Assembly (NCBI GenBank): GCA_018056375.1 | Contig: JAGPFQ010000001.1 | Location: 432,448 to 496,447 of the forward strand | Length of the DNA stretch: 64,000 nucleotides | Reading direction: 5' to 3' | Origin: Candidatus Dojkabacteria bacterium | GTDB taxonomy: Bacteria; Patescibacteriota; Dojkabacteria; SC72 | In this document: positions 1 to 64,000 of the stretch, one piece after another | Layout: each line of letters opens with the position of its first letter | How positions within the stretch are numbered: the stretch's first letter is position 1 | Notes under the pieces: model-generated | Told to the model about the DNA's origin: nothing | What the model saw: the letters and a program-made list of their open reading frames with translations, nothing else | Databases searched by the model: none | Translations under genes and position numbers: made by a program

Positions 1-501
1 CTTTACGATGTCACCACTCCCAACACACACAGAGTATTTGCAAATGCTAAAGAAATTACTGATGTAGATTTGGAAGATTTTGCATACAGGAATTCTAAGT
101 TTCCCAGAGAGGCTACTTCTGCCATTATCAAATATCTAGAATCTTTAACAATTGAGAAAGATATGGCATACATGTTTGTAAGTAGAGAAGATTTAGAGAA
201 CAATGAAGAGTTAAAGAAAGGAGCAAGCACAGCACAAAGTTTCTTGAGAGATAAATATCTCCGCTTTATACAAGGTGTTCACTGGGGCTTTATCATAAAA
301 CCAGACATGAATATCGATGATATTTGGTTTGTTTCATTTAGAAGTACAAAGGGCTATCAGGATGTGAAGATAATTGCAGAAGAATTAGGTGGAGGTGGTC
401 ATACATACTCTGCAGGTGTACAAATCAAAGCAAAATCATTAGATGACATATTGAATAAAATTTTAAAGGTGTGTAGAAAACATTTGGACAATAATAAATA
501 A
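1..501 (+). CDS. DHH/DHHA1-family phosphoesterase, C-terminal part (NrnA-like oligoribonuclease/pAp phosphatase); 5' end lies outside the window
   Basis: Frame is open from position 1. The GGGGH motif is typical of the DHHA1 domain. The ORF ends at 501. Confidence 0.6.
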   Translation, partial: LYDVTTPNTHRVFANAKEITDVDLEDFAYRNSKFPREATSAIIKYLESLTIEKDMAYMFVSREDLENNEELKKGASTAQSFLRDKYLRFIQGVHWGFIIKPDMNIDDIWFVSFRSTKGYQDVKIIAEELGGGGHTYSAGVQIKAKSLDDILNKILKVCRKHLDNNK

Positions 502-592
502 GGTTACCTCATCAGTTTGTATTTATACAGTAAGGACTATAGATGTTTTTTAGCAGATTTTTAATATACTAGAGGTTAAACAAAATTACACT

Positions 593-1405
593 TTAGCTAC
601 TAGCACTAGAATATTTCTTTACATTCCATTTCCAAAACAGGTTAGCAATAAAAATAAGTAGCATTGATATACCTAACCCTACTAATACAAAACCATAACT
701 AAATTCTCCTCTAATGATATTTGCAGGAACAGTAGTTAGAAACGCAATTGGTATAACAGTATAAAAAACAAAACCCAAAGAACTACCAAAAACATCCATA
801 GGATACTTAGTTAATCCAAGAAGTTCCTTAGCTATTGAAAGAATCCCATTTCTAGGATTTGAAATAGTAAAACTAGCAAAGAAAAGATATATAGCATACC
901 AAATAAGTAATGCCACACAGATTGCCAATATACCAACAAGAACATCCAACAATTGTATATTCCCCCACTCTACAATTATGTAATAGGTAATTAATATAAA
1001 ACCTGATATTGCAGTAATGAAGTTTGTAATGAAGAAATCTGAAAATGAAGCATACCAAGATGAAGAGAGAGGTTTGAGAAGAATAAAATCAAACTTTCCC
1101 TCAATAACTTTAGATTCCAAATACAAAAGATTCGTAGAAAAAACCGACCAACCAAGATAGTTAAGAACATTCCAAATACCAATAACTAAATATGTCTCTG
1201 ACTTATTCCATCCTGCATACACTTCACTCTTACCAAATAGTATATTCAACAAGCCAATCTGTATTCCAACAACAAGAAGAGTCCTAAGAATTCTTACAAA
1301 TATATCTGTTTTGTAAAGATAACTTCGTTTAAGACCACCTTTAAAAACATGCCTCCATACATTCCAATAATATTTTATCCCCCTACTATATTCCCTCTGC
1401 CTCAT
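593..1405 (-). CDS. ABC-2 family transporter permease (PF06182-like)
   Basis: Polytopic membrane protein with a 'FDFILLKPL' motif. It is paired with a second similar permease immediately upstream. Confidence 0.6.
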   Translation of the reverse strand: MRQREYSRGIKYYWNVWRHVFKGGLKRSYLYKTDIFVRILRTLLVVGIQIGLLNILFGKSEVYAGWNKSETYLVIGIWNVLNYLGWSVFSTNLLYLESKVIEGKFDFILLKPLSSSWYASFSDFFITNFITAISGFILITYYIIVEWGNIQLLDVLVGILAICVALLIWYAIYLFFASFTISNPRNGILSIAKELLGLTKYPMDVFGSSLGFVFYTVIPIAFLTTVPANIIRGEFSYGFVLVGLGISMLLIFIANLFWKWNVKKYSSASS

Positions 1406-2150
1406 ATCTCTTAATAGCTTTTTTGTAAATTAATTTGTAATAAAAACATAATACTGTCAGCCACATAATCCCTATAAAAAAACCAAACAACATATCTTTG
1501 ATTTCAATATCACCAATAAATACCTCAACAGGAAATGACAGTGTATATCTAAAAGGTAGAAGAATGAAAAATTTTCTTGCCATACCTGAAATGAAAGCTA
1601 GAGGTATGAATTCACCAGAGAGAAGTGATGCCACATTGTAAAAAAATATTCTAATACTATCCATCTCTTTAATCTTAATAGCAGCTAATGCAATAATATT
1701 CCCCATTAAAAAACTAATAGAAAAACCAATAACAATTGCAACTAATCCAAGAAGAATAGAAAGAAGATTAAAGTCCATTATCCAAAGATTACTCTTCCAT
1801 GCAATTAATATTCCTAAAAGAAATGCAGGAAGGAAAAGTATAACTCTTAAAACATTACCTCCAATATTAATACCTAGATATTCTAAAAGATAGTTAAATG
1901 GTTTAATTAGGAAGTTAGAAAACCTACCATCTAATATATTCCTAACTCCATGCTCTACTGTATAGTCTGAAGTAAATTTACTAACAAGCATAATTAGAAT
2001 GTAATATGTCACAACATATCCTTGCTCGACATTACCATTAACTTTTGCAGAAGTGAGCCAGATAAAACAGAGACCTAGTATCTTAAGAATATCTGCAAGA
2101 ATCCAAGCAACCATTTGCCCTCTGTACTGAAACTCTCTAGAGAAATACAT
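1386..2150 (-). CDS. ABC-2 family transporter permease, paralog of 593..1405. The ORF is open to 2207; an internal Met at about 2150 avoids overlap with the upstream gene.
   Basis: Hydrophobic multi-TM protein with the same architecture as its neighbour. No ATPase partner is present nearby. Confidence 0.5.
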   Translation of the reverse strand: MYFSREFQYRGQMVAWILADILKILGLCFIWLTSAKVNGNVEQGYVVTYYILIMLVSKFTSDYTVEHGVRNILDGRFSNFLIKPFNYLLEYLGINIGGNVLRVILFLPAFLLGILIAWKSNLWIMDFNLLSILLGLVAIVIGFSISFLMGNIIALAAIKIKEMDSIRIFFYNVASLLSGEFIPLAFISGMARKFFILLPFRYTLSFPVEVFIGDIEIKDMLFGFFIGIMWLTVLCFYYKLIYKKAIKRYEAEGI

Positions 2151-2160
2151 CTGTATCTCC

Positions 2161-2556
2161 CTACTTAGTATCTTTCTGTTTTTGTTCTTTTTTTGTTTTA
2201 ATTTCATCTTCTAATTGTTTTACTTTCCACATAAATAGTCTAGATTTACTCTCTGCATTTGGATAGTCAGATACAAAACTTAAGGCTGTTTCTAGTATCG
2301 CTCTGGGCTTGGTTTTTGCCCATTTGATATACATAGTTAACCTCTTTTTATCATCTAACTTACCTGCTAATCTTAAACCATAACTTTGATATTCTGTAGA
2401 TACATACTTCCCTTTATCTCCAAAGAGTTTCCTAGGATTTGTTTCTAATGTGTCTAAATCAAAGAGTTTAGATTGTATCTCTTTTTCATCTTTTTTCTTT
2501 TTTTCTTTTGGGATAGTTTTTTTAAGTTGTGAGAGTATATCTTTAATTGAATCCAT
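2161..2556 (-). CDS. hypothetical basic protein (131 aa)
   Basis: ORF only. Lys/Glu-rich with no recognisable motif. Confidence 0.35.
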   Translation of the reverse strand: MDSIKDILSQLKKTIPKEKKKKDEKEIQSKLFDLDTLETNPRKLFGDKGKYVSTEYQSYGLRLAGKLDDKKRLTMYIKWAKTKPRAILETALSFVSDYPNAESKSRLFMWKVKQLEDEIKTKKEQKQKDTK

Positions 2557-2675
2557 ATATAATTATATCATTTATATAGAAATTCTTAGATTTGATAAAT
2601 AGATAAAAATCGGTGGATTAGAAAAATAAAAAAACTAGAAACTACCTGAAGAGAGCTTCTTAAAATTTAATAACT

Positions 2676-3311
2676 TTATAACAACTCCTGAATACTCTCA
2701 TAACTTAATTCTAAATCAAAAAACTTCTCAAAAGTTTCTTTAAACACTCTTTCTCCCCTAACATTAGGTAATAGTTTGATAAACTTCAAAACCTTCTCTT
2801 TTCCAAACTTCTTAATCAAACCCTCTACTACAAACCCAGACTCTTCATACACACCTGCTCCTCCTTGTGAATAATAATTAAGAAATTTACTTAACTTCTT
2901 TGGTCTCTTCTTAGTAGCTAACTGACCAGATGAATATATTGCAAAACCCTCACTTAACCATACTGGATAATTATTTTTAGCAAATATATTGTAGAAAAGA
3001 TGACTGAATTCATGTTTTACAAGAGAGAAATACTCATCATCCGAATACTTATGGATACTCTCTTTCTCATAACTCTCTGGAGATAACATAAGAACACCAT
3101 TTTCAAAAGCAGATGCTACAACCCAAGGTTCTGTCTTAAAACCGTTCAACTTATCATAATCTTCTCTACTATCAACAAGATAAATAAAAGGAGTATTCTT
3201 GTTCCAATTAAGCTGGTAGAACTCACTTAACTCTTCCATTGCTTTCTTGTAGAAAGAATCTATCTTTTTACTATTAGATTTTTGAAATTGAAGTTTAAAA
3301 ACTTTTGACAT
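2676..3311 (-). CDS. putative gluzincin-type zinc metallopeptidase-like protein
   Basis: HEFSH (HExxH) motif followed about 20 residues later by EGFA (third-ligand Glu). No signal peptide. Confidence 0.4.
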   Translation of the reverse strand: MSKVFKLQFQKSNSKKIDSFYKKAMEELSEFYQLNWNKNTPFIYLVDSREDYDKLNGFKTEPWVVASAFENGVLMLSPESYEKESIHKYSDDEYFSLVKHEFSHLFYNIFAKNNYPVWLSEGFAIYSSGQLATKKRPKKLSKFLNYYSQGGAGVYEESGFVVEGLIKKFGKEKVLKFIKLLPNVRGERVFKETFEKFFDLELSYESIQELL

Positions 3312-3325
3312 AGCTTTTTTAGAAA

Positions 3326-4861
3326 CTACTTCTTTTTCTTCTTTGTGTCCTCAAACTTTACTTTATCTTTGTAGATTTCCTTAGTTAGGTTCTCAACCTC
3401 TATCCTCATCTGTGGGAAGAATGTTCCCTCTCTTGCAGTAACATCTTCCATAAACCAGAATATTCTTTCACTATGACCATATCCACTAACAGGTGGCATA
3501 CCGTACTCCAACATCTCCACAAAATCTATATCCAACATATGTGCTTCCTCATCCCCACTCTCTCTTAATGCTTGTTGCTCCAAAAACCTCTCTAATTGAT
3601 CCTGAGGGTCATTAATCTCTGTATATCCGTTACCTAACTCACTACCTGCTATAATCACCTGGAATCTCTGTGTTAGTTCTTCATTATCCTCATGTGATTT
3701 AGCTAATGGTGAAATGAACTTAGGTTGATTAACAAGAAATGCTGGTCCTGATATCTTAGTCCTAATATCCTTCCAAAGAGTATCAATCATTCTATTCCTA
3801 TTCACCTCCCCACCCATCTCAATATTATTCTTTTTTATTACATCTAATATTTTTTCATCACTATCCTTGAAAATATCAATTCCAAAGTGATCTTTAATTG
3901 TCGTTGCATAGTCTATCTCTTTCCATTCATCTGCTAAATCAAACTTATGCCCTCTTGTTTCAAATTCTGTCTTTCCATACACTTTCTTTGCAATCTCTAA
4001 GAATAGTTCTCTTACCAACTTCATGTTATCTTTGTAATCAGCATATGCCCAATACCATTCAATATCATAGAATTCTTGAAGATGTTCATCATCCATACCT
4101 TCATTTCTAAAATGTGGACCAAAGGTATATATCTTTTCAAAACCGGCACCTATTAATCTCTTTTGATACAATTCAGTTGAAATTCTAAGATAGAATTCTT
4201 GATCAAGTGCATTATGATGTGTAATAAATGGTCGTGCATCTGCTCCTCCTGTTACTGGTTCCATAATGGGAACTTCAACTTCCATAAATCCTTCTTTTCT
4301 CAAGAAATCTCTCTGTACTTGCCAAAACTTAGCCTTTCTCTCAAACAATCTCATCTTGTCTGGATGAATGACTAAGTCTAAATATCTCCTTCTAAACTTC
4401 TGCTCCTTACTCTTAAGTTCTCTAGGAATTGGTCTAATTGCTTTAGAAAGCAATCGAATATGTTTTGCCATAATGGTAATCTGTCCTGTCTTGGACTTAC
4501 CAATAGTTCCATATACCTCGACAAAATCAGCTAAATCCAAAAGTGAAAGATGTTCCCAACCCAAATACCCTTTCTTCAAATCCTCAACCAAATTATCTTG
4601 CTTGATCATTATCTGAATATTCCCAGATTGATCCCTTATATCACCAAAAACCAACTTTCCATGTTCTCTCCATGCCATAACTCGGCCTACCAAACATGTT
4701 TCTTTACCCTCATATTTTTCAAAAGAATCAACCACATCCCCTATCTTGTCTTTCCTATGCGTTTTTGCAGGATATGGGTCAATCCCCAACTCTCTAAGTT
4801 TCTTTACTTTCTCAATCCTGACATTTCTTTGTCCAATTAAATCACTTGTAATATCTTCCAT
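3326..4861 (-). CDS. lysS: lysyl-tRNA synthetase, class II
   Basis: N-terminal OB anticodon-binding region and class II core with FRNEG (motif 2). Length of 511 aa is typical. Confidence 0.9.
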   Translation of the reverse strand: MEDITSDLIGQRNVRIEKVKKLRELGIDPYPAKTHRKDKIGDVVDSFEKYEGKETCLVGRVMAWREHGKLVFGDIRDQSGNIQIMIKQDNLVEDLKKGYLGWEHLSLLDLADFVEVYGTIGKSKTGQITIMAKHIRLLSKAIRPIPRELKSKEQKFRRRYLDLVIHPDKMRLFERKAKFWQVQRDFLRKEGFMEVEVPIMEPVTGGADARPFITHHNALDQEFYLRISTELYQKRLIGAGFEKIYTFGPHFRNEGMDDEHLQEFYDIEWYWAYADYKDNMKLVRELFLEIAKKVYGKTEFETRGHKFDLADEWKEIDYATTIKDHFGIDIFKDSDEKILDVIKKNNIEMGGEVNRNRMIDTLWKDIRTKISGPAFLVNQPKFISPLAKSHEDNEELTQRFQVIIAGSELGNGYTEINDPQDQLERFLEQQALRESGDEEAHMLDIDFVEMLEYGMPPVSGYGHSERIFWFMEDVTAREGTFFPQMRIEVENLTKEIYKDKVKFEDTKKKKK

Positions 4862-4990
4862 AGAACTAAATATTTGAAATGAATTTCTAGATTATATCAT
4901 AATATATTGATACGGTCTGCAAATTTCCACTTATCACACAAGCAAAATTCCCTTTTTTGCAGAAATGTATATATTTATACAAAACACACC

Positions 4991-5956
4991 TTATTCATGG
5001 ATTAAGATAAGGTCTCCTTTCTCAAAGTTTTCATAAAGCCATTTAGCATCATCAAACATCATTCTAATACAACCAGCACTCTGTCTAGTTCCTATATTTC
5101 TAGCTGGTTCATACCACTTAGTACCATCTTCATTGTATCCCCAAATCAAAGCATGAAGACCATACCAAGAATCTTGTTTCTTGCTATAGTAGAAAGCCAT
5201 CCAGTAAGGCATATATTTACCTCCTGGAGCAATAGGTTCTCTACCCTTATCAACTATTGGGAAAACTCCATATACTTGATATCCATATACAGGTCCAGAC
5301 AATGCTATCTCTTTGATTATGTCTCCTTCCTCCCAAACATATAATCTCTGCTGTGAATTATCTATTTCAATATATTTATCTGCATACTTTCCATCCGTAC
5401 CTGCTGTTATTTTATAATCTAACTCTATCTTAATATTGTTTATTCCAGCTAAATATGCACTATTAACCTTATCAAAAAGAGAATCATAATTAATTACCTC
5501 ATCTTCAACTCTAGCTAAAAATTCTCCCTTACTATTCTTTACAACAACCTTTTTTCCATACTTTGATTCAAAATATGGACGAACATTAGTTTCTATATAC
5601 TTCTCAAAATTATACTTATCTAACTCCTCCCCTATTACCAAACTTCTAAAATCATCATTAAAAAGATTCCTACACAGATCTTTTAAGCAAATAGATAATG
5701 AATATACCTTATCTCCCACAACAACTTTTCCTACATCTTTAAGATCAGAGGTAGATATAGGGTTTTCTTTATCTTCCAAAAAAACACTTTCTACCTCTTT
5801 ACTCTGCGTACCTAATACTCTTCCCGGATTTTTTATTGTTTGAGATAGGAAAAAAAAGACAGAGATTGGAACAGCAATTAACCAAATAAAAACCACTGTG
5901 ATAAGATGATTTAATGGTATTACAATTTCTCTTAAGGTTCTTTCTTGCTTCTTCAT
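4991..5956 (-). CDS. L,D-transpeptidase (YkuD domain) with N-terminal membrane anchor
   Basis: N-terminal TM segment. C-terminal YkuD catalytic region '...HALIWGY...RQSAGCIRM...' with catalytic Cys. Confidence 0.75.
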   Translation of the reverse strand: MKKQERTLREIVIPLNHLITVVFIWLIAVPISVFFFLSQTIKNPGRVLGTQSKEVESVFLEDKENPISTSDLKDVGKVVVGDKVYSLSICLKDLCRNLFNDDFRSLVIGEELDKYNFEKYIETNVRPYFESKYGKKVVVKNSKGEFLARVEDEVINYDSLFDKVNSAYLAGINNIKIELDYKITAGTDGKYADKYIEIDNSQQRLYVWEEGDIIKEIALSGPVYGYQVYGVFPIVDKGREPIAPGGKYMPYWMAFYYSKKQDSWYGLHALIWGYNEDGTKWYEPARNIGTRQSAGCIRMMFDDAKWLYENFEKGDLILIHE

Positions 5957-6053
5957 AACTATTTAAAATATATTTGAAAGAGAGATTGATTGCAAGAGAG
6001 ATAGTATACAAAAGATATAAAACTAGTTGGTTTAGTTAAATGTTTAATATATA

Positions 6054-7358
6054 ATGGTACTCATGGAAAACAAAAATACTCTTGATAATATAGTTGCCCT
6101 TTGTAAGAGGAGAGGAATAATATATCCAAATTCTGAAATATATGGTGGTATAGGAGGCTTCTATGATTACGGTCCTGTGGGTGTTGAGATGTTGAATAAT
6201 CTTAAGAGGTATTGGTGGAAGAATATGGTTGATAAAAGAGAGAATGTAGTTGGAATTGATGGGACAATCATTACACATCCTAAGGTTTGGGAAGCATCTG
6301 GACATGTAGATAATTTTGGTGATGAGGTTGTAGAGTGTAAAGGTTGTCACCAGAGATTCAGACCAGAAGACATTGAAGATAAATGTCCTAATTGTGGTAA
6401 GAAAGAATTTACTGAACCTAGGTCATATAATCTTCTCTTTGTTACAGAAGTTGGTGTGATTGAAGGTTCTAAAGTAAAAGCATATCTAAGAGGTGAAGCA
6501 TGTCAGAATATATATTTGGACTTTAAGAATGTTGTAGATAGTACAAGGCAACAGATTCCTTTTGGTATTGCACAGATAGGTAAAGCATTTAGAAATGAGA
6601 TTACTCCTGGAAGATTTACATTTAGAGTGAGAGAGTTTGAACAGTGGGATTTACAATTCTTTGTACACCCTAATGATATGGGGAAATATTTTGAATATTG
6701 GAAAGAAGAAAGAATGAAGTTCTACAAAGAACTTTACCGAAAACATGAAAACCTTAGATTCTATCAACATCCTAAAGACAAGTTAGCCTTCTATGCTAAA
6801 GATGCATACGATATTGAATATTTGGCTCCTTGGGGATGGGCTGAGAATGAAGGTATACATTGGAGAGGTGACTATGATTTAACTCAACATATGAAGTTCT
6901 CAGGAACAGATTTAACATATACTGATCCAATTACAAATGAAAAATACATTCCTAACATTGTAGAGACCTCCGGTGGTGTTACTAGAACATTTCTTTACCT
7001 ACTCGTTGATGCATATGAGGAGGAAGATTTAGGTGAAGGAAATATGAGGACTGTACTAAAGATACACAAAGATATTGCTGCATACAGAGCTGCAATATTT
7101 CCACTTGTTGGAAACAAGGAAGACATTGTTAAGAAAGCTAGAGAAGTATTTGATCTACTAGCTGATTCTCATAAAGTTGTATGGGATGGAAGAGGAAATA
7201 TTGGAAAGAGATATAGATATCAGGATGAAATAGGTACACCATACTGCATAACTGTAGATTATGAGACATTAGAAAATGATACAGTTACTGTAAGAGATAG
7301 AGATACGATGAAACAGGAAAGAGTAAAGACAGAAGATTTAAATCTATATATCTCTTAG
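6054..7358 (+). CDS. glyQS: glycyl-tRNA synthetase (alpha2 class II type)
   Basis: N-terminus 'IYPNSEIYGGIGGFYDYGPVG' is characteristic of dimeric GlyRS. Class II motifs are present. Confidence 0.85.
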   Translation: MVLMENKNTLDNIVALCKRRGIIYPNSEIYGGIGGFYDYGPVGVEMLNNLKRYWWKNMVDKRENVVGIDGTIITHPKVWEASGHVDNFGDEVVECKGCHQRFRPEDIEDKCPNCGKKEFTEPRSYNLLFVTEVGVIEGSKVKAYLRGEACQNIYLDFKNVVDSTRQQIPFGIAQIGKAFRNEITPGRFTFRVREFEQWDLQFFVHPNDMGKYFEYWKEERMKFYKELYRKHENLRFYQHPKDKLAFYAKDAYDIEYLAPWGWAENEGIHWRGDYDLTQHMKFSGTDLTYTDPITNEKYIPNIVETSGGVTRTFLYLLVDAYEEEDLGEGNMRTVLKIHKDIAAYRAAIFPLVGNKEDIVKKAREVFDLLADSHKVVWDGRGNIGKRYRYQDEIGTPYCITVDYETLENDTVTVRDRDTMKQERVKTEDLNLYIS

Positions 7359-7819
7359 TCTATTTTCACAATCTCGTAAGTCACTGGTTTCTCACCAATA
7401 TTAACATCTACCTTGTCTCCTTTCTTCTTCCCCAAAAGAGATTTGCCAACAGGTGATATGTCAGAAATCTTGTTTTCAAGAGGATCAGCTTCAACATCTG
7501 ATACTATTGTATACTTCATAGTCTTCCCTTTTACCTTTACTGTAACTTCAGAACCAACCCCTATTTTGTTTTTAGCTTTAGTCTTTTTAAGAACCTCTGC
7601 ATGTGATAAAGTGTCATTTGTTTCTGCAATTTTCTGTTCAACTTTTTGTAGTTCCGTAACAACAGCATTTATAGAATCTGTATCCTCACTTACATCATGT
7701 AATCTTGCCTGTTCTAAATGTTCTCCTAAATCTTTTTTTCTTACTATCAATTCCTTCAATCGCTCTTTAAGAGATTGAAATTTTTCTGCAGTTATTGATA
7801 TCTTATTGCTCATATCCAT
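7355..7819 (-). CDS. greA: transcription elongation factor GreA
   Basis: 154 aa. N-terminal coiled coil plus C-terminal FKBP-like domain with 'SPVGKSLLGKKKGDKV'. Confidence 0.8.
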   Translation of the reverse strand: MDMSNKISITAEKFQSLKERLKELIVRKKDLGEHLEQARLHDVSEDTDSINAVVTELQKVEQKIAETNDTLSHAEVLKKTKAKNKIGVGSEVTVKVKGKTMKYTIVSDVEADPLENKISDISPVGKSLLGKKKGDKVDVNIGEKPVTYEIVKID

Positions 7820-7870
7820 ATTTATTTAAATTTAAATGTACTAAGGACAGAAATTAGAACTGCATAGATA

Positions 7871-8518
7871 TTATACCATTTTCTTGTTCGTTTTTCGGTA
7901 TCTCTCTATTTCCTTATGATTACCGGACAAAAGAACATCAGGAACTTTCCAACCATTAAAATCTTCTGGTTTTGTGTACTGAGGATACTCTAGAGAATTG
8001 TCATTGAAAGTCTCTTCTTCTAAGGATAATTCATTGCCTAACACTCCTGGTATCAACCTTGTAATCCCATCTATTAATACTAGAGCAGGAAGTTCTCCTC
8101 CAGAAAGCACATACTCTCCTACTGAGAATTCATAGTCTACCAGATGGTCATGTATTCTTTGATCAAAACCTTCATATCTCCCACAGAGAATTATCATATG
8201 TAAGTCTTTTTCTTTAGAGAACTCTACTAGTTTCTTTTGTTTTAATTGTTCTCCCTTTGGTGTGGTAATTGCAACTAAAGTGTTTTTCTTTTTTAATTCC
8301 TTTATGGCATTGTATATTGGTTCTATCTTCATTATCATTCCTGGACCACCTCCATATGGTGTATCGTCTACTGTTTTGTGTTTATCAGTAGTCCATTTTC
8401 TTAGGTCATGAACATTAATTTCAACAAGACCTTTTTCTCTTGCTATTCTTATTATTCCTGTATTTATATATTCCTCTATTGTTTTAGGAAATATTGTTAT
8501 TATATCGAATTTTGTCAT
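7871..8518 (-). CDS. trmD: tRNA (guanine37-N1)-methyltransferase
   Basis: 'DIITIFP...' N-terminus and SPOUT TrmD motifs (YGGGPGM). Confidence 0.85.
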   Translation of the reverse strand: MTKFDIITIFPKTIEEYINTGIIRIAREKGLVEINVHDLRKWTTDKHKTVDDTPYGGGPGMIMKIEPIYNAIKELKKKNTLVAITTPKGEQLKQKKLVEFSKEKDLHMIILCGRYEGFDQRIHDHLVDYEFSVGEYVLSGGELPALVLIDGITRLIPGVLGNELSLEEETFNDNSLEYPQYTKPEDFNGWKVPDVLLSGNHKEIERYRKTNKKMV

Positions 8519-9129
8519 TTTGAAACCTTTTTAATATGAAATATTAACCATTTCTCTCCCTCCCTATCTATTATATCCCCTTCTAAAACTTCAAAATTTA
8601 CTAGATTTAGTAAATCTTCAAATTCTTCCTTTTGGAAATACGAATAGTGTCTTCCTGTTTTTTCATCCACTTTCTCACCTATCCCTTCTTTCAGGGTGAT
8701 AAAACCAATGCCTCCATCTTTCAGTACTAATGATATACATTTTAATGCATCGACCATTTCATCTTTAGGAATATGTAATAGCACAGCAGTAGCCCAGAAT
8801 CCGTGAAATTTACCAAGAGTTAAATCGAGTTCTTGTACTGGTTTATTAAGAAAAACAGCATTAGGATTTCTTTCCTTTGCTATTTTAAGAAGTTCTTTAG
8901 ATGCATCAGTTCCTACATAGTTATAACCTAGATTTATGAGGGATTCTGCATCCTTACCTGCACCAGCACCTATCTCTAAAACTCTACCTTTTGGGAGATA
9001 TTTATGAAATATTTCCATTTGATCTTTCCACCAAGATTCTTTTTCATATCCTCCGTGAGAAGACACCCATTCTTGAGCATGGTTATTATAGTATGCAATT
9101 GTTTGAGTTTTGATATCCTGTTTTGTCAT
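8515..9129 (-). CDS. class I SAM-dependent methyltransferase
   Basis: 'VLEIGAGAGKD' motif I. Has a 4-nt overlap with trmD. Confidence 0.7.
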   Translation of the reverse strand: MTKQDIKTQTIAYYNNHAQEWVSSHGGYEKESWWKDQMEIFHKYLPKGRVLEIGAGAGKDAESLINLGYNYVGTDASKELLKIAKERNPNAVFLNKPVQELDLTLGKFHGFWATAVLLHIPKDEMVDALKCISLVLKDGGIGFITLKEGIGEKVDEKTGRHYSYFQKEEFEDLLNLVNFEVLEGDIIDREGEKWLIFHIKKVSK

Positions 9130-9152
9130 AGTGTATTATACTATTTTTACAC

Positions 9153-9764
9153 CTATATTATCCCCAACGCTATTGTTAAAATTCCTAGTACTGCATGACT
9201 AATACTAACTCCTAACAAATTCTTTGTCTTTCCATATACTGTATACCATATGATTCCAATAACCAGAGTAATTAGTAAAAGAAAGATATCTTTGTAAATA
9301 ATATGAACAAATGAATAGAGTACAGAAGATAGTATTAAAGCTACTACAGGAGAGAAGAGTTTCTTTGTCTCAAAATATTTAAAAACACTTCTATACAAAA
9401 ATTCTTGTACAGGAGAAGATATGAAGAGGTAGAAGAGATAGAAGTATATTGTTTCTGTAGGATTAAATCTTTGGAAACCGAATGTTCTTAGTACTATTGT
9501 TATTACAATCAGCAGCAAAGTAAAAGGTATAATATCTTTTATAGATTCTTTCCATTTATTCTTTGTTATTCCTAATTCTGCATTTGTTACTCCTGTTAGT
9601 CTAAAGGTAAGATATATTAAAATTCCTATTATCACTAAAAACAGAAATTTATATTTGAAAAATAGTGGGTTTAAAAGTATGAGAATAGGTGTAAGGATGT
9701 AGGTTAATAGGATTATTATAAATCTTATTATATCTTTCTTTTTAACATTGTTTTTATGTGACAT
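9153..9764 (-). CDS. CPBP (CAAX/Abi) family intramembrane metalloprotease
   Basis: Multi-TM protein. 'QEFLYR' (EExxxR-like) and 'SFVH' (FxxxH) motifs. Confidence 0.5.
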   Translation of the reverse strand: MSHKNNVKKKDIIRFIIILLTYILTPILILLNPLFFKYKFLFLVIIGILIYLTFRLTGVTNAELGITKNKWKESIKDIIPFTLLLIVITIVLRTFGFQRFNPTETIYFYLFYLFISSPVQEFLYRSVFKYFETKKLFSPVVALILSSVLYSFVHIIYKDIFLLLITLVIGIIWYTVYGKTKNLLGVSISHAVLGILTIALGII

Positions 9765-9782
9765 ATATCTTCGATAATTATA

Positions 9783-10403
9783 CTATTTCCTACTTACAAA
9801 CATACTATCTTCTAAATACCATCTCCAAGGTACATCTTTAAACTCTTCTGCATAATCAATACCTATTCTAGTTGTTTTAACAATATCCTTTTCCTCAACC
9901 TTAAAACCATCATCTATTAAAAATAGTTCAGCATCCTTACTACAAAAATCAATACCATTCAAAGATTTAGTAATATTCATAGCTTGTGTAAATTTACCAG
10001 GACCATTTGTAAGAGATTTTAAATCTTCCATACCTCTTCTCGCTTTCATAATATCAATACCATACATTGGTTCTATTGCTCGTATTAAAATAGCACCAGG
10101 TACACCTTTTTTACCAATAACAACATTCAAAAGATGATGTGTATGAACAGTATAGATATATGCATGTCCACCTATTCCAAATTGAACTTCTGTTCTAAAT
10201 GTTCTCTTGTTAAGGTATGTATGCGATCCTTTGTCTTCTCCTCCAGGATATGCCTCTACTTCTACAATTCGTCCTCCTGTAATAATATCTCCTTCTTGAT
10301 GGATTAAGACCTTACCTAATGTATCTCTAAGTACAACAAATATATCTTGAAGATAGAAATCTCGTTTAAGAATATCTCCTTTAAACTTACCAACTACCAC
10401 TCG
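9783..10403 (-). CDS. mpg: DNA-3-methyladenine glycosylase (Mpg/AAG family)
   Basis: 'VEVEAYPGGEDKGSHTY...GHAYIYTVHTHH...PGAILIRAIEP' motifs. The ORF track extends to 10508, but that N-terminus overlaps the upstream gene. A GTG at about 10403, overlapping the upstream stop, is the more likely start. Confidence 0.75.
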   Translation of the reverse strand, partial: RVVVGKFKGDILKRDFYLQDIFVVLRDTLGKVLIHQEGDIITGGRIVEVEAYPGGEDKGSHTYLNKRTFRTEVQFGIGGHAYIYTVHTHHLLNVVIGKKGVPGAILIRAIEPMYGIDIMKARRGMEDLKSLTNGPGKFTQAMNITKSLNGIDFCSKDAELFLIDDGFKVEEKDIVKTTRIGIDYAEEFKDVPWRWYLEDSMFVSRK

Positions 10404-11121
10404 AACCTCCCCCTCCTGAACTACCTCCACCAAAACCTCCAAAGCTATCACCAGAACTACCACCTCCATAATCACTAGATGAAGAAGATGTAAAGTCTTC
10501 TGGTCCAATATGCCAACCTTTCCAGTTAGGGTACTTTTTTCTCAGAATTCTTACAGCGACAGCTATCCCAACAACAATGGCAACTATGAAAATGAAAACT
10601 ATGAAAGAGACAACACTATCATCCTCCGGTACTTCAAATTCCCCTTTAGTTATTGCAATAATCTTATCAACACTCCCATCAATACCTTCGTAATATTTGT
10701 CTTCCCTAAAATTAGGAACCATTACATTCTCAATTATCCAACTAGCTTCAGCATCCGTAAGTGCTCCTTCTAATCCATATCCTACCTCTATCCTCATCTG
10801 TCTCTCTTTCATTGCAACGAGTATTAAAACTCCATTATCTCTACCCTTTTTCCCTATCCCCCAATCCTCAAAAAGTTTTACTGCAAAATTCTCAATATAA
10901 TCACCTTCGAGAGAATCAATAATGACAACAGCTATCTCATTTGTACTCTCCTGTTCAAAATCTGAAATCTTACTTCCTAGTGCTCTTTTTTGTTCATATG
11001 TTAAGGTATTAGTATAGTCATTAACATATTTTTCAGGAGTACCTAATTTGTAGTAAGCAACAACAGGTGTTGCAAACAACAAAAGAAGTATTAAAGATAT
11101 TACAACATTTTTAATTTTCAT
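10387..11121 (-). CDS. TPM-domain protein (TLP18.3/YgcG-like) with C-terminal TM and Gly/Ser-rich tail
   Basis: Signal peptide. The TPM motif region is '...YVNDYTNTL...VVIIDSLEG...NGVLILVAMKERQMRIEVGYGLEG'. Confidence 0.7.
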   Translation of the reverse strand: MKIKNVVISLILLLLFATPVVAYYKLGTPEKYVNDYTNTLTYEQKRALGSKISDFEQESTNEIAVVIIDSLEGDYIENFAVKLFEDWGIGKKGRDNGVLILVAMKERQMRIEVGYGLEGALTDAEASWIIENVMVPNFREDKYYEGIDGSVDKIIAITKGEFEVPEDDSVVSFIVFIFIVAIVVGIAVAVRILRKKYPNWKGWHIGPEDFTSSSSSDYGGGSSGDSFGGFGGGSSGGGGSSGSW

Positions 11122-11133
11122 TTAAAAGATTGT

Positions 11134-11703
11134 TTACTTTGTCAAATCAACCTTAGGAGCAACTTCTGAACCTTCTTCTGATTCAAAATATGCTTTCTCT
11201 TCAAATCCGAACATAGATGCAATCCACTTAGTTGGGATTGTTTTCATGTCTGCATTAAATTCCTTTACCTGATCATTATATCTCTGTCTTTCAACAGCAA
11301 TTCGATTCTCTGTACCTTCTAATTGAGACATTAATGTTTTAACTGTATCTAGAGATTTGAGTTCTGGATAGTTCTCTATTACAACAAGTAGTCGAGATAG
11401 TGCACCTTCTACTGCTGTAGCTGCCTCAGCTCTCTCACTAGTTGTTTTTGCTGAAGAGTATCTTGTTCTTGCTTCTGCAATGTTAGTAAATACCTCTGTT
11501 TCTTGAGACATAGCTCCTTTAACAGATTCTACCAAGTTGGGAATTAAGTCAAATCTTCTTTGATATTGACTTTCAACCTGTGCCCATTGGTTATCTACTT
11601 CTTCATTAGATTTCACAAGTCTATTGTGTGTTCTTAGGAAGAAACCTCCTAGGATTACAATAATACCTATGATAATTGCCCATGCTGGTATTCCTTTTTT
11701 CAT
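11134..11703 (-). CDS. lemA: LemA family protein
   Basis: N-terminal TM followed by a LemA core ('NLVESVKGAMSQETEV...ARTRY'). Forms the canonical LemA/TPM gene pair with the TPM gene downstream. Confidence 0.75.
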   Translation of the reverse strand: MKKGIPAWAIIIGIIVILGGFFLRTHNRLVKSNEEVDNQWAQVESQYQRRFDLIPNLVESVKGAMSQETEVFTNIAEARTRYSSAKTTSERAEAATAVEGALSRLLVVIENYPELKSLDTVKTLMSQLEGTENRIAVERQRYNDQVKEFNADMKTIPTKWIASMFGFEEKAYFESEEGSEVAPKVDLTK

Positions 11704-11778
11704 ATTAATTTAGAGATAAAATAATATAAGAACCTATTAAGATTAACATAAAAGAGGGTTTTGAGCAAACCAATATAC

Positions 11779-12411
11779 CTACTTCTTCTCCTCAGAAAGA
11801 CTCATTAGAATTTTATATACCTCATAAGGGTCTGACAAACCCACTAAATTATCTGACAAAGAATAAACTGAACTATTCTGTCCTCCTGTACTTGCTATCT
11901 CTCCAGTAAAAATTAATATCTTTCCAACTGAGAATAGTTTATCAATAAGACCTATCTTAACCTGACTATTCTTAATATTTTTATAATCAATTGTTTTAAA
12001 ATTCTGAGCAATTACACCTCTAGATATAATTATTCTTTTATCAGTAAATGCATATTTTTCTTTTTCATAAGCAAAAATCTTGAAAACTGGAGAAAGAATT
12101 AGAGCAAATCCAATTACATAGAAAGGAATTAGAATTACTGAAAAAGCACTTGTTTGTTTATCAATTAATTCTGTTGCTTTGTCTACTGCAGGAACAGCCC
12201 TTTGTTGCATAGCTATATTCCTAACAGGGAGAGAATTTTTTACAGAAGAAAAAGATTTAGTAAAAGAAGAGATCCAAGAGGTCATAGCTAGAAATATAAT
12301 ACCTATTAAAATAGTTGCCCCACTAGAGAAAATGTATGGTAAGAATTTGGGTTTACCCTCCCATTTAATCTGCTCCCCTTCTACTAATACTGAATCAAAA
12401 TCTTTACTCAT
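11779..12411 (-). CDS. membrane protein with bacterial PH domain (bPH_2/YdbT-like)
   Basis: Two TM helices followed by 'FTDKRIIISRG...' PH-like region. Confidence 0.5.
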   Translation of the reverse strand: MSKDFDSVLVEGEQIKWEGKPKFLPYIFSSGATILIGIIFLAMTSWISSFTKSFSSVKNSLPVRNIAMQQRAVPAVDKATELIDKQTSAFSVILIPFYVIGFALILSPVFKIFAYEKEKYAFTDKRIIISRGVIAQNFKTIDYKNIKNSQVKIGLIDKLFSVGKILIFTGEIASTGGQNSSVYSLSDNLVGLSDPYEVYKILMSLSEEKK

Positions 12412-12463
12412 TAGAAAAGTTTTTAAAATTTATATAACTACATATTACACTTAATAGAGATAT

Positions 12464-13198
12464 TTATCTAGATATTAATATTATTTTATCATCTACTACA
12501 GCCCAGATTTTACCATTATTCTCGGTATAGAATTCTAATTCACCATCTGTTGATTTAATAATACTCACATCTGTATTTCCATCTTCTCGAATATTATCTT
12601 GAAGTAAATAGAAAGGACCATATTTTTTCGCGACTGTAATTAAATCTTCTCTTTTATATGTTTCATTATCTACTACTAATGATTCTGGATAGATATCACT
12701 TGATGTATTGTTATGTGGATAGATTGATAACCCATCCAAATTCAAACCTTCTTCAATACGAAAATCAGGATATTCATCACTACATGGGACTATAATGATA
12801 TATTTAGACATTAACATTGCACCAGCACTAAAACCCATCATTACTCCATCATAATTTTTCAAAAATGGTAATAGTCCTAAATCAGTACAAAGTTCTTTTT
12901 GCTTAAATGGGTTACCTCCCATTAACATAACAAAGTCTGCACTTTTTACTTTTTCTTGTGCTTCTAGCCTATCAATATCTGGAGTTATTAAAGTGACTTC
13001 ATCAAATTTAATTCCTACATCATCAAAATGTTTTGTAAATGCTGGTAAATACTTTGTTTGTACCTTTTCTATTTTCTCTACGCCACCAGGAATATATACT
13101 ATGCTTTTTGTTTCTTTCAATTCATCCTTAAACATATCTCCTAATCCATGACCAAAAGCATTGTTAATATCATATCCACTGCAATAGTATCTAACCAT
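12464..13198 (-). CDS. peptidase S51 family (dipeptidase E/cyanophycinase-like)
   Basis: 'MLMGGNPF' and 'GFSAGAM' motifs. Confidence 0.6.
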   Translation of the reverse strand: MVRYYCSGYDINNAFGHGLGDMFKDELKETKSIVYIPGGVEKIEKVQTKYLPAFTKHFDDVGIKFDEVTLITPDIDRLEAQEKVKSADFVMLMGGNPFKQKELCTDLGLLPFLKNYDGVMMGFSAGAMLMSKYIIIVPCSDEYPDFRIEEGLNLDGLSIYPHNNTSSDIYPESLVVDNETYKREDLITVAKKYGPFYLLQDNIREDGNTDVSIIKSTDGELEFYTENNGKIWAVVDDKIILISR

Positions 13199-13220
13199 AG
13201 AGATTATCCTTGAAAAATTA

Positions 13221-13295
13221 TGGTACCGCTACGGGGAATCGAACCCCGATTGTAGGATTGAGAATCCTATGTCCTAACCGTTAGACGATAGCGGC
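13221..13295 (-). tRNA. tRNA-Glu (anticodon CUC), CCA encoded
   Basis: 75-nt cloverleaf on the minus strand. It has a GCCGCTA acceptor, a D-arm 'GTCTAACGGTTAGGAC' resembling bacterial tRNA-Glu, an anticodon loop 'TTCTCAA', a T-arm 'GGGGTTCGATTCCCC' and a terminal CCA. Confidence 0.85.
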
Positions 13296-13349
13296 ATGTC
13301 TAGGAGGTATTTTATCACAACTTAGATGTTTTTTCATTAATGGTTTCTC

Positions 13350-13378
13350 CTTGACATAGATATATTGAATGTATATGA
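13350..13378 (+). promoter_or_regulatory. sigma70-like promoter candidate upstream of the second greA
   Basis: TTGACA (13350-13355), a 17-nt spacer, then TATGAT (13373-13378). Lies about 30 nt upstream of the ATG at 13408, with a purine-rich RBS between. Confidence 0.4.
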
Positions 13379-13407
13379 TGCCTTGAATTAATATTAAGAG
13401 AAGAAAT

Positions 13408-13869
13408 ATGAGTGATAACAATGAGTATTTAACAACAAAAGAAGGTTTAGAGAAGTTAAAGGAAGAGTTAAAAGAAAGAGAAACGGTAACAAGAGAGAAA
13501 ATAGCTAATGTTTTGAATGAGATGAGAAGCCAGGGGGACCTCAGTGAAAATGATGGTTACTCCATGGCTGTAGAAGAACAGAATATTAATGAGGCAAAGA
13601 TTGTAGAACTAAAGGAGAAGATTAAGAATGCAAAAGTTGTAGTATCTACAAAGAAGAATGTTGTACATATTGGTGATACCGTGCTACTAAAGGGAAAGAA
13701 AGAGTTGAAATATCAGATTGTTGGAGAAGATCAGGCTAATCCTCTTGAAGGAAAAATTTCACACCTCTCACCAGTTGGAGAGTCCCTTATTGGAAAGAAA
13801 ATTGGTGACAAGATTGAATTACCATCGTTAGGAGGAAAAGAGAAATATGTACTTTCAGAAATCCTTTAA
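13408..13869 (+). CDS. transcription elongation factor GreA paralog
   Basis: 153 aa with the same architecture as greA ('SPVGESLIGKKIGDKI'). Confidence 0.75.
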   Translation: MSDNNEYLTTKEGLEKLKEELKERETVTREKIANVLNEMRSQGDLSENDGYSMAVEEQNINEAKIVELKEKIKNAKVVVSTKKNVVHIGDTVLLKGKKELKYQIVGEDQANPLEGKISHLSPVGESLIGKKIGDKIELPSLGGKEKYVLSEIL

Positions 13870-13873
13870 TGTT

Positions 13874-14581
13874 TTAAGGATGAATTAGAGTCCCTTCTGA
13901 GAGAATATCTCCTAAGCCTTCTTTTTCCATCAAGTTTTTACCACCACATATGAAGAATGACATTTCTTTGTTTCTACAAAACCTTGCAGATACTTTATCT
14001 ATCGGAAGACTATGATTTGCCTGGTGTTCATCTGTATCTGTGATTGAGAAGAGATCAAAATATTCTTTCCAAGTCATGTCTTTAATAGGGGTTGCATCTG
14101 AGTGTTTTTTAGGATCTTTATCATATACATATTCTATATTTGAAAGTTTGTATATTCTTTTTTCGAATAATATGTCTGCAAAAACAGCGGCATCCATGTC
14201 TGTACTCCAGCCTAGCTTAAGTCCACCACTTACAAGAGTTCCTGGTGTGTCTTCTAAGAGGTATTCATATGCTTCACCAAGGGTTCTGGGTATGAAGATG
14301 TTTGAATGCCCCAGGAAGCCTCCTAGAAGCTCTGCACTAGTCTGAGTTACAGACATAGCTATACTATGTAGAGCCTGCTCATTAGCAATATTATTCCCTA
14401 CTTTACTCTGGAGACTTCTAGACAGCGTACCGCCCCCAGTCACCATTACAAATTTCCAGTAGATATCCTTGTTCTCAACATACCAACTTTTAATCTTACC
14501 CATTATGTCAAAATTTATATCTTGATTCTCGCTATACAGTAATGAACCTCCAACTTTCAAAACAATATCTTTTTTATCCAT
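13874..14581 (-). CDS. amino-acid-kinase superfamily protein (archaeal-type UMP kinase or isopentenyl-phosphate-kinase-like)
   Basis: 'IVLKVGGSLL' N-terminus and 'VTGGG' glycine motif. Confidence 0.5.
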   Translation of the reverse strand: MDKKDIVLKVGGSLLYSENQDINFDIMGKIKSWYVENKDIYWKFVMVTGGGTLSRSLQSKVGNNIANEQALHSIAMSVTQTSAELLGGFLGHSNIFIPRTLGEAYEYLLEDTPGTLVSGGLKLGWSTDMDAAVFADILFEKRIYKLSNIEYVYDKDPKKHSDATPIKDMTWKEYFDLFSITDTDEHQANHSLPIDKVSARFCRNKEMSFFICGGKNLMEKEGLGDILSEGTLIHP

Positions 14582-14583
14582 AC

Positions 14584-15381
14584 TTACATTGTTAATATTA
14601 AAACCAGCGCAAAGATTACATAGAGTACAGGAGCTAGGTAATCGTTTAGTTTCACTCTACCAGAGAATCTAATATTCCAAAGAGATATAATTAAGTAGAA
14701 GGTTAATGCTCCAACAGCAGGTATTATGAATATATTTCTATTCCAAAAGGGAATCATCGAGAGTGCAGTAACAATTGCACTTAGGAATGCCAAGACAATT
14801 TCAACTAAGCCAAACCTATCATGTAGTTTTAATACGAAGATATACAGAGTTAATGATGAAAAGAAACCTAGTAACGTATATTCAATAATTGAGAACCCTA
14901 TTCTTAAAAATGCATTTAACAAAAGAAAAAGAATTGTTATGCATATGAAATCAAATACAGCCTTTGTTGCAATATGTACTGTGTAAAATTTCTTCATAGA
15001 GCTTTTTACATTCAAGAAGAGCAGTAAAAGAAGAATCATACACATAATCAAGACAAAATGACCTAAGATTACATTCCTATTAAAAAAGAGAAAAACTAAA
15101 AGGGAGATGTAAAATATTGAAGGTAAAACAAAATATGAAAAGAATCTTTCCTTTAGAGATATTTTCATCAGTACATTGCTGTATTTGGATATTTTCTTTT
15201 TAGAATAGAGGGAGAATGCCCTGCCAAACCAAAAAATTAGTAATAGAAGACCTAAGACTCCCCATAGGATAATTGTTCTAAGAGGAGATTTAAGAATAGA
15301 GATGTTAAAAAACTCTGTAACTACAAACAGAAATAGGATGTAGAGGATTTCACTTTTTATTTCTATTTTCCCAAACTTCAT
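14584..15381 (-). CDS. polytopic integral membrane protein, function unknown
   Basis: About 8 hydrophobic segments and no recognisable motif. Confidence 0.4.
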   Translation of the reverse strand: MKFGKIEIKSEILYILFLFVVTEFFNISILKSPLRTIILWGVLGLLLLIFWFGRAFSLYSKKKISKYSNVLMKISLKERFFSYFVLPSIFYISLLVFLFFNRNVILGHFVLIMCMILLLLLFLNVKSSMKKFYTVHIATKAVFDFICITILFLLLNAFLRIGFSIIEYTLLGFFSSLTLYIFVLKLHDRFGLVEIVLAFLSAIVTALSMIPFWNRNIFIIPAVGALTFYLIISLWNIRFSGRVKLNDYLAPVLYVIFALVLILTM

Positions 15382-15397
15382 AGGCAGTTACATTTAT

Positions 15398-16888
15398 TTA
15401 TGTTATAGAACCTGAGAAACCTGTAAATAACGAAACAGTTACTATTATCCACCATGCACCAACTGTAAAGACATCTCCTATTGATTCTTTAAATTTGCGT
15501 TGCTTGATAAACCAGAAGACATTCAATACTAATAAGACAAAAATAAATGAAACTATACCGATATTTATACCACCTCTAACAGACAGAGAAAAGATTGGAA
15601 GATTGTTTCTCTGTTCTTTCTCTTTTACTTGGAAATATTCTGTTATTTCAACACTAGAGGTATTACCAGCATGGTCTGATAAGTTTATATATACAGATGT
15701 TGGATGTGGTTCTTTGGGAATAGTCACCTCAACATCCTCTTGCCCTATTGGTGAATTAGCAAGAAGGATATTAGAATCCACTATTATATTTACTTCTTCC
15801 CACTCACCCTTAACTTTGAAAGTTAAAGTGAAATTTTCAGAGTCCTCAACAACTTTCAAAGTTGAGAGGTCTACTTCAGGAGCTTTAGAATCTATTATAA
15901 ATGTACTTTCCTCTGATTTGACTTCAGTATCTTTAAGTACAGCAATAATTTTATGCTCCCCTTCACTCCAATCACTATCTTTATCAACTTCCCATGTGCT
16001 ACCTGTTGCATTACTACTTCCTACAACTTCATCATTTTCTAAAATATTTACTGTATATTCTCCAGTAGTATTCTTTGTTTCCCCCTTAACATTGACAGAA
16101 GGATCTGTTATCACTTCACCCATACTTGGAGATGTTATTCTAATACTTCTTATTTCACCCTGTTCTTTTGGTGTTACTACTTTCTGGCTACCTGTTTCAA
16201 CTTTTTTAGGTGTAGGAGGTGTAGTCGTTTCTACTGGTTTAGGCGCTTCTGATGTGGTAGTTCCTTGTACTGACCTTGTAAGATTCCCAAACATTTGAAC
16301 AACAAGTATTGTCTGTTTACCTAAGAGCTCCCCTTCTACAACTGCAATCCCTATATCTCTGTAATTTGCACTAAGTATGTTTTCCCTATGAGTTGGACTA
16401 GCCATCCATGCTTCGACCAAACCTTCTGCTGTTCTAAAACCTTTTCCTAAATTTTCTCCAGCATAGACATAGTTATACCCTGCACCTCTTATAAACTGCC
16501 ATGGTGTCTCTCCATTTGGACCGAAGTGGTCCCAATACTGTTTTGCAAACATATCATTTGCTTTTGCTAGTGCAGCAGATGCTAGTTGTGGATTATTTTT
16601 CAAATCCCCCAACCCTGCTAACCTTCTCTCTTGGTTTGTAAGGGATATGATATTTGCTTGGTTGATAGTACTGGCATATGCCTGATTAATTCCAAAGATT
16701 GCTCCAAATTGGTTAATCAACAAAAGAAAAAGAGTATAGAGTACTATAGCAGGTTTGCTTAGTAAGTATGCCTTGTTTCTATTCTTCTTTGTTGGAATGA
16801 AAAAATCCTTCAACATGTCTGAGTATAGTTTAAAGCATTTTGAAATAATAGTAAACAGAAAAAGGACCCATACGGATCCTTTCCCCAT
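15398..16888 (-). CDS. secreted CAP/SCP (YkwD-like) domain protein with Thr/Pro-rich linker, Ig-like region and C-terminal TM anchor
   Basis: CAP motifs 'SLTNQERR...GENL...AWMASPTHRENIL'. C-terminal hydrophobic segment plus basic tail. True start is probably the internal Met near 16816. Confidence 0.65.
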   Translation of the reverse strand: MGKGSVWVLFLFTIISKCFKLYSDMLKDFFIPTKKNRNKAYLLSKPAIVLYTLFLLLINQFGAIFGINQAYASTINQANIISLTNQERRLAGLGDLKNNPQLASAALAKANDMFAKQYWDHFGPNGETPWQFIRGAGYNYVYAGENLGKGFRTAEGLVEAWMASPTHRENILSANYRDIGIAVVEGELLGKQTILVVQMFGNLTRSVQGTTTSEAPKPVETTTPPTPKKVETGSQKVVTPKEQGEIRSIRITSPSMGEVITDPSVNVKGETKNTTGEYTVNILENDEVVGSSNATGSTWEVDKDSDWSEGEHKIIAVLKDTEVKSEESTFIIDSKAPEVDLSTLKVVEDSENFTLTFKVKGEWEEVNIIVDSNILLANSPIGQEDVEVTIPKEPHPTSVYINLSDHAGNTSSVEITEYFQVKEKEQRNNLPIFSLSVRGGINIGIVSFIFVLLVLNVFWFIKQRKFKESIGDVFTVGAWWIIVTVSLFTGFSGSIT

Positions 16889-16917
16889 TTCTTTATCTAT
16901 AAAGAAATACCGGCAGT

Positions 16918-17190
16918 CTACTTAACAGCAGCTCTAAGAGCTTTTCCTGCTTTGAATGCAGGTACCTTTGTTGCTGGAAGCTGAATCTTCTCTAGAGTTT
17001 TTGGATTGATTCCAGTTCTTGCTGCTCTTGTTCTGACTTCGAATTTACCAAAGCCTGTCAAGAGTACTGGTTCTCCTTTCTTAAGAGAATCAGCAATTGC
17101 TTCTAAGACTGCATCTAATGCTGCACCAGCTTCTTTCTTTGTAAGACCTGTTGCTGCAATTCTGTCAATTAAATCTTTCTTTAACATTGT
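16918..17190 (-). CDS. hup: HU family DNA-binding protein
   Basis: '[11 protein letters not shown]...[18 protein letters not shown]' starts at the internal Met. The 5' extension to 17277 in the ORF track is not HU-like. Confidence 0.85.
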
Positions 17191-17471
17191 AATAACCTCC
17201 TTTCTTTTTTGATATATACACAAATAGCGTATATCCACTATTAAAATAAGCAAAAGTAGAGAATTGGTCAAGTACACTTTTCCTATAGGCTAGCCAGTTG
17301 GGATTGTAAAAACTCTCTCAGGATAAGACCTTTTTCTACTTCTCTCATGTTTCTCACAAACTTTACAATTTTTTTGAACATCTTAGAACACAAAGAAACA
17401 CTTATATTACAGACTTAAATGACACTACCACAAAGAAAGTGAGACAGGAACAATAAAAAGTATACATTTGT

Positions 17472-17503
17472 AAAAAAAGAGGGGAGATTGTATAGTCTCC
17501 CCT
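17472..17503 (-). terminator. intrinsic terminator downstream of rny
   Basis: Minus-strand stem GGGGAGA/TCTCCCC (17480-17487 pairs with 17496-17503) with an 8-nt loop, followed by a T-run (A7 at 17472-17478 on plus). Lies 43 nt after the rny stop. Confidence 0.6.
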
Positions 17504-17545
17504 GCCCCTATAACAAGCATTACTAGAAGATAGTGATATTTAGAG

Positions 17546-19078
17546 CTATTTTGCTACATTTGTAGCTCTTGTCTCTCTAATTATGGTTACTTCCACATTA
17601 CCTGGATAGCTCTGTTTACTCTCTATTTCCTCAGCAATATCCTTAGCCATTACAATTGCTTCATCATCTGAAACCAACTTAGGGTTAACTATCACTCTCA
17701 CTTCTCTTCCTGCTCTAATAGCAAATACATCTTCTATTCTGTCTCCTCCAACCTCTTTTGCAGCATTTTCAATTCCTTCAACTCTTTGGATGTATTGTTC
17801 ATAACTATCTTTTCTTGCTCCGGGTCTTGAGCCTGATATTGCATCTGCTAAGTAGATAACTACTGCTTCTGCTGTCTGTGGTTCTATATCCAGATGATGA
17901 GACTCTATTGCATTAACAAGAGTTTCATCCAATCCATATTTTCTAGCAACCTGACCTGAGATATGATGATGCGGACTATCTACTTTGTGTGTAAGAACCT
18001 TACCTACATCATGTAACAGAGCCGCTTTTTTAACCAAATCGACATCTGCCCCTATCTCTTTTGCAAGAGCACCCGCAAGTCTTATAACTTCAATTGTATG
18101 AGACATTAAAGATTGACCATAACTACTTCTATACTTCATCTTACCAACCAATTTCATTAACCCAGGATCTATATCTGGCCAACCAGCTTCATCTGCTAAT
18201 ATCTGCCCATTCTTCTTTATCTCTTGTGCTATTTCATTTTTTGCTTTCCTCACAGCATCTTCAATAGAACCAGGATGGATTCTTCCATCTGCTATTAGTT
18301 TTGTCATTGCAACATGTGCAATCTCTCTTCTAAGAGGGTCAAACGAAGAAAGAGCAATTGCATTTGGTGATTCATCAACAATGACATCAACTCCTGTCAA
18401 CTGTTCAAAAGACCTAATATTTCTTCCCTCTTTTCCAATAACTCTACCCTTAACCTTATCATCATCTACTTTAATCGTACTTGTTGTTGTCTCTCCTACA
18501 TAATCGGTAACAATATTTTGCATTGTTTCTACTAATACTTTCTTTGCTTTCTCATCTGCTGTTGCCTCTATATTTTTTTCTGCTTGCCTAATTTTCTTTG
18601 CTTCGTACTCTTTCATATCTTGTTCTATCTCTTCTACAAGCTTCTCTCTAGCCTCTTCTTTTGACAAACCAGAAATATTTTCTAATTCTTGTTTAACTTC
18701 TACTCTGTCCTTTTCTAATCTTTCAATACCATCTTTTAATTGATGCTCTTTACTCTCTAATTCCTCGCTTTTCTCATCCAATATTTTGGACCTTCTATTT
18801 AACTTCCTCTCTCTTTCAATCAAAATTTCCTCATGATCTTGGCTCTCTTTTCTCATCTGTTTAAGTCTTCGCTCCTCCCTGTTTTTCATTTCATCCATTT
18901 CTTTTTCTGCATTTTTCATTCGATCTCCCATAATTCTTTTTGCAACCTTTTCTACCTCTTCCTCTGGAATATCTTTCACATTTACCCATTTAAATCCATA
19001 TTTTAAAACTAACACTGTAGCTACAATTGCAAGGATTGCCACACCTATGGTTATAGATAATATAACACCAGTACTCAT
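17546..19078 (-). CDS. rny: ribonuclease Y
   Basis: N-terminal TM, coiled coil, KH domain ('GRVIGKEGRNIR') and HD domain ('LLHDVGK'). Confidence 0.9.
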   Translation of the reverse strand: MSTGVILSITIGVAILAIVATVLVLKYGFKWVNVKDIPEEEVEKVAKRIMGDRMKNAEKEMDEMKNREERRLKQMRKESQDHEEILIERERKLNRRSKILDEKSEELESKEHQLKDGIERLEKDRVEVKQELENISGLSKEEAREKLVEEIEQDMKEYEAKKIRQAEKNIEATADEKAKKVLVETMQNIVTDYVGETTTSTIKVDDDKVKGRVIGKEGRNIRSFEQLTGVDVIVDESPNAIALSSFDPLRREIAHVAMTKLIADGRIHPGSIEDAVRKAKNEIAQEIKKNGQILADEAGWPDIDPGLMKLVGKMKYRSSYGQSLMSHTIEVIRLAGALAKEIGADVDLVKKAALLHDVGKVLTHKVDSPHHHISGQVARKYGLDETLVNAIESHHLDIEPQTAEAVVIYLADAISGSRPGARKDSYEQYIQRVEGIENAAKEVGGDRIEDVFAIRAGREVRVIVNPKLVSDDEAIVMAKDIAEEIESKQSYPGNVEVTIIRETRATNVAK

Positions 19079-19361
19079 ATCAATATTTGTTTAAAAATTT
19101 AATCGTACCTTTAAAAGGTAGATTCTAGGAAATAAAGACCGAAAGTGGCCTTTGAATAAGAAATAATAAATTTTTAAAAATTTCAAAAATCATAAAATAC
19201 CAAAAATGTTTTACTTTTATCAAAATTCTATTTTCCTAAAATCCCTTTATATAAGGATTATGTAATAATACCATTTTTATCAAGAAGCTTCAAACTTATT
19301 CTTACAATTACCATCATCTGGGAAAGCATCGCTAAAAATAATTGCCTCACAATAAAAAGAA

Positions 19362-19571
19362 TTACACACCCAGAATACCATTTATAGATGCTAAAATTGC
19401 CTCTTTATCTAAAGCAACATAATCACTCTCTGCCTCAAAGAAATCTCTTAGTTTAATTATTTCTTCTTCAGTAAGTGTATCAACCCTTTTAATCAAGTCT
19501 ATCTTCAACTCTGTAGAAAGCAAAAGAGAGTCTTTAATCATATCTATTAGTTCTAACATTGACTGCTGCAT
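19362..19571 (-). CDS. small hypothetical protein (69 aa)
   Basis: ORF only. Sits just downstream of the 293-aa hypothetical. Confidence 0.3.
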   Translation of the reverse strand: MQQSMLELIDMIKDSLLLSTELKIDLIKRVDTLTEEEIIKLRDFFEAESDYVALDKEAILASINGILGV

Positions 19572-19594
19572 AAGTTGTATTATTAAAAATTAAA

Positions 19595-20476
19595 TTACTG
19601 ATTTAGTGGTGATTTCTCCGCCACTTTTTCAACCTTTTCCTTATTATAATTAACCATATTCTTTAATGTCTTCATATATGCTTTCGTAAGACCAAAACCT
19701 GTTTTGCCAGAGGAAATTAAAATTTGTAATGCATATGGGAAAGCTTTTGCTATCAACTTATACCTCTCATACTCTTTTTTAGCATCGCCTGTATTTTCAT
19801 CATCTTCTGTACCCTCCACTGTCCTTAAGCTAGATAGTGCTTCAGAAGTATTTCGAAGCCAAGATGGTACATCTGGTGTTGGATTTTTCTCTTGGGCAAT
19901 ACGTTTAAGAAAATCTTTCTTTTCATCTCCATCTGCAAAAGCAAGCTTGACATAAGCTTCTTCCAACTTTTTAAGCAGTTTGTTCTTATGCAAATTTTCT
20001 CCCCCAAAAGGAAGAGAATCTGGTCTGTCCTCATCTTCCTTCGTTGATATGAGATTTATTGTTGCATATGCAAAAGCTCTTGCAGCATTCTCTATGTTGG
20101 TTTTAGTACTAGATGCAAACTCTTGAAAAGGTTCTCTGCTTACTTCACTCATTATCTCATTACGTTGCTTATAATCAGCTCCTATTTGCTTTACAACTCC
20201 ACCAACTTTCCCTTTCAATACCTCGAAAAATCTTTTAATCACCCCTGTTCTTGACATCTTCTTGGATTCTCCGTGCTGCATTTCTTCATCTATAAGCTCA
20301 GCAACTGCAGTATCCTGTGCTTCTCTTAGTTCCTGCTTATCGACAACATCTGTCCATTCTGTCTCAGAAGTAGGTTGTCCAACATTAGACTCTTCACCAT
20401 CAATATCTTCCCAAACACCACCTACTTTATGTTCAGCACCTTCTTGTGAACTATCTACTTTATCACTTCCATCCAT
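19595..20476 (-). CDS. hypothetical acidic protein (293 aa)
   Basis: ORF only. Asp/Glu-rich N-terminus. Confidence 0.4.
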   Translation of the reverse strand: MDGSDKVDSSQEGAEHKVGGVWEDIDGEESNVGQPTSETEWTDVVDKQELREAQDTAVAELIDEEMQHGESKKMSRTGVIKRFFEVLKGKVGGVVKQIGADYKQRNEIMSEVSREPFQEFASSTKTNIENAARAFAYATINLISTKEDEDRPDSLPFGGENLHKNKLLKKLEEAYVKLAFADGDEKKDFLKRIAQEKNPTPDVPSWLRNTSEALSSLRTVEGTEDDENTGDAKKEYERYKLIAKAFPYALQILISSGKTGFGLTKAYMKTLKNMVNYNKEKVEKVAEKSPLNQ

Positions 20477-20599
20477 AAGGTATAAAATTAAAATTAAGTT
20501 GTAATTTTATATCATAGCCACCAGAGGTGGTCAAGGAATACTGCTAAGTAAAGAATTTTAATATATACTCTAAGTAGTTAAACTTAGAGTGCAAAAAAT

Positions 20600-21238
20600 A
20601 TGGATGAAAATAGCAAAGATTATCAGAAAGAAAGACTAGTTATTTTTGATATGATTGGAACATTAACTTCTAATCCTCATCTAATATCCCAAATTCTCCA
20701 TCTTATGCTTCCAAACAAAAGTATTGATTTAATTAGAAGAGAATACTGGAATTACCAGATTAGCAGAATCTCAAAGAGTACTTTTTGGGAAAATATTGGA
20801 ATCTCAAATTATGAAGAGTTTGAGGAAAGGTTCCTTAGTAAAATTCTTTTTAAAGCTGGTGTCCTAGAAATGGCAACAAGAATGAAGAGAGACTCTAGAT
20901 TAGCTATTCTTTCTAATATACCTTCTGAATGGGGTTCTTATTTAGTAGAAAAATTTAAATTAAGAGACATTTTTGAAGAGATTGTTTTCAGTGGAGATTA
21001 TGGAATTAAAAAACCGAAGCCTGAATTATACAACATATTGTTAAAGAAATTTCCAAATGCAGACCCTAAACAAATTTTCTTTGTTGATGATGATATAGAA
21101 GACTTGATAACAGGTGCTAGATTTAACATGAAGACTATTTGGCTAAAAAGTGGAAGAACTAGTGATTCTTTTACTCCTGATTACATTATTGAAGATATTT
21201 TAGAGATAGAAGAGTTAATAAGAACCTCTAATAGATAA
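20600..21238 (+). CDS. HAD-superfamily hydrolase
   Basis: 'FDMIGTL' motif I and 'FFVDDD' motif IV. Confidence 0.7.
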   Translation: MDENSKDYQKERLVIFDMIGTLTSNPHLISQILHLMLPNKSIDLIRREYWNYQISRISKSTFWENIGISNYEEFEERFLSKILFKAGVLEMATRMKRDSRLAILSNIPSEWGSYLVEKFKLRDIFEEIVFSGDYGIKKPKPELYNILLKKFPNADPKQIFFVDDDIEDLITGARFNMKTIWLKSGRTSDSFTPDYIIEDILEIEELIRTSNR

Positions 21239-21264
21239 GTGCTACTAGAGGTTCTTTCAGATAC

Positions 21265-23367
21265 TTACACTGTTTTACCAGAGATTTCCTCAGCTATTCC
21301 CTTTGGTACTTCTGCATAGTGTGCAGGTTCCATTGTAGATGAACCTCTTCCACTAGTAATAGACCTTAGTTCATTTGTATATCCAAAGAGTTCTGCTAAT
21401 GGTACAAATGCTGTAATCCTGTTAATGCCACTACCTAGACTCTCCGTACCTTGGATTTGCCCTCTTTTACTACTGAGGGAGCCTGTGACATCTCCCATAT
21501 ATTCATCAGGTGTATCAACATCAACTTTCATAATTGGTTCTAGTAGTATTGGATCTCCCAATCTCATGCCTTCTTTGAAAGCCATAGATCCTGCAATCTT
21601 AAATGCTGCTTCAGAGGAGTCAACATCATGGTATGAACCATCATATACAGTAACCTTAATATCAACAACTGGATATCCTGCTGTAACACCTGACTTCATA
21701 GCTTCTTCTACACCCTTTTGGATAGCTGGGATAAATTCCCTTGGAATTGCACCTCCCTTTACATCGTTAACAAACTCAAAACCTTTACCCTTCTCATTTG
21801 GTTCTAACTTCAACCAACAGTGACCATACTGACCTTTTCCACCAGACTGTTTAACATATCGTCCTTCGACTTGCTCAACGTTACTCTTAATAGTCTCTTT
21901 GTATGCTACCTGTGGCTTACCTACATTTGCGGCAACATTAAACTCTCTTTTCATTCTATCAACAATGATATCTAAGTGAAGCTCACCCATACCTGAGATA
22001 ATTGTTTGACCTGTCTCATGATTTGAACTTACTCTAAATGTTGGATCTTCCTTAACAAATCTTGCTAAAGCTTCAGACATCTTCTCTTCATCTGACTTTG
22101 TAGCTGGCTCGATTGCCTGTGATACAACTGGCTCTGCAAACTGAATCTGTTCAAGGATAATTGGATTCTTCTCATCACAAAGAGTATCTCCTGTGACAGA
22201 GTCTTTCAAACCAACAATAGCACCAATATCTCCAACCCTTAAAGCAGGAACTTCTTCCCTGTCATCTGCATGCATTAAGATAAGTCTACTTGCCCTCTCT
22301 TTGATATTTTTTGTGGAGTTCAAGACATATGAACCTGAATCAATCTTCCCAGAATACACTCTAAAGTATGAGAGATTTCCTACATGAGGGTCATTAACAA
22401 TCTTAAAGACTAATGCAGAGAAGGGTTCTGTCTCTTCTGCTTTTCTCTCTTCTTCTTCACCTGTCTTTGGATTTACCCCCATTACTGCAGGAACATCTAA
22501 AGGTGATGGTAAACAGATTGTGATGTAGTCTAAAAGAGTCTTAGCCATTGCTGTTCTGGTATCACCACCCAGTACTGGGAAAATATTCTCTGCTAGTGTT
22601 CCTTTTCTTAAAGCTGCATAGAGTTCCTCTTCTTTAAGTTCCTCTCCTGCAAAATACTTCTCCATTAAATCATCATCCTGTTCTGCCAATGCTTCTACTA
22701 ATATGTTTCTCAACTCTTCAACTTTATCTTTTATATCTTCAGGTATTGGGATTTCAATCAAATCTGGAGTGTCAATACCTTCATATTTGTACGCTTTCAT
22801 CTTTACCAAGTCTACAAAACCATGTAGGTCTTGTTCTTTTCCAATTGGGTATGTAACTGCAACTGCCTTATTACTTAACCTGTCCTTAATTGTCTGGAAA
22901 CTATGATCAAAATCACCTCCAATGAGGTTAATCTTGTTCATAAAACAAATTCTTGGTACATGATATTTATTTGCTTGTCTCCAAACTGTTTCAGACTGTG
23001 GTTCCACTCCTTTTCTTCCATCAAAAATAACTACTGCACCATCTAGAACTCTAAGAGATCTCTCAACCTCCGCTGTAAAGTCTACATGCCCTGGTGTATC
23101 GATGATATTGATTCTATGATCCTCACCATTATATGGCCAGAAGCATGTAACAGCTGCAGACATAATAGTAATACCTCTCTCTTGTTCCTGTTCCATGAAG
23201 TCTGTAGTTGCTTCACCTTCGTGTGTTTCCCCAATCTTATGAACCTGTCCAGTAAAATACAATAATCTCTCTGTTGTGGTTGTCTTACCTGCATCGATAT
23301 GTGCAATAATACCAATATTTCTAATTTGGTCTAAAGGCATCTTAACATTGTATGTGTTTTTATCCAT
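21265..23367 (-). CDS. fusA: translation elongation factor G
   Basis: '[14 protein letters not shown]' G1 motif, 700 aa, all five EF-G domains. Stands alone, not adjacent to rpsL/rpsG/tuf. Confidence 0.9.
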
Positions 23368-23439
23368 ATTAAATTGTAATTAAATTATCATATTAAATGA
23401 AAGGAAACATATTACCTTCGCAATGGCGATTATACAAAA

Positions 23440-24888
23440 CTATTTAAGATTAGACAATAACTGGAGAGCTTCTTCTGTTACCACATTGTCCAAATCACAC
23501 TCGATGCACTTTTCTAATGACATTTTAGCCCCTTCCACATCAGTTTCCTTAATTTTCACTTTACTTAACAAAAAGTGGTATTTAGGATTAAACTTGTCTA
23601 ATGATAATAATTTTTCTAAAGTAACTTTCGCATTTTCAACCTCTCCTTTTTCTATAAATAGTTTTGCTTGCCAATAGAGGTATTCTTTTTCTTGATCTTC
23701 TGTCAATTCAAATTTGGCTAATTGATTCATATAATATTCTATCTTTGCTGCTTCAGAGAGAGTAGAACTAACCTCTAATCCTAATAAGTAAATATATGCT
23801 TCTTCAGACGATATTAAAGACAGTTTAATCACCTCTGAAGCTTTAAGATTCTGTTTGTTATCCAATAACATATGTACATATTCTTTGAGCAAATCTTCAG
23901 GAATCTGTTTCCCCGCACTATCAATAGCTCTAGAATAGTTTGTAATGCTAGCCTCTAAATTATTTTTAGCATATGAAGCCCTAGCTTTTGTCCAGAAAAC
24001 TTCAGATTCCATACCTCCAAGACTTAGTGCAGCATCCAACTCTGCTATGGCCTTATCATATTGTCCTGCATCTAGATATGCTCTTCCTAAGAAATATTTC
24101 CCCTCTAAATATTGCGAAATATCAACATCATCCTTCTGTAATACCTGTATCGCAAGATAAGGATATCCACTATTAATATATACTCTAGCAAGTTTTACAA
24201 CATTAAATTTAAGGTCTTGATCTAATGATTTCAAAGTTGTATCAAATTCATCATAGAAATGATTCCACACATCAGATGGAGTAACAGCACTAATCTGCTT
24301 TTTTGCTTTATCTATATCTTCAATTGCATAAATATATGAGAGAATTAGATTAGTCTCTATTTCTTCTTCTCCTGTACTTTGATTCTCCTCTATTAATCTC
24401 CTACCTTCATTGAGCATTCCTACATTAAGAAGAGACTTCCCTAATGCCAATTCTAGCGTAGGATTTGTAACACCCAAACTTAAACCTTCTTGATAAACCT
24501 CTTTTGCCTTTTCATAGTTTCCTTCCTTAAAGTAAGCATCCCCTATTGAGAGATAAAGATTTGATCTCTGATTCGAAGAGAGAGTTCTTGTTGCTTCCCT
24601 CGTAATAGAGAGAGCATCTTCTTTCCTGTTTTTGAGAAGAAGGATATCTATAATATGAGAGTAAGCTTCAAGTTCATGAGGAATTATCTCTATAGCATCA
24701 TAATATTTATTTAATGCTATTGAGTAATTTTTACCATTTAGATTGAGTTCAGCTTCTTTTAATTTCTCTCCATATGCTTGTTGCTGTGTAACGGACACTC
24801 TTCTGTCTAGTACATACCATGTGATAGCACCAATAAGTAGCATCAAGAGAAAGAGCCATGGAAGGAACTTTTTTACATTTTTTTGCAT
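23440..24888 (-). CDS. TPR-repeat protein with N-terminal membrane anchor
   Basis: TM segment followed by multiple 34-residue Tyr/Ala-rich repeats. Confidence 0.6.
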   Translation of the reverse strand: MQKNVKKFLPWLFLLMLLIGAITWYVLDRRVSVTQQQAYGEKLKEAELNLNGKNYSIALNKYYDAIEIIPHELEAYSHIIDILLLKNRKEDALSITREATRTLSSNQRSNLYLSIGDAYFKEGNYEKAKEVYQEGLSLGVTNPTLELALGKSLLNVGMLNEGRRLIEENQSTGEEEIETNLILSYIYAIEDIDKAKKQISAVTPSDVWNHFYDEFDTTLKSLDQDLKFNVVKLARVYINSGYPYLAIQVLQKDDVDISQYLEGKYFLGRAYLDAGQYDKAIAELDAALSLGGMESEVFWTKARASYAKNNLEASITNYSRAIDSAGKQIPEDLLKEYVHMLLDNKQNLKASEVIKLSLISSEEAYIYLLGLEVSSTLSEAAKIEYYMNQLAKFELTEDQEKEYLYWQAKLFIEKGEVENAKVTLEKLLSLDKFNPKYHFLLSKVKIKETDVEGAKMSLEKCIECDLDNVVTEEALQLLSNLK

Positions 24889-24934
24889 AATTTAATATAG
24901 ATGAGGAAGATATTTATGTCAAATATTTTTTAGT

Positions 24935-25903
24935 ATGGTAGAATTGACTACTATGTCTAGAAAAAAGGTGCTCTATTTATTTCTGTTTCTTGTCATGTTT
25001 TGGTTTACAAATACTGTAAGTACCAAACATTTCAAAAATATACACAGAGATGTTTTGACAGAAAAAGAGATGGAGAGTAGAAATGCCATAATGGATGTAC
25101 TTGGTGTTAAGGATACCTCCGATGGAAGGATTAAAGTGATAACCGTTGCTTACGATTCAAATATTGTCACATATTTAACAAGAGGCATCAGTACTACAGA
25201 AACTCTTCTTGAGTTGGGATATCCACTTGGGAGTAAGAATAGAATTTTATCCAATTCTCCGATAGATAGATTATACAAAGAGAGTTACATTACAATACAA
25301 ACATATGTAACAGAGGTTTCTCAGGTTTTTGTGACAATCCCATTTGAGACTATTACAGAAGGAGAGTCCCTATGCTCTAGTATGACTGAAAAGAGAATTG
25401 CACAAAAAGGCGAGACAGGAAGAAAAGTGCAAACAATTGAAAAATATTTTCTCGATGGAGAATATATTTCTGAAAAAGTTGTGAATGAAGAGATTCTTAA
25501 ACAACCTGTAAAAGAGATTATTTCTCTCTCTGGTGGTATACATCCTCCAGACTCTGTTCCTCAGATTGGATTCAATTGTCCATATTGGAAATCAGAAGTA
25601 GATAAAATTAATGCTACAGAAGAGGAGAAGGAATGGCTAAAATTTACAATGGAAAAAGAATCTGGTTGTAATGCAGAAAGAAACAAGGGCTTCCATAAAG
25701 GACTTTTTCAGTGGAATCCATGTTTATGGTACAAACAATATCCCACAGATAATATTTTTGACGGACACGCACAAATCAAGAGAACATTAGAAAAAATAAG
25801 AGGATGCGCTGACCCTGCAAGGATGTGGCCAGGTGTTTACAAACAGTATGTCAATACTTACAAAAAAGAACTTAGCCACAGATATGTATGTGGTTATTTG
25901 TAA
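24935..25903 (+). CDS. secreted protein with Rpf-like (transglycosylase-like) C-terminal domain
   Basis: Signal peptide. C-terminal 'KESGCNAERNKGFHKGLFQWNPCLW' resembles the Rpf 'CESGGNW...GGLQF..TW' motif. Confidence 0.5.
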   Translation: MVELTTMSRKKVLYLFLFLVMFWFTNTVSTKHFKNIHRDVLTEKEMESRNAIMDVLGVKDTSDGRIKVITVAYDSNIVTYLTRGISTTETLLELGYPLGSKNRILSNSPIDRLYKESYITIQTYVTEVSQVFVTIPFETITEGESLCSSMTEKRIAQKGETGRKVQTIEKYFLDGEYISEKVVNEEILKQPVKEIISLSGGIHPPDSVPQIGFNCPYWKSEVDKINATEEEKEWLKFTMEKESGCNAERNKGFHKGLFQWNPCLWYKQYPTDNIFDGHAQIKRTLEKIRGCADPARMWPGVYKQYVNTYKKELSHRYVCGYL

Positions 25904-27900
25904 CTGTAATATTCACAAATATCTTGTGGTATTTCTCCTAAGAATCTTGACGGTATTTGGGAAGAGAACCCTTCTCTAGTAATCCTTTTTTCTGCAAAAG
26001 AAATAAACAACTTCTGTTTCGCTCTTGTAATCCCTACATAACACAACCTTCTCTCTTCTTCTAAATCGTCTTCTTCTAAAAATGACCTTGAGTGTGGTAA
26101 CAAACCTTCTTCAACCCCAACCATAAATACATAATCAAATTCTAGACCTTTTGAAGAGTGTAGTGTCATTAGATTAATATAATTACCAGTCCCATCCTGA
26201 TTCTTATCTTGTTCTTGTTCTATCAGATTAATTTCATTTAGAAACACCTCTAAACTTTTCTCTCCATATTTACTTGAATATGATGATGCTACACTTTTTA
26301 ACTCCATTATATTCTCTTTCTTCATTAGAGCTTCTTCTGTACCATCATCAAACCATTGTATATATCCTGTTCTTTCTACTATGGTATCTATCAACTGTAA
26401 AAGATTGGTGCTTTTCGCAAGGAAGAAAAGATTACCAAACAGAGTAATAACAGATTGATACTTACTCCACTTCTCTTTAATCTCCCCAATCTCTATTATT
26501 TTTTCTTCCTCTACATTTACTTTCTCTATGAATTCTTTATTATCAACAAGATATGCCCCTATGATAAACTCGCCTAAAGTTAAACCTACTTCTTTAGCAA
26601 GTGAATATAGCTCTGCCTTAGCTTTTGGACCTATCTTTCTTGGTGGAGTATTCAATATTCTATCTAGACTTAATTCGTCTTTTTGATTGAAACAAAATCT
26701 AAGGTAACTAATGATATCTTTAATTTCTTTCCTTTCATAAAACCTAAACCCTCCTACCAATTTGTAAGGTAATCCTAATTTAAGAAGAGCTTCCTCTATT
26801 GCCCTTGATTGATAGTTTGTTCTGTATAGTACAGCCATACTCTTTAAAGGAACACCTCTTTGTTGGAGAAGCTTTGCATTATTAACAATATATTCAGCTT
26901 CATCTTCTTGATCCATAGCTTGATATATTGTAATTTTTTCACCTTCACTATTATCTGTCCAAAGAACTTTATCTACTCTACTATTATTTTGTTGTATTAC
27001 ACTTATTGCTGCTTGTATTACATTCTTTGTAGATCTGTAGTTCTGTTCAAGTTTAACAACATTTACTTTCTCAAAGTCATCTTCAAATGATTGTATATTT
27101 TTTATATTTGCTCCCCTCCATGCATATATTCCTTGGTCATCATCACCTACCACACATATATTTTGATGTTTTTCAGAGAGTAGTTTTGCAAATTTATACT
27201 GTACTTCATTGGTATCTTGGTATTCATCTATTAATAGATATTTGTATTTATCCTGATACTTTTCCTTAATATCTTCATTTTCTTGTAAAAGTTTAACTGT
27301 TAGATAGAGTAAATCTCCAAAGTCTACAGCATTTTGAGCTTGAAGTTGTTTTTGATAGAGAGGATAGATCTCAGCAACTGTATCTTCAATAAAACCGTAG
27401 AAGTAGTTAGAGAAATTTTCAGGGGAAATCATCTGATTTTTAGCATTACTAATGAAGTATGATACTGATTTAGGTTTTATCTGTTTTATATCAATATCTC
27501 TTTCTATTAATAATTCTTTAATCATATTGTCCGAATCGTCAGAATCATAGATTGAGAAGTTGTTGTCTAACCCTACTGCTTTAGCATTTTGCCTTAATAT
27601 CATTGCTCCAATTGAATGAAATGTGCCTATTGTAGGAACTCCTTTCTTAAGCATACCCATATCTTTCAGTATTTCTTCAACTCTCTCCTGCATTTCTCCT
27701 GCTGCTTTTTTAGTAAATGTTACAGCAAGAATATTTGTGGGTGATATGTTTTTTTCACTAACTAGATATGCAATTCTGTTTGTGATAACTCGGGTTTTTC
27801 CAGATCCTGCACCAGCAAAAACTAGAAGTGGTCCTTCTGTACACATAACAGCTTTCTTTTGTTGGGGATTTAGTCCCTTAAGAATATCATTTGTTGCCAT
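25894..27900 (-). CDS. uvrD: ATP-dependent DNA helicase UvrD/PcrA
   Basis: 'LNPQQKKAV...AGAGSGKTRVIT' Walker A and SF1 motifs. Likely start is Met 'MATNDIL' at about 27900. The ORF track's 27966 start would overlap the upstream gene. Confidence 0.85.
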   Translation of the reverse strand: MATNDILKGLNPQQKKAVMCTEGPLLVFAGAGSGKTRVITNRIAYLVSEKNISPTNILAVTFTKKAAGEMQERVEEILKDMGMLKKGVPTIGTFHSIGAMILRQNAKAVGLDNNFSIYDSDDSDNMIKELLIERDIDIKQIKPKSVSYFISNAKNQMISPENFSNYFYGFIEDTVAEIYPLYQKQLQAQNAVDFGDLLYLTVKLLQENEDIKEKYQDKYKYLLIDEYQDTNEVQYKFAKLLSEKHQNICVVGDDDQGIYAWRGANIKNIQSFEDDFEKVNVVKLEQNYRSTKNVIQAAISVIQQNNSRVDKVLWTDNSEGEKITIYQAMDQEDEAEYIVNNAKLLQQRGVPLKSMAVLYRTNYQSRAIEEALLKLGLPYKLVGGFRFYERKEIKDIISYLRFCFNQKDELSLDRILNTPPRKIGPKAKAELYSLAKEVGLTLGEFIIGAYLVDNKEFIEKVNVEEEKIIEIGEIKEKWSKYQSVITLFGNLFFLAKSTNLLQLIDTIVERTGYIQWFDDGTEEALMKKENIMELKSVASSYSSKYGEKSLEVFLNEINLIEQEQDKNQDGTGNYINLMTLHSSKGLEFDYVFMVGVEEGLLPHSRSFLEEDDLEEERRLCYVGITRAKQKLFISFAEKRITREGFSSQIPSRFLGEIPQDICEYYSYK

Positions 27901-27913
27901 CTTTGTTGAATAT

Positions 27914-29089
27914 TTATATCTTCTTAAAATATCTAAGCATCGCCCATCCTTCAACTCCAGGTGCATATTGTATTTTGTACCAACCTTCTTCTTCTCCCAA
28001 AAGTATAAATATTGTACCTTCCTTGGGGCTATCTAAAATCTCACAACTTGCCCATCTGCATTTTCGAACATTTACAAATCCATACTCTGGAGAGACAACC
28101 TGTACCAGTGTTTTATCTCCTCTCACAATATTAAATTTCACTTCAAACTCAGAACCTTCAAATGGTTTTCCATCTACTTTCTGGAATACAAATGCCTGAC
28201 TGATTTCTCCAGTTAAAACTTTGGCTTCGACTTCAAAACCTATCTCAAATGTCTCATCTGGTTTAATACTCCTCTCAGATATCTCTACTGGTTTACTAAA
28301 GCTAGGCCATAGCTGATTAATTGCAAGGGAACTTTCCTTTCCATCTTTTGTAGAAACATATATTGGATCCCTATCGGTAAACCATGGAAAATCATTCTCA
28401 TTTGTAATTTTCACTTTCACTGTCACTCTACCACCTATTTCAGACTCTGTTGGTACAATCACCTCCTCTATTTTTGCTTTATAGTCAAGATGTTCTTCTG
28501 TATAACCTTGCCAATCTTTGAAGAGATTATTAATTGCTGTTGTAAATTCAAAAGGTGCATCTGTTATCTTTATACCAGACATCTTGTTTTCTTCCTTTAT
28601 AATATTTACTCTAACAGGTTTAAGTGTTGAAATACCCCAAGCATGAGCTATCTCATTAACCATTTCCATTAGTGATGTCTCTGCTCTTGCTGTTAAAGTT
28701 GGAGTATTTGAGAGATAGCCCACTAAAACAGCATTATCTAAATCATTTTCCTGCAGGTTAGCACCTAATCCTCCTGTTTTACCTTGATATATAATTCCAT
28801 TCTCATCAAGAAGATATGTATATGGTAAATCTGGGATGTAAAGTCTAGTAATGTAATAATAGTAAAGGGATTTAACCCAAAGTTCTGGGTCTTGAGATAA
28901 CTGTTCTGATTTCGTTGTTATTTGTGATATATATATTTTTTCAGGTGTTGTATATACCTGGTCTGCACCTTCAGTTAAGCTTGTATCAAATTTAAGAGTT
29001 GTAGTAGAAAACGATGTTAGAGCGAATGCTCCTGTTACAGAGAACAGGAATAGTAAAAGAGAAATTATTATGCTTTTTAGTAATTTCAT
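27914..29089 (-). CDS. secreted cell-wall hydrolase candidate: Amidase_2 (PGRP-like) region plus C-terminal SH3b domain
   Basis: Signal peptide. 'YTYLLDENGIIYQGKTGGLGA...VLVGYLSN' resembles N-acetylmuramoyl-L-alanine amidase family 2. C-terminal SH3b-like 'GWYKIQY...GWA'. Confidence 0.45.
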   Translation of the reverse strand: MKLLKSIIISLLLFLFSVTGAFALTSFSTTTLKFDTSLTEGADQVYTTPEKIYISQITTKSEQLSQDPELWVKSLYYYYITRLYIPDLPYTYLLDENGIIYQGKTGGLGANLQENDLDNAVLVGYLSNTPTLTARAETSLMEMVNEIAHAWGISTLKPVRVNIIKEENKMSGIKITDAPFEFTTAINNLFKDWQGYTEEHLDYKAKIEEVIVPTESEIGGRVTVKVKITNENDFPWFTDRDPIYVSTKDGKESSLAINQLWPSFSKPVEISERSIKPDETFEIGFEVEAKVLTGEISQAFVFQKVDGKPFEGSEFEVKFNIVRGDKTLVQVVSPEYGFVNVRKCRWASCEILDSPKEGTIFILLGEEEGWYKIQYAPGVEGWAMLRYFKKI

Positions 29090-29122
29090 ATACTTGATTG
29101 TACACTGTATATTTTAATTTTT

Positions 29123-30130
29123 CTACTTTTTTGTTTCTGTTTTAATATATTCTAAGTCAATTGCATTAAGATAGAATACTGCAGGAATCAGTATTTTCTC
29201 CTCTTTATACATAGAATCACATTGTGCATCAACTCGATAAACAGGGGTTAGAACTTCTTGTTCTAAGTGCTTGTATAGATAAACTATTGAAATCTTTTCA
29301 CCTCTGCAATTACCGATATGGTCATAAAACTTAGTATACATCTCTCTATCATTCCTCATCTCTTCTTGAATATCTAAACTTAGACTACCTATTTTCGCAT
29401 AGAACTGTCCAGGATAATTCCTACTGTTGATATTTGCACTAAATTCTTTATGCTCTATCAGTTCTGTCTTTTTCCCTGTATTTATAAAATCTGTTAAGAG
29501 TAATTTTGCATAAACAATCTTATTATCCTTTAATGCAATATAGTCTGTGTCCGAATCAACATCTGATATCTCTATAATATTCTCTCCTTCCAAATACCTG
29601 TTTGCAAAATAGACTATTTCACCCTTTGTTCTTTTCTCTGTATGAGTAACCTTGTATTTCCACTCCTTACCAAAATACTTTTTAACAACTTTGGAAAGTA
29701 TTTCTTCAGGAGGGTTGTCCATATTATCAACGGATAAAATATCATCACCCATAAACATAACAGTGTTGCCATTTAATTCATAGAAAATAGCAGAGTCTCC
29801 TTTGGTCCATCTATAGAAGTGTCCAGAAGATGATTGTTCGAGACTAAACCCAATACTGGATACTAGATTTTTTAGTTTCTCAAGACTTAATTTGTCACTA
29901 ACCTCCCATATGTAATAAATCCTATCAATAGGAAATTTCACCTTCTTATCTATATCAATATTTCTACTAGCCGTTTTTCTCAATGCGCCTTGATTAATTT
30001 CCGTATCTAACTTCTCACTGTCTTTTCCTCTTGTTAATAAAAAGATTACTAAACCAGTCATAAAAACAATAAATATAATTGCGATAATCAAAATCTTTTT
30101 CTTACGTTCTTCCATTCTCATAGAATACAA
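29123..30130 (-). CDS. N-terminally membrane-anchored hypothetical protein (335 aa)
   Basis: Single N-terminal TM and no recognisable motif. Confidence 0.4.
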   Translation of the reverse strand: MYSMRMEERKKKILIIAIIFIVFMTGLVIFLLTRGKDSEKLDTEINQGALRKTASRNIDIDKKVKFPIDRIYYIWEVSDKLSLEKLKNLVSSIGFSLEQSSSGHFYRWTKGDSAIFYELNGNTVMFMGDDILSVDNMDNPPEEILSKVVKKYFGKEWKYKVTHTEKRTKGEIVYFANRYLEGENIIEISDVDSDTDYIALKDNKIVYAKLLLTDFINTGKKTELIEHKEFSANINSRNYPGQFYAKIGSLSLDIQEEMRNDREMYTKFYDHIGNCRGEKISIVYLYKHLEQEVLTPVYRVDAQCDSMYKEEKILIPAVFYLNAIDLEYIKTETKK

Positions 30131-30138
30131 ATATTATT

Positions 30139-32751
30139 TTAAGGACATGGTGTAGTGTTACATCCAAAACCACCACTAGAAGGATCATTTGTCATAACAT
30201 CCTGAGGATTAACCTTTGTTCCATCATACACTAGTTCTAAGTGTAAGTGCTTACCAGTAGAACATGTATATGTTTCTTCATATTCCTGGATCCTACCTAT
30301 TGGGACTCCTGGTCCTAGGGTATCTCCAGGAGAGTATTCAGGGTTTAGTTTAGTGTGCACCAGAATAAATTTGTAGGTATGTCCCCCATATTCTGCCGTA
30401 AAGACAACTTCATCTCCTGCATGATCACCACAAGGATATGGCCTTGTAGAGATAAGAACACAATTCCCCAATCCAACATCACAAAAAGTAGGGGTATAGA
30501 AATAGCTAATATTAGTTACATCTATAGCTATTAAATTTCCGTGAGAATAGGAACCACCAGGACCCTGTGAACATCCTGTTTGTTGTGGTCCATAAAGACA
30601 AGTGACTCCATCAGGGAGTGGAGAACCTTCAAATAAGACATCTGGGATAGTACCTCCATAGGGAACTTCTACTGTAAAATCAGGAGAACATTCTTGTACT
30701 TGTTGTGGAACAATATGGGAGAATTTGCCAAATATTGCACCGACAAAAATGATTACAAATACAAGACAGCCAGAACAAGCAAAAACAAACAATGTAGTAA
30801 TCAACTTAAGCAGGGGTTTAAGTATCTTCTCCCCTATTTTTATTGCTAAGTTTATTACTTGATCTATAACAAAGTCTACAACTGGACCTAAGACCCTAGC
30901 CAGACCTGCTGAGACTCCATCTAGGAAAGCTTTGGCTGCTTCTTTGGCTGCAACTCTAACTCCTTGAAGAAAAACTTTAAAACCACCCTTCTCAACCCAC
31001 TGAGATAATATTTCTCTAGCTAAGTCACTTTCCCCGATTAGTTTAAGAATCCCATTCATCACTTTCTCTCTGACTTCTTTCAAAGATGATTCCTTAAACA
31101 AGTGCTTTGCTAAAAGTTTCTTGACTCTCTCTTTGTGTCTGTCAAGCACATTAAATCTTTTTGCAAGTTCCCTATATCTCTTATTCTTCTTGAAAATCTT
31201 CTCTAATTTCCTAAAATCACTTGGATTCATAGTTCCTGCAAGTCCTCGAAGATATGCTTCATCGCCTGTTTTAAAGAGTCTATTGAAATCAAGACCAGTA
31301 AACTTTGCTTGTGCCTTATCTCTTAACCTTAAAGCTCTATATGCAAATATCTCTCCTGTAGCTAGGGAGCCGATTAAACCTCCAGGTGTCAGATAATATA
31401 TATCAGTTAATAGTTGGTCGTAGTCATTGGCAACCTTTCGTATAAATTTGTTCTTAATCTCTTCCTCTGTCCTCTTTCTAGCAACCTTAACCGTTATTTG
31501 CCATTCATCCCCATCTTTATCGGCGAAACCTAGACCTAATTTTTCATCTTTTACTGGAAAGAGAGCACCTCCAAAAGCAGTATTTATATAAGGTTTATAA
31601 AAGTCTCCACTCATTATTGCAGGAACTAACCCTCCTCCTACAGTATATCCCCATACATCTTGTATTGATTTTAGTGTACCTTCTATTTCTCCTAACCTAC
31701 TTGAAGTGTTAATCCTATTCATTACTCTCAAGTCCTTGTTAATTCCCTTCATTTTGCTCTGTAGACTTTGAATCTTTGCTCTATTCCTAACAGGGTCAGC
31801 TCTTTCTAAAGAATCTATCCTTCTAGAATAGTTATCTAGAGTCCTCATCTTCTTTTCTCTAAGCACATCTGTATAGTTTCTATTATTCAAAGCCTCTACA
31901 AAACCAGCACTTTTCATTAGATTACCTGATTTTGTGTAATCACCTGCTACTCTAGCCTGATATGCCTTGTTCATCAGATTATCTCTCTCCATGAAAGCAT
32001 AGAAGCTTCTGTCTTTAGTAACCCCATCTAATCCTTTTATCCCTTTACCTGGTCCCTGTGCTTCTCCTGCTTGATATGTGTCTAACCACCGTTTATAAGT
32101 CTTGTCATATTCCTGTCCTGCTAAATCCTTTGCTGATAGCCCACCTTTAGGAGTATAGTAGCTCTGATAACGTGAGATATATTGTTGTTTCGTCAAAATC
32201 CTGTTAGGATCTCCAAAATGTTCTTTTGCTAGCTGTGTTGCTCTTGCTTTCGTTGTAGCATACTCATAACCTGCAGTACTCTCCTTCCCTGCAGTTAACA
32301 TTGCCATACGAGTATCAAAATCAAGATCGTTCTTTCTAGCCCAGTTAGCAGCAATTAGTCCTGCTATCTCATTGCCTGCCCATGCAAGCCTCCCCATTTT
32401 CCTGTTACTCTCAAAACGCTTAAACTGCTTGTCTATAAAGGACATGTCATTGTTTAAGACATCAATGATATTAGATGCCTTAATAGCTACATCCTCGCCA
32501 GGAGTAAAAGGATCTTGTCTTATCTTCCTGATATCAAAATCCATTACATCATTGAGGGCATCGGTTGTTGTTTTATTAACAAAAAGCAAAGGATTTTCTA
32601 AAACTCCTGCTATTACATCTGCATAAGCATCTGTAGAACTAACACCAGTAACTTTCACCGGTTTTACCTTATCAGGTGTTTTTTGTGCTTCCGTGAAGAT
32701 AAAGTCAAAGATTGAACTGAGAGAATCTTCATATGCTTTGTTTTTTTTCAT
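30139..32751 (-). CDS. large bitopic protein: about 640-aa cytoplasmic N-domain, single TM, and extracytoplasmic M23/LytM-like peptidase domain
   Basis: No signal peptide. TM 'LITTLFVFACSGCLVFVIIFVGAIF'. C-terminal 'CGDHAGDE...GKHLHLEL' matches the HxxxD/HxH pattern of M23. Confidence 0.5.
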   Translation of the reverse strand: MKKNKAYEDSLSSIFDFIFTEAQKTPDKVKPVKVTGVSSTDAYADVIAGVLENPLLFVNKTTTDALNDVMDFDIRKIRQDPFTPGEDVAIKASNIIDVLNNDMSFIDKQFKRFESNRKMGRLAWAGNEIAGLIAANWARKNDLDFDTRMAMLTAGKESTAGYEYATTKARATQLAKEHFGDPNRILTKQQYISRYQSYYTPKGGLSAKDLAGQEYDKTYKRWLDTYQAGEAQGPGKGIKGLDGVTKDRSFYAFMERDNLMNKAYQARVAGDYTKSGNLMKSAGFVEALNNRNYTDVLREKKMRTLDNYSRRIDSLERADPVRNRAKIQSLQSKMKGINKDLRVMNRINTSSRLGEIEGTLKSIQDVWGYTVGGGLVPAIMSGDFYKPYINTAFGGALFPVKDEKLGLGFADKDGDEWQITVKVARKRTEEEIKNKFIRKVANDYDQLLTDIYYLTPGGLIGSLATGEIFAYRALRLRDKAQAKFTGLDFNRLFKTGDEAYLRGLAGTMNPSDFRKLEKIFKKNKRYRELAKRFNVLDRHKERVKKLLAKHLFKESSLKEVREKVMNGILKLIGESDLAREILSQWVEKGGFKVFLQGVRVAAKEAAKAFLDGVSAGLARVLGPVVDFVIDQVINLAIKIGEKILKPLLKLITTLFVFACSGCLVFVIIFVGAIFGKFSHIVPQQVQECSPDFTVEVPYGGTIPDVLFEGSPLPDGVTCLYGPQQTGCSQGPGGSYSHGNLIAIDVTNISYFYTPTFCDVGLGNCVLISTRPYPCGDHAGDEVVFTAEYGGHTYKFILVHTKLNPEYSPGDTLGPGVPIGRIQEYEETYTCSTGKHLHLELVYDGTKVNPQDVMTNDPSSGGFGCNTTPCP

Positions 32752-32766
32752 TTAAACAAACAAGAA

Positions 32767-34083
32767 TTATTTCTTAAACATACCTCCAATTAAAGGTACA
32801 CCACTTAAACTCTCTTTAACCTTTTCCGCAGCTTTAGCACTGGCAGGTGTTTCATTAGGAGGTATTACCGCTTTAAGCATTTCAGGAGCAGAAGCTGCAG
32901 CATATAAGGCCAAGATTCTAGTAATACAGATTAAGAATCCTCCAATACTATCAGATCCTTTATTAGCAACCCCAACTAAAGTCTCAGGGAAACCAAGATT
33001 TATACTGTTATTATCCAAAAGACTTGGAAGGTTGACAATGGCATATGCTAAAGGAAAAACAAGAGTATTTCTTAAAGCCGACTTAAAGACCTCCAACATC
33101 TGGGCCGAATTACCTGGTAAACCACCTAGCATAACTTTTATAGGAGAGAGGATTACATCTACTAATAGTCCTAAATATGCCTTAACTAATGTTATCCATA
33201 ATTTAACAGCACCAACAATTACAACCCCCGCCAAGAATAAGCCAATAATAATAAGAAGAATGCCTCCTATTCCCAAAGGTGTAAGAAGCATAATGATTCC
33301 CGCAATAGTAAGACCAACTCCTATTCCAGAAGCTATGGGCATTTCTTTCCACAGTAAATCCCAGAAAAGAGCAAATGGCTGATGAATACGTACACCTCCA
33401 CCAATCTCACCAAAGATAAGATTAGAGATAATCCTCGTAACAATACCACCAAAATCAATTATCAATCCAATAATAGCAAAACTAAATGTAACTAAGATGA
33501 GAGAAATCACTATATTAGGTAGGGAGTTTCCTATAGTTACCATTGTTTGTCCCCCTATCTTATGCCTAAACATAATCATAAAACCAATGATTATCATCAC
33601 AATAACATAACCCAAATAAGCAAGGTTTCGCATCTTACTCCATAAGTCATCAACACCCATTTGTTGTAGGTCATCATATCCAGCAGCATAAACAGAACTA
33701 CTCTCTTTGTTATAACCCGGTATCCACTCATCTGCCAGATGAGCAATAACATCCACTCTTGGCTGATTATTGAACATAGCAACAACAGCAGATTCTGACA
33801 AACCTAAAAGACCCTTTCTCATAGTTTCTGGTAGATTAGCTTGCTGCTCTTCATCTAACAATTGAGGAGCAATTGTTATTAAAGCATTTTCAGCTACACC
33901 GTATGCTAGCTTACCGGTTAATTGCGACATATTCTCCCCCGGATCATCAACAACAGCTTTAATAGTATCAACTGTTTCTTTCCACCCTTTTAGTGTATTA
34001 ATAAAACCTGCATTTACCGGTCTCACAAAAGAAAAGAAGAGTAAGAAAGATATTATAAATAAAAGAAATGTCTTTTTCTTCAT
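32767..34083 (-). CDS. signal-peptide polytopic membrane protein (VirB6/TrbL-like topology), function unknown
   Basis: Cleavable signal 'FVRPVNA', an extracytoplasmic domain of about 150 aa, then at least 7 TM helices. Confidence 0.4.
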   Translation of the reverse strand: MKKKTFLLFIISFLLFFSFVRPVNAGFINTLKGWKETVDTIKAVVDDPGENMSQLTGKLAYGVAENALITIAPQLLDEEQQANLPETMRKGLLGLSESAVVAMFNNQPRVDVIAHLADEWIPGYNKESSSVYAAGYDDLQQMGVDDLWSKMRNLAYLGYVIVMIIIGFMIMFRHKIGGQTMVTIGNSLPNIVISLILVTFSFAIIGLIIDFGGIVTRIISNLIFGEIGGGVRIHQPFALFWDLLWKEMPIASGIGVGLTIAGIIMLLTPLGIGGILLIIIGLFLAGVVIVGAVKLWITLVKAYLGLLVDVILSPIKVMLGGLPGNSAQMLEVFKSALRNTLVFPLAYAIVNLPSLLDNNSINLGFPETLVGVANKGSDSIGGFLICITRILALYAAASAPEMLKAVIPPNETPASAKAAEKVKESLSGVPLIGGMFKK

Positions 34084-34124
34084 ATTTTTAGAATTATTTA
34101 ACTTAAATTTTCTTAATTCCTCAA

Positions 34125-35591
34125 TTAAAGTCCATATTGTGTTGCAGATCTATCTCTTGCAACCTCAACACTTTTCCAGTATACATCAAAATTCTTAGGA
34201 AAGTCATCCTGTCCAGGTGCTTTATCTTTCGCTTCTATATTATAGTTAGCCAAGAATGGAGACATATCCCAGAGACAAGTAACATCTACATACGAACCAT
34301 CAATCGTTGCTCCACACTTAGTACCTACAAAAAATGTTAAGCTGTTTTTAGTACTAGAAGCACCTACTTTTTTCCCTTTACTTTGAACAGGAGATAACAG
34401 ACCTTTTTGTACATATGTTAAAAAAGCATTTGCACAAAGTTCATCTGTACACTCATAAGGGTCTCCAAATATTGGAGTCATCTCCACTATTATACTTGCA
34501 GGGTCTACACATTGGCCATCTGATACACCCATAACTTCTCTTGTTGGAGAAGCATTATCAACTGTTTGAGTTGAAGGTTTTGGCTTACATGTCTCCCATT
34601 GGGCAGGAGAGAAAAGTTTTTTAAGTTTACCCCCAATAATGGCAATTGTTTTAGTACATGCAGTATAAGTGTGCTTATCCTTTTTATAGTCTTCTCCTTC
34701 CACCAGACACTCATCTGTTTCTGTTGGCACGAAGTTGTCTCCACCTGGGATCTGTTGTCTTGCATAACCTCCATTGTCTTTGTCAGATGCAATATAGTTT
34801 GGTTTTCCTACATTGTAGTCACCAATAGCTATCTCTTTTTCGTGTTGCTTTTTATAGCAAGAAGGACAAGGCTGATGATCGGCATTTGTGACAGTATACT
34901 TTCCTATTGGGTTATTTTGACCACCTTCAGGATTAACATTTGTTTTTATTCTTCCCTCTACTTCAAAATTTTCTCTTTCTGTTCCAGTTATAGATTCTCT
35001 AAATTCTGTGGCTTCTGCTGGAGACAAGGTTCTAGAGACAAATTCTTCATCTATTTGTTCTCCACTTGATTTATACTCTGGTGTCGTTTTTGTAATCTGT
35101 TTTCTACTATCCTTAAAGGTAAACTGTCCTAGCATAAGAGCTAGTGGATATGTTACCTTTACCAATTCTATCTTAGTATCTTTTGTTACAAGAATATTAC
35201 CACTAGAAGATGTAGGAGAACCGGAACTGTAATTTATACCCCCACCTCCTTTTGTACATGCAACTCTAACGGAACTAAGAGAGTTTTTAAAATTAGAACA
35301 GTCCAAACCTAATACACTACCTTCTGTATCTTTTAAATTTTCCGTTATGTCTACAGTCTGAGAATCATCTATGTATGCAATATTTAGAGATTCTGTATAG
35401 CTTTCATCTAAAACTTCTGTTGATACTTCTTGTGTATCACATGTTTGACATGTCTCGACTTTTGGGACAGGATTGTGAACAGGTTCTACTTCTTTCTTTA
35501 CATTTGTAGTAATCTTAACCATAAGGTAAGAGAAACCTACTAAAAAAAGTAGAAAGTAGAAAGCCTTTTTATTTGTCCTTGTATTCCTCAT
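34125..35591 (-). CDS. N-anchored Cys-containing secreted protein (488 aa), function unknown
   Basis: N-terminal TM, many Cys, no recognisable motif. Its 5' end overlaps the 3' end of the upstream gene by 23 nt. Confidence 0.4.
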   Translation of the reverse strand: MRNTRTNKKAFYFLLFLVGFSYLMVKITTNVKKEVEPVHNPVPKVETCQTCDTQEVSTEVLDESYTESLNIAYIDDSQTVDITENLKDTEGSVLGLDCSNFKNSLSSVRVACTKGGGGINYSSGSPTSSSGNILVTKDTKIELVKVTYPLALMLGQFTFKDSRKQITKTTPEYKSSGEQIDEEFVSRTLSPAEATEFRESITGTERENFEVEGRIKTNVNPEGGQNNPIGKYTVTNADHQPCPSCYKKQHEKEIAIGDYNVGKPNYIASDKDNGGYARQQIPGGDNFVPTETDECLVEGEDYKKDKHTYTACTKTIAIIGGKLKKLFSPAQWETCKPKPSTQTVDNASPTREVMGVSDGQCVDPASIIVEMTPIFGDPYECTDELCANAFLTYVQKGLLSPVQSKGKKVGASSTKNSLTFFVGTKCGATIDGSYVDVTCLWDMSPFLANYNIEAKDKAPGQDDFPKNFDVYWKSVEVARDRSATQYGL

Positions 35592-36483
35592 TCTGTTTAG
35601 TTTTGTCTAATATAACTTTAGATACATTTTCTGTCTTTTCAAAATCTTTCTTCTCTTTCTTTATTATACTCCTAAGATATATATACATACCCCCTAAGAG
35701 TACAAATAGCAAGATAGAAATAGTCAAAAACATTATATCAAATTGTGAGATTTCTTTTTGTGGTATAGTATTTTTTCCAATTGGTTGTTCTGTAGTTGTA
35801 TTTTTGTCATTTTCAATCACCTCTGTTTGTTCTGTACTACCCTCTAAATCAATTGAAATTTCCTCTTTCTCAACTTGACTTAGAGTAATCTCTTTTTCAA
35901 TAGGAGATTGAGTAGTGTATGTTTTTAATTGTAATAGATCTTTCTCTGTAAATTCAAAATAGCTCTCTCCATTTTCTGTTCTCATACTTGAAAGAGATAG
36001 TGACCAATAGCCATTCTCATCTACAAGGCTAGACATTATATTACTTATTCCTCCACTTCCTGCAGAGTCAGTGTCTTTAATATTCGCTAAAATAACAGCT
36101 TCTTTATGCTCAGGTAGATTAAGAAGTTGACCTTTAGAGAATTCAAAACCAGGAGGAGTGTTTAATGTCTTGAATGTTGTAACGGAGAAATGTTTCCCTC
36201 CGTTATCGTATTCTTCTTCTCCTGAAACAACATTAAAGAAATACTCTGTCTCTGGTCTTAGTCTTGAAAGTTTTACACTATGAACAAAATATCTATTTCT
36301 AGAAAACATATCATCTCTCTCATCGTTTTCCGTATTGGAAAGATTTGACTGAGATATTCCATATTTTACATAACCTTGTTCTCTTTCTTTTGAGATCCAA
36401 AGTACTGTAAAACCTGTGTCTGTAAGATTCGTAACTATTACACTTGCTTCTCCTACATTTTCCTCCTGTTCTATATTGGGCAT
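35569..36483 (-). CDS. surface protein paralog with PAP-N/FN3-like module and C-terminal TM anchor (304 aa). No N-terminal signal peptide.
   Basis: 'VTNLTDTGFTVLWIS...YGISQSNL...YFVHSVKLSRLRPETEYFFNVVSG...NGGKHFSVTTF' plus a C-terminal hydrophobic segment with KKEKK tail. Confidence 0.5.
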   Translation of the reverse strand: MPNIEQEENVGEASVIVTNLTDTGFTVLWISKEREQGYVKYGISQSNLSNTENDERDDMFSRNRYFVHSVKLSRLRPETEYFFNVVSGEEEYDNGGKHFSVTTFKTLNTPPGFEFSKGQLLNLPEHKEAVILANIKDTDSAGSGGISNIMSSLVDENGYWSLSLSSMRTENGESYFEFTEKDLLQLKTYTTQSPIEKEITLSQVEKEEISIDLEGSTEQTEVIENDKNTTTEQPIGKNTIPQKEISQFDIMFLTISILLFVLLGGMYIYLRSIIKKEKKDFEKTENVSKVILDKTKQNEEYKDK

Positions 36484-36521
36484 GTTTAAATTATCTTAAT
36501 TTATCCTTCTAAATCCCTATA

Positions 36522-38519
36522 TTAAAGCTCCTTTACCATATCACCTTTACCTTTTTTCTTAAATGAGAAATATGCTATAGTTCCACTACCTATTAAGGAT
36601 ATAGATATTAATAATATTCCCCAGAAAGAATCGAGTGCTCCTGTTTTAGGTGTCTCACCTGAGTAAATGGGTTGTTGAGGAGTTTCCGGAGATACACTTT
36701 GAGGATTCGACGAAGGTACTACATATTGAGCAGACCCAACAATACCGTAATCTTTCAGTCTGCCCACGTTTACTTTATCTGCAGGAGGAACAGAAGAATC
36801 TTTTTCAAGGCCTATGACTATGTCTTTGAGGTCTATACCTTCCATACCTATTTTTTCTTGTGGAGCACTAAAAGTTGTATATGGTTCAATTATTAAGGTA
36901 TCTCCAGCTGTGTGTTCAAAATAGCTAGTACCATCTTCTACTCTCATTTCAGATAGAGGAAGACCCCAACTTCCATCTTCACTTACATCTGTAGATATCA
37001 ACGTACTTGTACCTTTACTACCTGTATCATCTCCATCCTTTATGCTTGCTAACAAAATTACTTCCTTATGCTCAGGCATGCCTGTTAATTCCCCTACAAT
37101 ATTAAACAGACCTCCTGTCCTCTCTATTTCAGGGAATGTAGTAACAGTAAAACCTTTTCCTCCATTGCTATATGTATCATTCCCAGATACTACGTTGTAA
37201 TAGTACTTTGTTTCAGGTTGAAGTTTTTCAACATTGACAGTATGAACATAGTATTCTCCTTTAACAAGTTCGCCATCCCTTTTGTCTAATGCTACACTGT
37301 TAAGCTGAGTCGGAGAAGTTCCATACTTAACAGTACCTTCTTCCTTTTGAGCAGATACCCACAGGACTGTAAACTTCGTATCACTCAAGTTTGTAACTTT
37401 AATACTATCAGGGCCTGTGCTTCCACTAACACCTGATTGAGATGCAGTGGTAAGGTCTGTCCACCTTATATGATGTATTATTCTATACTGTCTATTTGTA
37501 AATTCTTTATCATTATCCATTGGATCTGTATCATAATTATCACCTGGTATATATGGGTCGTCTGGTCTATATGGGTCTTCATAGTCATCATATGGATCAC
37601 TTGGTTCTTCAGTGTTTGCACTTATACATAATTCCCTAGTTAGATATCTTCCAGAACCAGAGCAATTCTCTGTTGTCTCTTTACATATACCATCAAAATA
37701 CCAACATTTACCCTCTTCAGGTGAGGAAACTACTAGCTTTGATTCTTTTGGGAGAGATGCATATATATCTTTTCCTTCCTCTAGTAACAAGTCATTTCCA
37801 GCCCTTAGTATACCTGCACTGTCAAATAGTGTTGCATATGTACCAGTTAAGACAGCTCCCCTGCCTCTTCCATCTATAGCAAGGATTGTAATGCCTGTAC
37901 TGTCTGTTATCTTAACTCTTTCTTTATCTGCTATGCTTAAGATAGAAGAGAGGTCTAGATGCCAACTTTTACTACTGGATAGTGTTGAAGATACAGGGAA
38001 TGAGCTTTGGTCACTAAGTAAGAGATAGACCACGACATCGTCATCAGATGCTGATGATACTTGACCTCCTGCGGGATTAACAACAGGAAGTTTTTCACTC
38101 ATTGGAGCTGTTCTAAACATTAGTTCTTTTCCTTCACTTGATGTGTATTTTTTACTATCTGATTGTATTAAGAATTTGTATTGAGTATTTGGAGCCAGGT
38201 CAGAGAGCTCAACATAGTGTGTATATCTTTTGTCTAATCTGCTTGAATCTCGAACATCTTTGTATGCTTTTCTTTCTTCTCCATTTTCGAGTAAGACTAC
38301 TGATCCATATGCTGATTTTTCAGTTGTCCAAGATATTGTTATTAGACTAGTAGTAATATCACTTATTGCAACATTTTTAGGGTCTATGTCTTGAGAAGCT
38401 CTACTTCTCATGTCAATTATCTTATGTGTTGCAAATACCAGAAGTGGTAGTGCTAGGATAAGGACTATTAGAATTACATTCTTTTTCCTTCTTATTTGAG
38501 GTAATTGAGCTATTTTCAT
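36522..38519 (-). CDS. surface protein with two PAP-N/FN3-like modules, an acidic Cys-containing central region, and a C-terminal sorting-signal-like TM (665 aa)
   Basis: N-terminal signal anchor. The modules 'ISDITTSLITISWTT...YTHYVELSDLAPNTQYKF' and 'VTNLSDTKFTVLWVS...YYVHTVNVEKLQPETKYYYNVVSG' are paralogous to the 304-aa protein. C-terminus 'TPKTGALDSFWGILLISISLIGSGTIAYFSFKKKGKG'. Confidence 0.55.
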   Translation of the reverse strand: MKIAQLPQIRRKKNVILIVLILALPLLVFATHKIIDMRSRASQDIDPKNVAISDITTSLITISWTTEKSAYGSVVLLENGEERKAYKDVRDSSRLDKRYTHYVELSDLAPNTQYKFLIQSDSKKYTSSEGKELMFRTAPMSEKLPVVNPAGGQVSSASDDDVVVYLLLSDQSSFPVSSTLSSSKSWHLDLSSILSIADKERVKITDSTGITILAIDGRGRGAVLTGTYATLFDSAGILRAGNDLLLEEGKDIYASLPKESKLVVSSPEEGKCWYFDGICKETTENCSGSGRYLTRELCISANTEEPSDPYDDYEDPYRPDDPYIPGDNYDTDPMDNDKEFTNRQYRIIHHIRWTDLTTASQSGVSGSTGPDSIKVTNLSDTKFTVLWVSAQKEEGTVKYGTSPTQLNSVALDKRDGELVKGEYYVHTVNVEKLQPETKYYYNVVSGNDTYSNGGKGFTVTTFPEIERTGGLFNIVGELTGMPEHKEVILLASIKDGDDTGSKGTSTLISTDVSEDGSWGLPLSEMRVEDGTSYFEHTAGDTLIIEPYTTFSAPQEKIGMEGIDLKDIVIGLEKDSSVPPADKVNVGRLKDYGIVGSAQYVVPSSNPQSVSPETPQQPIYSGETPKTGALDSFWGILLISISLIGSGTIAYFSFKKKGKGDMVKEL

Positions 38520-38607
38520 TAGTAGTATGATACCTAGAAACAGGCGATATTACAATGCTTAAATATATTAAAAGCATTGAACCGATAAATGTAAATACTA
38601 GATCTAC

Positions 38608-38895
38608 CTATTCTTCTTTTTTCTCTCCTGATTTTAGACCTGAAAGAAAACCACTTATGAGAGATATACCTGCCCCTATTCCCCTGATTGGTTGAATTAT
38701 TGCATCGTTAACTTCTTCAACTGTTCCTTTGACAGAGGATATTACTGTACTTGCATCCTCTGTTATCTTTTCTACATTTTTAAGTGTATTTCTACTTTCT
38801 TTAACAAACATCCCTATTTCATAGAGAATAAAGGATAGTAATCCTGTTAAGACAGTAACTATCACCATCCAAAATAGTGGTGGTATTGTTTCCAT
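38608..38895 (-). CDS. small membrane protein (95 aa)
   Basis: N-terminal TM, a coiled-coil-like middle and a C-terminal hydrophobic patch. Confidence 0.35.
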   Translation of the reverse strand: METIPPLFWMVIVTVLTGLLSFILYEIGMFVKESRNTLKNVEKITEDASTVISSVKGTVEEVNDAIIQPIRGIGAGISLISGFLSGLKSGEKKEE

Positions 38896-38912
38896 ATTTT
38901 TACTTACTTAAA

Positions 38913-41900
38913 TTATTTTGTTCCACACTCCCCATTTTTTTGTCCACCAGGATTCCAAATGATTGATTTACAATTTGCTTCCTTTGGTTGGAAACTGTTA
39001 ATTCTTACAAAGTATCCATTTAATGGACTTATTGGGAAATCTTGACCATATGTTTGACCTTCTGATACCTGGAAGCCTTCATACCTACCTTTACTAGTTG
39101 GCCACCACGTTACATTGTTAGATTGAAGACCTTCTGTACTATTAATACTATTTATGAAGGATTGAGCTGTATATGCTTTTGTATGACCATGTACTCCTAC
39201 TAAATTCCAACCTTCTGAGAAGGCGATTGGTACAGAACTCTTAAGAGTTTTACCTGGGACTGATATAGTAGCATCTTTCGTTGCAATTATGACATAGCCT
39301 TTACCAAATACTAATGTTTCATCGGTAAAACCTTTGGTTTCCTTTGTTGTAAAGTCATAAGAAACACCACCTTCCCAAGCACCACTTTGGAAACTTGCAA
39401 TTCTTGTTATTATTCCTTCATCCTTATTCATTAGTTTAACAAAATCTCCCATCTTTAAACCTTGGTTTGCACTTACAGTTGGAAGGAAGTTAAATGAAAT
39501 AATATTAATTCCTGATTTTAGGTCTATTTCATTCATTGTCACCTCATCAGAAACTGTTACTGTAGTAGCAGATTTAGGTACTAAAAGGTCTTCATTATCT
39601 TGTGGATTATTTGGATCTTCAGGAGCTTGATATCCATCTAGACCATTTCTCTCATAGTAGAATAGATGTGCAGTCCCTGGACTACCCATTACGATTGCAC
39701 TTCCACCACCTTCAGCACTAATTTTATATATAGATATTTCTGGGAAGTATATTAAATCTGTACTACTACTTACTTCCTCTGCGTGTACTTTAGAGACATA
39801 TTTGGAACTTGCACCTCCACTTGAAAGTGCAGGACAGTCCTCTAATGGACAAAGAATATTATCCTTAGTGTCATCGAATTTATGATACTCTCTCCATTCA
39901 CATTTATGATAAGAAGAAAGTGTTGATCTTGGATTCTTAAAACATACCAACTGAGTGCTTTCATTGTATGAATCAAGATCCTCACAGGAAGAATCTCCGT
40001 GACACAATTCTGTCGTAATAATCGTAGAGCGAGCCTTCTCACACTCAGTCATTGAACAAAAACTTCCTCTGTTTCCAGTACACTGACTTTTAGGTATTCC
40101 ATTTCTATCTGTTGTATACCCATATGTAGATCCACAACATTGTTGATTAGAAATTTGCGTTGCTCCCATTGATTCTGGTGTGTAATAGCAATAACACCCA
40201 GCCGGACTGTAGCACTTAGATCCCCCTCCAATAATACGGTCACTTTGACCAATCATTGATCTCGCTGCGGCATTACACGAACCCAACTCTAGGTACCTAT
40301 CTGCTCTAATTGTCCCATCATCATTGTAACAGAAGCTCCAGTCACCACTATTACTACACAAACCGTAATCACCTATATTTATATAATAGCACTTTACTTC
40401 ACTTCTACGTTTTAAGAAATTCCTACACTCTGTTAGAGTTCTATATAAATTAGAGGATGGTAAACATCCTTTGCTCTTAGGATACTGAGACTCACTACAT
40501 AAAGCACTCGCTTGGGCTTCGTTTCTAACAATCTCAAAACAGTACTTCCCATCAACTCCACCTCCTTCAATCTGGCATACAGTTGGTTCTCCCGCTTTAC
40601 CAAAATTAAAAGGATCCTTACCACTACCTTCACAAATACAACCATAGTGATAACCATACCCTTTTTGATCATGACATGGCGCTCCTTCAGCATTCGCTTT
40701 TATTGTTAAACGTTTTGTAGTATCCGTAGGAGAAGTATCTATTGTCTTACATAAAGTGGGTTCACTAGTATTCATCTTCCCAAAATTCTTAGTAGTACCA
40801 TCACTATATTTACAAATACAACCATTATCTTTATCTGGACATGTTACTCCTGTAGTAGTAGGTATTACAGGCATTCGTTCTGTAGGAGAAGCATCTGTTG
40901 TCTTACATAAAGTTGGTTCGTTTGTATTCTTCTTCCCAAAATCCTTAGTAGTACCATCACTATACACACAAATACAACCATTATCTTTATCTGTACATGC
41001 TGCTCCTGTTTCTGTAGCATTCACCCTTTTTGTACGTTTTGTGGGGGTAGGAGTAGGAGTGTTGGAACAATATATTGTATAACCATTAGTACTCGACACA
41101 TTCAAACGTGTCCCCGTAACAGAAAAACCTGCATTCACAGTATATGGCATACTAGAGCTACAGAAAGCATTATAGTTAGATGCTGTAGAAGCACTAACAC
41201 AGAGACTCAAATCTCCACCTCCAGCACTAGTTTTACCATTGATTACCACAGGGAAACTTGATGATTTACAAGAAGAACTGGACTTCGCATTATTACAAGC
41301 AGTTGTTGTGGTATAACAACCACTTGCAGAATCACAAGAGTCCTTTTGTACTTTTGTAGAACAATTAGGAGTACAATAACAATCCTTCTTAGTTGGAGCA
41401 CCACCTAGGTTACTCTCACATGTAGATTTATGTAAATAACATCCTTCACGGGTATTGCAATTAGTTTTCTTTATAGGTTCAGCGCACTGATTTTCTGTAC
41501 AATAGCAGTCTCTTTCAGTGGTTTGAGGAGGCTGAGTAGGTTGAGGTTGGATCTGATCTTGACACACTGACTGAGAGTTGTAACATCCTTCACTAGCATT
41601 ACAACTAGGTTTTTGTTGAGCAGCTCCACAACTATCATTAGTACAATAACAATTTTGCAAGCTAATACATCCAGCCCAGCTAGGATCACAACTTGCAGTA
41701 CATCTACCACTAAGACTAACAGAATACCCATTCGCAGGAGTTCCAGCAATAGTACATGTACAACCATTACCGTTTTGACATATAGCACCTTCTGTTGTTA
41801 ATGCTGTAACTCCTTGGTCTCCACAACCTACATTACCACAAGTAACTCCAGGACCCTCAACAACTTTGTTATAACACAGTGTTCTATTCTGATCTCTCTT

Positions 41901-43169
41901 ACGATACTGCTTATAACATTTGTTAAGTCCATTCGAACACCCTCCTCGTACATAACCATCATCAGGATAACAACCATCTGCAGGTTCTTGAGGTACAGGC
42001 GATGGTGTTGACGTGGGAGGGGTTGGCGCGGGAGGAGTTGGTGCAGGATTAGAAGGTAGTAAATCTTTACAGAGCCCCTGATTCCCATAATATCCTTCGC
42101 TAGCTTTGCAGAATTTACCTTGAATAGTTGTAGCATTACAATTATCATTCACATCGTAACAATAAGCTGCATAAGTTTTACTAATCAATTTTCTAAGTAA
42201 ATTACCTAACTCTTTCTCTTCACTCTTATCCTCTCCCCAATCATCTTCACTATTCCCCATTAATTTAAGAGGGAATGACGTTTCTTCATACAATGCATAA
42301 CCTGTCGATCCTGGTTTTGCATTATCTACCTGAGGCATGAACTCTAATAGAGCTCCTTCCATAGAAACAGGTTTATTCTCCTCATCTCTAATATTAGCTA
42401 AATCAATACTCCAACCTCCTTCTTTATTTGTAACTGCTGACATCAAAGGATACTCATTACCATCCTTGAATGTCCTAAGGAATATAACGGAGTCAAAGTT
42501 TTTCCTCTCCCCCATACTCCCATCATTTCTATAATAAGTATTATATGATGTCCCATATGCAGAGTTTGGTGTAGTTATATCTGTAATCAGAGACTTTGTT
42601 TTCTGCGAAAACACAAGAGAGACTGGAAGCTCTCTCTCTACAAACTCAACATCTTCAAAATTACTTTGATTATAACTAATCAATCCATTACCCACCCTAA
42701 AGAAATATTCCTTATCTGCATCTAAATCTGGTACTGTAACATGGTGAGTATAGTATGCTCCTTTTTTAGTTACTTTAACATTATCACAATCAAAGCCAGT
42801 AACCTCTATTGTAGAGTCTTCACTCTTCTTGGATACCTGCTCGTTAAACTTACTAACACATTCTGTCTGAGCATTAGATACATCCCTATCATCAAAGGCC
42901 TTCTTCTTACCTAACCAAGCTAATGGACCTGGAAGAAAGTTATCCTTCTCTCCATAGTAAACCATACCGACCATTGGTTCTTTAGTCACCCATGAGACAG
43001 TAAAGGCACTATCTGTTACATTACTTACTCTTACCTTGTACGGACGATTCTTTACACTAAAGTAAGCTACATATCCTACATAACCTAGAAGTAAGACAAT
43101 TAACACTCCCAGAGATACCTTAGAAATGGTTCTAAGGGTTTTAGTAAAACTTGGTTTCATACAATACAC
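38913..43169 (-). CDS. giant N-anchored Cys-rich extracellular protein (1418 aa) with N-terminal PAP-N/FN3-like module, Pro/Thr linker and several Cys-repeat families
   Basis: Signal anchor. 'VSNVTDSAFTVSWVT...YYTHHVTVPDLDADKEYFFRVG'. 'PAPTPPAPTPP' linker. Three 'CYCTxNxC...CN..EGCY' repeats. Three roughly 47-aa 'C(T/P)DKDNGCIC.YSDGTTK.FGK' repeats. No C-terminal TM. Confidence 0.6.
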   Translation of the reverse strand: MYCMKPSFTKTLRTISKVSLGVLIVLLLGYVGYVAYFSVKNRPYKVRVSNVTDSAFTVSWVTKEPMVGMVYYGEKDNFLPGPLAWLGKKKAFDDRDVSNAQTECVSKFNEQVSKKSEDSTIEVTGFDCDNVKVTKKGAYYTHHVTVPDLDADKEYFFRVGNGLISYNQSNFEDVEFVERELPVSLVFSQKTKSLITDITTPNSAYGTSYNTYYRNDGSMGERKNFDSVIFLRTFKDGNEYPLMSAVTNKEGGWSIDLANIRDEENKPVSMEGALLEFMPQVDNAKPGSTGYALYEETSFPLKLMGNSEDDWGEDKSEEKELGNLLRKLISKTYAAYCYDVNDNCNATTIQGKFCKASEGYYGNQGLCKDLLPSNPAPTPPAPTPPTSTPSPVPQEPADGCYPDDGYVRGGCSNGLNKCYKQYRKRDQNRTLCYNKVVEGPGVTCGNVGCGDQGVTALTTEGAICQNGNGCTCTIAGTPANGYSVSLSGRCTASCDPSWAGCISLQNCYCTNDSCGAAQQKPSCNASEGCYNSQSVCQDQIQPQPTQPPQTTERDCYCTENQCAEPIKKTNCNTREGCYLHKSTCESNLGGAPTKKDCYCTPNCSTKVQKDSCDSASGCYTTTTACNNAKSSSSCKSSSFPVVINGKTSAGGGDLSLCVSASTASNYNAFCSSSMPYTVNAGFSVTGTRLNVSSTNGYTIYCSNTPTPTPTKRTKRVNATETGAACTDKDNGCICVYSDGTTKDFGKKNTNEPTLCKTTDASPTERMPVIPTTTGVTCPDKDNGCICKYSDGTTKNFGKMNTSEPTLCKTIDTSPTDTTKRLTIKANAEGAPCHDQKGYGYHYGCICEGSGKDPFNFGKAGEPTVCQIEGGGVDGKYCFEIVRNEAQASALCSESQYPKSKGCLPSSNLYRTLTECRNFLKRRSEVKCYYINIGDYGLCSNSGDWSFCYNDDGTIRADRYLELGSCNAAARSMIGQSDRIIGGGSKCYSPAGCYCYYTPESMGATQISNQQCCGSTYGYTTDRNGIPKSQCTGNRGSFCSMTECEKARSTIITTELCHGDSSCEDLDSYNESTQLVCFKNPRSTLSSYHKCEWREYHKFDDTKDNILCPLEDCPALSSGGASSKYVSKVHAEEVSSSTDLIYFPEISIYKISAEGGGSAIVMGSPGTAHLFYYERNGLDGYQAPEDPNNPQDNEDLLVPKSATTVTVSDEVTMNEIDLKSGINIISFNFLPTVSANQGLKMGDFVKLMNKDEGIITRIASFQSGAWEGGVSYDFTTKETKGFTDETLVFGKGYVIIATKDATISVPGKTLKSSVPIAFSEGWNLVGVHGHTKAYTAQSFINSINSTEGLQSNNVTWWPTSKGRYEGFQVSEGQTYGQDFPISPLNGYFVRINSFQPKEANCKSIIWNPGGQKNGECGTK
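40570..41040 (-). repeat. in-frame tandem direct repeat (three copies of about 141 nt, third degenerate) inside the 1418-aa CDS
   Basis: Near-identical stretches about 120 nt apart ('...ttagtagtaccatcactata...caaatacaaccattatctttatctg...'). Visible at protein level as two CxDKDNGCICxYSDGTTKxFGK copies plus one divergent copy. Confidence 0.6.
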
Positions 43170-43231
43170 AACATTATTATTTTATATACTTATATCTAAC
43201 TAAATTACTGTGAGTAAGTCAAGGTTTTAGA

Positions 43232-44969
<1,738 letters not shown>

Positions 44970-44985
44970 ATCTAGTTATATCATA

Positions 44986-46014
44986 CTAAATAATTAACAT
45001 ACTATCTCCATAGCTTAGGAACATATACTCATAAGCTAAAGCCTCATCATACGCTTTCTTAATTAACTCTGTTCCAGCAAATGAAGAAACTAGAAGAATT
45101 AAAGAAGAGTCGGGCATATGAAAATTTGTAACTAAATGATTAACAATTCTCCATTCATATCCAGGATAAATGTAAAGATTTGTTTTACCATCATATGCTT
45201 CTACAAAACCATCTTTTGTTGCACAACTCTCAAGTAGTCTTGCAACTGTTGTTCCAAAAGCCCAAACATCACCGCCATTTTTAATTGTTGCGTTGATAAT
45301 ATCTGCAGAAAGTTGTGATAAAGAGATTTCTTCTTCATGAATTTCATGGTCTTCAATGTTTTCTTCTCTAACAGGGGCAAATGTTCCCCAACCTACTTTT
45401 AATTCCACTTTGACTACTTTCACACCCTTCTTTTTAATTTTTTCTAAAAGGTCTTCCGTTAAATTAAGACTAGCCGTTGGAGAAGCAACAGAACCAAATT
45501 GACTTCCAAATACTGTATTGTATCTCTCAAAGTCCTCTTGAGTATCATCTCTTTTCATGTATGGAGGAATTGGTGTATGTCCTATCTTCTCAAAAATTTC
45601 CTTGGGATTTAAATCCGTTAGCAACTTAACAATTACCCCTTTTTCACTCTTTTTTATAATCTGCAACCGAATTTCTTTACAAACCAGATTGCTCAAAATG
45701 TCGTTTTCTTTAAGTTGTTTACTCTTCTTTATTAAACAGAACCAATTTCCATCTGGTTGTTGATTAAGAAAAAGAACTTCATGAATCCTCTCTTTACTAT
45801 CAACAAAATATGTTCTTCTTTTTTCAACTTTAGTTTCATTAAGGACAACTACATCTCCTTCTTTCATATATTCAACACAATCAGAATACTTTCTATGTGT
45901 AATACTTCCTTCTTCCCTGTCTAAAACAAGAAGTTTGGTAGTACCTCTTTTTTTAGGTGGAAACTTAGCTATTCTTTCTTCTGGTAGATTGTATGTAAAC
46001 TCTGACATTTTCAT
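44986..46014 (-). CDS. queA: S-adenosylmethionine:tRNA ribosyltransferase-isomerase
   Basis: 'FTYNLPEERIA' N-terminus and conserved QueA core. Length 342 aa. Confidence 0.85.
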   Translation of the reverse strand: MKMSEFTYNLPEERIAKFPPKKRGTTKLLVLDREEGSITHRKYSDCVEYMKEGDVVVLNETKVEKRRTYFVDSKERIHEVLFLNQQPDGNWFCLIKKSKQLKENDILSNLVCKEIRLQIIKKSEKGVIVKLLTDLNPKEIFEKIGHTPIPPYMKRDDTQEDFERYNTVFGSQFGSVASPTASLNLTEDLLEKIKKKGVKVVKVELKVGWGTFAPVREENIEDHEIHEEEISLSQLSADIINATIKNGGDVWAFGTTVARLLESCATKDGFVEAYDGKTNLYIYPGYEWRIVNHLVTNFHMPDSSLILLVSSFAGTELIKKAYDEALAYEYMFLSYGDSMLII

Positions 46015-46038
46015 ATTCTGCTGTATTATAGTAAAATA

Positions 46039-47013
46039 TTGGGCATGGATAAAGTAAAAACAATATTTTTAGGTAGTGGTTGGGAGTCTGTAGAGACTCT
46101 TAGAGTTCTTCATGAGAGTAAAGATTTCGAAGTAGTTTGCGTGATAACAACAGTTGATAGACCTGTTGGTAGAAAGCAGGTAATGACACCTTCTGATGTT
46201 AAGAAATATGCTTTGGAGAATAATATCCCTGTTGAACATACAGAGAGTAAGAAAGAGAGATATATTGAAATTGCTAATCAGTACAAACCGGATATTGTTG
46301 TTTGTAAGGCATTTGGAGAGATTGTTCCAAAGGAATTTTTAGAATATCCAAAGTATAGCTGTATTAATATTCATTTTTCAATTTTACCTAAATACAGAGG
46401 AGCTGTACCAATACAGAAAGCAATTTTAGATGGGGAGAAGGAAACAGGTATTTCAATTATGTTAATGAGTGAAGGTTTGGATGAGGGAGATGTTCTTGAT
46501 ATTTACAAAGAAGATATTAGACCTGATGATACGAATATTTCATTAAGAGAGAGGTTGGTAAAGAAGAGTGCTGAGATTCTTCTTCCTGTTTTGAGAGAGT
46601 GGATTCATGGGAAGATTGTTCCTCAGAAACAGGATAGTTCTAGAGCTACATATTGTTGGCAAAAAGATATTGCAAAAGAAAAAGCAGAAATTAAATGGAA
46701 TATGTACGAGCCTGAATATATTGAGAGAATGGTTAGTGCTTTTCTTCCATGGCCTGTTGCATGGACTAGATTACCTAAGAGTGAGAACAAGAATTTGTCT
46801 GAGAAGATAATGAAGATTTACAAAGCGGAGTTAATCAATTGTAAGAACATGGGTAATGAGGTTGGTAAACTTTTTGTTGAAGGAGAAGACCTGCTTTTTA
46901 CAACAAAGAATAGTGAAAAGTGTTTGAAGTTGGTAGAGTTTCAGATTGAAGGAAGGAATATTACAAACTCTCAAGATTTTCTAAAAGGTCTAGGTCGTCA
47001 TCTTCTTCATTAG
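46039..47013 (+). CDS. fmt: methionyl-tRNA formyltransferase
   Basis: 'IHFSILPKYRGAVPIQKAIL' formyltransferase motif. N- and C-domains present. Confidence 0.85.
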   Translation: MGMDKVKTIFLGSGWESVETLRVLHESKDFEVVCVITTVDRPVGRKQVMTPSDVKKYALENNIPVEHTESKKERYIEIANQYKPDIVVCKAFGEIVPKEFLEYPKYSCINIHFSILPKYRGAVPIQKAILDGEKETGISIMLMSEGLDEGDVLDIYKEDIRPDDTNISLRERLVKKSAEILLPVLREWIHGKIVPQKQDSSRATYCWQKDIAKEKAEIKWNMYEPEYIERMVSAFLPWPVAWTRLPKSENKNLSEKIMKIYKAELINCKNMGNEVGKLFVEGEDLLFTTKNSEKCLKLVEFQIEGRNITNSQDFLKGLGRHLLH

Positions 47014-47557
47014 GATCAACGAAGTAAGAAAGAAAAGCTTCTGGAATGTAAGAACCACCTGCATCAGGCATTTCGTAAGCTAAAACTTCTTGTTTCTTTT
47101 TCTCAATATCTAACATAGTTTCTAAACCAAAAGAAATTCTAATTATTTCTTCTAAACTAGTTAATCTAGTCAAGTAGCCAATATTATCATCTGTAACTAT
47201 ATTCAATCTGTGTGCAACAGAAAGCATCTTTAGTTGATGTGCATCAAATCCTTCAACATTTGTATTATTCTTTCTTAGTTTATTCACCAAAAAATCCTCA
47301 GTAATTAGAAACTTCTGTTCTTTAAATTTATGAAACTCTCTTTCTATTACCTCAAACAATTCATCTGGTGAATAGTTTGGTATCAATAGTGAATAGAACT
47401 CTACTATTTGCTCAAACGTATCCTTTTCATTGGTCGGAGAATCATTTCCAGTGCTTATTCTTAGAGTTATTAAATTGTTAGCAATCGTGGTTGCTATATC
47501 TCTAATATTTGCCTCTTTTTCCAACCATTCAGGAGTATTAGGTTGCTCTTTTTCCAT
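46961..47557 (-). CDS. hypothetical acidic protein
   Basis: ORF only. ATG at about 47557. The 47590 GTG start in the ORF track would run into the RNase P RNA. Confidence 0.4.
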   Translation of the reverse strand: MEKEQPNTPEWLEKEANIRDIATTIANNLITLRISTGNDSPTNEKDTFEQIVEFYSLLIPNYSPDELFEVIEREFHKFKEQKFLITEDFLVNKLRKNNTNVEGFDAHQLKMLSVAHRLNIVTDDNIGYLTRLTSLEEIIRISFGLETMLDIEKKKQEVLAYEMPDAGGSYIPEAFLSYFVDPNEEDDDLDLLENLESL

Positions 47558-47580
47558 TACTAATTCCTTTAAATAAAAAT

Positions 47581-47886
47581 GTATAAGCACATAATAAGCC
47601 GGATTCTGTATAACGATGGTTATCTATCTATGCGGTTTAACCTTGCTTCAAGTGGGGGTTACCAGCAATAGAACATTACTGTCTATCCGGTGGTCTCTTA
47701 CACCACCATTTCACCCTTACCTAGTAAACTAGGCGGTATCTTTCTGTTGCCCTTTTCTCCGAAAGATCACTCCCTCCCAACTCTCGTTGGCACTTATCTC
47801 GATATGTTCGAGACTGACACGAAGTCCGGACTTTCCTCATCTACTCTAAATGAGCAAATGCAACCATCTAATAGTACTTATACACC
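47581..47886 (-). ncRNA. rnpB: RNase P RNA (bacterial type A)
   Basis: The minus strand carries universally conserved blocks: 'GAGGAAAGTCCGGACTTC' (P4 5' strand), 'GGTAAGGGTGAAATGGTGGTGTAAGAGACCACC', 'GGTAACCCCCACTTGAAGCAAGG' and 'ACAGAATCCGGCTTAT' (P4 3' strand). P1 pairs 5' 'GTATAAGTAC' with 3' 'GTGCTTATAC'. Local GC is higher than surrounding sequence. Confidence 0.85.
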
Positions 47887-47895
47887 TATATTATA

Positions 47896-48852
47896 CTATT
47901 TTTTCCTCTTTCTAACAATGTATCTGATTACAAGAACTGTTACTACAACAGGAGTTCCAAATACTATTAACCATATTAATACTGAGCCTAAGCCTTTGAG
48001 AACACTTACAAACGCTCTTAATGCATTCTTTAGTACTCCTAATGGTCTCCACTTATCATCCTCTATTACAGCTCCTACATTACTCTGAGAAATTGTTATT
48101 GTAACTGTAGAATATTCTGTTTGATTTGCATAATGTTTAAGTTGAGATTCAATACTTTCTATTTGATATCTAATAGTATTTAACTCTCTATATACAGCCA
48201 TTGTATCTGTAACATTTTTAGCAGTCTTTTGAATCTCAAGGAGTTGTGCTTCAGTATTTCTATATGTCTTCAATCTTGCTTGTAAATCAATGACTTCATT
48301 TGTAACATCAGTAATACCAGAAGAAGCAGACCCTATCTCTACATCCATATCCTTTAAATCGTTAAAGAAGTTTTCAAAATCATCTACTTTTACTTTATAC
48401 TCAATATTAACTCTCCTGTTTATCCCTTTACCACTATCATATGTATTTTGAGATTCTGCTTGATATTTTTTAGCAATTGAATCTATTTCTGTTAGTGTAT
48501 CGTCAATATCATCTGCAAAGATTCTAAGGTCTCCTTCTTTAATTATATTTTTATCTTTACTAGTGGTATTACTTGTTTCTGTTGTAGGTACCGCTTGAGG
48601 TGCCATTTCATTGTTTCTAGCTGCTGATTTAGAAGCAAAACCGTCGCCTAGAAAAGCATTAAAAGATGAACCTGATTTAAAACCACTATCTATGTAGGAG
48701 ATGTCCTCTACCATCATATTTGAATCATAAGAAGGGTTTGTTCTAACAGCAAAATGCTTTAAAATAGCTATTCCAATCACAGCTGTTAGAGCTATTCCTA
48801 AGATGGAAAGTAGAACTATCCCACCTATCTTTAAAAATTTTTTCTTATCCAT
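47896..48852 (-). CDS. DUF4349-like protein (N-terminal TM, coiled-coil core, C-terminal TM)
   Basis: Architecture and length match. No catalytic motif. Confidence 0.45.
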   Translation of the reverse strand: MDKKKFLKIGGIVLLSILGIALTAVIGIAILKHFAVRTNPSYDSNMMVEDISYIDSGFKSGSSFNAFLGDGFASKSAARNNEMAPQAVPTTETSNTTSKDKNIIKEGDLRIFADDIDDTLTEIDSIAKKYQAESQNTYDSGKGINRRVNIEYKVKVDDFENFFNDLKDMDVEIGSASSGITDVTNEVIDLQARLKTYRNTEAQLLEIQKTAKNVTDTMAVYRELNTIRYQIESIESQLKHYANQTEYSTVTITISQSNVGAVIEDDKWRPLGVLKNALRAFVSVLKGLGSVLIWLIVFGTPVVVTVLVIRYIVRKRKK

Positions 48853-49051
48853 AGTTTTTTGTATGTGAAAAAGTTATATCAATACATAATATGAGAATCA
48901 GAATGGGAAAACAATATGTCTTAAATTATTACCCTCCAAATTTCGAGGTAATGAATTTAACAAGCATATATAAAATGAGAATTATTATCAACATTATTAA
49001 AGGCAGAAACGCTTTCAACTTTTCGTTCATTAGATGAAGTATAACAGAAAA

Positions 49052-49444
49052 CTATCTCTTTGAGAACTGAGGTTTCTTTCTTGCTTTGACGTGATCGTAC
49101 TTCTTTCTCTCTACCTCTCTTGGGTCTCTTGTTACCAACTTCTCTTTTCTTAAAGCTGGTTTAAGTTCTGGATCCATTTTGTAGATTGCTCTTGCTAAAC
49201 CTAGCCTTACAGCTTCCTTTTGTCCAGTCATACCACCACCATTTACTTTAGCTGTAAAGTAGTATTTGTTTTCTAGACCAACAACAAATAGAGGCTTTTT
49301 TACAAATTTCTCAATATCCTTAACTCCTAAGAAATACTCATCTAATGCCTTAGAATTAACAGTCGATGCTTTATCTCCAGAGTATATTCTTACTCTAGCT
49401 ACTGCTCTTTTTCTTCTACCAATTCCTTCAAAATATTTCTCCAC
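49052..49444 (-). CDS. rpsI: 30S ribosomal protein S9
   Basis: C-terminal '...VKARKKPQFSKR' matches S9. Confidence 0.9.
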   Translation of the reverse strand: MEKYFEGIGRRKRAVARVRIYSGDKASTVNSKALDEYFLGVKDIEKFVKKPLFVVGLENKYYFTAKVNGGGMTGQKEAVRLGLARAIYKMDPELKPALRKEKLVTRDPREVERKKYDHVKARKKPQFSKR

Positions 49445-49455
49445 TGTTTTCTTCT

Positions 49456-49890
49456 TTAAAATTTAATCTCTTTTGGATTCTGTCCTTCATGTTTGTGAAC
49501 AGAATTTTTGTAAACATATAATCTTTTTAGTCTACTATCTCTTAATTTGTTGTTTGGCAACATATTTTTAACAGCATCAATTATAACCTTCCTAGAATCT
49601 TTCTCCATCTGTCTTTCAAAACTTACAACTTTATCTCCTCCTGGATACCCAGAGTGTCTATGATATTCTTTTTTAAGTTCTTTTCCTCTTGTAAGTTTTA
49701 CATTATCACTATTAATGATTATTACATAATCTCCACAATCAACATCAGGTACTATCTCTGGTTTCTCTTTTCCTATTAGTAGAGAAGCTATTTTAGTTGC
49801 AACTCTACCAAGTATTTGATCTTTTACATCAACAACATACCATTCTCTTTTTATATTTTCTTTTGTTGTCCAAACTGTTTTATATTTCAT
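49456..49890 (-). CDS. rplM: 50S ribosomal protein L13
   Basis: 'VVDVKDQILGRVATKIASLLIGK'. Confidence 0.9.
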   Translation of the reverse strand: MKYKTVWTTKENIKREWYVVDVKDQILGRVATKIASLLIGKEKPEIVPDVDCGDYVIIINSDNVKLTRGKELKKEYHRHSGYPGGDKVVSFERQMEKDSRKVIIDAVKNMLPNNKLRDSRLKRLYVYKNSVHKHEGQNPKEIKF

Positions 49891-49907
49891 TCTTTAAAAA
49901 GTATTAA

Positions 49908-50426
49908 TTAAAGTCCTGACCTTGTTCTAGACCTTTCTGTTGATTTTATAACCGTAGTAGTATCAACTTTCTTATCTTGTCCAAAGAGTCCTGTTCTCTT
50001 AGGTTTCTCTTGTTCTACAGTCTTTGTTGTTTTCTCTTCTTTCTTCTCAACTTTAGTCTCTGTTTTCTTTTTATCTTTCTTTGCAAAACCTACTAGAGAT
50101 ACTTTAGACATCTCTGCATTATCTCCATCTCTAAATCTAATTTTTAAAATACTTACTCCTGTTTTTTCACCTTTAGCATACTCTACAAGTTTTTTTACTA
50201 ATTCCGTTTTTCCAAGAATAGTCTGTAATTCTCTTCTTGTAGTAACTTTCTCGGCATTCTTTGCTTTCTGTAAAAGAGAGTCTGCATCTTTCTTTAAAAC
50301 TTTTGCTTTAGGTGTTGTAGTTTCAACATAACCTTTTTCCAAAAGAGACCTTAAGAGATTTCTTTTTAGAGAAACTCTATGTGCCTTTTTCTTTCCTAGT
50401 TTTGCTACTTTAACTCCTTTATACAT
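49908..50426 (-). CDS. rplQ: 50S ribosomal protein L17 with Lys-rich C-terminal extension
   Basis: N-terminal L17 core 'LGKKKAHRVSLKRNLLRSLL'. C-terminal tail of about 50 residues is rich in Lys/Glu/Thr. Confidence 0.85.
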   Translation of the reverse strand: MYKGVKVAKLGKKKAHRVSLKRNLLRSLLEKGYVETTTPKAKVLKKDADSLLQKAKNAEKVTTRRELQTILGKTELVKKLVEYAKGEKTGVSILKIRFRDGDNAEMSKVSLVGFAKKDKKKTETKVEKKEEKTTKTVEQEKPKRTGLFGQDKKVDTTTVIKSTERSRTRSGL

Positions 50427-50431
50427 TCGAA

Positions 50432-51391
50432 TTAGCCATTAATATTAATAGAATATTCACTTAAAAGCTCAAGAACTTCATTAAGGGATTTGTTTCCAAA
50501 ACCTGGTAAGTTAAGAAGTTCTGTTGCTGTGGTTCCTCTAAGGTCTGCAACTGTCTTGAAACCTCCTGTGAGTAACCCTGTTTTTGCTCTCTTTGATATT
50601 GGTAAGTCTTCTATTTTCCAGTTTCCTACTTCATCTTCTTCCTCTGATACAATCTCTTCTGTTTCTTCTGGTTTATTTATTTCTTCTTGAATTTCTTCAA
50701 CCTCTTTCTTAGCCATTCCCATTGCTATCATGACCTTACCTGAGAACTCTTGTAATATTTTTGCAGATTCTAAGAGAGAGTCTTTAGGTGTAATACTTCC
50801 ATCTGTAAGAACTCCAATCAAAACTGCATCTAAGTCTGTTTCTTGTCCTTTTCTAGCCTGTTCAATGTTAAGACTGACTCTTTCAATTGGTGCAAAATCA
50901 CAATCTAGAGGAATTACTCCTATCTGTTTTCTTACTGTTGTTACTGGTTTATATCCAACTCCTGATTCTACTGTTATCTCCATATCAAGTGTAGAGGAAG
51001 CATCTGTTAGTGTAGCAATATGTAAATCTTTTGTTACAACTTCTAACTCTCCTGGAGTCTTGATATCTTTTGCTGTTACAACTTTTTTACCTTTAACACT
51101 TAATGTACATGTTTGAGGTTCATCAAGTTTTGTTCTAAATTTAATCTGTTTTAGATTCATTATGACATCAACCATATTTTCCTTTATACCATCGAGTGTT
51201 GAATATTCATGATCTACACCTTTAATACTTACACTTGTAATACCACTTCCTCTCAAGCTTGAGTAAAGAATTCTCCTTAGAGCATTCCCCAATGTATGAC
51301 CATATCCCCTTGGTAATGGAGAAATTTCAAAAAGAGCATAGTTGTCTTTCTCTTCCTTGATTGTAACTTTGATATCTTTAAAAGCTTCCAT
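50432..51391 (-). CDS. rpoA: DNA-directed RNA polymerase alpha subunit
   Basis: NTD dimerisation motifs and CTD. Position between rpsD and rplQ. Confidence 0.9.
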   Translation of the reverse strand: MEAFKDIKVTIKEEKDNYALFEISPLPRGYGHTLGNALRRILYSSLRGSGITSVSIKGVDHEYSTLDGIKENMVDVIMNLKQIKFRTKLDEPQTCTLSVKGKKVVTAKDIKTPGELEVVTKDLHIATLTDASSTLDMEITVESGVGYKPVTTVRKQIGVIPLDCDFAPIERVSLNIEQARKGQETDLDAVLIGVLTDGSITPKDSLLESAKILQEFSGKVMIAMGMAKKEVEEIQEEINKPEETEEIVSEEEDEVGNWKIEDLPISKRAKTGLLTGGFKTVADLRGTTATELLNLPGFGNKSLNEVLELLSEYSINING

Positions 51392-51408
51392 GTGTTGTTA
51401 ATATAAAA

Positions 51409-52020
51409 TTATCTAGAGTAGAACTCTATAATTAGATTCTCTTTAATTCCTTCATCAATATCATCCCTAATTGGTAATCTAGCGACTCTACATGATTCTC
51501 CTTTTGTCTCTATCCAATCAGGAGTTGTAATTAGCTTTTCACTAGGAGCTAATATAGCTTTCTTTAGTTCAATAGTGTCACCTTCTGCAACTTCAAATGA
51601 TGGAATCGTTTTCTTCTTACCATTAAGCTTTATATGACCATGAGTAACATATTGTCTTGCAGCTGCTCTTGAAGGAGCTAAACCAGCTAAGTATAGAACA
51701 TTGTCTAGTCTTAATTCCAAAAGTCTTAAGAGTTCCAAACCTTTATCTGTATTATTGTTCTTCGATCTTCTGTCTGATTCTTTGTACACATTAACCATAT
51801 TCTTTTCCCTTAGACCGTAAATTCTCTTTACCTTCTGTTTCTCTCTTAACTGTAAGCCGTAGCCAGAGAGTCTAGCTCTTCTCTTACCACCATGTTGTCC
51901 AGGTGGAAAAGGCTTCCTCTTTAACCCAGCTTTCTCTGAGAATGATCTTGTTCCTTTAAGAAAGAGTTCTACTCCTTCTCTTCTACTTAATCTTTCTTTT
52001 GGTCCTGTATATCTACCCAT
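51409..52020 (-). CDS. rpsD: 30S ribosomal protein S4
   Basis: 'MGRYTGPKERLSRREG' N-terminus. Confidence 0.9.
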   Translation of the reverse strand: MGRYTGPKERLSRREGVELFLKGTRSFSEKAGLKRKPFPPGQHGGKRRARLSGYGLQLREKQKVKRIYGLREKNMVNVYKESDRRSKNNNTDKGLELLRLLELRLDNVLYLAGLAPSRAAARQYVTHGHIKLNGKKKTIPSFEVAEGDTIELKKAILAPSEKLITTPDWIETKGESCRVARLPIRDDIDEGIKENLIIEFYSR

Positions 52021-52043
52021 GTAATCTTAAAATAGAATAAAAA

Positions 52044-52433
52044 TTATCTTCTTGGCATTTTTCTTGATCTACAACCATTATGTGGGATAGGTGTTTTATC
52101 TATCAACATTGTAATCTTTAAACCTGCAGAATCTAATCCCTTTACTGCAGCATTTCTTCCTGAACCAGGTCCTTTGATAATCACTTTAACTTCTTTCAAC
52201 CCATATTTCTTCATTACTTTCTCAGCAACATCTACTGCCGCTCTTGTAGCTGCATAAGCTGTACTTCTTTTTGCACCTTTAAAGCCTACAACTGCTGGAC
52301 TTCCTTGTCCTAACACTTCACCTTTCTCATCTGCTAATGTAATTATTGTATTGTTGAATGTAGAGAGTATCGTAGCAATACCACTCTGTACATTACCCTT
52401 TGTAGATTTTTTACTTTTCTTTACTTCTGCCAT
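52044..52433 (-). CDS. rpsK: 30S ribosomal protein S11
   Basis: '...GCRSRKMPRR' C-terminus. Confidence 0.9.
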   Translation of the reverse strand: MAEVKKSKKSTKGNVQSGIATILSTFNNTIITLADEKGEVLGQGSPAVVGFKGAKRSTAYAATRAAVDVAEKVMKKYGLKEVKVIIKGPGSGRNAAVKGLDSAGLKITMLIDKTPIPHNGCRSRKMPRR

Positions 52434-52442
52434 TTTTAAGTA

Positions 52443-52826
52443 CTATGTTTTATCTAAAGTTCTCTTTAAGCCACCAACTGCTCTTCCCCTACCTTTTCTG
52501 GTTCTAGCATTGTGTCTAGTTCTTTGACCTCTTACTGGAAGACCTAGTTTGTGTCTAATCCCTTTGTATGATCTGATATCCTTCAATCTTTTGATATCTC
52601 TAAAATTTCCTTGTCTTAATTCTCCTTCAACTTTGAAATTCTCTTCAATATATTTCCTAATTCTATCCAACTGATCTTCTGAGAGATCTTTTACAAATTC
52701 TCTCTTATCAATATTTACACCTTCACAAATCTTTTTTGCACTAACTTCACCAATGCCGTAGATACTCATAAGAGAGATCCATAATCTTTTATCATTTGGT
52801 ATTTCAACTCCTGCGACTCTAGCCAT
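52443..52826 (-). CDS. rpsM: 30S ribosomal protein S13
   Basis: 'MARVAGVEIPNDKR' N-terminus. Confidence 0.9.
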   Translation of the reverse strand: MARVAGVEIPNDKRLWISLMSIYGIGEVSAKKICEGVNIDKREFVKDLSEDQLDRIRKYIEENFKVEGELRQGNFRDIKRLKDIRSYKGIRHKLGLPVRGQRTRHNARTRKGRGRAVGGLKRTLDKT

Positions 52827-52859
52827 TTTTAGTTAAATAGTTTCTAAATATATTAAATA

Positions 52860-52976
52860 TTAACCCTGTCTCTGCTTATGCTTAGGGTCTTTCTTGCAAT
52901 AGACATAGACCCTTGATTTCCTTTTGACTATATAGCAGTCAGGACACCTTTTTTTTACAGAAGCTTTGACTTTCAT
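52860..52976 (-). CDS. rpmJ: 50S ribosomal protein L36 (38 aa), below the ORF-track size cutoff
   Basis: Manual translation of the minus strand gives [38 protein letters not shown]. This is the canonical L36 Zn-ribbon sequence in the expected position between infA and rpsM. Confidence 0.85.
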
Positions 52977-52977
52977 T

Positions 52978-53211
52978 TTAATTCATATATCTATATGTTA
53001 TTCTTCCCCTTTCTTTATCATATGGGGTCATTTCAATTTTCACTTTATCTCCTTCTAGAATACGAATGTAGTGCATTCTCATCTTTCCAGAGAGATAACC
53101 AATAACTTCGTGCTTAGAACCATTTACCTCAATCTCAACAATGAATTGAGTGTTTGGTAAAGATTCTTTCACGATACCATCAAATTCAAAAATTTTTTTA
53201 CTGTCTTTCAT
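52978..53211 (-). CDS. infA: translation initiation factor IF-1
   Basis: S1-like OB fold '[13 protein letters not shown]...[14 protein letters not shown]'. Confidence 0.9.
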
Positions 53212-53325
53212 ACTTTTCTCATATTCCCATTTAATGGGAATCCCCCGAATTATACCAAAGGAAGACTAGTATTTCAACAAAAACAGTAAAATCTTCTATC
53301 TTTGAACGAGACTAAGAGAGGATAT

Positions 53326-53353
53326 CAAATATTTAAAAGTTTTACAAGCATTT
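53326..53353 (-). repeat. copy A of a roughly 28-bp direct repeat (core AAAGTTTTACAAGCATTT); putative duplicated promoter
   Basis: An exact 18-nt core (53336-53353) is shared with 54976-54993. On the minus strand it reads ...TTGTAA, a 17-nt spacer, then TATCCT. Confidence 0.5.
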
Positions 53354-53391
53354 TTTAATTATATATTTCTCTCTTTTTATATACTTAAGGA

Positions 53392-54906
53392 CTACAACAA
53401 CTCTAATATCTCTGGTAGTTGCTCTCCATTCTGAATCATTTCTTCTTTCTTTTTATACAACTTTGCTAACACAGCATTTCTTCTTTTCATTTCTCTACTA
53501 AGCATCCTAAGTTCCTCTTTAGTATAATCTTGTGGCATTTTATAACCATCATAGCTTATGGAAACTTTCTTACCACCACCTAGATCTAATTCTCCCTCCT
53601 CATTATGACCTACAGAATCCAACAGAGGTTTAACATAGGCATCTATTAAAGGGATAGAGACCAGACCTTCTTTTTCCGTCCATGTGAATACACTATAGAG
53701 ACCATCTTTTGTAAATATGTAAGATGTACAATCTGGAACATCAGGCTTATCTTCACCTAGAACTCCTTTAATGAAGGGATTATCTATAAACTCTGCTTGA
53801 AAATATACACTATCAGAAACAATTACTTCCTGACCATTGTCAAGTAAAAGCTGTCTACATGCATAAGGACAGGTCTCGTGTAGTTGTCTCATCTTTTCCA
53901 CATTAAATAACTCCGTTACTGTCATGTTTTTCTTCGAGGCTTCGATATATTCACTAATCGCTCTATTTGCGACAGCTCTCCCTTTTGTTCTTGTTAAATA
54001 GTCAATATAACTTTGAAAAGAGTTATCTTTTATTCCTTCTAATTGCTTCTGGGACACCCAAGAATATTCACTTTTCTTAAAACAATCTGGAAGATCCATA
54101 AAATCATCTTCAATCGCATACTTTTCGTTGTACCACTTTTCGTAATCTTTGAAAACATGCTCTCGAAAAGCAAGCTCATTAAAAAAAGCTTCTAAAGCAA
54201 CAGGATCAGTATGACCAGGACTAAAGAAGTTTGGAATTCTCAGACAAGGTAATACTACTTTACCATCGAGCACAGTAACTCTCATTATATCTGCATTGCT
54301 AAACCTTTTTAAATGTTTATGATAATTTCGAACTCTTGTCACTATAGCAGAAACAAGATGAGAATCAGCTTCAAACAAAGATCCTAAATGGTTAGTTCTC
54401 GAACCTTCTAATGGTTTTAACAGAGAAAACCTATCTTTAATAGGTCTTTCCGCATATTTCTCTCGCTCAACAGAGATTATTTCTTGCTCTGTGATTATTA
54501 ATCGATCAAGCTGCTGACTGAAAACATCTACCTGTTTCCTTTTGTTATCTCTTCCTGCTTTTGTTAGCCAGTCATAGTACAAATCCTCGGTAGAATACAA
54601 CCAAGGATTATCAAAGACAACGTATTTTTCTCCACTATCTAGTAAACCACCTTTGCAAGCATGTGGATATTTTTCCAGCAACTCATCCATCATTTCTATA
54701 TGTTGCTTTTGATTTTCTGAGAGTTCTCTTCCATGCATCTGAAACAAATATCCTTCCCTTTTTCTAGCATCATCTAATCCTACATTCTCCTCAAGCAAAG
54801 CCAATTCAAAAGCAATATCTGGATCAGCTATCTGACCATATTCATTATAAAAAGGTTGTTTTGGAGAATTATCTATACCCTCTACTTCACCTAATTCTGG
54901 TGTCAT
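53392..54906 (-). CDS. hypothetical 504-aa protein with internal duplication, inserted in the ribosomal-protein operon
   Basis: 'YPHACKGGLLDSGEKYVVFDNPWLY' and 'CPYACRQLLLDNGQEVIVSDSVYF' are internal repeats. No recognisable family. It occupies the slot where map normally sits. Confidence 0.45.
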   Translation of the reverse strand: MTPELGEVEGIDNSPKQPFYNEYGQIADPDIAFELALLEENVGLDDARKREGYLFQMHGRELSENQKQHIEMMDELLEKYPHACKGGLLDSGEKYVVFDNPWLYSTEDLYYDWLTKAGRDNKRKQVDVFSQQLDRLIITEQEIISVEREKYAERPIKDRFSLLKPLEGSRTNHLGSLFEADSHLVSAIVTRVRNYHKHLKRFSNADIMRVTVLDGKVVLPCLRIPNFFSPGHTDPVALEAFFNELAFREHVFKDYEKWYNEKYAIEDDFMDLPDCFKKSEYSWVSQKQLEGIKDNSFQSYIDYLTRTKGRAVANRAISEYIEASKKNMTVTELFNVEKMRQLHETCPYACRQLLLDNGQEVIVSDSVYFQAEFIDNPFIKGVLGEDKPDVPDCTSYIFTKDGLYSVFTWTEKEGLVSIPLIDAYVKPLLDSVGHNEEGELDLGGGKKVSISYDGYKMPQDYTKEELRMLSREMKRRNAVLAKLYKKKEEMIQNGEQLPEILELL

Positions 54907-54965
54907 ATATCTATGGCATTAAATTAATACAAGATTGGGGTAGTAAATCTGTAATTGCAGAATAG

Positions 54966-54993
54966 CAAATTTATTAAAGTTTTACAAGCATTT
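54966..54993 (-). repeat. copy B of the roughly 28-bp direct repeat (core AAAGTTTTACAAGCATTT)
   Basis: Identical 18-nt core to 53336-53353. On the minus strand it reads TTGTAA, a 17-nt spacer, then TATTCT. Lies 87 nt upstream of the 504-aa gene start. Confidence 0.5.
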
Positions 54994-54999
54994 AAATCA

Positions 55000-55629
55000 C
55001 TATTCTTTTATAAATTTTACTAAATCATCTCTATTCTCTAATGTAACAAAATGACCACTAGTATAGGACTTAAAAGTAACATCTGCCCCAATTGATTTAA
55101 AGTATTCACTACTCTCTTTACCCAATGAATAAGGTACAACTGGATCATCAATACCGTGAGATATAAATATCTTCAAATGTTTAACAGACTTTTTAGTATA
55201 TCTATATTCTTTCACAAAATCTGGTATATAACCACTAAGAGCAACAACTTTACTAATACTCTCCCCCATAATTAATGCTAGACTTTGTGCTAACATTGCT
55301 CCCTGACTAAAGCCTAGCAATACAACATTTTTAGTGTCTAAGTTGTATTCTTGAATTGCATCATTTATAAAAACCTGAGTAGATTTCAACACCTCATCAA
55401 ATTCAACTCTCACAGGCTGACCATTTTCTTCAAAATTCCAAAATGCATACCCTGGAAAAATAGTAATTGGACCTCGCAAACTGAAAATATGATAAGTCTC
55501 GTTGAAATTTTCAACTAGTGACAACAAATCCTTCTCATCACTTCCATATCCGTGGAATAAAAAGATTGCAGGCTTCCTTTCTCCTGACTCCTTTGGAGCA
55601 GAATATTTAAATACAAAATTGGATTTCAT
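55000..55629 (-). CDS. alpha/beta hydrolase (phospholipase/carboxylesterase family)
   Basis: 'IFLFHGYGSDEKDL' and nucleophile elbow 'GFSQGA'. Confidence 0.65.
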   Translation of the reverse strand: MKSNFVFKYSAPKESGERKPAIFLFHGYGSDEKDLLSLVENFNETYHIFSLRGPITIFPGYAFWNFEENGQPVRVEFDEVLKSTQVFINDAIQEYNLDTKNVVLLGFSQGAMLAQSLALIMGESISKVVALSGYIPDFVKEYRYTKKSVKHLKIFISHGIDDPVVPYSLGKESSEYFKSIGADVTFKSYTSGHFVTLENRDDLVKFIKE

Positions 55630-55637
55630 CTCTATAT

Positions 55638-56306
55638 CTACAGTCCTAATATTTCAAGTATTTCCTTGTGGATTTCTTCAATAGATGGGGCTGCATCTAC
55701 CTCAACTAAGATGCCTCTTGTTCTGTAAGTGTCAAGAATTGGCTCTATTGTTCGATTGTACTCTCTAAGTCTTTCTTTTATCTTTTCTGGCTTATCATCA
55801 TCTCTCTGTATGAGTTTCGTATTACACTTATCACAAATACCCTGAACCTTTTCCTTTTTAAACTTAGGGTGGAATGTCATACCACAACTAGGACAATATG
55901 TTCGAACAGACATTCTTTCAATTGCAGTTTCAGGAGAGAGGGTGAAATGGATGAACATATCTAGCTTTCTGTTCTTTTGTTGTAGTAGTTTATCAAGGTA
56001 TTCAATCTGCCCTACTTCTCTAACAACTGATACTAAAGCCCAATGTTTTGTATTATCAAATCTGTCTAACCATTTTGGAAACATCTTGTTGTATATTATC
56101 TCGTTTGGCACAAATTTCCCCTGTGTGGTGTACTCTGTTGCAAGAATGGCATCCTTGTCTCCTTCTGCAAAGAGTTTTCTAATCATATCTCCAGTACCAA
56201 TATTCTGAAAGCCATAGTCATCCACTAAAAGCTCTACTTGTGTATCTTTGCCACACCCTGAAGGTCCATGGAAAAGAATTGTCCTTGCATCTGAGGTTAC
56301 CTCCAT
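55638..56306 (-). CDS. adk: adenylate kinase (Zn-binding LID)
   Basis: 'ILFHGPSGCGKDTQ' P-loop and LID 'CPSCG...CDKCN'. Confidence 0.9.
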   Translation of the reverse strand: MEVTSDARTILFHGPSGCGKDTQVELLVDDYGFQNIGTGDMIRKLFAEGDKDAILATEYTTQGKFVPNEIIYNKMFPKWLDRFDNTKHWALVSVVREVGQIEYLDKLLQQKNRKLDMFIHFTLSPETAIERMSVRTYCPSCGMTFHPKFKKEKVQGICDKCNTKLIQRDDDKPEKIKERLREYNRTIEPILDTYRTRGILVEVDAAPSIEEIHKEILEILGL

Positions 56307-56417
56307 AGATATATCTTACCACAAAAGGACTATATGTGAAAATCGAAGGATTTTTAATTTACTATATACACTAATATTTAATCTTGAATTAATCTTCGTA
56401 AGGTATGATTTATATCA

Positions 56418-56876
56418 ATGGAGATATTCAAAGGCAGAATTTGCCATATTTATAACAGAGGGAATCGAAAAGATTTGATATGTTTCGACAATGAAGATTA
56501 CGATTCTTTGTTGAGTCTAATAAACAGGTCTTTTAATAGTCTTTACTTTGATGTTATCTCTGTTTGTATTATGCCCAATCACTACCATCTCTTAGTCTCG
56601 CAAATTCATAACAAACCAATTTGGCAATGTATGCACAGAATTGGGACTCTACATGCAAAGTATATTAACAAAAAGTATGGATTAACAGGACATCTTTTTG
56701 AAGATAGTTACAAATGTAAAGAGGTAAAAGACTGCACATACTTCAAAAAGATTGTGAATTATATTAGAGATAACCCTAATGAGTTAAAAGACAGAACAGA
56801 TGTTAGTTTTCGACTTCAAGAAAATAATTTCCTACAAGATTATTATATTATTCACCTTTCTTCTATCGATGATTAA
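56418..56876 (+). mobile_element. IS200-like/REP-associated Y1 (HUH) tyrosine transposase gene (152 aa)
   Basis: 'CHIYNRGNRKDLIF' N-terminus, HUH motif 'MPNHYHLLV' and catalytic Tyr region 'VNYIRDNPNE'. Opposite strand to the surrounding operon. The secY/adk intergenic gap is enlarged to about 680 nt. Confidence 0.65.
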
Positions 56877-56989
56877 ACGATTTTGAAGATTCAAGGAGCT
56901 TATAGTGTGTTAACTAATCGTAAAAAAAACAACTATAGTCTTTACTATGAAAGATAAACTTGGAGAGGTAACCGTATATATATATATAA

Positions 56990-58255
56990 TTACAGATAAC
57001 GATCGTAACTTCTTGTTGTAACCATAGATTCTACTTGGCTTTTGATTTCGAGAATTACACCTACAACTATTAGTAGACCTGTACCCGAGAATACTGCTCC
57101 TGGTACTAAACCTACCCTTACAAGCATATCTGGCAAGATAGCAAGTATTGCTAAGAAAAGAGCTCCAACAACAGCTAATCTAAAACTTATTGTCCTTAGA
57201 TATTTTGATGTATTTTCTCCTGGTCTAATTCCCTGTATGAAAGCTCCTTGCTTTTGTAGATTTTCGGCTAACTCATCGGTTTTAAATACTACAGAGAGAT
57301 AGAAGAGTGAAAAACCAATAACTAAAACGAATGTTGCAATATCTTTTACATAAGGAGTGTTTAGTATATCAATCATTTTCTGAGAGAAGTTAGTTAAACC
57401 TGGATTGAAATTTTTACTAATTAAGAACTTCCCTACTAACTGAGGAAAGGATAGAAATGCCATTGCAAAAATTACAGGCATAACTCCAGATTGTGTTAGT
57501 TTTATAGGGATAAAGCTTTCCAAAGCTCCTCCAGTTCTAACTCTCCTTGAGTACTGAACCTTTACCCTTCTTTCGACTGTAGTAACTATAATTACAGCAA
57601 CTATCATTATGAATGCAATTACAATAAAAATGCCTTTTTGCAATCCATCCATTGTCATAAAGTTTGATCTTAATGTACCAGGAATACCTGACAGAATACC
57701 TAACATAATCAGATATGATGTCCCACCACCAAGACCACTTTCCGAAATTAATTCTCCAAACCACATCATAGTCACAGCACCTGCTGTAAATATTGCAACC
57801 ATTGTTGCAAGTTCTAAAGGAGGAAGTTTAGTTACTAAACCAAAGCCTAGTAATGTTGAATAGATAACAAATGACTGTAAGATTGCTAACGGTACAGTAA
57901 CAAGTCTTGTATACATAGATATTTTTCTTCTCCCCTCAGCACCCTCTTTTCTTGTTTCATCAAGTGCTGGGATAACTGTACCTAATAATTGGAAGATGAT
58001 AGAAGCATTAATATATGGTGTTAAACCAATTGCAACAATTGATGCACTCTCTAGTACTCCCCCTGACACAGCAGTTAAAACATCTCCCATACTTGTCCCT
58101 TCAAAAAGTTTCTTTATTGCATCAGCAGGAATACCAGCTACTGGAATAGATGAGAGGACTCTAAAGATAACAAGTATCAGCAAAGAAAAGAGGATTTTAT
58201 CCCTAATCTCTTTTGTCTTAAAGATATGCTTAATTCTTTCAAATATCTTTTGCAT
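56990..58255 (-). CDS. secY: preprotein translocase subunit SecY
   Basis: Ten TM segments, conserved SecY motifs, and position after rplO. Confidence 0.9.
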   Translation of the reverse strand: MQKIFERIKHIFKTKEIRDKILFSLLILVIFRVLSSIPVAGIPADAIKKLFEGTSMGDVLTAVSGGVLESASIVAIGLTPYINASIIFQLLGTVIPALDETRKEGAEGRRKISMYTRLVTVPLAILQSFVIYSTLLGFGLVTKLPPLELATMVAIFTAGAVTMMWFGELISESGLGGGTSYLIMLGILSGIPGTLRSNFMTMDGLQKGIFIVIAFIMIVAVIIVTTVERRVKVQYSRRVRTGGALESFIPIKLTQSGVMPVIFAMAFLSFPQLVGKFLISKNFNPGLTNFSQKMIDILNTPYVKDIATFVLVIGFSLFYLSVVFKTDELAENLQKQGAFIQGIRPGENTSKYLRTISFRLAVVGALFLAILAILPDMLVRVGLVPGAVFSGTGLLIVVGVILEIKSQVESMVTTRSYDRYL

Positions 58256-58267
58256 CTTGTAAGGTGC

Positions 58268-58711
58268 TTATTTTATTTCACCACCTACTTTTTCTATCTT
58301 CTCCTTTGCGGAAGAGGAGATTTCTAGTCCATCTATTTTCAGCTTCTTTTTTATCTCTCCCTTTCCTAGAATTTTTACAGCTTTTGAGTTTTTCTTCACT
58401 ATACCTTTCTTAAGAAGTACCTCTAAATTGACTAATTCTCCTTCCTTAAATTCCTTTTCTAAAGTGGCTAAGTTGACTGCTTGAGTATCAACCTTAAACT
58501 TTCTATTAAAGCCCTTGTACTTAGGCATTCTCCTAAAAAATGGTACATTTCCACCTTCAAAATAGAGCATAGATTTATGCCCTGCTCTAGATGTTTGACC
58601 TTTTGTGCCTCTACCAACAGTATGACCTCCTTTGCCAGATCCATAGCCTCTACCTAACTTCTTGGCTTTCATTATTCTTTTTTTCCTTTTTGGTACACTT
58701 TCTAATTTCAT
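58268..58711 (-). CDS. rplO: 50S ribosomal protein L15
   Basis: 'GRGYGSGKGGHTVGRGTKGQ' motif. Confidence 0.9.
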   Translation of the reverse strand: MKLESVPKRKKRIMKAKKLGRGYGSGKGGHTVGRGTKGQTSRAGHKSMLYFEGGNVPFFRRMPKYKGFNRKFKVDTQAVNLATLEKEFKEGELVNLEVLLKKGIVKKNSKAVKILGKGEIKKKLKIDGLEISSSAKEKIEKVGGEIK

Positions 58712-59412
58712 TACTTTTCTTTACTTACTTTATCTTCTTTCTTTTCTGGTGTTTTAGCAGTCTTGTCAGTTTTAACAGATTTCCCTTTCTTTATCTTTTT
58801 AGGAGCTTCTTTTTGAGCTTTTCGAGCCTTTTTCTTTTCTGCCATCTCTTTCTTTCTTTTCTTTTCTTCTTTAATTTTTCTTTCCTTATCTGTTTCCTCT
58901 TTCATAGTAACTCTATCTCTCATAACCCTCATCTTGTCCAATACTCTTCCTTTTCTTAAAAGCTTCAAAGCTTCAAATGTACAGTATGCATTGCCATTAG
59001 GATCCGAACTTCCTAAAATCTTACCGTATACATTCTCTACACCTGCTAACTCTAAAACTACTCTTACTGAAGAGCCTGCAATAACACCAGTACCTGGTCT
59101 TGCTGGTCTAAGAAGAACTTTTGATGCTCCATACTTATGAACTATCTCATGTGGAATTGTATCTCCTACCAATTCTACTTTAACCATAGCTCTTTCTGCT
59201 AATCTTTCACCTTGCTGTACAGATGTTCTAACATCAGCACCCCTACCTAAAGCAACACCTACTTTCCCATTTCTATCTCCAACCACAACAACTGTACTAA
59301 ATCTTAATTTCTTCCCTCCTTTGGTCACCTTTGCAACTCTTCTCACTGGAAGTGTTCTTTTCTCAAAAGCTCTTTTTTCTCTATTTTTTTGCTTAAAGTT
59401 TTTCTCTTTCAT
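58711..59412 (-). CDS. rpsE: 30S ribosomal protein S5 with Lys-rich C-terminal extension of about 70 aa
   Basis: S5 core 'VRRVAKVTKGGKKLRFSTVVVVGD' followed by a KEEK-rich tail. Its stop abuts the rplO start, so there is no room for L30. Confidence 0.9.
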   Translation of the reverse strand: MKEKNFKQKNREKRAFEKRTLPVRRVAKVTKGGKKLRFSTVVVVGDRNGKVGVALGRGADVRTSVQQGERLAERAMVKVELVGDTIPHEIVHKYGASKVLLRPARPGTGVIAGSSVRVVLELAGVENVYGKILGSSDPNGNAYCTFEALKLLRKGRVLDKMRVMRDRVTMKEETDKERKIKEEKKRKKEMAEKKKARKAQKEAPKKIKKGKSVKTDKTAKTPEKKEDKVSKEK

Positions 59413-59422
59413 TTCTTACACT

Positions 59423-59749
59423 CTAAATTTTAACTCCTTCTTTTCTTAATTCTTCAACAAAAGATTTAATCAAACCATGATACTTATATCCACTTCTATC
59501 AAAGACTGTTGATTCATATTTTTTAGCTAATTTTGCAAATTCTTTTGCCATAACTAAAATATCTTTTTCATTACCATTAGCCATCATTGATTTAATAACG
59601 ATACCTTTATCATCATCTGCAATACCAGCATAGAAATACCTGTTACTCTTAAAAACAAACACTCTTGGCTTTTCAGAAGTACCATGTAATTTCTTCCTTA
59701 TATGTGCCTTTCTTCTTATTCTTCTTTCTTTCTTATTTTTGACTGCCAT
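59423..59749 (-). CDS. rplR: 50S ribosomal protein L18
   Basis: 'RIRRKAHIRKK...PRVFVFKSNRYFYAGI'. Confidence 0.9.
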   Translation of the reverse strand: MAVKNKKERRIRRKAHIRKKLHGTSEKPRVFVFKSNRYFYAGIADDDKGIVIKSMMANGNEKDILVMAKEFAKLAKKYESTVFDRSGYKYHGLIKSFVEELRKEGVKI

Positions 59750-59756
59750 ATTTTTC

Positions 59757-60320
59757 CTACTTTATTTTATCACCAACACTAGATTTAGAACTCTTTCTTC
59801 TAACATATTCACCTTCATATCTAACACCTTTACCTTTGTAAGGTTCTGGTTTTCTAATTTCTCTAATTTTTGCTGCAAACTCACCAACTTTTTGTTTGTC
59901 AAAACCTTTTACAGTTATTTTTGTTTCCTCAGGAACTTCTACTTGAAGACCTTCAGGAGTTATAAGTTTGATAGGATGATTCCAGCCAAGACTCATTACT
60001 AAATCTGCACCTTCCATCCTTGCTCTATATCCAACTCCAACTAGTTCTAATTTCTTCTCATATCCGTTCTTAACTCCAAAAACGGCATTAGCTATTAACA
60101 TTCTGTATGTACCGTGATCTGATTTTGACTGTTTATTCTCTTCTGTTCTTTTGATATTGATGGTAGTATCTTTAACCTCAATCTCTAAAGTTTCAGGAAG
60201 GTTGATTTTCATCTCCCCTTTTGGTCCAGACACAGTAACCTCTCTATCATTTACTGAGATTTCTACTCCTTCTTCAATTGTTATACTTGCTAATCCTATT
60301 CTTGACATAATAATTACCAA
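59757..60320 (-). CDS. rplF: 50S ribosomal protein L6
   Basis: 'SRIGLASITIEEGVEISV' N-terminus. Confidence 0.9.
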   Translation of the reverse strand: MVIIMSRIGLASITIEEGVEISVNDREVTVSGPKGEMKINLPETLEIEVKDTTINIKRTEENKQSKSDHGTYRMLIANAVFGVKNGYEKKLELVGVGYRARMEGADLVMSLGWNHPIKLITPEGLQVEVPEETKITVKGFDKQKVGEFAAKIREIRKPEPYKGKGVRYEGEYVRRKSSKSSVGDKIK

Positions 60321-60691
60321 ATTTTACATATAAATTCACCTCCAAGGTTTTGTGACTTTGCCATTGCTCCAGTCATTAAGCCTTTTGATGTACTAATAAC
60401 AGAGATACCCCTTCCATTCATGATAGGAACAATTTCTTTCTTTGTTACATAGATTCTCTGTCCTGGCTTACTAACTTTTTGTAATTTTGTAATAACAGGT
60501 TCCTTTTCGTTGTATGCAATCTTAACAATTATATCTTTATCATCAATTTTATAATCCTCAATCATCCCCTCTCCTTTGACTACTTCTAGGATTGAAGCAT
60601 TCATTTTCGTATTAATGACAGCAACTTCATCCTTTCTTCTCATTATTGCATTTTGTATTCTTGTGAGCATATCTGCTACTAAATCGTTCAT
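60314..60691 (-). CDS. rpsH: 30S ribosomal protein S8
   Basis: 'MNDLVADMLTRIQNA' N-terminus. Confidence 0.9.
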   Translation of the reverse strand: MNDLVADMLTRIQNAIMRRKDEVAVINTKMNASILEVVKGEGMIEDYKIDDKDIIVKIAYNEKEPVITKLQKVSKPGQRIYVTKKEIVPIMNGRGISVISTSKGLMTGAMAKSQNLGGEFICKIW

Positions 60692-60707
60692 ATTTTTATT
60701 TATTAAA

Positions 60708-60902
60708 TTACCAAACAGATTTTTTTACTCCAGGGATCTTACCCTGACTAGCTAATTGCTTAAAACATATTCTACAAAGACCATAGTGTCTTAAATACCC
60801 CCTTGCTCTACCACATTCTCCACACCTATTGTACACCCTTGTGCTGTACTTCGATTTCTTTTTTAATGCTTTTGCTTTGTATTCTTTAGCTGCGCTTGAC
60901 AT
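60708..60902 (-). CDS. rpsZ: 30S ribosomal protein S14, Zn-ribbon (type Z, 64 aa)
   Basis: '[22 protein letters not shown]' C4 motif. Confidence 0.9.
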
Positions 60903-61440
60903 TCTTTATAAATGGGAATCCAAATTTATCTAAAAGTGCTTTTCCACCCTCATCATCTTTTGCTGTGGTAACTATTGTTACTTCAAGACTTCTTATCTTA
61001 GTCACATTGTTAGGATCAATTTCAATAAATACGGTGTGGTCCTCAATTCCTAATGAGTAATTACCAGAACCATCAAAAGACTTTGGGCTTAATCCTCTAA
61101 AGTCCTTTGTTCTTGGTAAAACAACATTTATTAACTTGTCAAAAAACTGCCACATTCTATCACCCCTAAGTGTTGCTGACACCCCTATCTCCATTCCTTC
61201 TCTAATTTTAAACGCAGAAACTGCTTTTTTGGCTTTGTTTACAACAGGTTTCTGTCCTGTTATCTTTGTAACTATTTCAACAATTTCTTCCAAAGCTCCT
61301 TTGTTTTCAACTGCTTCTCCTGCACCAACATTTACAACAATTTTCCTTAATGTAGGAACCTCCATCACATTAGTGAGATTATGTTCCTTCATTAATTCTC
61401 CAACTATTCTTTTTTTGTATTCTTCTTGTAATCTATTCAT
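60886..61440 (-). CDS. rplE: 50S ribosomal protein L5
   Basis: '[29 protein letters not shown]'. Confidence 0.9.
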
Positions 61441-61442
61441 AA

Positions 61443-61865
61443 TTATTTTTTACTTGTTTTTTCTTTTTCAACTTTTTTCTCAGTTTTCTTATTTGTTTTC
61501 TTTTCATCCTTTTTCTTTGTATCTGTCTTTGGTACAGATACTGCTTTTGCTTCTTTTTCAACAATATCCTTGTTACACTTCTTACAAACTCTTACTCTCT
61601 TCCCTTCTTCTCTTATTAATCCAACTCTTGTTGTCTTATTACAGTTTGGACAAACTAAAATAACTTTTGACAACTCAAATGGTTTTTCAATTGTCAAAAT
61701 CTCAGAAACCCTAGTTCTACCATCACCCTTTAAATGTCTTTTGTAGAGATTTAAACCTTCTACAATGACACTGTTCTTCTTGGGACTAACTGCAACAACA
61801 GTTCCCTGTTTTCCAGCTTCCTTTCCGTATAGTATTTGTACTTTGTCTCCTTTTTTAATCTTCAT
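61443..61865 (-). CDS. rplX: 50S ribosomal protein L24 with C-terminal C4 zinc-ribbon and Lys-rich tail
   Basis: 'MKIKKGDKVQILYGKEAGKQGTV' KOW domain, then 'CPNCNK...CKKCNK', then a K-rich tail of about 35 residues. Confidence 0.85.
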   Translation of the reverse strand: MKIKKGDKVQILYGKEAGKQGTVVAVSPKKNSVIVEGLNLYKRHLKGDGRTRVSEILTIEKPFELSKVILVCPNCNKTTRVGLIREEGKRVRVCKKCNKDIVEKEAKAVSVPKTDTKKKDEKKTNKKTEKKVEKEKTSKK

Positions 61866-61879
61866 ATTTTTTCTTTTAA

Positions 61880-62251
61880 TTACAAAACTTCTGGTGCTAA
61901 AGATAATATCTTATCAAAACCACCTTCTTTTAATTCTCTTGCTACCGGACCAAAGATTCTAGTACCTTTTGGCGTTTTATTCTTAGGATCTATCAATACA
62001 ACAGCATTATCATCAAATCTTACATATGTTCCATCTTTTCGTCTCTCTTCCTTCTTTGTTCTTACTACAACAGCCTTATGCATCTCATGAGCCTTGATAG
62101 CAGTATTTGGAATCACTTTTCTAATCGATACTGTTACAATATCTCCAAGTCTTGCGTACCTAGTCTTTGAAGCACCAGGAATTCCTATTAACTTAGCAAC
62201 TCTTGCTCCACTGTTATCTGCGACTTTAAGTAAAGATTCCTTCTGTACCAT
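61880..62251 (-). CDS. rplN: 50S ribosomal protein L14
   Basis: '[17 protein letters not shown]'. Confidence 0.9.
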
Positions 62252-62253
62252 AA

Positions 62254-62523
62254 CTATGCCTCCTTCTCACCAACTTTACTTTCTACGACCCATCTTTTCT
62301 TCTTAGAGTATGGGCTAGATTCCTTAATCACAACTTTATCTCCTATCTCTAACTCCTCTTCTGTATGAGCAAAGTAGACCTTCTTCCTCTTGACCCTCTT
62401 CTTGTAGACAGGATGTGCTTCCAAAGTATCTACTCTTACCTTAACAGTTTTCTCCATACTGTTACCAGTAACTACTCCTTCTATTCTTCTTCTATTGTCT
62501 TTTTTTTCTGTTTTGTTTTCCAT
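62254..62523 (-). CDS. rpsQ: 30S ribosomal protein S17
   Basis: '[21 protein letters not shown]'. Only 51 nt separate it from rplP, so there is no L29 gene. Confidence 0.9.
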
Positions 62524-62574
62524 TTTTACTTAAGTGCAGCTTGTATTTTACCAATTTATTCCTGTATTCTCAAG

Positions 62575-62988
62575 CTATATTTCCCTTTTTGTTATAAATT
62601 TACTTTTTACTGAAAACTTATGCCCTGCTAATCTCATTGCTTCTTTTGCTGTTTGCTCATCTACACCACCAATCTCTAGTAATACTGTGCCTGGGTAGAC
62701 AACTGCAACATAACCTTCAACTGTTCCTTTTCCTCCTTGCATCTTACTGTTAACAGACCTGTTTGTGAAAGGCTTATGTGGGAAAATTTTAATCCATACC
62801 TTTCCTTTCCTTTTTGTAAAACCTGCAACTGCTCGTCTTGCAGCTTCTATCTCTCTAGCATTAACCCAACCACGTTCCGTTGCTTTTAGTCCATAGTCAC
62901 CAAAGTCAACCTTATTGTTTACGGTAGCGACTCCCCCTCTTTTTCCTCTAAATTCTTTTGTGTATTTTCTCTTCTTTGGCTGCAACAT
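62575..62988 (-). CDS. rplP: 50S ribosomal protein L16
   Basis: 'MLQPKKRKYTKEFRGKRGG'. Confidence 0.9.
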   Translation of the reverse strand: MLQPKKRKYTKEFRGKRGGVATVNNKVDFGDYGLKATERGWVNAREIEAARRAVAGFTKRKGKVWIKIFPHKPFTNRSVNSKMQGGKGTVEGYVAVVYPGTVLLEIGGVDEQTAKEAMRLAGHKFSVKSKFITKREI

Positions 62989-63005
62989 ATATCTATATTA
63001 AAATA

Positions 63006-63659
63006 TTATTCTTCATTCTCACTTGTATTATCATCTTCACCCCCTCTATATATCCATACCTTTACACCCATCAAACCAGCATCCATTGTTTGTGCTGCTT
63101 CAAATGCATAATCTACATCAGCTCTTAATGTTTGAGCTGGTACTGAACCTGAACCTGCTTTCACTGTTCTTGCTTGGCTTGCATTATTTATTCTTCCAGA
63201 AATCCAAATTTTCGTTCCCTTGGCCCCTGCTGCCATAATCTTTTCAATTGCACTTGCAACAAGTAGCTTCGATGGTTGTCTTCTCTCAATACCATCAGCA
63301 ATTGTTCTTGCAACAATTTTTGCTGAGAGGTCTGCTTTCCTAATCTCTTTTATCTTAAGTTCTATTTCTGATTTTGTAATTCTCTTAAGCTCCTTTTGAA
63401 GCAAATCTATCCCTTCGCCACCTCTACCGATAGCAACTCCCGGTCTTGCAACATACACTAATACATCAATCTTGTTTGCTGACCTCCTTATTCTAATTCT
63501 ATCAATACCTGCATCCTTCATGGATTTATGTATCATCTTTTTTATTTTCAAATCCTGTGCCAAGATTTGAGGATACTTCGTTTTATGTGCATACCATGCA
63601 GAGTCCCACTCTTTGTTTATCCCTATTCTTATAGCTTTTGGATGTACTTTTCTTCCCAT
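63006..63659 (-). CDS. rpsC: 30S ribosomal protein S3
   Basis: 'MGRKVHPKAIRIGINKEWDSAWYA' with KH domain. Confidence 0.9.
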   Translation of the reverse strand: MGRKVHPKAIRIGINKEWDSAWYAHKTKYPQILAQDLKIKKMIHKSMKDAGIDRIRIRRSANKIDVLVYVARPGVAIGRGGEGIDLLQKELKRITKSEIELKIKEIRKADLSAKIVARTIADGIERRQPSKLLVASAIEKIMAAGAKGTKIWISGRINNASQARTVKAGSGSVPAQTLRADVDYAFEAAQTMDAGLMGVKVWIYRGGEDDNTSENEE

Positions 63660-63661
63660 TT

Positions 63662-64000
63662 TTACTTTACTGTTAATTCTAAATTAATATGTGACCTTCT
63701 TTTATCAATTCTTGACACTCTACCTCTAGATTCAAATCTTGTTCTTTTCAATATTCTTGCTTCATCTACTGTTATTTTACTAATTTCTAAGGATTCAGCA
63801 CCTACAGAGTGCAGTTCCTTTGCATTTGCCACCCCAGAAAGGATAGCTTTCTTTACAATTAAAGCTCCTTTCTTGTTGAGCAAGTCCAACATCTCTAATG
63901 CTTCTTGAGCATTCTTTCCTCTTACTAAATCAACAACCAACCTCAATTTAAGAGGTGATTGTGCAATATTTTTAACTTTTACTGTTACTGTTTTTTCTTT
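63662..64000 (-). CDS. rplV: 50S ribosomal protein L22, 5' end outside the window
   Basis: 'RLVVDLVRGKNAQEALEMLD...RIDKRRSHINLELTV'. The frame stays open to the window edge. The 'M' in the ORF track is a TTG codon. Confidence 0.85.
   Translation of the reverse strand, partial: KEKTVTVKVKNIAQSPLKLRLVVDLVRGKNAQEALEMLDLLNKKGALIVKKAILSGVANAKELHSVGAESLEISKITVDEARILKRTRFESRGRVSRIDKRRSHINLELTVK

Follow-up and report, generated by a model that had tools for sequence, protein, structure and literature searches.

It is still an open question how those Patescibacteria (CPR) that live as epibionts breach their hosts and feed on them. Type IV secretion system (T4SS) genes are essential in the sole genetically tractable member, and for several classes homologs of VirB6 and VirB1 are reported to be few or poorly linked (PMC12102498). 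In Dojkabacteria, the locus described here is a candidate for these 'missing' parts, both the VirB6-like and the VirB1-like one. It is chromosomal, in a Candidatus Dojkabacteria bacterium (CPR/Patescibacteria), and lies within the window, which is the whole 64-kb stretch of DNA that was analysed. The original prediction had proposed a gene pair resembling the cell-wall hydrolase and the VirB6/TrbL component of Gram-positive type IV systems, accompanied by no secretion ATPases and perhaps a remnant. What, then, does this pair encode, and is it a relic or a working part of the cell envelope?

Both open reading frames are found as predicted, at 30139-32751 (870 aa) and 32767-34083 (438 aa). Since both are on the minus strand, the 438-aa gene, which had been placed directly downstream, is in fact upstream of the 870-aa gene, with a gap of 15 nt. 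They are members of an envelope operon of 7-8 genes, whose products in the order of transcription have 95, 665/304, 488, 438, 870, 335 and 391 aa. The features are listed below by position.

27914..29089, minus strand: 391-aa protein, secreted, carrying a PGRP/amidase_2-like domain and, at its C-terminus, an SH3b domain for wall binding; its gene closes the conserved cluster
29123..30130, minus strand: 335-aa membrane-anchored ectoprotein, the cognate partner of the M23 head
29123..30700, minus strand: exchangeable cassette of head and partner gene, about 1.56 kb, with approximate boundaries taken from the L002/L021 and L059/L077 locus comparisons
30139..30654, minus strand: residues ~700-870 of the 870-aa protein, the extracytoplasmic M23 metallopeptidase head, which is the variable part of the family
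30706..30816, minus strand: residues 646-682, the main TM helix, closing at the conserved junction motif FSH(I/V)xP
30817..32751, minus strand: residues 1-645, the conserved and mainly helical N-terminal domain (alignment, AF2)
32767..34083, minus strand: polytopic membrane protein of 438 aa, its predicted fold resembling VirB6 (ORF, hydropathy, AF2, Foldseek)
34125..35591, minus strand: 488-aa Cys-rich ectoprotein, anchored N-terminally; its gene is always directly upstream of the 438-aa gene
35569..38519, minus strand: two membrane-anchored proteins, of 304 aa and 665 aa, that carry fn3 / Pur_ac_phosph_N domains; the 665-like gene is a conserved member of the cluster
38608..38895, minus strand: 95-aa protein carrying a TM helix at its N-terminus as well as a repeat region; the first conserved cluster gene
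38913..43169, minus strand: 1418-aa Cys-rich surface giant, an optional upstream member of the cluster

The gene order is identical in all 30 of the full-length loci examined, and the 438-aa gene is present in 365 Dojkabacteria species genomes, with the operon order and the chromosomal location constant across the class. The flanking genes are housekeeping ones, namely rsmB/rsmE upstream and uvrD, a TPR gene and fusA downstream. From this comparison of sequences the operon appears to be inherited vertically and is found across Dojkabacteria, while protein identity drops to ~25-35% across the class. Because the operon is intact and syntenic class-wide, the suggestion of a remnant has to be given up.

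As for the enzyme, the C-terminal domain of the 870-aa protein was described as M23/LytM-like, and it turns out to be a genuine M23 domain by Pfam, PDB profile, Foldseek and its relatives. The Pfam match of the protein itself (E 0.013, 16.1 bits) falls under the gathering cut-off of 28.7 bits, the PDB profile search gives an M23/LytM match at E 0.0075, and PF01551 is matched in 19 of 50 relatives with E as low as 6e-26. In the AF2 model the head region has a pLDDT of 75-88, and Foldseek assigns it a LytM-type fold, with LytM 2b13_A at probability 1.0 and TMt 0.61, and altogether 2b13_A and 2b44_A (LytM) and 8s3m and 4lxc (lysostaphin) at probability 0.99-1.0. The ligand and catalytic residues align among the 79 M23-type relatives, H737 being kept in 71 of them and D744, H799, H835 and H837 each in every one; moreover, H799 and the HLH motif align with the YMHN and HVH motifs of LytM. 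The motif HLHLE, which holds H835 and H837, had been named correctly; HAGDE, also named, is not the zinc motif, and its His is unconserved. Six Cys are conserved in the M23-type heads as well. The predicted active site of the M23 head is intact.

The rest of the 870-aa protein is less readily placed. Its family counts 282 representatives, and conservation in the alignment is highest over the first 60 residues of the N-domain, while the AF2 model of this domain is confident solely for residues 130-350. Searches of Pfam, NCBIfam and the PDB gave no match to the N-domain, which belongs to no known family. P682, at the end of the junction motif, is invariant or nearly so in the family. The earlier description of a protein with no signal peptide and a single TM near residue 650 holds for the window protein, which has one strong hydrophobic segment at 646-682; it is qualified by the finding that 55 of 82 relatives have a second hydrophobic stretch just ahead of this segment. 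Because of this second stretch the proposed cytoplasmic domain of about 640 aa is likely but not secure, its side being inferred from the charge bias.

The 438-aa protein has more than 222 homologs. Hydropathy and the AF2 model (pLDDT 83) give it a signal-peptide-like N-terminus (VNA|G), an acidic helical ectodomain of ~125 aa and 6-8 hydrophobic/TM helices, in line with the signal peptide, ectodomain and helices first described. This topology, polytopic with an N-terminal extracytoplasmic domain, is that of VirB6/TrbL (PF04610) proteins such as TrwI and Orf15. In a Foldseek search of the model against the PDB, the top five places all go to TrwI/VirB6 chains, with E 0.03-0.34; the first three of them reach a probability of 0.99-1.0 and TMt 0.43 over ~300 aligned columns, though the best E-value, 0.03, is weak and the TM-scores are modest. 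Unrelated membrane proteins reach a probability of at most 0.28, which leaves TrwI/VirB6 of the R388 type IV secretion system as the sole specific structural match. At the level of sequence profiles, Pfam and NCBIfam scans placed the protein in no family, VirB6/TrbL (PF04610) included, TrbL was matched in 1 of 81 relatives (Pfam, E 0.0044), and hhalign against TrwI, PrgH and an 11-sequence VirB6 profile returned probabilities of 0.2%, 0.2% and 6%. The modelled 438-aa protein would thus be VirB6-like in its predicted fold, which sequence profiles do not confirm, and the resemblance to Gram-positive T4SS components claimed at first is one of probable fold and of architecture, without sequence-level membership in TrbL/VirB6.

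Across the family, the head of the 870-aa protein is of M23 type, an unclassified HExxH…E peptidase, SLT+CHAP, M23+CHAP or VanY, and in every one of the 56 typed loci the partner gene is of the type that goes with the head. On a tree built from the 438-aa and 391-aa proteins, at least 14 head/partner switches are counted, the number being a lower bound. In L002 and L021, flanks with 98% identity surround a non-homologous block of 1.56 kb which begins just after the TM; the breakpoints are sharp and follow the conserved junction motif. The enzyme head and the whole 335-aa gene therefore form one exchangeable cassette. This exchange is the main feature of the locus, and it was missed in the original prediction. 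The 335-aa partner, for which Pfam and NCBIfam searches found no known family, may be an immunity or a regulator protein. The A and B partner types, which go with the M23 and the HExxH heads, are homologous (hhalign probability 99.2%) though these heads are unrelated folds, and one M23+CHAP head is accompanied by a CHAP-type partner alone, with no M23-type partner; a simple inhibitor role of the partner fits poorly with both observations. No orphan cassettes are seen in the window.

It remains to consider the secretion ATPases. In agreement with the first reading, no VirB4, VirD4 or VirB11 was found in the window, where Pfam scans of the larger ORFs gave housekeeping genes only, and no virB4, virB3, virB8 or pilin gene lies within 10 kb in any of the 30 full-length loci. 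In the literature, VirB4 is reported in 2,417 of 3,035 CPR assemblies, Dojkabacteria included, and T4SS parts are often scattered in the genomes of related classes. Two Dojkabacteria genomes are listed as VirB4-positive (PMC12102498 Table S1), and therefore an unlinked ATPase would be available.

Altogether, our best explanation, offered tentatively and with chances somewhat short of even, is that the pair is the core of an operon that encodes a VirB6-like platform and a PrgK-type wall hydrolase of a T4SS-related trans-envelope structure, with the partner restraining the head. The 438-aa protein would be the polytopic membrane platform, and the 870-aa protein a membrane-anchored peptidoglycan endopeptidase of the PrgK-type VirB1 build, with an unexported N-domain, an anchor, a short tether and a disulfide-rich external M23 head. 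The head would cut peptidoglycan beside the membrane complex, either the cell's own or the host's, and so open the wall for the trans-envelope structure, whose VirB4 ATPase would be encoded elsewhere in the genome; the 335-aa ectoprotein would bind and restrain its cognate head. Several observations weigh against this explanation. The 438-aa protein has no sequence link to VirB6/TrbL and its structural match is of the modest kind given above; no T4SS gene accompanies the locus in its neighbourhood; the N-domain of the 870-aa protein is unrelated to PrgK in sequence, and the possible second TM blurs its side. Swapping of heads at the strain level is not known from VirB1-like hydrolases.

We regard it as rather unlikely, yet deserving serious weight, that the locus is a polymorphic effector-immunity system directed at hosts or competitors and not primarily a T4SS part. 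The 870-aa protein would then be a module for trafficking and anchoring with swappable wall-degrading toxin heads, and the downstream gene would encode the cognate immunity protein on the outer side of the membrane, where the head acts; delivery by a VirB6-like protein would be compatible but not required. The constant N-terminal ~690 aa with variable C-terminal enzyme heads, the perfect agreement of head type and downstream gene type regardless of phylogeny, the sharp breakpoints after the junction motif in near-identical genomes, like CdiA/Rhs C-terminal replacement, and the membrane-anchored partner with an ectodomain, like immunity proteins against extracellularly acting effectors, all speak for it. 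However, the locus is a core operon at a fixed position class-wide and not an accessory island, and the tether from the TM to the head has ~20-25 residues, therefore only a released head could get to another cell. Neither a secretion signal nor a processing site was found. The homology between partners of unrelated heads, the M23+CHAP variant and the lack of orphan cassettes in the window are also against this reading.

The same core position among housekeeping genes, together with several wall-directed proteins in one cluster, no secretion ATPase nearby and a VirB6 assignment that sequence profiles do not back, would suit a housekeeping complex for wall remodelling or division, made up of an autolysin and its regulator, the PGRP/SH3 protein and surface fn3 proteins, with the VirB6 likeness that of a generic helical bundle. 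We consider this unlikely, as the structures matched by Foldseek are VirB6 chains in particular and not helical membrane proteins in general, repeated swaps of unrelated heads between near-identical strains are unusual for an autolysin, and the large conserved N-domain is without parallel among known division hydrolases. A bolder elaboration, to which we would give just as little credence, is that the epibiont breaches walls with a lineage-specific apparatus, derived from a T4SS and encoded by this operon, that might need no dedicated linked ATPase; its swappable head would fit the peptidoglycan chemistry of the host and so act as a determinant of host range or specificity, the partner would shield the cell's own wall, and the blocks would be ancient alleles under balancing or diversifying selection, recombined across the class.

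Lastly, it is highly improbable that the locus is what is left of a conjugative element, or a prophage gene of the tape-measure kind, i.e. for a long helical protein with hydrophobic segments and a C-terminal M23 domain. In favour are weak PHROG matches (870-aa protein, E 3e-4, 90 residues of coiled coil only; 95-aa protein, E 0.002-0.026) and the end-to-end alignment with long 'Peptidase M23' phage proteins in BFVD (E 8e-4, probability 0.92, TM 0.12-0.14); the TM-scores of the latter are meaningless, and the alignment rests on a low-confidence model. Against them stand intact ORFs at the same chromosomal position class-wide with identity down to ~25-35%. Moreover, neither the window nor the flanks of the other loci contain phage genes or genes for a relaxase, an integrase or a coupling protein. 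Synteny essentially refutes this candidate.

Returning to the wall hydrolase with its VirB6-like platform, the near-identical genomes that differ only in the 1.56-kb block of head and partner provide a natural experiment, which speaks for diversifying selection acting on a surface enzyme and suggests a wall-breaching module subject to such selection rather than a decayed secretion system. Two protein families of the locus, that of the 645-aa N-domain and that of the 335-aa partner, have no known relatives. Moreover, heads and partners are open to direct expression and assay without culturing this uncultivated, ultra-small bacterium.

Compared with known systems, the locus combines features of several. 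Phage tape measure proteins with a C-terminal M23 domain exist, e.g. T5 Pb2, and like the 870-aa protein they are long and helical with hydrophobic segment(s) and a muralytic head; the 870-aa protein, however, is a chromosomal core gene with neither significant homology to them nor tail genes in its setting. With LytM and lysostaphin the M23 head shares fold and catalytic residues, while its first motif is H-x6-D instead of the usual HxxxD, it has three probable disulfides and its Pfam score is below gathering. With CdiA-CT/CdiI, Rhs and LXG-type loci the cassette shares a constant N-terminal part and a C-terminal domain swapped together with the downstream gene, as well as the many independent switches; it differs in its core fixed locus, in wall hydrolase or peptidase heads tethered near their own membrane, in the homology of two partner types and in having no orphan cassettes in the window.

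Among VirB1-like hydrolases, PrgK of pCF10 has 871 aa, with an intracellular N-domain, a TM at 245-278 and then LytM, MUR and CHAP domains (PMC12857230). The 870-aa protein is close to it in size and has the layout of the PrgK/TraG (pIP501) type, i.e. N-domain, TM and external hydrolase, as far as the insecure side of the N-domain allows, and the repertoire of heads in its family (LytM/M23, SLT, CHAP) is common to these hydrolases. It differs in an N-domain of ~645 aa against ~245 aa, unrelated in sequence, in a single head exchanged with a partner gene, and in the lack of a linked virB4 in the 30 full-length loci. The 438-aa protein likewise differs from VirB6/TrbL in its sequence profile, in never being linked to virB4 or other T4SS genes (64-kb window; ±10 kb in the 30 full-length loci), in a family confined to Dojkabacteria and close relatives, and in having no C-terminal cytoplasmic extension, which the monoderm VirB6-like proteins carry. 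It is nevertheless like VirB6/TrbL proteins (TrwI of R388; PrgH, Orf15, ConG and TcpH in monoderms) in its N-terminal anchor or signal, helical ectodomain of ~100-125 aa and TM bundle. Moreover, the VirB6 gene is directly upstream of the wall hydrolase in Tn916 and ICEBs1, as the 438-aa gene is here, and the order of VirB6-like protein, hydrolase and bitopic protein in the operon parallels orf15-orf14-orf13 of Tn916.

The main interest of this locus lies in a class-wide core operon, in which the external enzyme domain at the C-terminus of the 870-aa protein (the head) and the next gene downstream (the partner, 335 aa in the window) recombine together as a cassette; no description of such an operon was found in the literature searched. 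The window has a GC content of about 34% and carries nearly all of its genes on the minus strand, with a housekeeping content of EF-G, RNase Y, tRNA synthetases, tgt/queA and the SecY-Adk-RpoA ribosomal operon. A 504-aa ORF with no Pfam family (53392-54906, minus strand) sits between the Adk/SecY ribosomal operon and the genes upstream of it, and the products of further wall or surface genes in the window (4991-5956 and 15398-16888, both minus strand) are an L,D-transpeptidase of the YkuD type and a protein that combines a CAP domain with Ig-like domains. The two ORFs of the original prediction are present with the lengths and coordinates it gave, and its observation was largely right, apart from a metal motif and the strand order: the 438-aa gene had been placed downstream of the 870-aa gene, and since both are on the minus strand it lies upstream, separated by a 15-nt gap. 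A promoter and terminator scan was uninformative, because its signals were not enriched over shuffled sequence.

Features of the cluster and its surroundings in the window
24935-25903, plus strand: G5-domain protein, syntenic, on the opposite strand to the cluster
25894-27966, minus strand: UvrD/PcrA-type helicase, in every case the next gene after the cluster and co-directional with it
27914-29089, minus strand: 391-aa secreted protein, PGRP/amidase_2-like N-domain and C-terminal SH3b
roughly 29123-30700, minus strand: cassette, head plus partner gene
30139-32751, minus strand: 870-aa protein
30817-30960, minus strand: second hydrophobic segment of the 870-aa protein (residues ~596-646), weaker in the window copy
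32767-34083, minus strand: 438-aa protein
35569-38519, minus strand: 304- and 665-aa fn3/Pur_ac_phosph_N proteins with C-terminal TM anchors
38608-38895, minus strand: 95-aa protein, first conserved cluster gene, N-terminal TM helix and repeat-like tail
38913-43169, minus strand: 1418-aa Cys-rich surface protein, N-terminal anchor, Pur_ac_phosph_N/fn3 and repeated Cys-rich modules

The same gene order is kept in all 30 related loci with full flanks, running from an optional Cys-rich giant through proteins of 95, ~665, 488, 438, 870, ~335 and 391 aa to uvrD/pcrA, the opposite-strand G5 protein and a TPR protein, with rsmB/rsmE upstream of the cluster, and 365 species-representative genomes carry a relative of the 438-aa gene. 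Such shared synteny across the class rules out a decaying mobile element, so that the suggestion of a remnant is rejected, and so is a prophage or tape-measure origin, whose sole basis was weak coiled-coil matches. The 95-aa protein gives weak matches to DUF948 and to three tape-measure PHROGs (E 0.002-0.026). Besides the UvrD-type helicase, none of the 30 loci has an ATPase less than 10 kb from the cluster; the lack of a linked secretion ATPase is therefore a constant feature of the locus and not an accident of the window. This helicase, the sole ATPase nearby and probably a housekeeping protein, shows ~70% identity across the class, and the 3' end of the 391-aa gene runs into its annotated start. 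The 391-aa protein, always preceded by the partner gene, is highly conserved (mean column identity 56%); its N-domain matches PGRP/amidase_2-like domains in PDB profile searches (E 2e-4 to 4e-4), and its C-terminus matches SH3b (E 8e-6). The C-terminus of the G5 protein, EKESGCN…GLFQW, presumably resembles an SLT/Rpf-type transglycosylase motif, as judged by eye and with no tool support. At the other end, roughly one in two related loci has a 1418-aa-type gene, and the 304-aa gene, which resembles a duplicated C-terminal half of the 665-aa gene, is missing in most of them. For the 335-aa and 488-aa families, PDB profile searches gave no credible match.

The M23/LytM-like domain proposed at the C-terminus of the 870-aa protein is confirmed. 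Its last 170 residues reach Pfam M23 peptidase under threshold (E 0.013), while 19 of 50 relatives clear PF01551 (best E 6e-26), a PDB profile search matches the head to M23/LytM, and Foldseek finds LytM and lysostaphin with probability 0.99-1.0. Among 79 M23-type relatives the active-site ligands are conserved, with D744, H799, H835 and H837 invariant and H737 in 71; the first metal motif is S-H737-x6-D744 and not HAGDE as originally read. Six Cys are also conserved across these relatives and fit an extracytoplasmic, disulfide-bonded head. The family comprises 282 representative clusters at E ≤ 1e-3 in an exhaustive representative search, which found more than a second word-indexed search with the 870-aa alignment, where no new sequences appeared. 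Residues 1-645, helical apart from one β-hairpin, matched nothing known in Pfam, NCBIfam, PDB profile or Foldseek searches. As to the single TM helix, one strong segment is indeed seen (646-682), with no signal peptide, and charge bias suggests that its N-side is inside; nevertheless, a second hydrophobic segment (KD ≥ 1.6) stands just before it in 55 of 82 relatives, so the anchor could possibly be a hairpin. Should this second segment cross the membrane, the N-domain of 600 aa would be outside despite the absent signal peptide.

The heads of the 870-aa family vary among M23, HExxH…E(WGAD) gluzincin-like, SLT+CHAP, M23+CHAP and VanY types, and head type predicts the type of the downstream gene in all 56 typed loci. 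M23 heads go with the 335-type partner, HExxH heads with a deeply diverged homolog of it, and heads ending in CHAP with an unrelated 145-175-aa protein; the M23+CHAP double head at L043:11443-15253 has the small CHAP-type partner only and no 335-type. The alternative HExxH heads (for example L021:13169-13709 and L001:13300-13908) keep an invariant H-E-x-x-H, an invariant E 16 residues on (EWGAD) and four conserved Cys, and look like gluzincin-type metallopeptidases, with no match in Pfam and no credible one in a PDB profile search. Partner similarity follows head type (0.229 vs 0.032), whereas that of the flanking proteins is independent of it (0.310 vs 0.319 for the 438-aa and 0.428 vs 0.445 for the 391-aa protein). 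On a tree of these two flanking proteins, at least 14 changes of head type must be assumed, against an average of 17.9 for random shuffles. The exchange is seen directly between two genomes (loci L002 and L021), where DNA 98% identical on both sides encloses a 1.56-kb non-homologous block that starts ~15 residues past the membrane helix and its conserved junction (F/Y)SH(V/I)xP and stops where the partner gene ends; L059 and L077 differ in the same way. No orphan cassettes were seen within the window.

The N-terminus of the 438-aa protein resembles a signal peptide (…VNA|G, with A25 invariant across 81 relatives), followed by an acidic ectodomain of ~124 residues and hydrophobic blocks at 150-176, 182-223, 253-324, 335-356 and 377-399, amounting to 6-8 helices. 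Pfam and NCBIfam searches give no family, and its more than 222 homologs are essentially all unnamed, the named ones being from Candidatus Dojkabacteria (formerly WS6, Patescibacteria/CPR). A confident AlphaFold2 model from 81 sequences (pLDDT 83.4) was searched against PDB with Foldseek, and TrwI/VirB6 chains from the R388 T4SS fill the top five places (best E 0.03, probability 0.99-1.0, ~300 aligned columns, TMt 0.43), while unrelated membrane proteins all stay at probability ≤0.28. Sequence methods fail to back this fold match: Pfam TrbL is touched by 1 of 81 relatives (E 0.0044), and hhalign of the family with TrwI, PrgH and a VirB6 profile of 11 sequences stays at probability ≤6%. We therefore call the modelled protein VirB6-like, by fold and topology, and claim no family membership.

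Our preferred explanation, held tentatively, is a T4SS-related envelope module, in which the 438-aa protein would be a VirB6-like platform paired with the tethered 870-aa wall endopeptidase, the cognate partner would keep the endopeptidase head in check, and the ATPase would be supplied from elsewhere in the genome. An effector-immunity system would fit the behaviour of the cassette equally well, but it seems somewhat unlikely; what speaks against a textbook toxin-immunity pair is that the locus belongs to the core and never changes position, together with the shortness of the tether and the homology between the partner types of M23 and HExxH heads. A housekeeping autolysin complex is more doubtful still. 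Analogies with T7SS (EssB/EsaA) and SpoIIIA-SpoIIQ have no computed result in their favour.

For the T4SS-related module, the closest architecture to the 870-aa protein is that of the PrgK-type VirB1-like hydrolases of Gram-positive T4SSs; in PrgK the N-domain is intracellular, a single TM spans 245-278, and LytM, MUR and CHAP domains lie outside (PMC12857230). Likewise, orf15-14-13 of Tn916 parallels the cluster order of VirB6-like protein, hydrolase and bitopic protein. At the sequence level, HMMs of all seven cluster families gave nothing significant against all ORFs of pCF10 (including Tn916-like genes), R388 and pCW3, the best matches being the 438-aa family with TcpD (E 0.04) and the 335-aa family with PrgL in the TM region only, and hhalign of the 870-aa family with PrgK gave no support. 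According to the literature, VirB4 is present in 2,417 of 3,035 CPR assemblies, the positive ones including two Dojkabacteria genomes (PMC12102498), few VirB6 homologs occur in the related Microgenomates, and the parts of a T4SS are often encoded at separate loci. With the remnant set aside, what stands of the original T4SS-like interpretation is the resemblance itself, namely a VirB6-like fold beside a hydrolase of PrgK-type architecture.

Follow-up and report, generated by a model that had tools for sequence, protein, structure and literature searches.

Comparison of relatives points to a strain-variable slot between an alpha/beta hydrolase gene and infA in Candidatus Dojkabacteria (CPR), whose cassettes appear to have been exchanged between species. 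This main point could not be revealed by a single window, i.e. the whole 64-kb stretch of DNA analysed here. We consider it probable that a duplicated distal promoter of infA serves both as the promoter of the cassette and as the recombination border of this slot, resembling a minimal mobile element (MME). The locus lies within the ribosomal-protein/secY/adk/infA cluster, which forms the backbone of phylogenies and binning in uncultured CPR lineages; few regions of bacterial genomes are more conserved or more syntenic. Neighbours within ±10 kb of the slot were ribosomal-protein and housekeeping genes.

On its left the slot is flanked by the conserved hydrolase gene (Abhydrolase_2; 55000–55629, minus strand), adjacent to adk (55638–56306), and on its right by the conserved infA, encoding IF1 (52978–53211, minus strand). 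All three genes, together with a conserved TTGTAA-17-TGnTATnCT upstream of infA, were present in all relatives. A first-pass annotation of this DNA had observed that map is missing between adk and infA, which we confirmed, and had proposed that the 504-aa gene in the slot (gene X) replaces it. The latter did not hold, as in every relative it is the hydrolase that stands there, X being optional. The further suggestion of locating map elsewhere was pursued among a tested set of window ORFs of 212–321 aa, where it was not found.

The repeat pair and its promoter-like geometry

The 18-mer AAAGTTTTACAAGCATTT occurs in two exact plus-strand copies in the 64-kb window (53336–53353 and 54976–54993), compared to a chance expectation of 0.02 copies (100 shuffles), which rules out a chance repeat. 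No further copies were found in the window, either allowing up to two mismatches in the 18-mer or under a loosened pattern of the element. The first-pass annotation was thus right that this sequence is found at two places only in the window and is very unlikely by chance, and its own counter-scenario of a high-copy repeat found no extra copies there. The flanked repeat of ~28 nt that it described is also real and forms part of a 35-nt direct repeat (53319–53353 and 54959–54993) with 30/35 (86%) identity and a spacing of 1640, the top-ranking repeat of the region in a repeat search. A genome-wide or REP-like element tied to the nearby Y1 transposase was rejected on account of the lack of more copies in the 64 kb and the presence of Y1 independently of the cassette. 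A phage origin was likewise rejected. The 18-mer matched nine viral contigs, but 0/9 had flanks in common, indicating chance matches.

Both copies read on the minus (coding) strand. Copy 1 (54959–54993), a promoter-like element before gene X, begins 6 nt past the hydrolase stop codon and precedes every cassette allele in relatives. Its -35 hexamer TTGTAA (54987–54982) is followed by a 17-nt spacer and TGc plus TATTCT (54964–54959), with the 18-nt core at 54976–54993. Copy 2 (53319–53353), an infA distal promoter-like element, is single-copy in three relatives (L016, L017, L019) and consists of TTGTAA (53347–53342), a 17-nt spacer and TGa plus TATCCT (53324–53319), with the core at 53336–53353. 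The earlier reading of each copy as TTGTAA, a 17-nt spacer and TAT(T/C)CT therefore applies to both, and these were the only two such sites in 64 kb.

This arrangement (TTGTAA, 17-nt spacer, TG and a TATnCT -10) was kept in 11/11 copies from seven lineages while the spacer sequence varied. The -35 TTGTAA, matching TTGACA at 4/6 positions, was invariant in all of them. The spacer was exactly 17 nt in every copy, even though many of its 17 positions differed between lineages. The -10 occurred as TGc-TATTCT, TGa-TATCCT and TGa-TATGCT, each matching 4/6 positions, and A2, T6 and the TG were always there. The best explanation, judging from these alignments, is that the 18-mer represents the -35 half of a putative ~35-nt sigma-70-type promoter-like element, TTGTAA-17-TGnTATyCT, with an extended -10. 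The first-pass idea of a duplicated promoter thus gains support, as the repeat behaves like one. Calling it 'the infA promoter' was correct only in part: there is indeed a promoter-like element upstream of infA, but neither repeat copy reached the threshold of a consensus promoter scan, whereas a near-consensus predicted infA promoter (TTGAAA-17-TGgTATAAT; 53249–53277, minus strand), kept in all relatives, was listed 75 nt further downstream. With a much better canonical promoter so placed, the repeat can at most be a distal promoter of infA.

The upstream regions of single-module X paralogs elsewhere were unrelated to the element, which argues that it is a property of the locus, not of the gene family. 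Promoter function alone would not account for the near-invariant upstream block of ~90 nt, nor for the 45 codons following it, synonymous sites included.

The cassette, gene X and an orphan protein family

The cassette unit spans 1,640 bp from core to core (53354–54993, minus strand) and consists of a promoter copy, a 5'UTR, gene X and a 3' trailer. No mobility gene, terminal inverted repeats or hairpins were found in it or at its ends. The putative 5'UTR (54907–54958, minus strand) contains a 29-nt block, CAGATTTACTACCCCAATCTTGTATTAAT, identical in all four cassette allele types, and this core was found in five metagenome contigs, all in the same hydrolase–infA slot. By eye, no Shine-Dalgarno-like GGAGG was evident in the 5'UTR. 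A structured RNA in the leader was rejected, since its predicted fold was no more stable than shuffles (z = -0.84) and the locus has no Rfam family.

Gene X (53392–54906, minus strand), the sole ORF in the cassette, is of allele type X2 and encodes 504 aa. The protein is acidic (pI 5.1) and hydrophilic (mean hydropathy -0.56), with no evident signal peptide or membrane segment. Among X alleles, the conserved parts are the first ~45 and the last ~10 codons; the body is 30–40% identical and the 5' ends are ~90–95% identical, synonymous sites included. The 3' trailer TCCTTAAGTATATAAAAAGAGAGAAATATATAATTAAAA (53354–53391, minus strand) is nearly unchanged between the tandem cassettes of two relatives (L007 and L031), and its 3' part is also found behind the X3 allele of L011.

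The internal duplication that the first-pass annotation had seen in the 504-aa protein is real. Residues 26–102 matched residues 292–368 with 95.5% probability (E = 1.5e-8; hhalign of the N half versus the C half, three-allele alignment). Module copy 1 (54601–54831, minus strand) carries the motif ...IADPDIAFELA...EKYPHACKGGLLDSGEKYVVFD and its internal duplicate, module copy 2 (53803–54033, minus strand), carries ...ETCPYACRQLLLDNGQEVIVSD. In the predicted structure, module 1 forms three helices and a beta-hairpin (pLDDT >90 at residues ~20–100); the full-length AF2 model, at pLDDT 62, was of too low quality to be used. A profile search returned 68 matches at E ≤ 1e-3, of which ~65 were single-module proteins of 102–323 aa (most ~190–285 aa). 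Nearly all of these matches covered positions ~14–100, i.e. the N-terminal module of ~85 residues. The family signature comprises a PFYxExGxIxDP...EKYPxAF module and a C-terminus ending in ...L-x-x-L. X is best explained as an acidic, soluble protein in which a ~240-aa unit, belonging to an orphan family of Dojkabacteria and Microgenomates (CPR), occurs twice.

The designation 'unknown family' also survived the structure prediction and searches. X had no match in Pfam, PHROG, NCBIfam or PADLOC, no Foldseek match at E ≤ 1e-3 in PDB or BFVD, and no relatives in IMG/VR. These results led us to reject X as a phage protein (IMG/VR, PHROG, BFVD folds) and as a defence system (PADLOC). Weak Foldseek matches to type III secretion chaperones and IpaD (E > 0.1, TM < 0.2) were discarded. 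PDB sequence matches to 'Dokki_15' and 'HC34' (E 0.03–0.09), which are de novo designed cysteine proteases (bioRxiv 10.1101/2025.11.21.689808), were regarded as chance.

Family members occur immediately upstream of infA, fusA-tuf and rplY, representing three independent contexts. With low confidence, X may be an interaction or conflict protein, possibly with a link to the translation apparatus, whose variable body is joined to a conserved N-terminal docking module. A bolder proposal, which we regard as doubtful, is that the cassettes are alleles of an unrecognised, fast-diversifying protein system tied to the CPR translation apparatus, and that the slot is a device for swapping specificity alleles between strains and species. 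Candidates would then include a ribosome- or translation-factor-binding immunity, phage-conflict or host-interaction protein, with the N-terminal module docking and the body giving specificity.

Slot states and transfer of alleles among relatives

Five slot states were seen across relatives, the window carrying X2. In L007 and L031, which represent another species, X1 and X2 are arranged in tandem, each cassette having its own element copy, and here X2 carries a CAG>TAG stop and is followed by a 3' remnant of a gene of the same type as a half-size, 194-aa allele (Xs). This Xs allele fills the slot of L018, L021 and L028, and X3 that of L011. Other lineages hold a different long allele, at 34–37% amino acid identity. 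The slot is empty in L016, L017 and L019, i.e. X is missing from a ~96%-identical genome (L016) and from two other species, and the element is single-copy upstream of infA. Four of the slot states occur inside one clade of 94–100% SecY identity. All slots readable throughout lie between the hydrolase gene and infA. The contigs of L018, L021 and L032 end inside the slot or at its edge (that of L018 within the cassette, ~140 nt beyond the hydrolase gene), and L021 still has the infA-type distal element behind its cassette.

The empty site of L016, from which the cassette is precisely missing, consists of the left flank of copy 1, the 18-mer and the right flank of copy 2 (TGATTT + AAATGCTTGTAAAACTTT + TAAATATTTGATATCC). 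The single copy of L016 aligns with each of the two copies in the window. Together with the tandem arrays of L007 and L031, this supports the suggestion that the gene was acquired or duplicated with an infA promoter, as X comes and goes with one copy of the element. In the Xs lineages the two promoter-like copies share only their hexamers, so the slot can exist without a long exact repeat. Disruption of the ORF in relatives had been named as a finding that would count against the first-pass proposal, and this is partly the case. The orthologous cassette carries a stop codon or frameshift there, which makes gene X dispensable, not spurious.

Divergence of the cassette was markedly lower than that of its surroundings. 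Between the window and L031, dS of X2 was 0.091, compared to 0.84 for infA, 0.83 for S13 and 1.32 for S11 in the same genomes, and secY dS was 1.32 between the window and L007 (a sample of the same lineage as L031). The 18-mer and the stop codon are the exact limits of the low-divergence tract. These values suggest that the cassette, taken from 18-mer to stop codon, moved between species at a far later date than the divergence of the flanking core genes. Two further observations concern the flanks. L018 and L007 were 99.1% identical across 5.9 kb until ~30 nt into the ORF, beyond which their cassettes differ, and L011 is a mosaic whose adk falls with the window clade (94.5%) and whose secY falls with the other. 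Synonymous codon identity was 0.90–1.00 for X codons 1–45, 0.78–0.81 for the hydrolase and ~0.55 for secY, the synonymous sites of the hydrolase being unusually conserved between lineages. The discordant dS values, the borders of the tract and the mosaic adk lead us to infer that homologous recombination has probably taken place around the slot. Bodies at 34–45% identity against 5' ends at ~90–95% likewise argue for conversion or exchange and not for plain duplication followed by divergence.

Origin of the slot and its wider meaning

These observations can be accommodated in one scheme. In Candidatus Dojkabacteria, the element stands once upstream of infA, distal to the stronger canonical promoter. 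In the genome studied here, a second, paralogous copy heads the 1.64-kb single-gene cassette inserted between hydrolase and infA. Each copy may supply transcription initiation, one for X and one re-established for infA behind the cassette. In the genome comparison, loss, duplication and exchange of the cassette take place at the repeat copies, which form its borders. A crossover within the 18-nt identity would yield exactly the L016-type empty site, and the difference between L016 and the window may reflect loss in the former or gain in the lineage of the latter. Whole-gene alleles would be swapped by homologous recombination; the cassette has no recombinase of its own. On the left, homology could come from the 3' end of the hydrolase gene, the promoter, the 5'UTR and codons 1–45 of X, and on the right from the final codons, the trailer and the promoter of infA. 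Incoming cassettes might be supplied by natural DNA uptake.

It is unlikely that the element is instead an operator, that is, the site of a transcription factor or other DNA- or RNA-binding protein co-regulating X and infA, with the duplication a by-product of tandem duplication upstream of infA. Its position distal to a strong canonical infA promoter, the weakness of its hexamers against the consensus and a conservation exceeding those hexamers (e.g. GCTTGTAAAAC and the whole 5'UTR) are in keeping with an operator, but distant copies keep exactly the promoter geometry (-35, 17 nt, TG, -10) with free spacer sequence, and no dyad symmetry was found within the element. The structural conclusion, that the repeats are the borders of a variable cassette, is unchanged under an operator reading.

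Improbable, in our view, is a site-specific mobile cassette in which the 18-nt identity is an att-like core and the recombinase lies elsewhere, either as the neighbouring Y1 (IS200-like) transposase or as an unseen integrase. The sharp, reproducible borders, the precise empty site and a cross-species unit starting exactly at the 18-nt core all favour such a cassette, as does a Y1_Tnp gene 1.5 kb away, with another near a family member in L023. However, Y1_Tnp is decoupled from the cassette (Y1 is present without a cassette in L016, and a cassette without Y1 in L011 and L009), the cassette lacks a recombinase as well as terminal inverted repeats and hairpins, and every occurrence is in one slot. 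The repeat length (~8 nt for Xs, 35 nt in the window and >250 nt in the L007 tandem) fits paralogous sequence and not a fixed att core, and on its right the transferred tract ends with the stop codon instead of at the second core. Purely vertical birth-and-death of a tandem family, with old local duplications, differential loss, no horizontal exchange and the repeat as a remnant, draws support from the X1 plus X2 arrays, from the Xs-type remnant behind X2 and from all cassettes belonging to one family. It is nonetheless very hard to credit, because an X2 dS of 0.09 versus 0.8–1.3 for infA, S13, S11 and secY is not vertical, and both the conflicting similarity patterns of adk and secY and the different cassettes beside a 99.1% identical flank also count against it.

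The favoured reading, a duplicated infA distal promoter bordering a variable slot, has parallels in known systems. In Neisseria MMEs, as outlined in a secondary account (PMC3082526, citing Snyder et al. 2007), whole-gene cassettes between two conserved genes differ by strain and are incorporated by homologous recombination. As far as that account describes MMEs, the hydrolase–infA slot resembles them in being bounded by two conserved genes, in holding different whole-gene contents or none in close strains (five states), and in having a cassette without mobility genes, apparent transfer between lineages and tracts reaching into the flanks. It would differ from the MMEs so described in that all cassettes are alleles of one orphan gene family, that each carries a resident promoter copy plus a near-invariant 5'UTR and N-terminal block, i.e. 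its own recombination homology, and that, in an uncultured CPR bacterium, the slot sits within the ribosomal-protein/secY/adk/infA cluster.

Integron cassettes, too, are single-gene units that may be present or absent at a fixed slot and at times form arrays, but each cassette here has its own promoter-like element instead of Pc. No intI, attI or Pc was found within ±10 kb of the slot, and no attC-like inverted repeat at 53319–53400 or the cassette ends. Hallmarks of insertion sequences or transposons were also lacking, as X has no transposase domain, the cassette has no terminal inverted repeats, and the motif has no copies off-locus in the 64 kb.

Another parallel is a general mechanism in which promoters are duplicated in tandem and tandem gene arrays undergo unequal crossing-over; the direct repeats before successive genes, the precise deletion (L016) and the expanded array (L007/L031) are like it. 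The X bodies, at 34–45% identity with 5' ends at ~90–95%, are unlike tandem-array duplication. Flagellin or pilin-type antigenic genes have conserved termini around a hypervariable centre. X would be comparable in its conserved N- and C-terminal coding ends, divergent body and allele replacement between strains, but has no similarity to such proteins and no evident signal peptide or membrane segment.

Flexible gene content is therefore possible even within the ribosomal-protein/secY/adk/infA cluster, and conserved translation genes may act as recombination anchors between species. The slot also calls for caution in assembly and binning: the contig of L018 ends within the cassette. The duplicated promoter-like element offers a clean natural example of an inserted gene bringing or copying a resident promoter while the essential infA keeps its own. 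Finally, the X proteins constitute an orphan CPR family with a confidently predicted, unmatched N-terminal fold, dispensable, fast-evolving and repeatedly beside translation genes. This makes the family a concrete candidate for the unexplained biology of episymbiotic CPR bacteria.

The repeat and the gene it brackets

The 18-mer AAAGTTTTACAAGCATTT occurred as two exact copies in the window (53336-53353 and 54976-54993) and, as the first-pass annotation had stated, nowhere else in it, even with up to two mismatches allowed (chance expectation 0.02 matches). An independent repeat search extended this to direct repeats of 35 nt (53319-53353 and 54959-54993) that match at 30/35 positions and are spaced 1,640 bp apart; no other repeat in the region was stronger. 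The surrounding genes lie on the reverse strand in the order secY (56990-58255), adk (55638-56306), an Abhydrolase_2 hydrolase (55000-55629), the 504-aa ORF X (53392-54906), infA (52978-53211), rpmJ (L36; 52827-52977, a small unlisted ORF between infA and rpsM), rpsM and then rpsK. A 152-aa IS200-like Y1 transposase gene (56418-56876, forward strand; PF01797, E 2.6e-13) sits between secY and adk on the opposite strand. Copy 1 of the repeat starts 6 nt past the hydrolase stop codon and copy 2 starts 38 nt past the X stop codon, so that exactly one gene is bracketed, and this bracketing is a real, non-random feature. The earlier proposal that X replaces map was not borne out: every relative has the hydrolase at that position, with X as an optional addition. 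map is absent from this cluster, and the window ORFs tested did not include it. Elsewhere, the window carries an ordinary class A RNase P RNA (47580-47880, reverse strand; 163 bits) and tRNA-Glu(CTC) (13221-13295, reverse strand), an EF-G gene (21265-23367) and two large proteins with purple-acid-phosphatase-N or fn3 domains (36522-38519 and 38913-43169).

On the coding strand, both copies read TTGTAA, 17 nt, then TATTCT or TATCCT, with TGn preceding the -10, and no further such sites occurred in 64 kb. Among 11 copies from seven lineages, taken from upstream of cassettes and upstream of infA, all 11 kept TTGTAA, the 17-nt spacer length, the TG dinucleotide and TATnCT, while the spacer sequence varied freely (e.g. 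AACTTTTAAATATTTGA, AAATGTCTTTTTTTTGC, ATCTCTTTGTTTTTTGA). Hexamers and spacing kept around a free spacer match the conservation expected of an extended -10 sigma-70 promoter, consistent with the duplicated promoter suggested earlier. The element is weak against consensus (4/6 per hexamer) and was not among the sites reported by a consensus promoter scan, which returned a near-perfect promoter, TTGAAA-17-TGgTATAAT (53277-53249), 75 nt downstream of the repeat and likewise kept in all relatives. Given the weak hexamers and this better infA promoter, we infer that the repeat represents a distal infA promoter and a paralogous copy of the same. The upstream regions of single-module X paralogs elsewhere in CPR genomes were unrelated, indicating that promoter and 5'UTR belong to the locus, not the gene family. 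Just downstream of the proximal promoter (53249-53277), the infA leader contains a 7-8-bp hairpin (AUUCCCAU/AUGGGAAU; 53223-53241, reverse strand) with no Rfam family. In L011, L017 and L019, three related loci, the stem sequence differs and pairing is retained at the same position (z -1.6 to -2.8). This hairpin may serve as a 5' stabiliser or in autoregulation of IF1.

Occupancy of the slot across relatives

Comparison with related loci from other genomes and metagenomes shows the repeat to be two paralogous copies of an infA-upstream element. These copies form the borders of a 1.64-kb cassette (promoter-like copy, 5'UTR, X and 3' trailer) whose state differs among strains and species: it may be there, missing, duplicated or replaced. 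Five states of the hydrolase-infA slot were collected: the X2 allele alone (window), tandem X1 and X2 (L007-L010, L030, L031), X3 alone (L011-L014), a half-size 194-aa allele, Xs (L018, L021, L028), and empty (L016, L017, L019). Four of these occurred inside one clade of 94-100% identical SecY proteins. An identical X protein was found on 17 contigs from several samples, all with the same gene order, and most genome records that share the hydrolase carry the name Candidatus Dojkabacteria, a lineage of the CPR/Patescibacteria. A search of 5.8 billion proteins returned just three full-length relatives or alleles, plus a single fragment. All full-length alleles, and all contigs that extend far enough to include neighbours, were located in the hydrolase-infA interval, as were all five metagenome contigs (5/5) matched in a scan for the invariant 29-nt 5'UTR core. 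Intactness of the ORF, also raised by the first-pass annotation, held for X2 of the window and failed for X2 of the tandem loci, which carries one nonsense codon (CAG>TAG, residue 358), and L015 X2 has a 5' frameshift besides this codon. Behind X2, L007 and L031 also retain a 3' remnant of an Xs-type gene, the record of an earlier replacement.

The empty-site locus L016 shares ~96% identity with the window across 12 kb (at the protein level, SecY 98.8%, S13 and S11 100%), and its infA directly follows the hydrolase, without a cassette. The junction, TGATTT-AAATGCTTGTAAAACTTT-TAAATATTTGATATCCTCTC, consists of the copy 1 left flank, the 18-mer and the copy 2 right flank, and its single copy aligns with both window copies. 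This is the product expected of a putative crossover within the 18-nt identity or, equivalently, the site as it would have stood before being duplicated by an insertion. In the more distant cassette-free L017 and L019, the element was also single-copy and upstream of infA, indicating that it was ancestrally infA's.

The Xs locus L018 (CAYPAR010000012.1) shares 99.1% identity with L007 across 5.9 kb, reaching ~30 nt into the ORF. This contig, from a genome collection, is labelled 'Candidatus Saccharibacteria', although L007 is of Dojkabacteria type, and it ends at 6767, ~140 nt beyond the hydrolase gene and within the cassette, which suggests that its taxonomic label is wrong and that the variable slot broke the assembly.

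Exchange of the cassette between lineages

By comparison, one cassette has crossed species recently. The dS between X2 of the window and of L031 was 0.091, against 0.84 for infA, 0.83 for S13 and 1.32 for S11 in the same genome pair; secY dS was 1.32 against L007, a sample of the L031 lineage. The low-divergence tract ran from the 18-mer to the stop codon. X2 divergence far below that of core genes indicates that the cassette was shared between species long after their divergence. The X2 dN/dS was 0.6, which is compatible with either relaxed or diversifying selection because one copy is a pseudogene.

Nucleotide identity between the window and L011 (60-nt windows) was mostly 70-90% in secY and ribosomal-protein genes, 90-95% from the final ~60 nt of the hydrolase through the upstream block to ~90 nt into X, ~50% in the X body, and 98% immediately downstream of X, including copy 2. 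The three long alleles are almost identical at residues 1-45 and have a common C-terminal PEILELL, with overall identity of just 34-45%. At conserved amino acids, the identical-codon fraction reached 0.90-1.00 across X codons 1-45, compared with about 0.55 for secY and 0.57 for S11, so the 5' end is conserved as DNA. The L011 adk (6600-7271) was 94.5% identical to that of the window and grouped with the window clade, whereas SecY, S13 and infA placed L011 in another clade, whose adk is ~78% identical to the window's. Synonymous sites of the hydrolase gene were unusually conserved in all comparisons. Together, these data indicate that recombination tracts extend into adk and the hydrolase.

No recombinase or terminal inverted repeats were found in the cassette. 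The Y1 transposase gene is missing from L009, L011 and L017; since L009 encodes the same X1 protein as L007, the transposase gene is a recent gain or a recent loss. L023 has a further Y1_Tnp gene, 1.3 kb upstream of a short member of the X family. Gain, loss and exchange of the cassette would proceed by homologous recombination in the conserved blocks flanking both sides, resembling the Neisseria 'minimal mobile elements', which are defined by such exchange in the account of PMC3082526.

The X protein family

No family was found for X in Pfam, PHROG, NCBIfam or PADLOC, and Foldseek gave no match at E<=1e-3 in PDB or BFVD, in agreement with its earlier description as a protein of unknown family. 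The internal duplication also noted then was confirmed: the module spans residues 26-102 and again 292-368 (hhalign probability 95.5%, E 1.5e-8), and Xs has one unit. Scanning the full set of 1.84 billion representatives with an HMM gave 68 matches: the long alleles X1 and X3, an X2 fragment and about 65 proteins of 102-323 aa (most about 190-285 aa), nearly all aligning to the N-terminal module only. The module consensus is PFYxExGxIxDPxxAxExA...RE..L...TGLTE.Q..N.E.M..L.EKYPxAF...DxxG, and most short relatives have a charged helix plus a short, hydrophobic ...L-x-x-L tail at their C-terminal end. With a pI of 5.1 and a mean hydropathy of -0.56, X is acidic and hydrophilic; AlphaFold2 with a 67-sequence alignment predicted three helices and a beta-hairpin, with pLDDT >90 at residues ~20-100.

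Named family members came from Dojkabacteria and one Microgenomates-group genome. A single-module paralog of 269-284 aa is conserved in Dojkabacteria (L033 6001-6810; L026 6001-6855) between divergent hrcA-grpE-dnaK and rplY (L25), and may be the stable 'core' member from which cassette alleles derive. One short relative lies directly upstream of fusA-tuf-rpsJ; others adjoin an RRM protein, a PhdYeFM antitoxin or ruvAB. Translation genes were abutted in 3/6 independent contexts, counting X upstream of infA, a suggestive link in gene-poor CPR genomes.

The feature combines known kinds, a tandem promoter duplication and a flexible slot like a minimal mobile element; it carries an orphan protein family that is new, at an unexpected location. 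Its interest would rise sharply if X acts on the translation machinery or in phage/host conflict.
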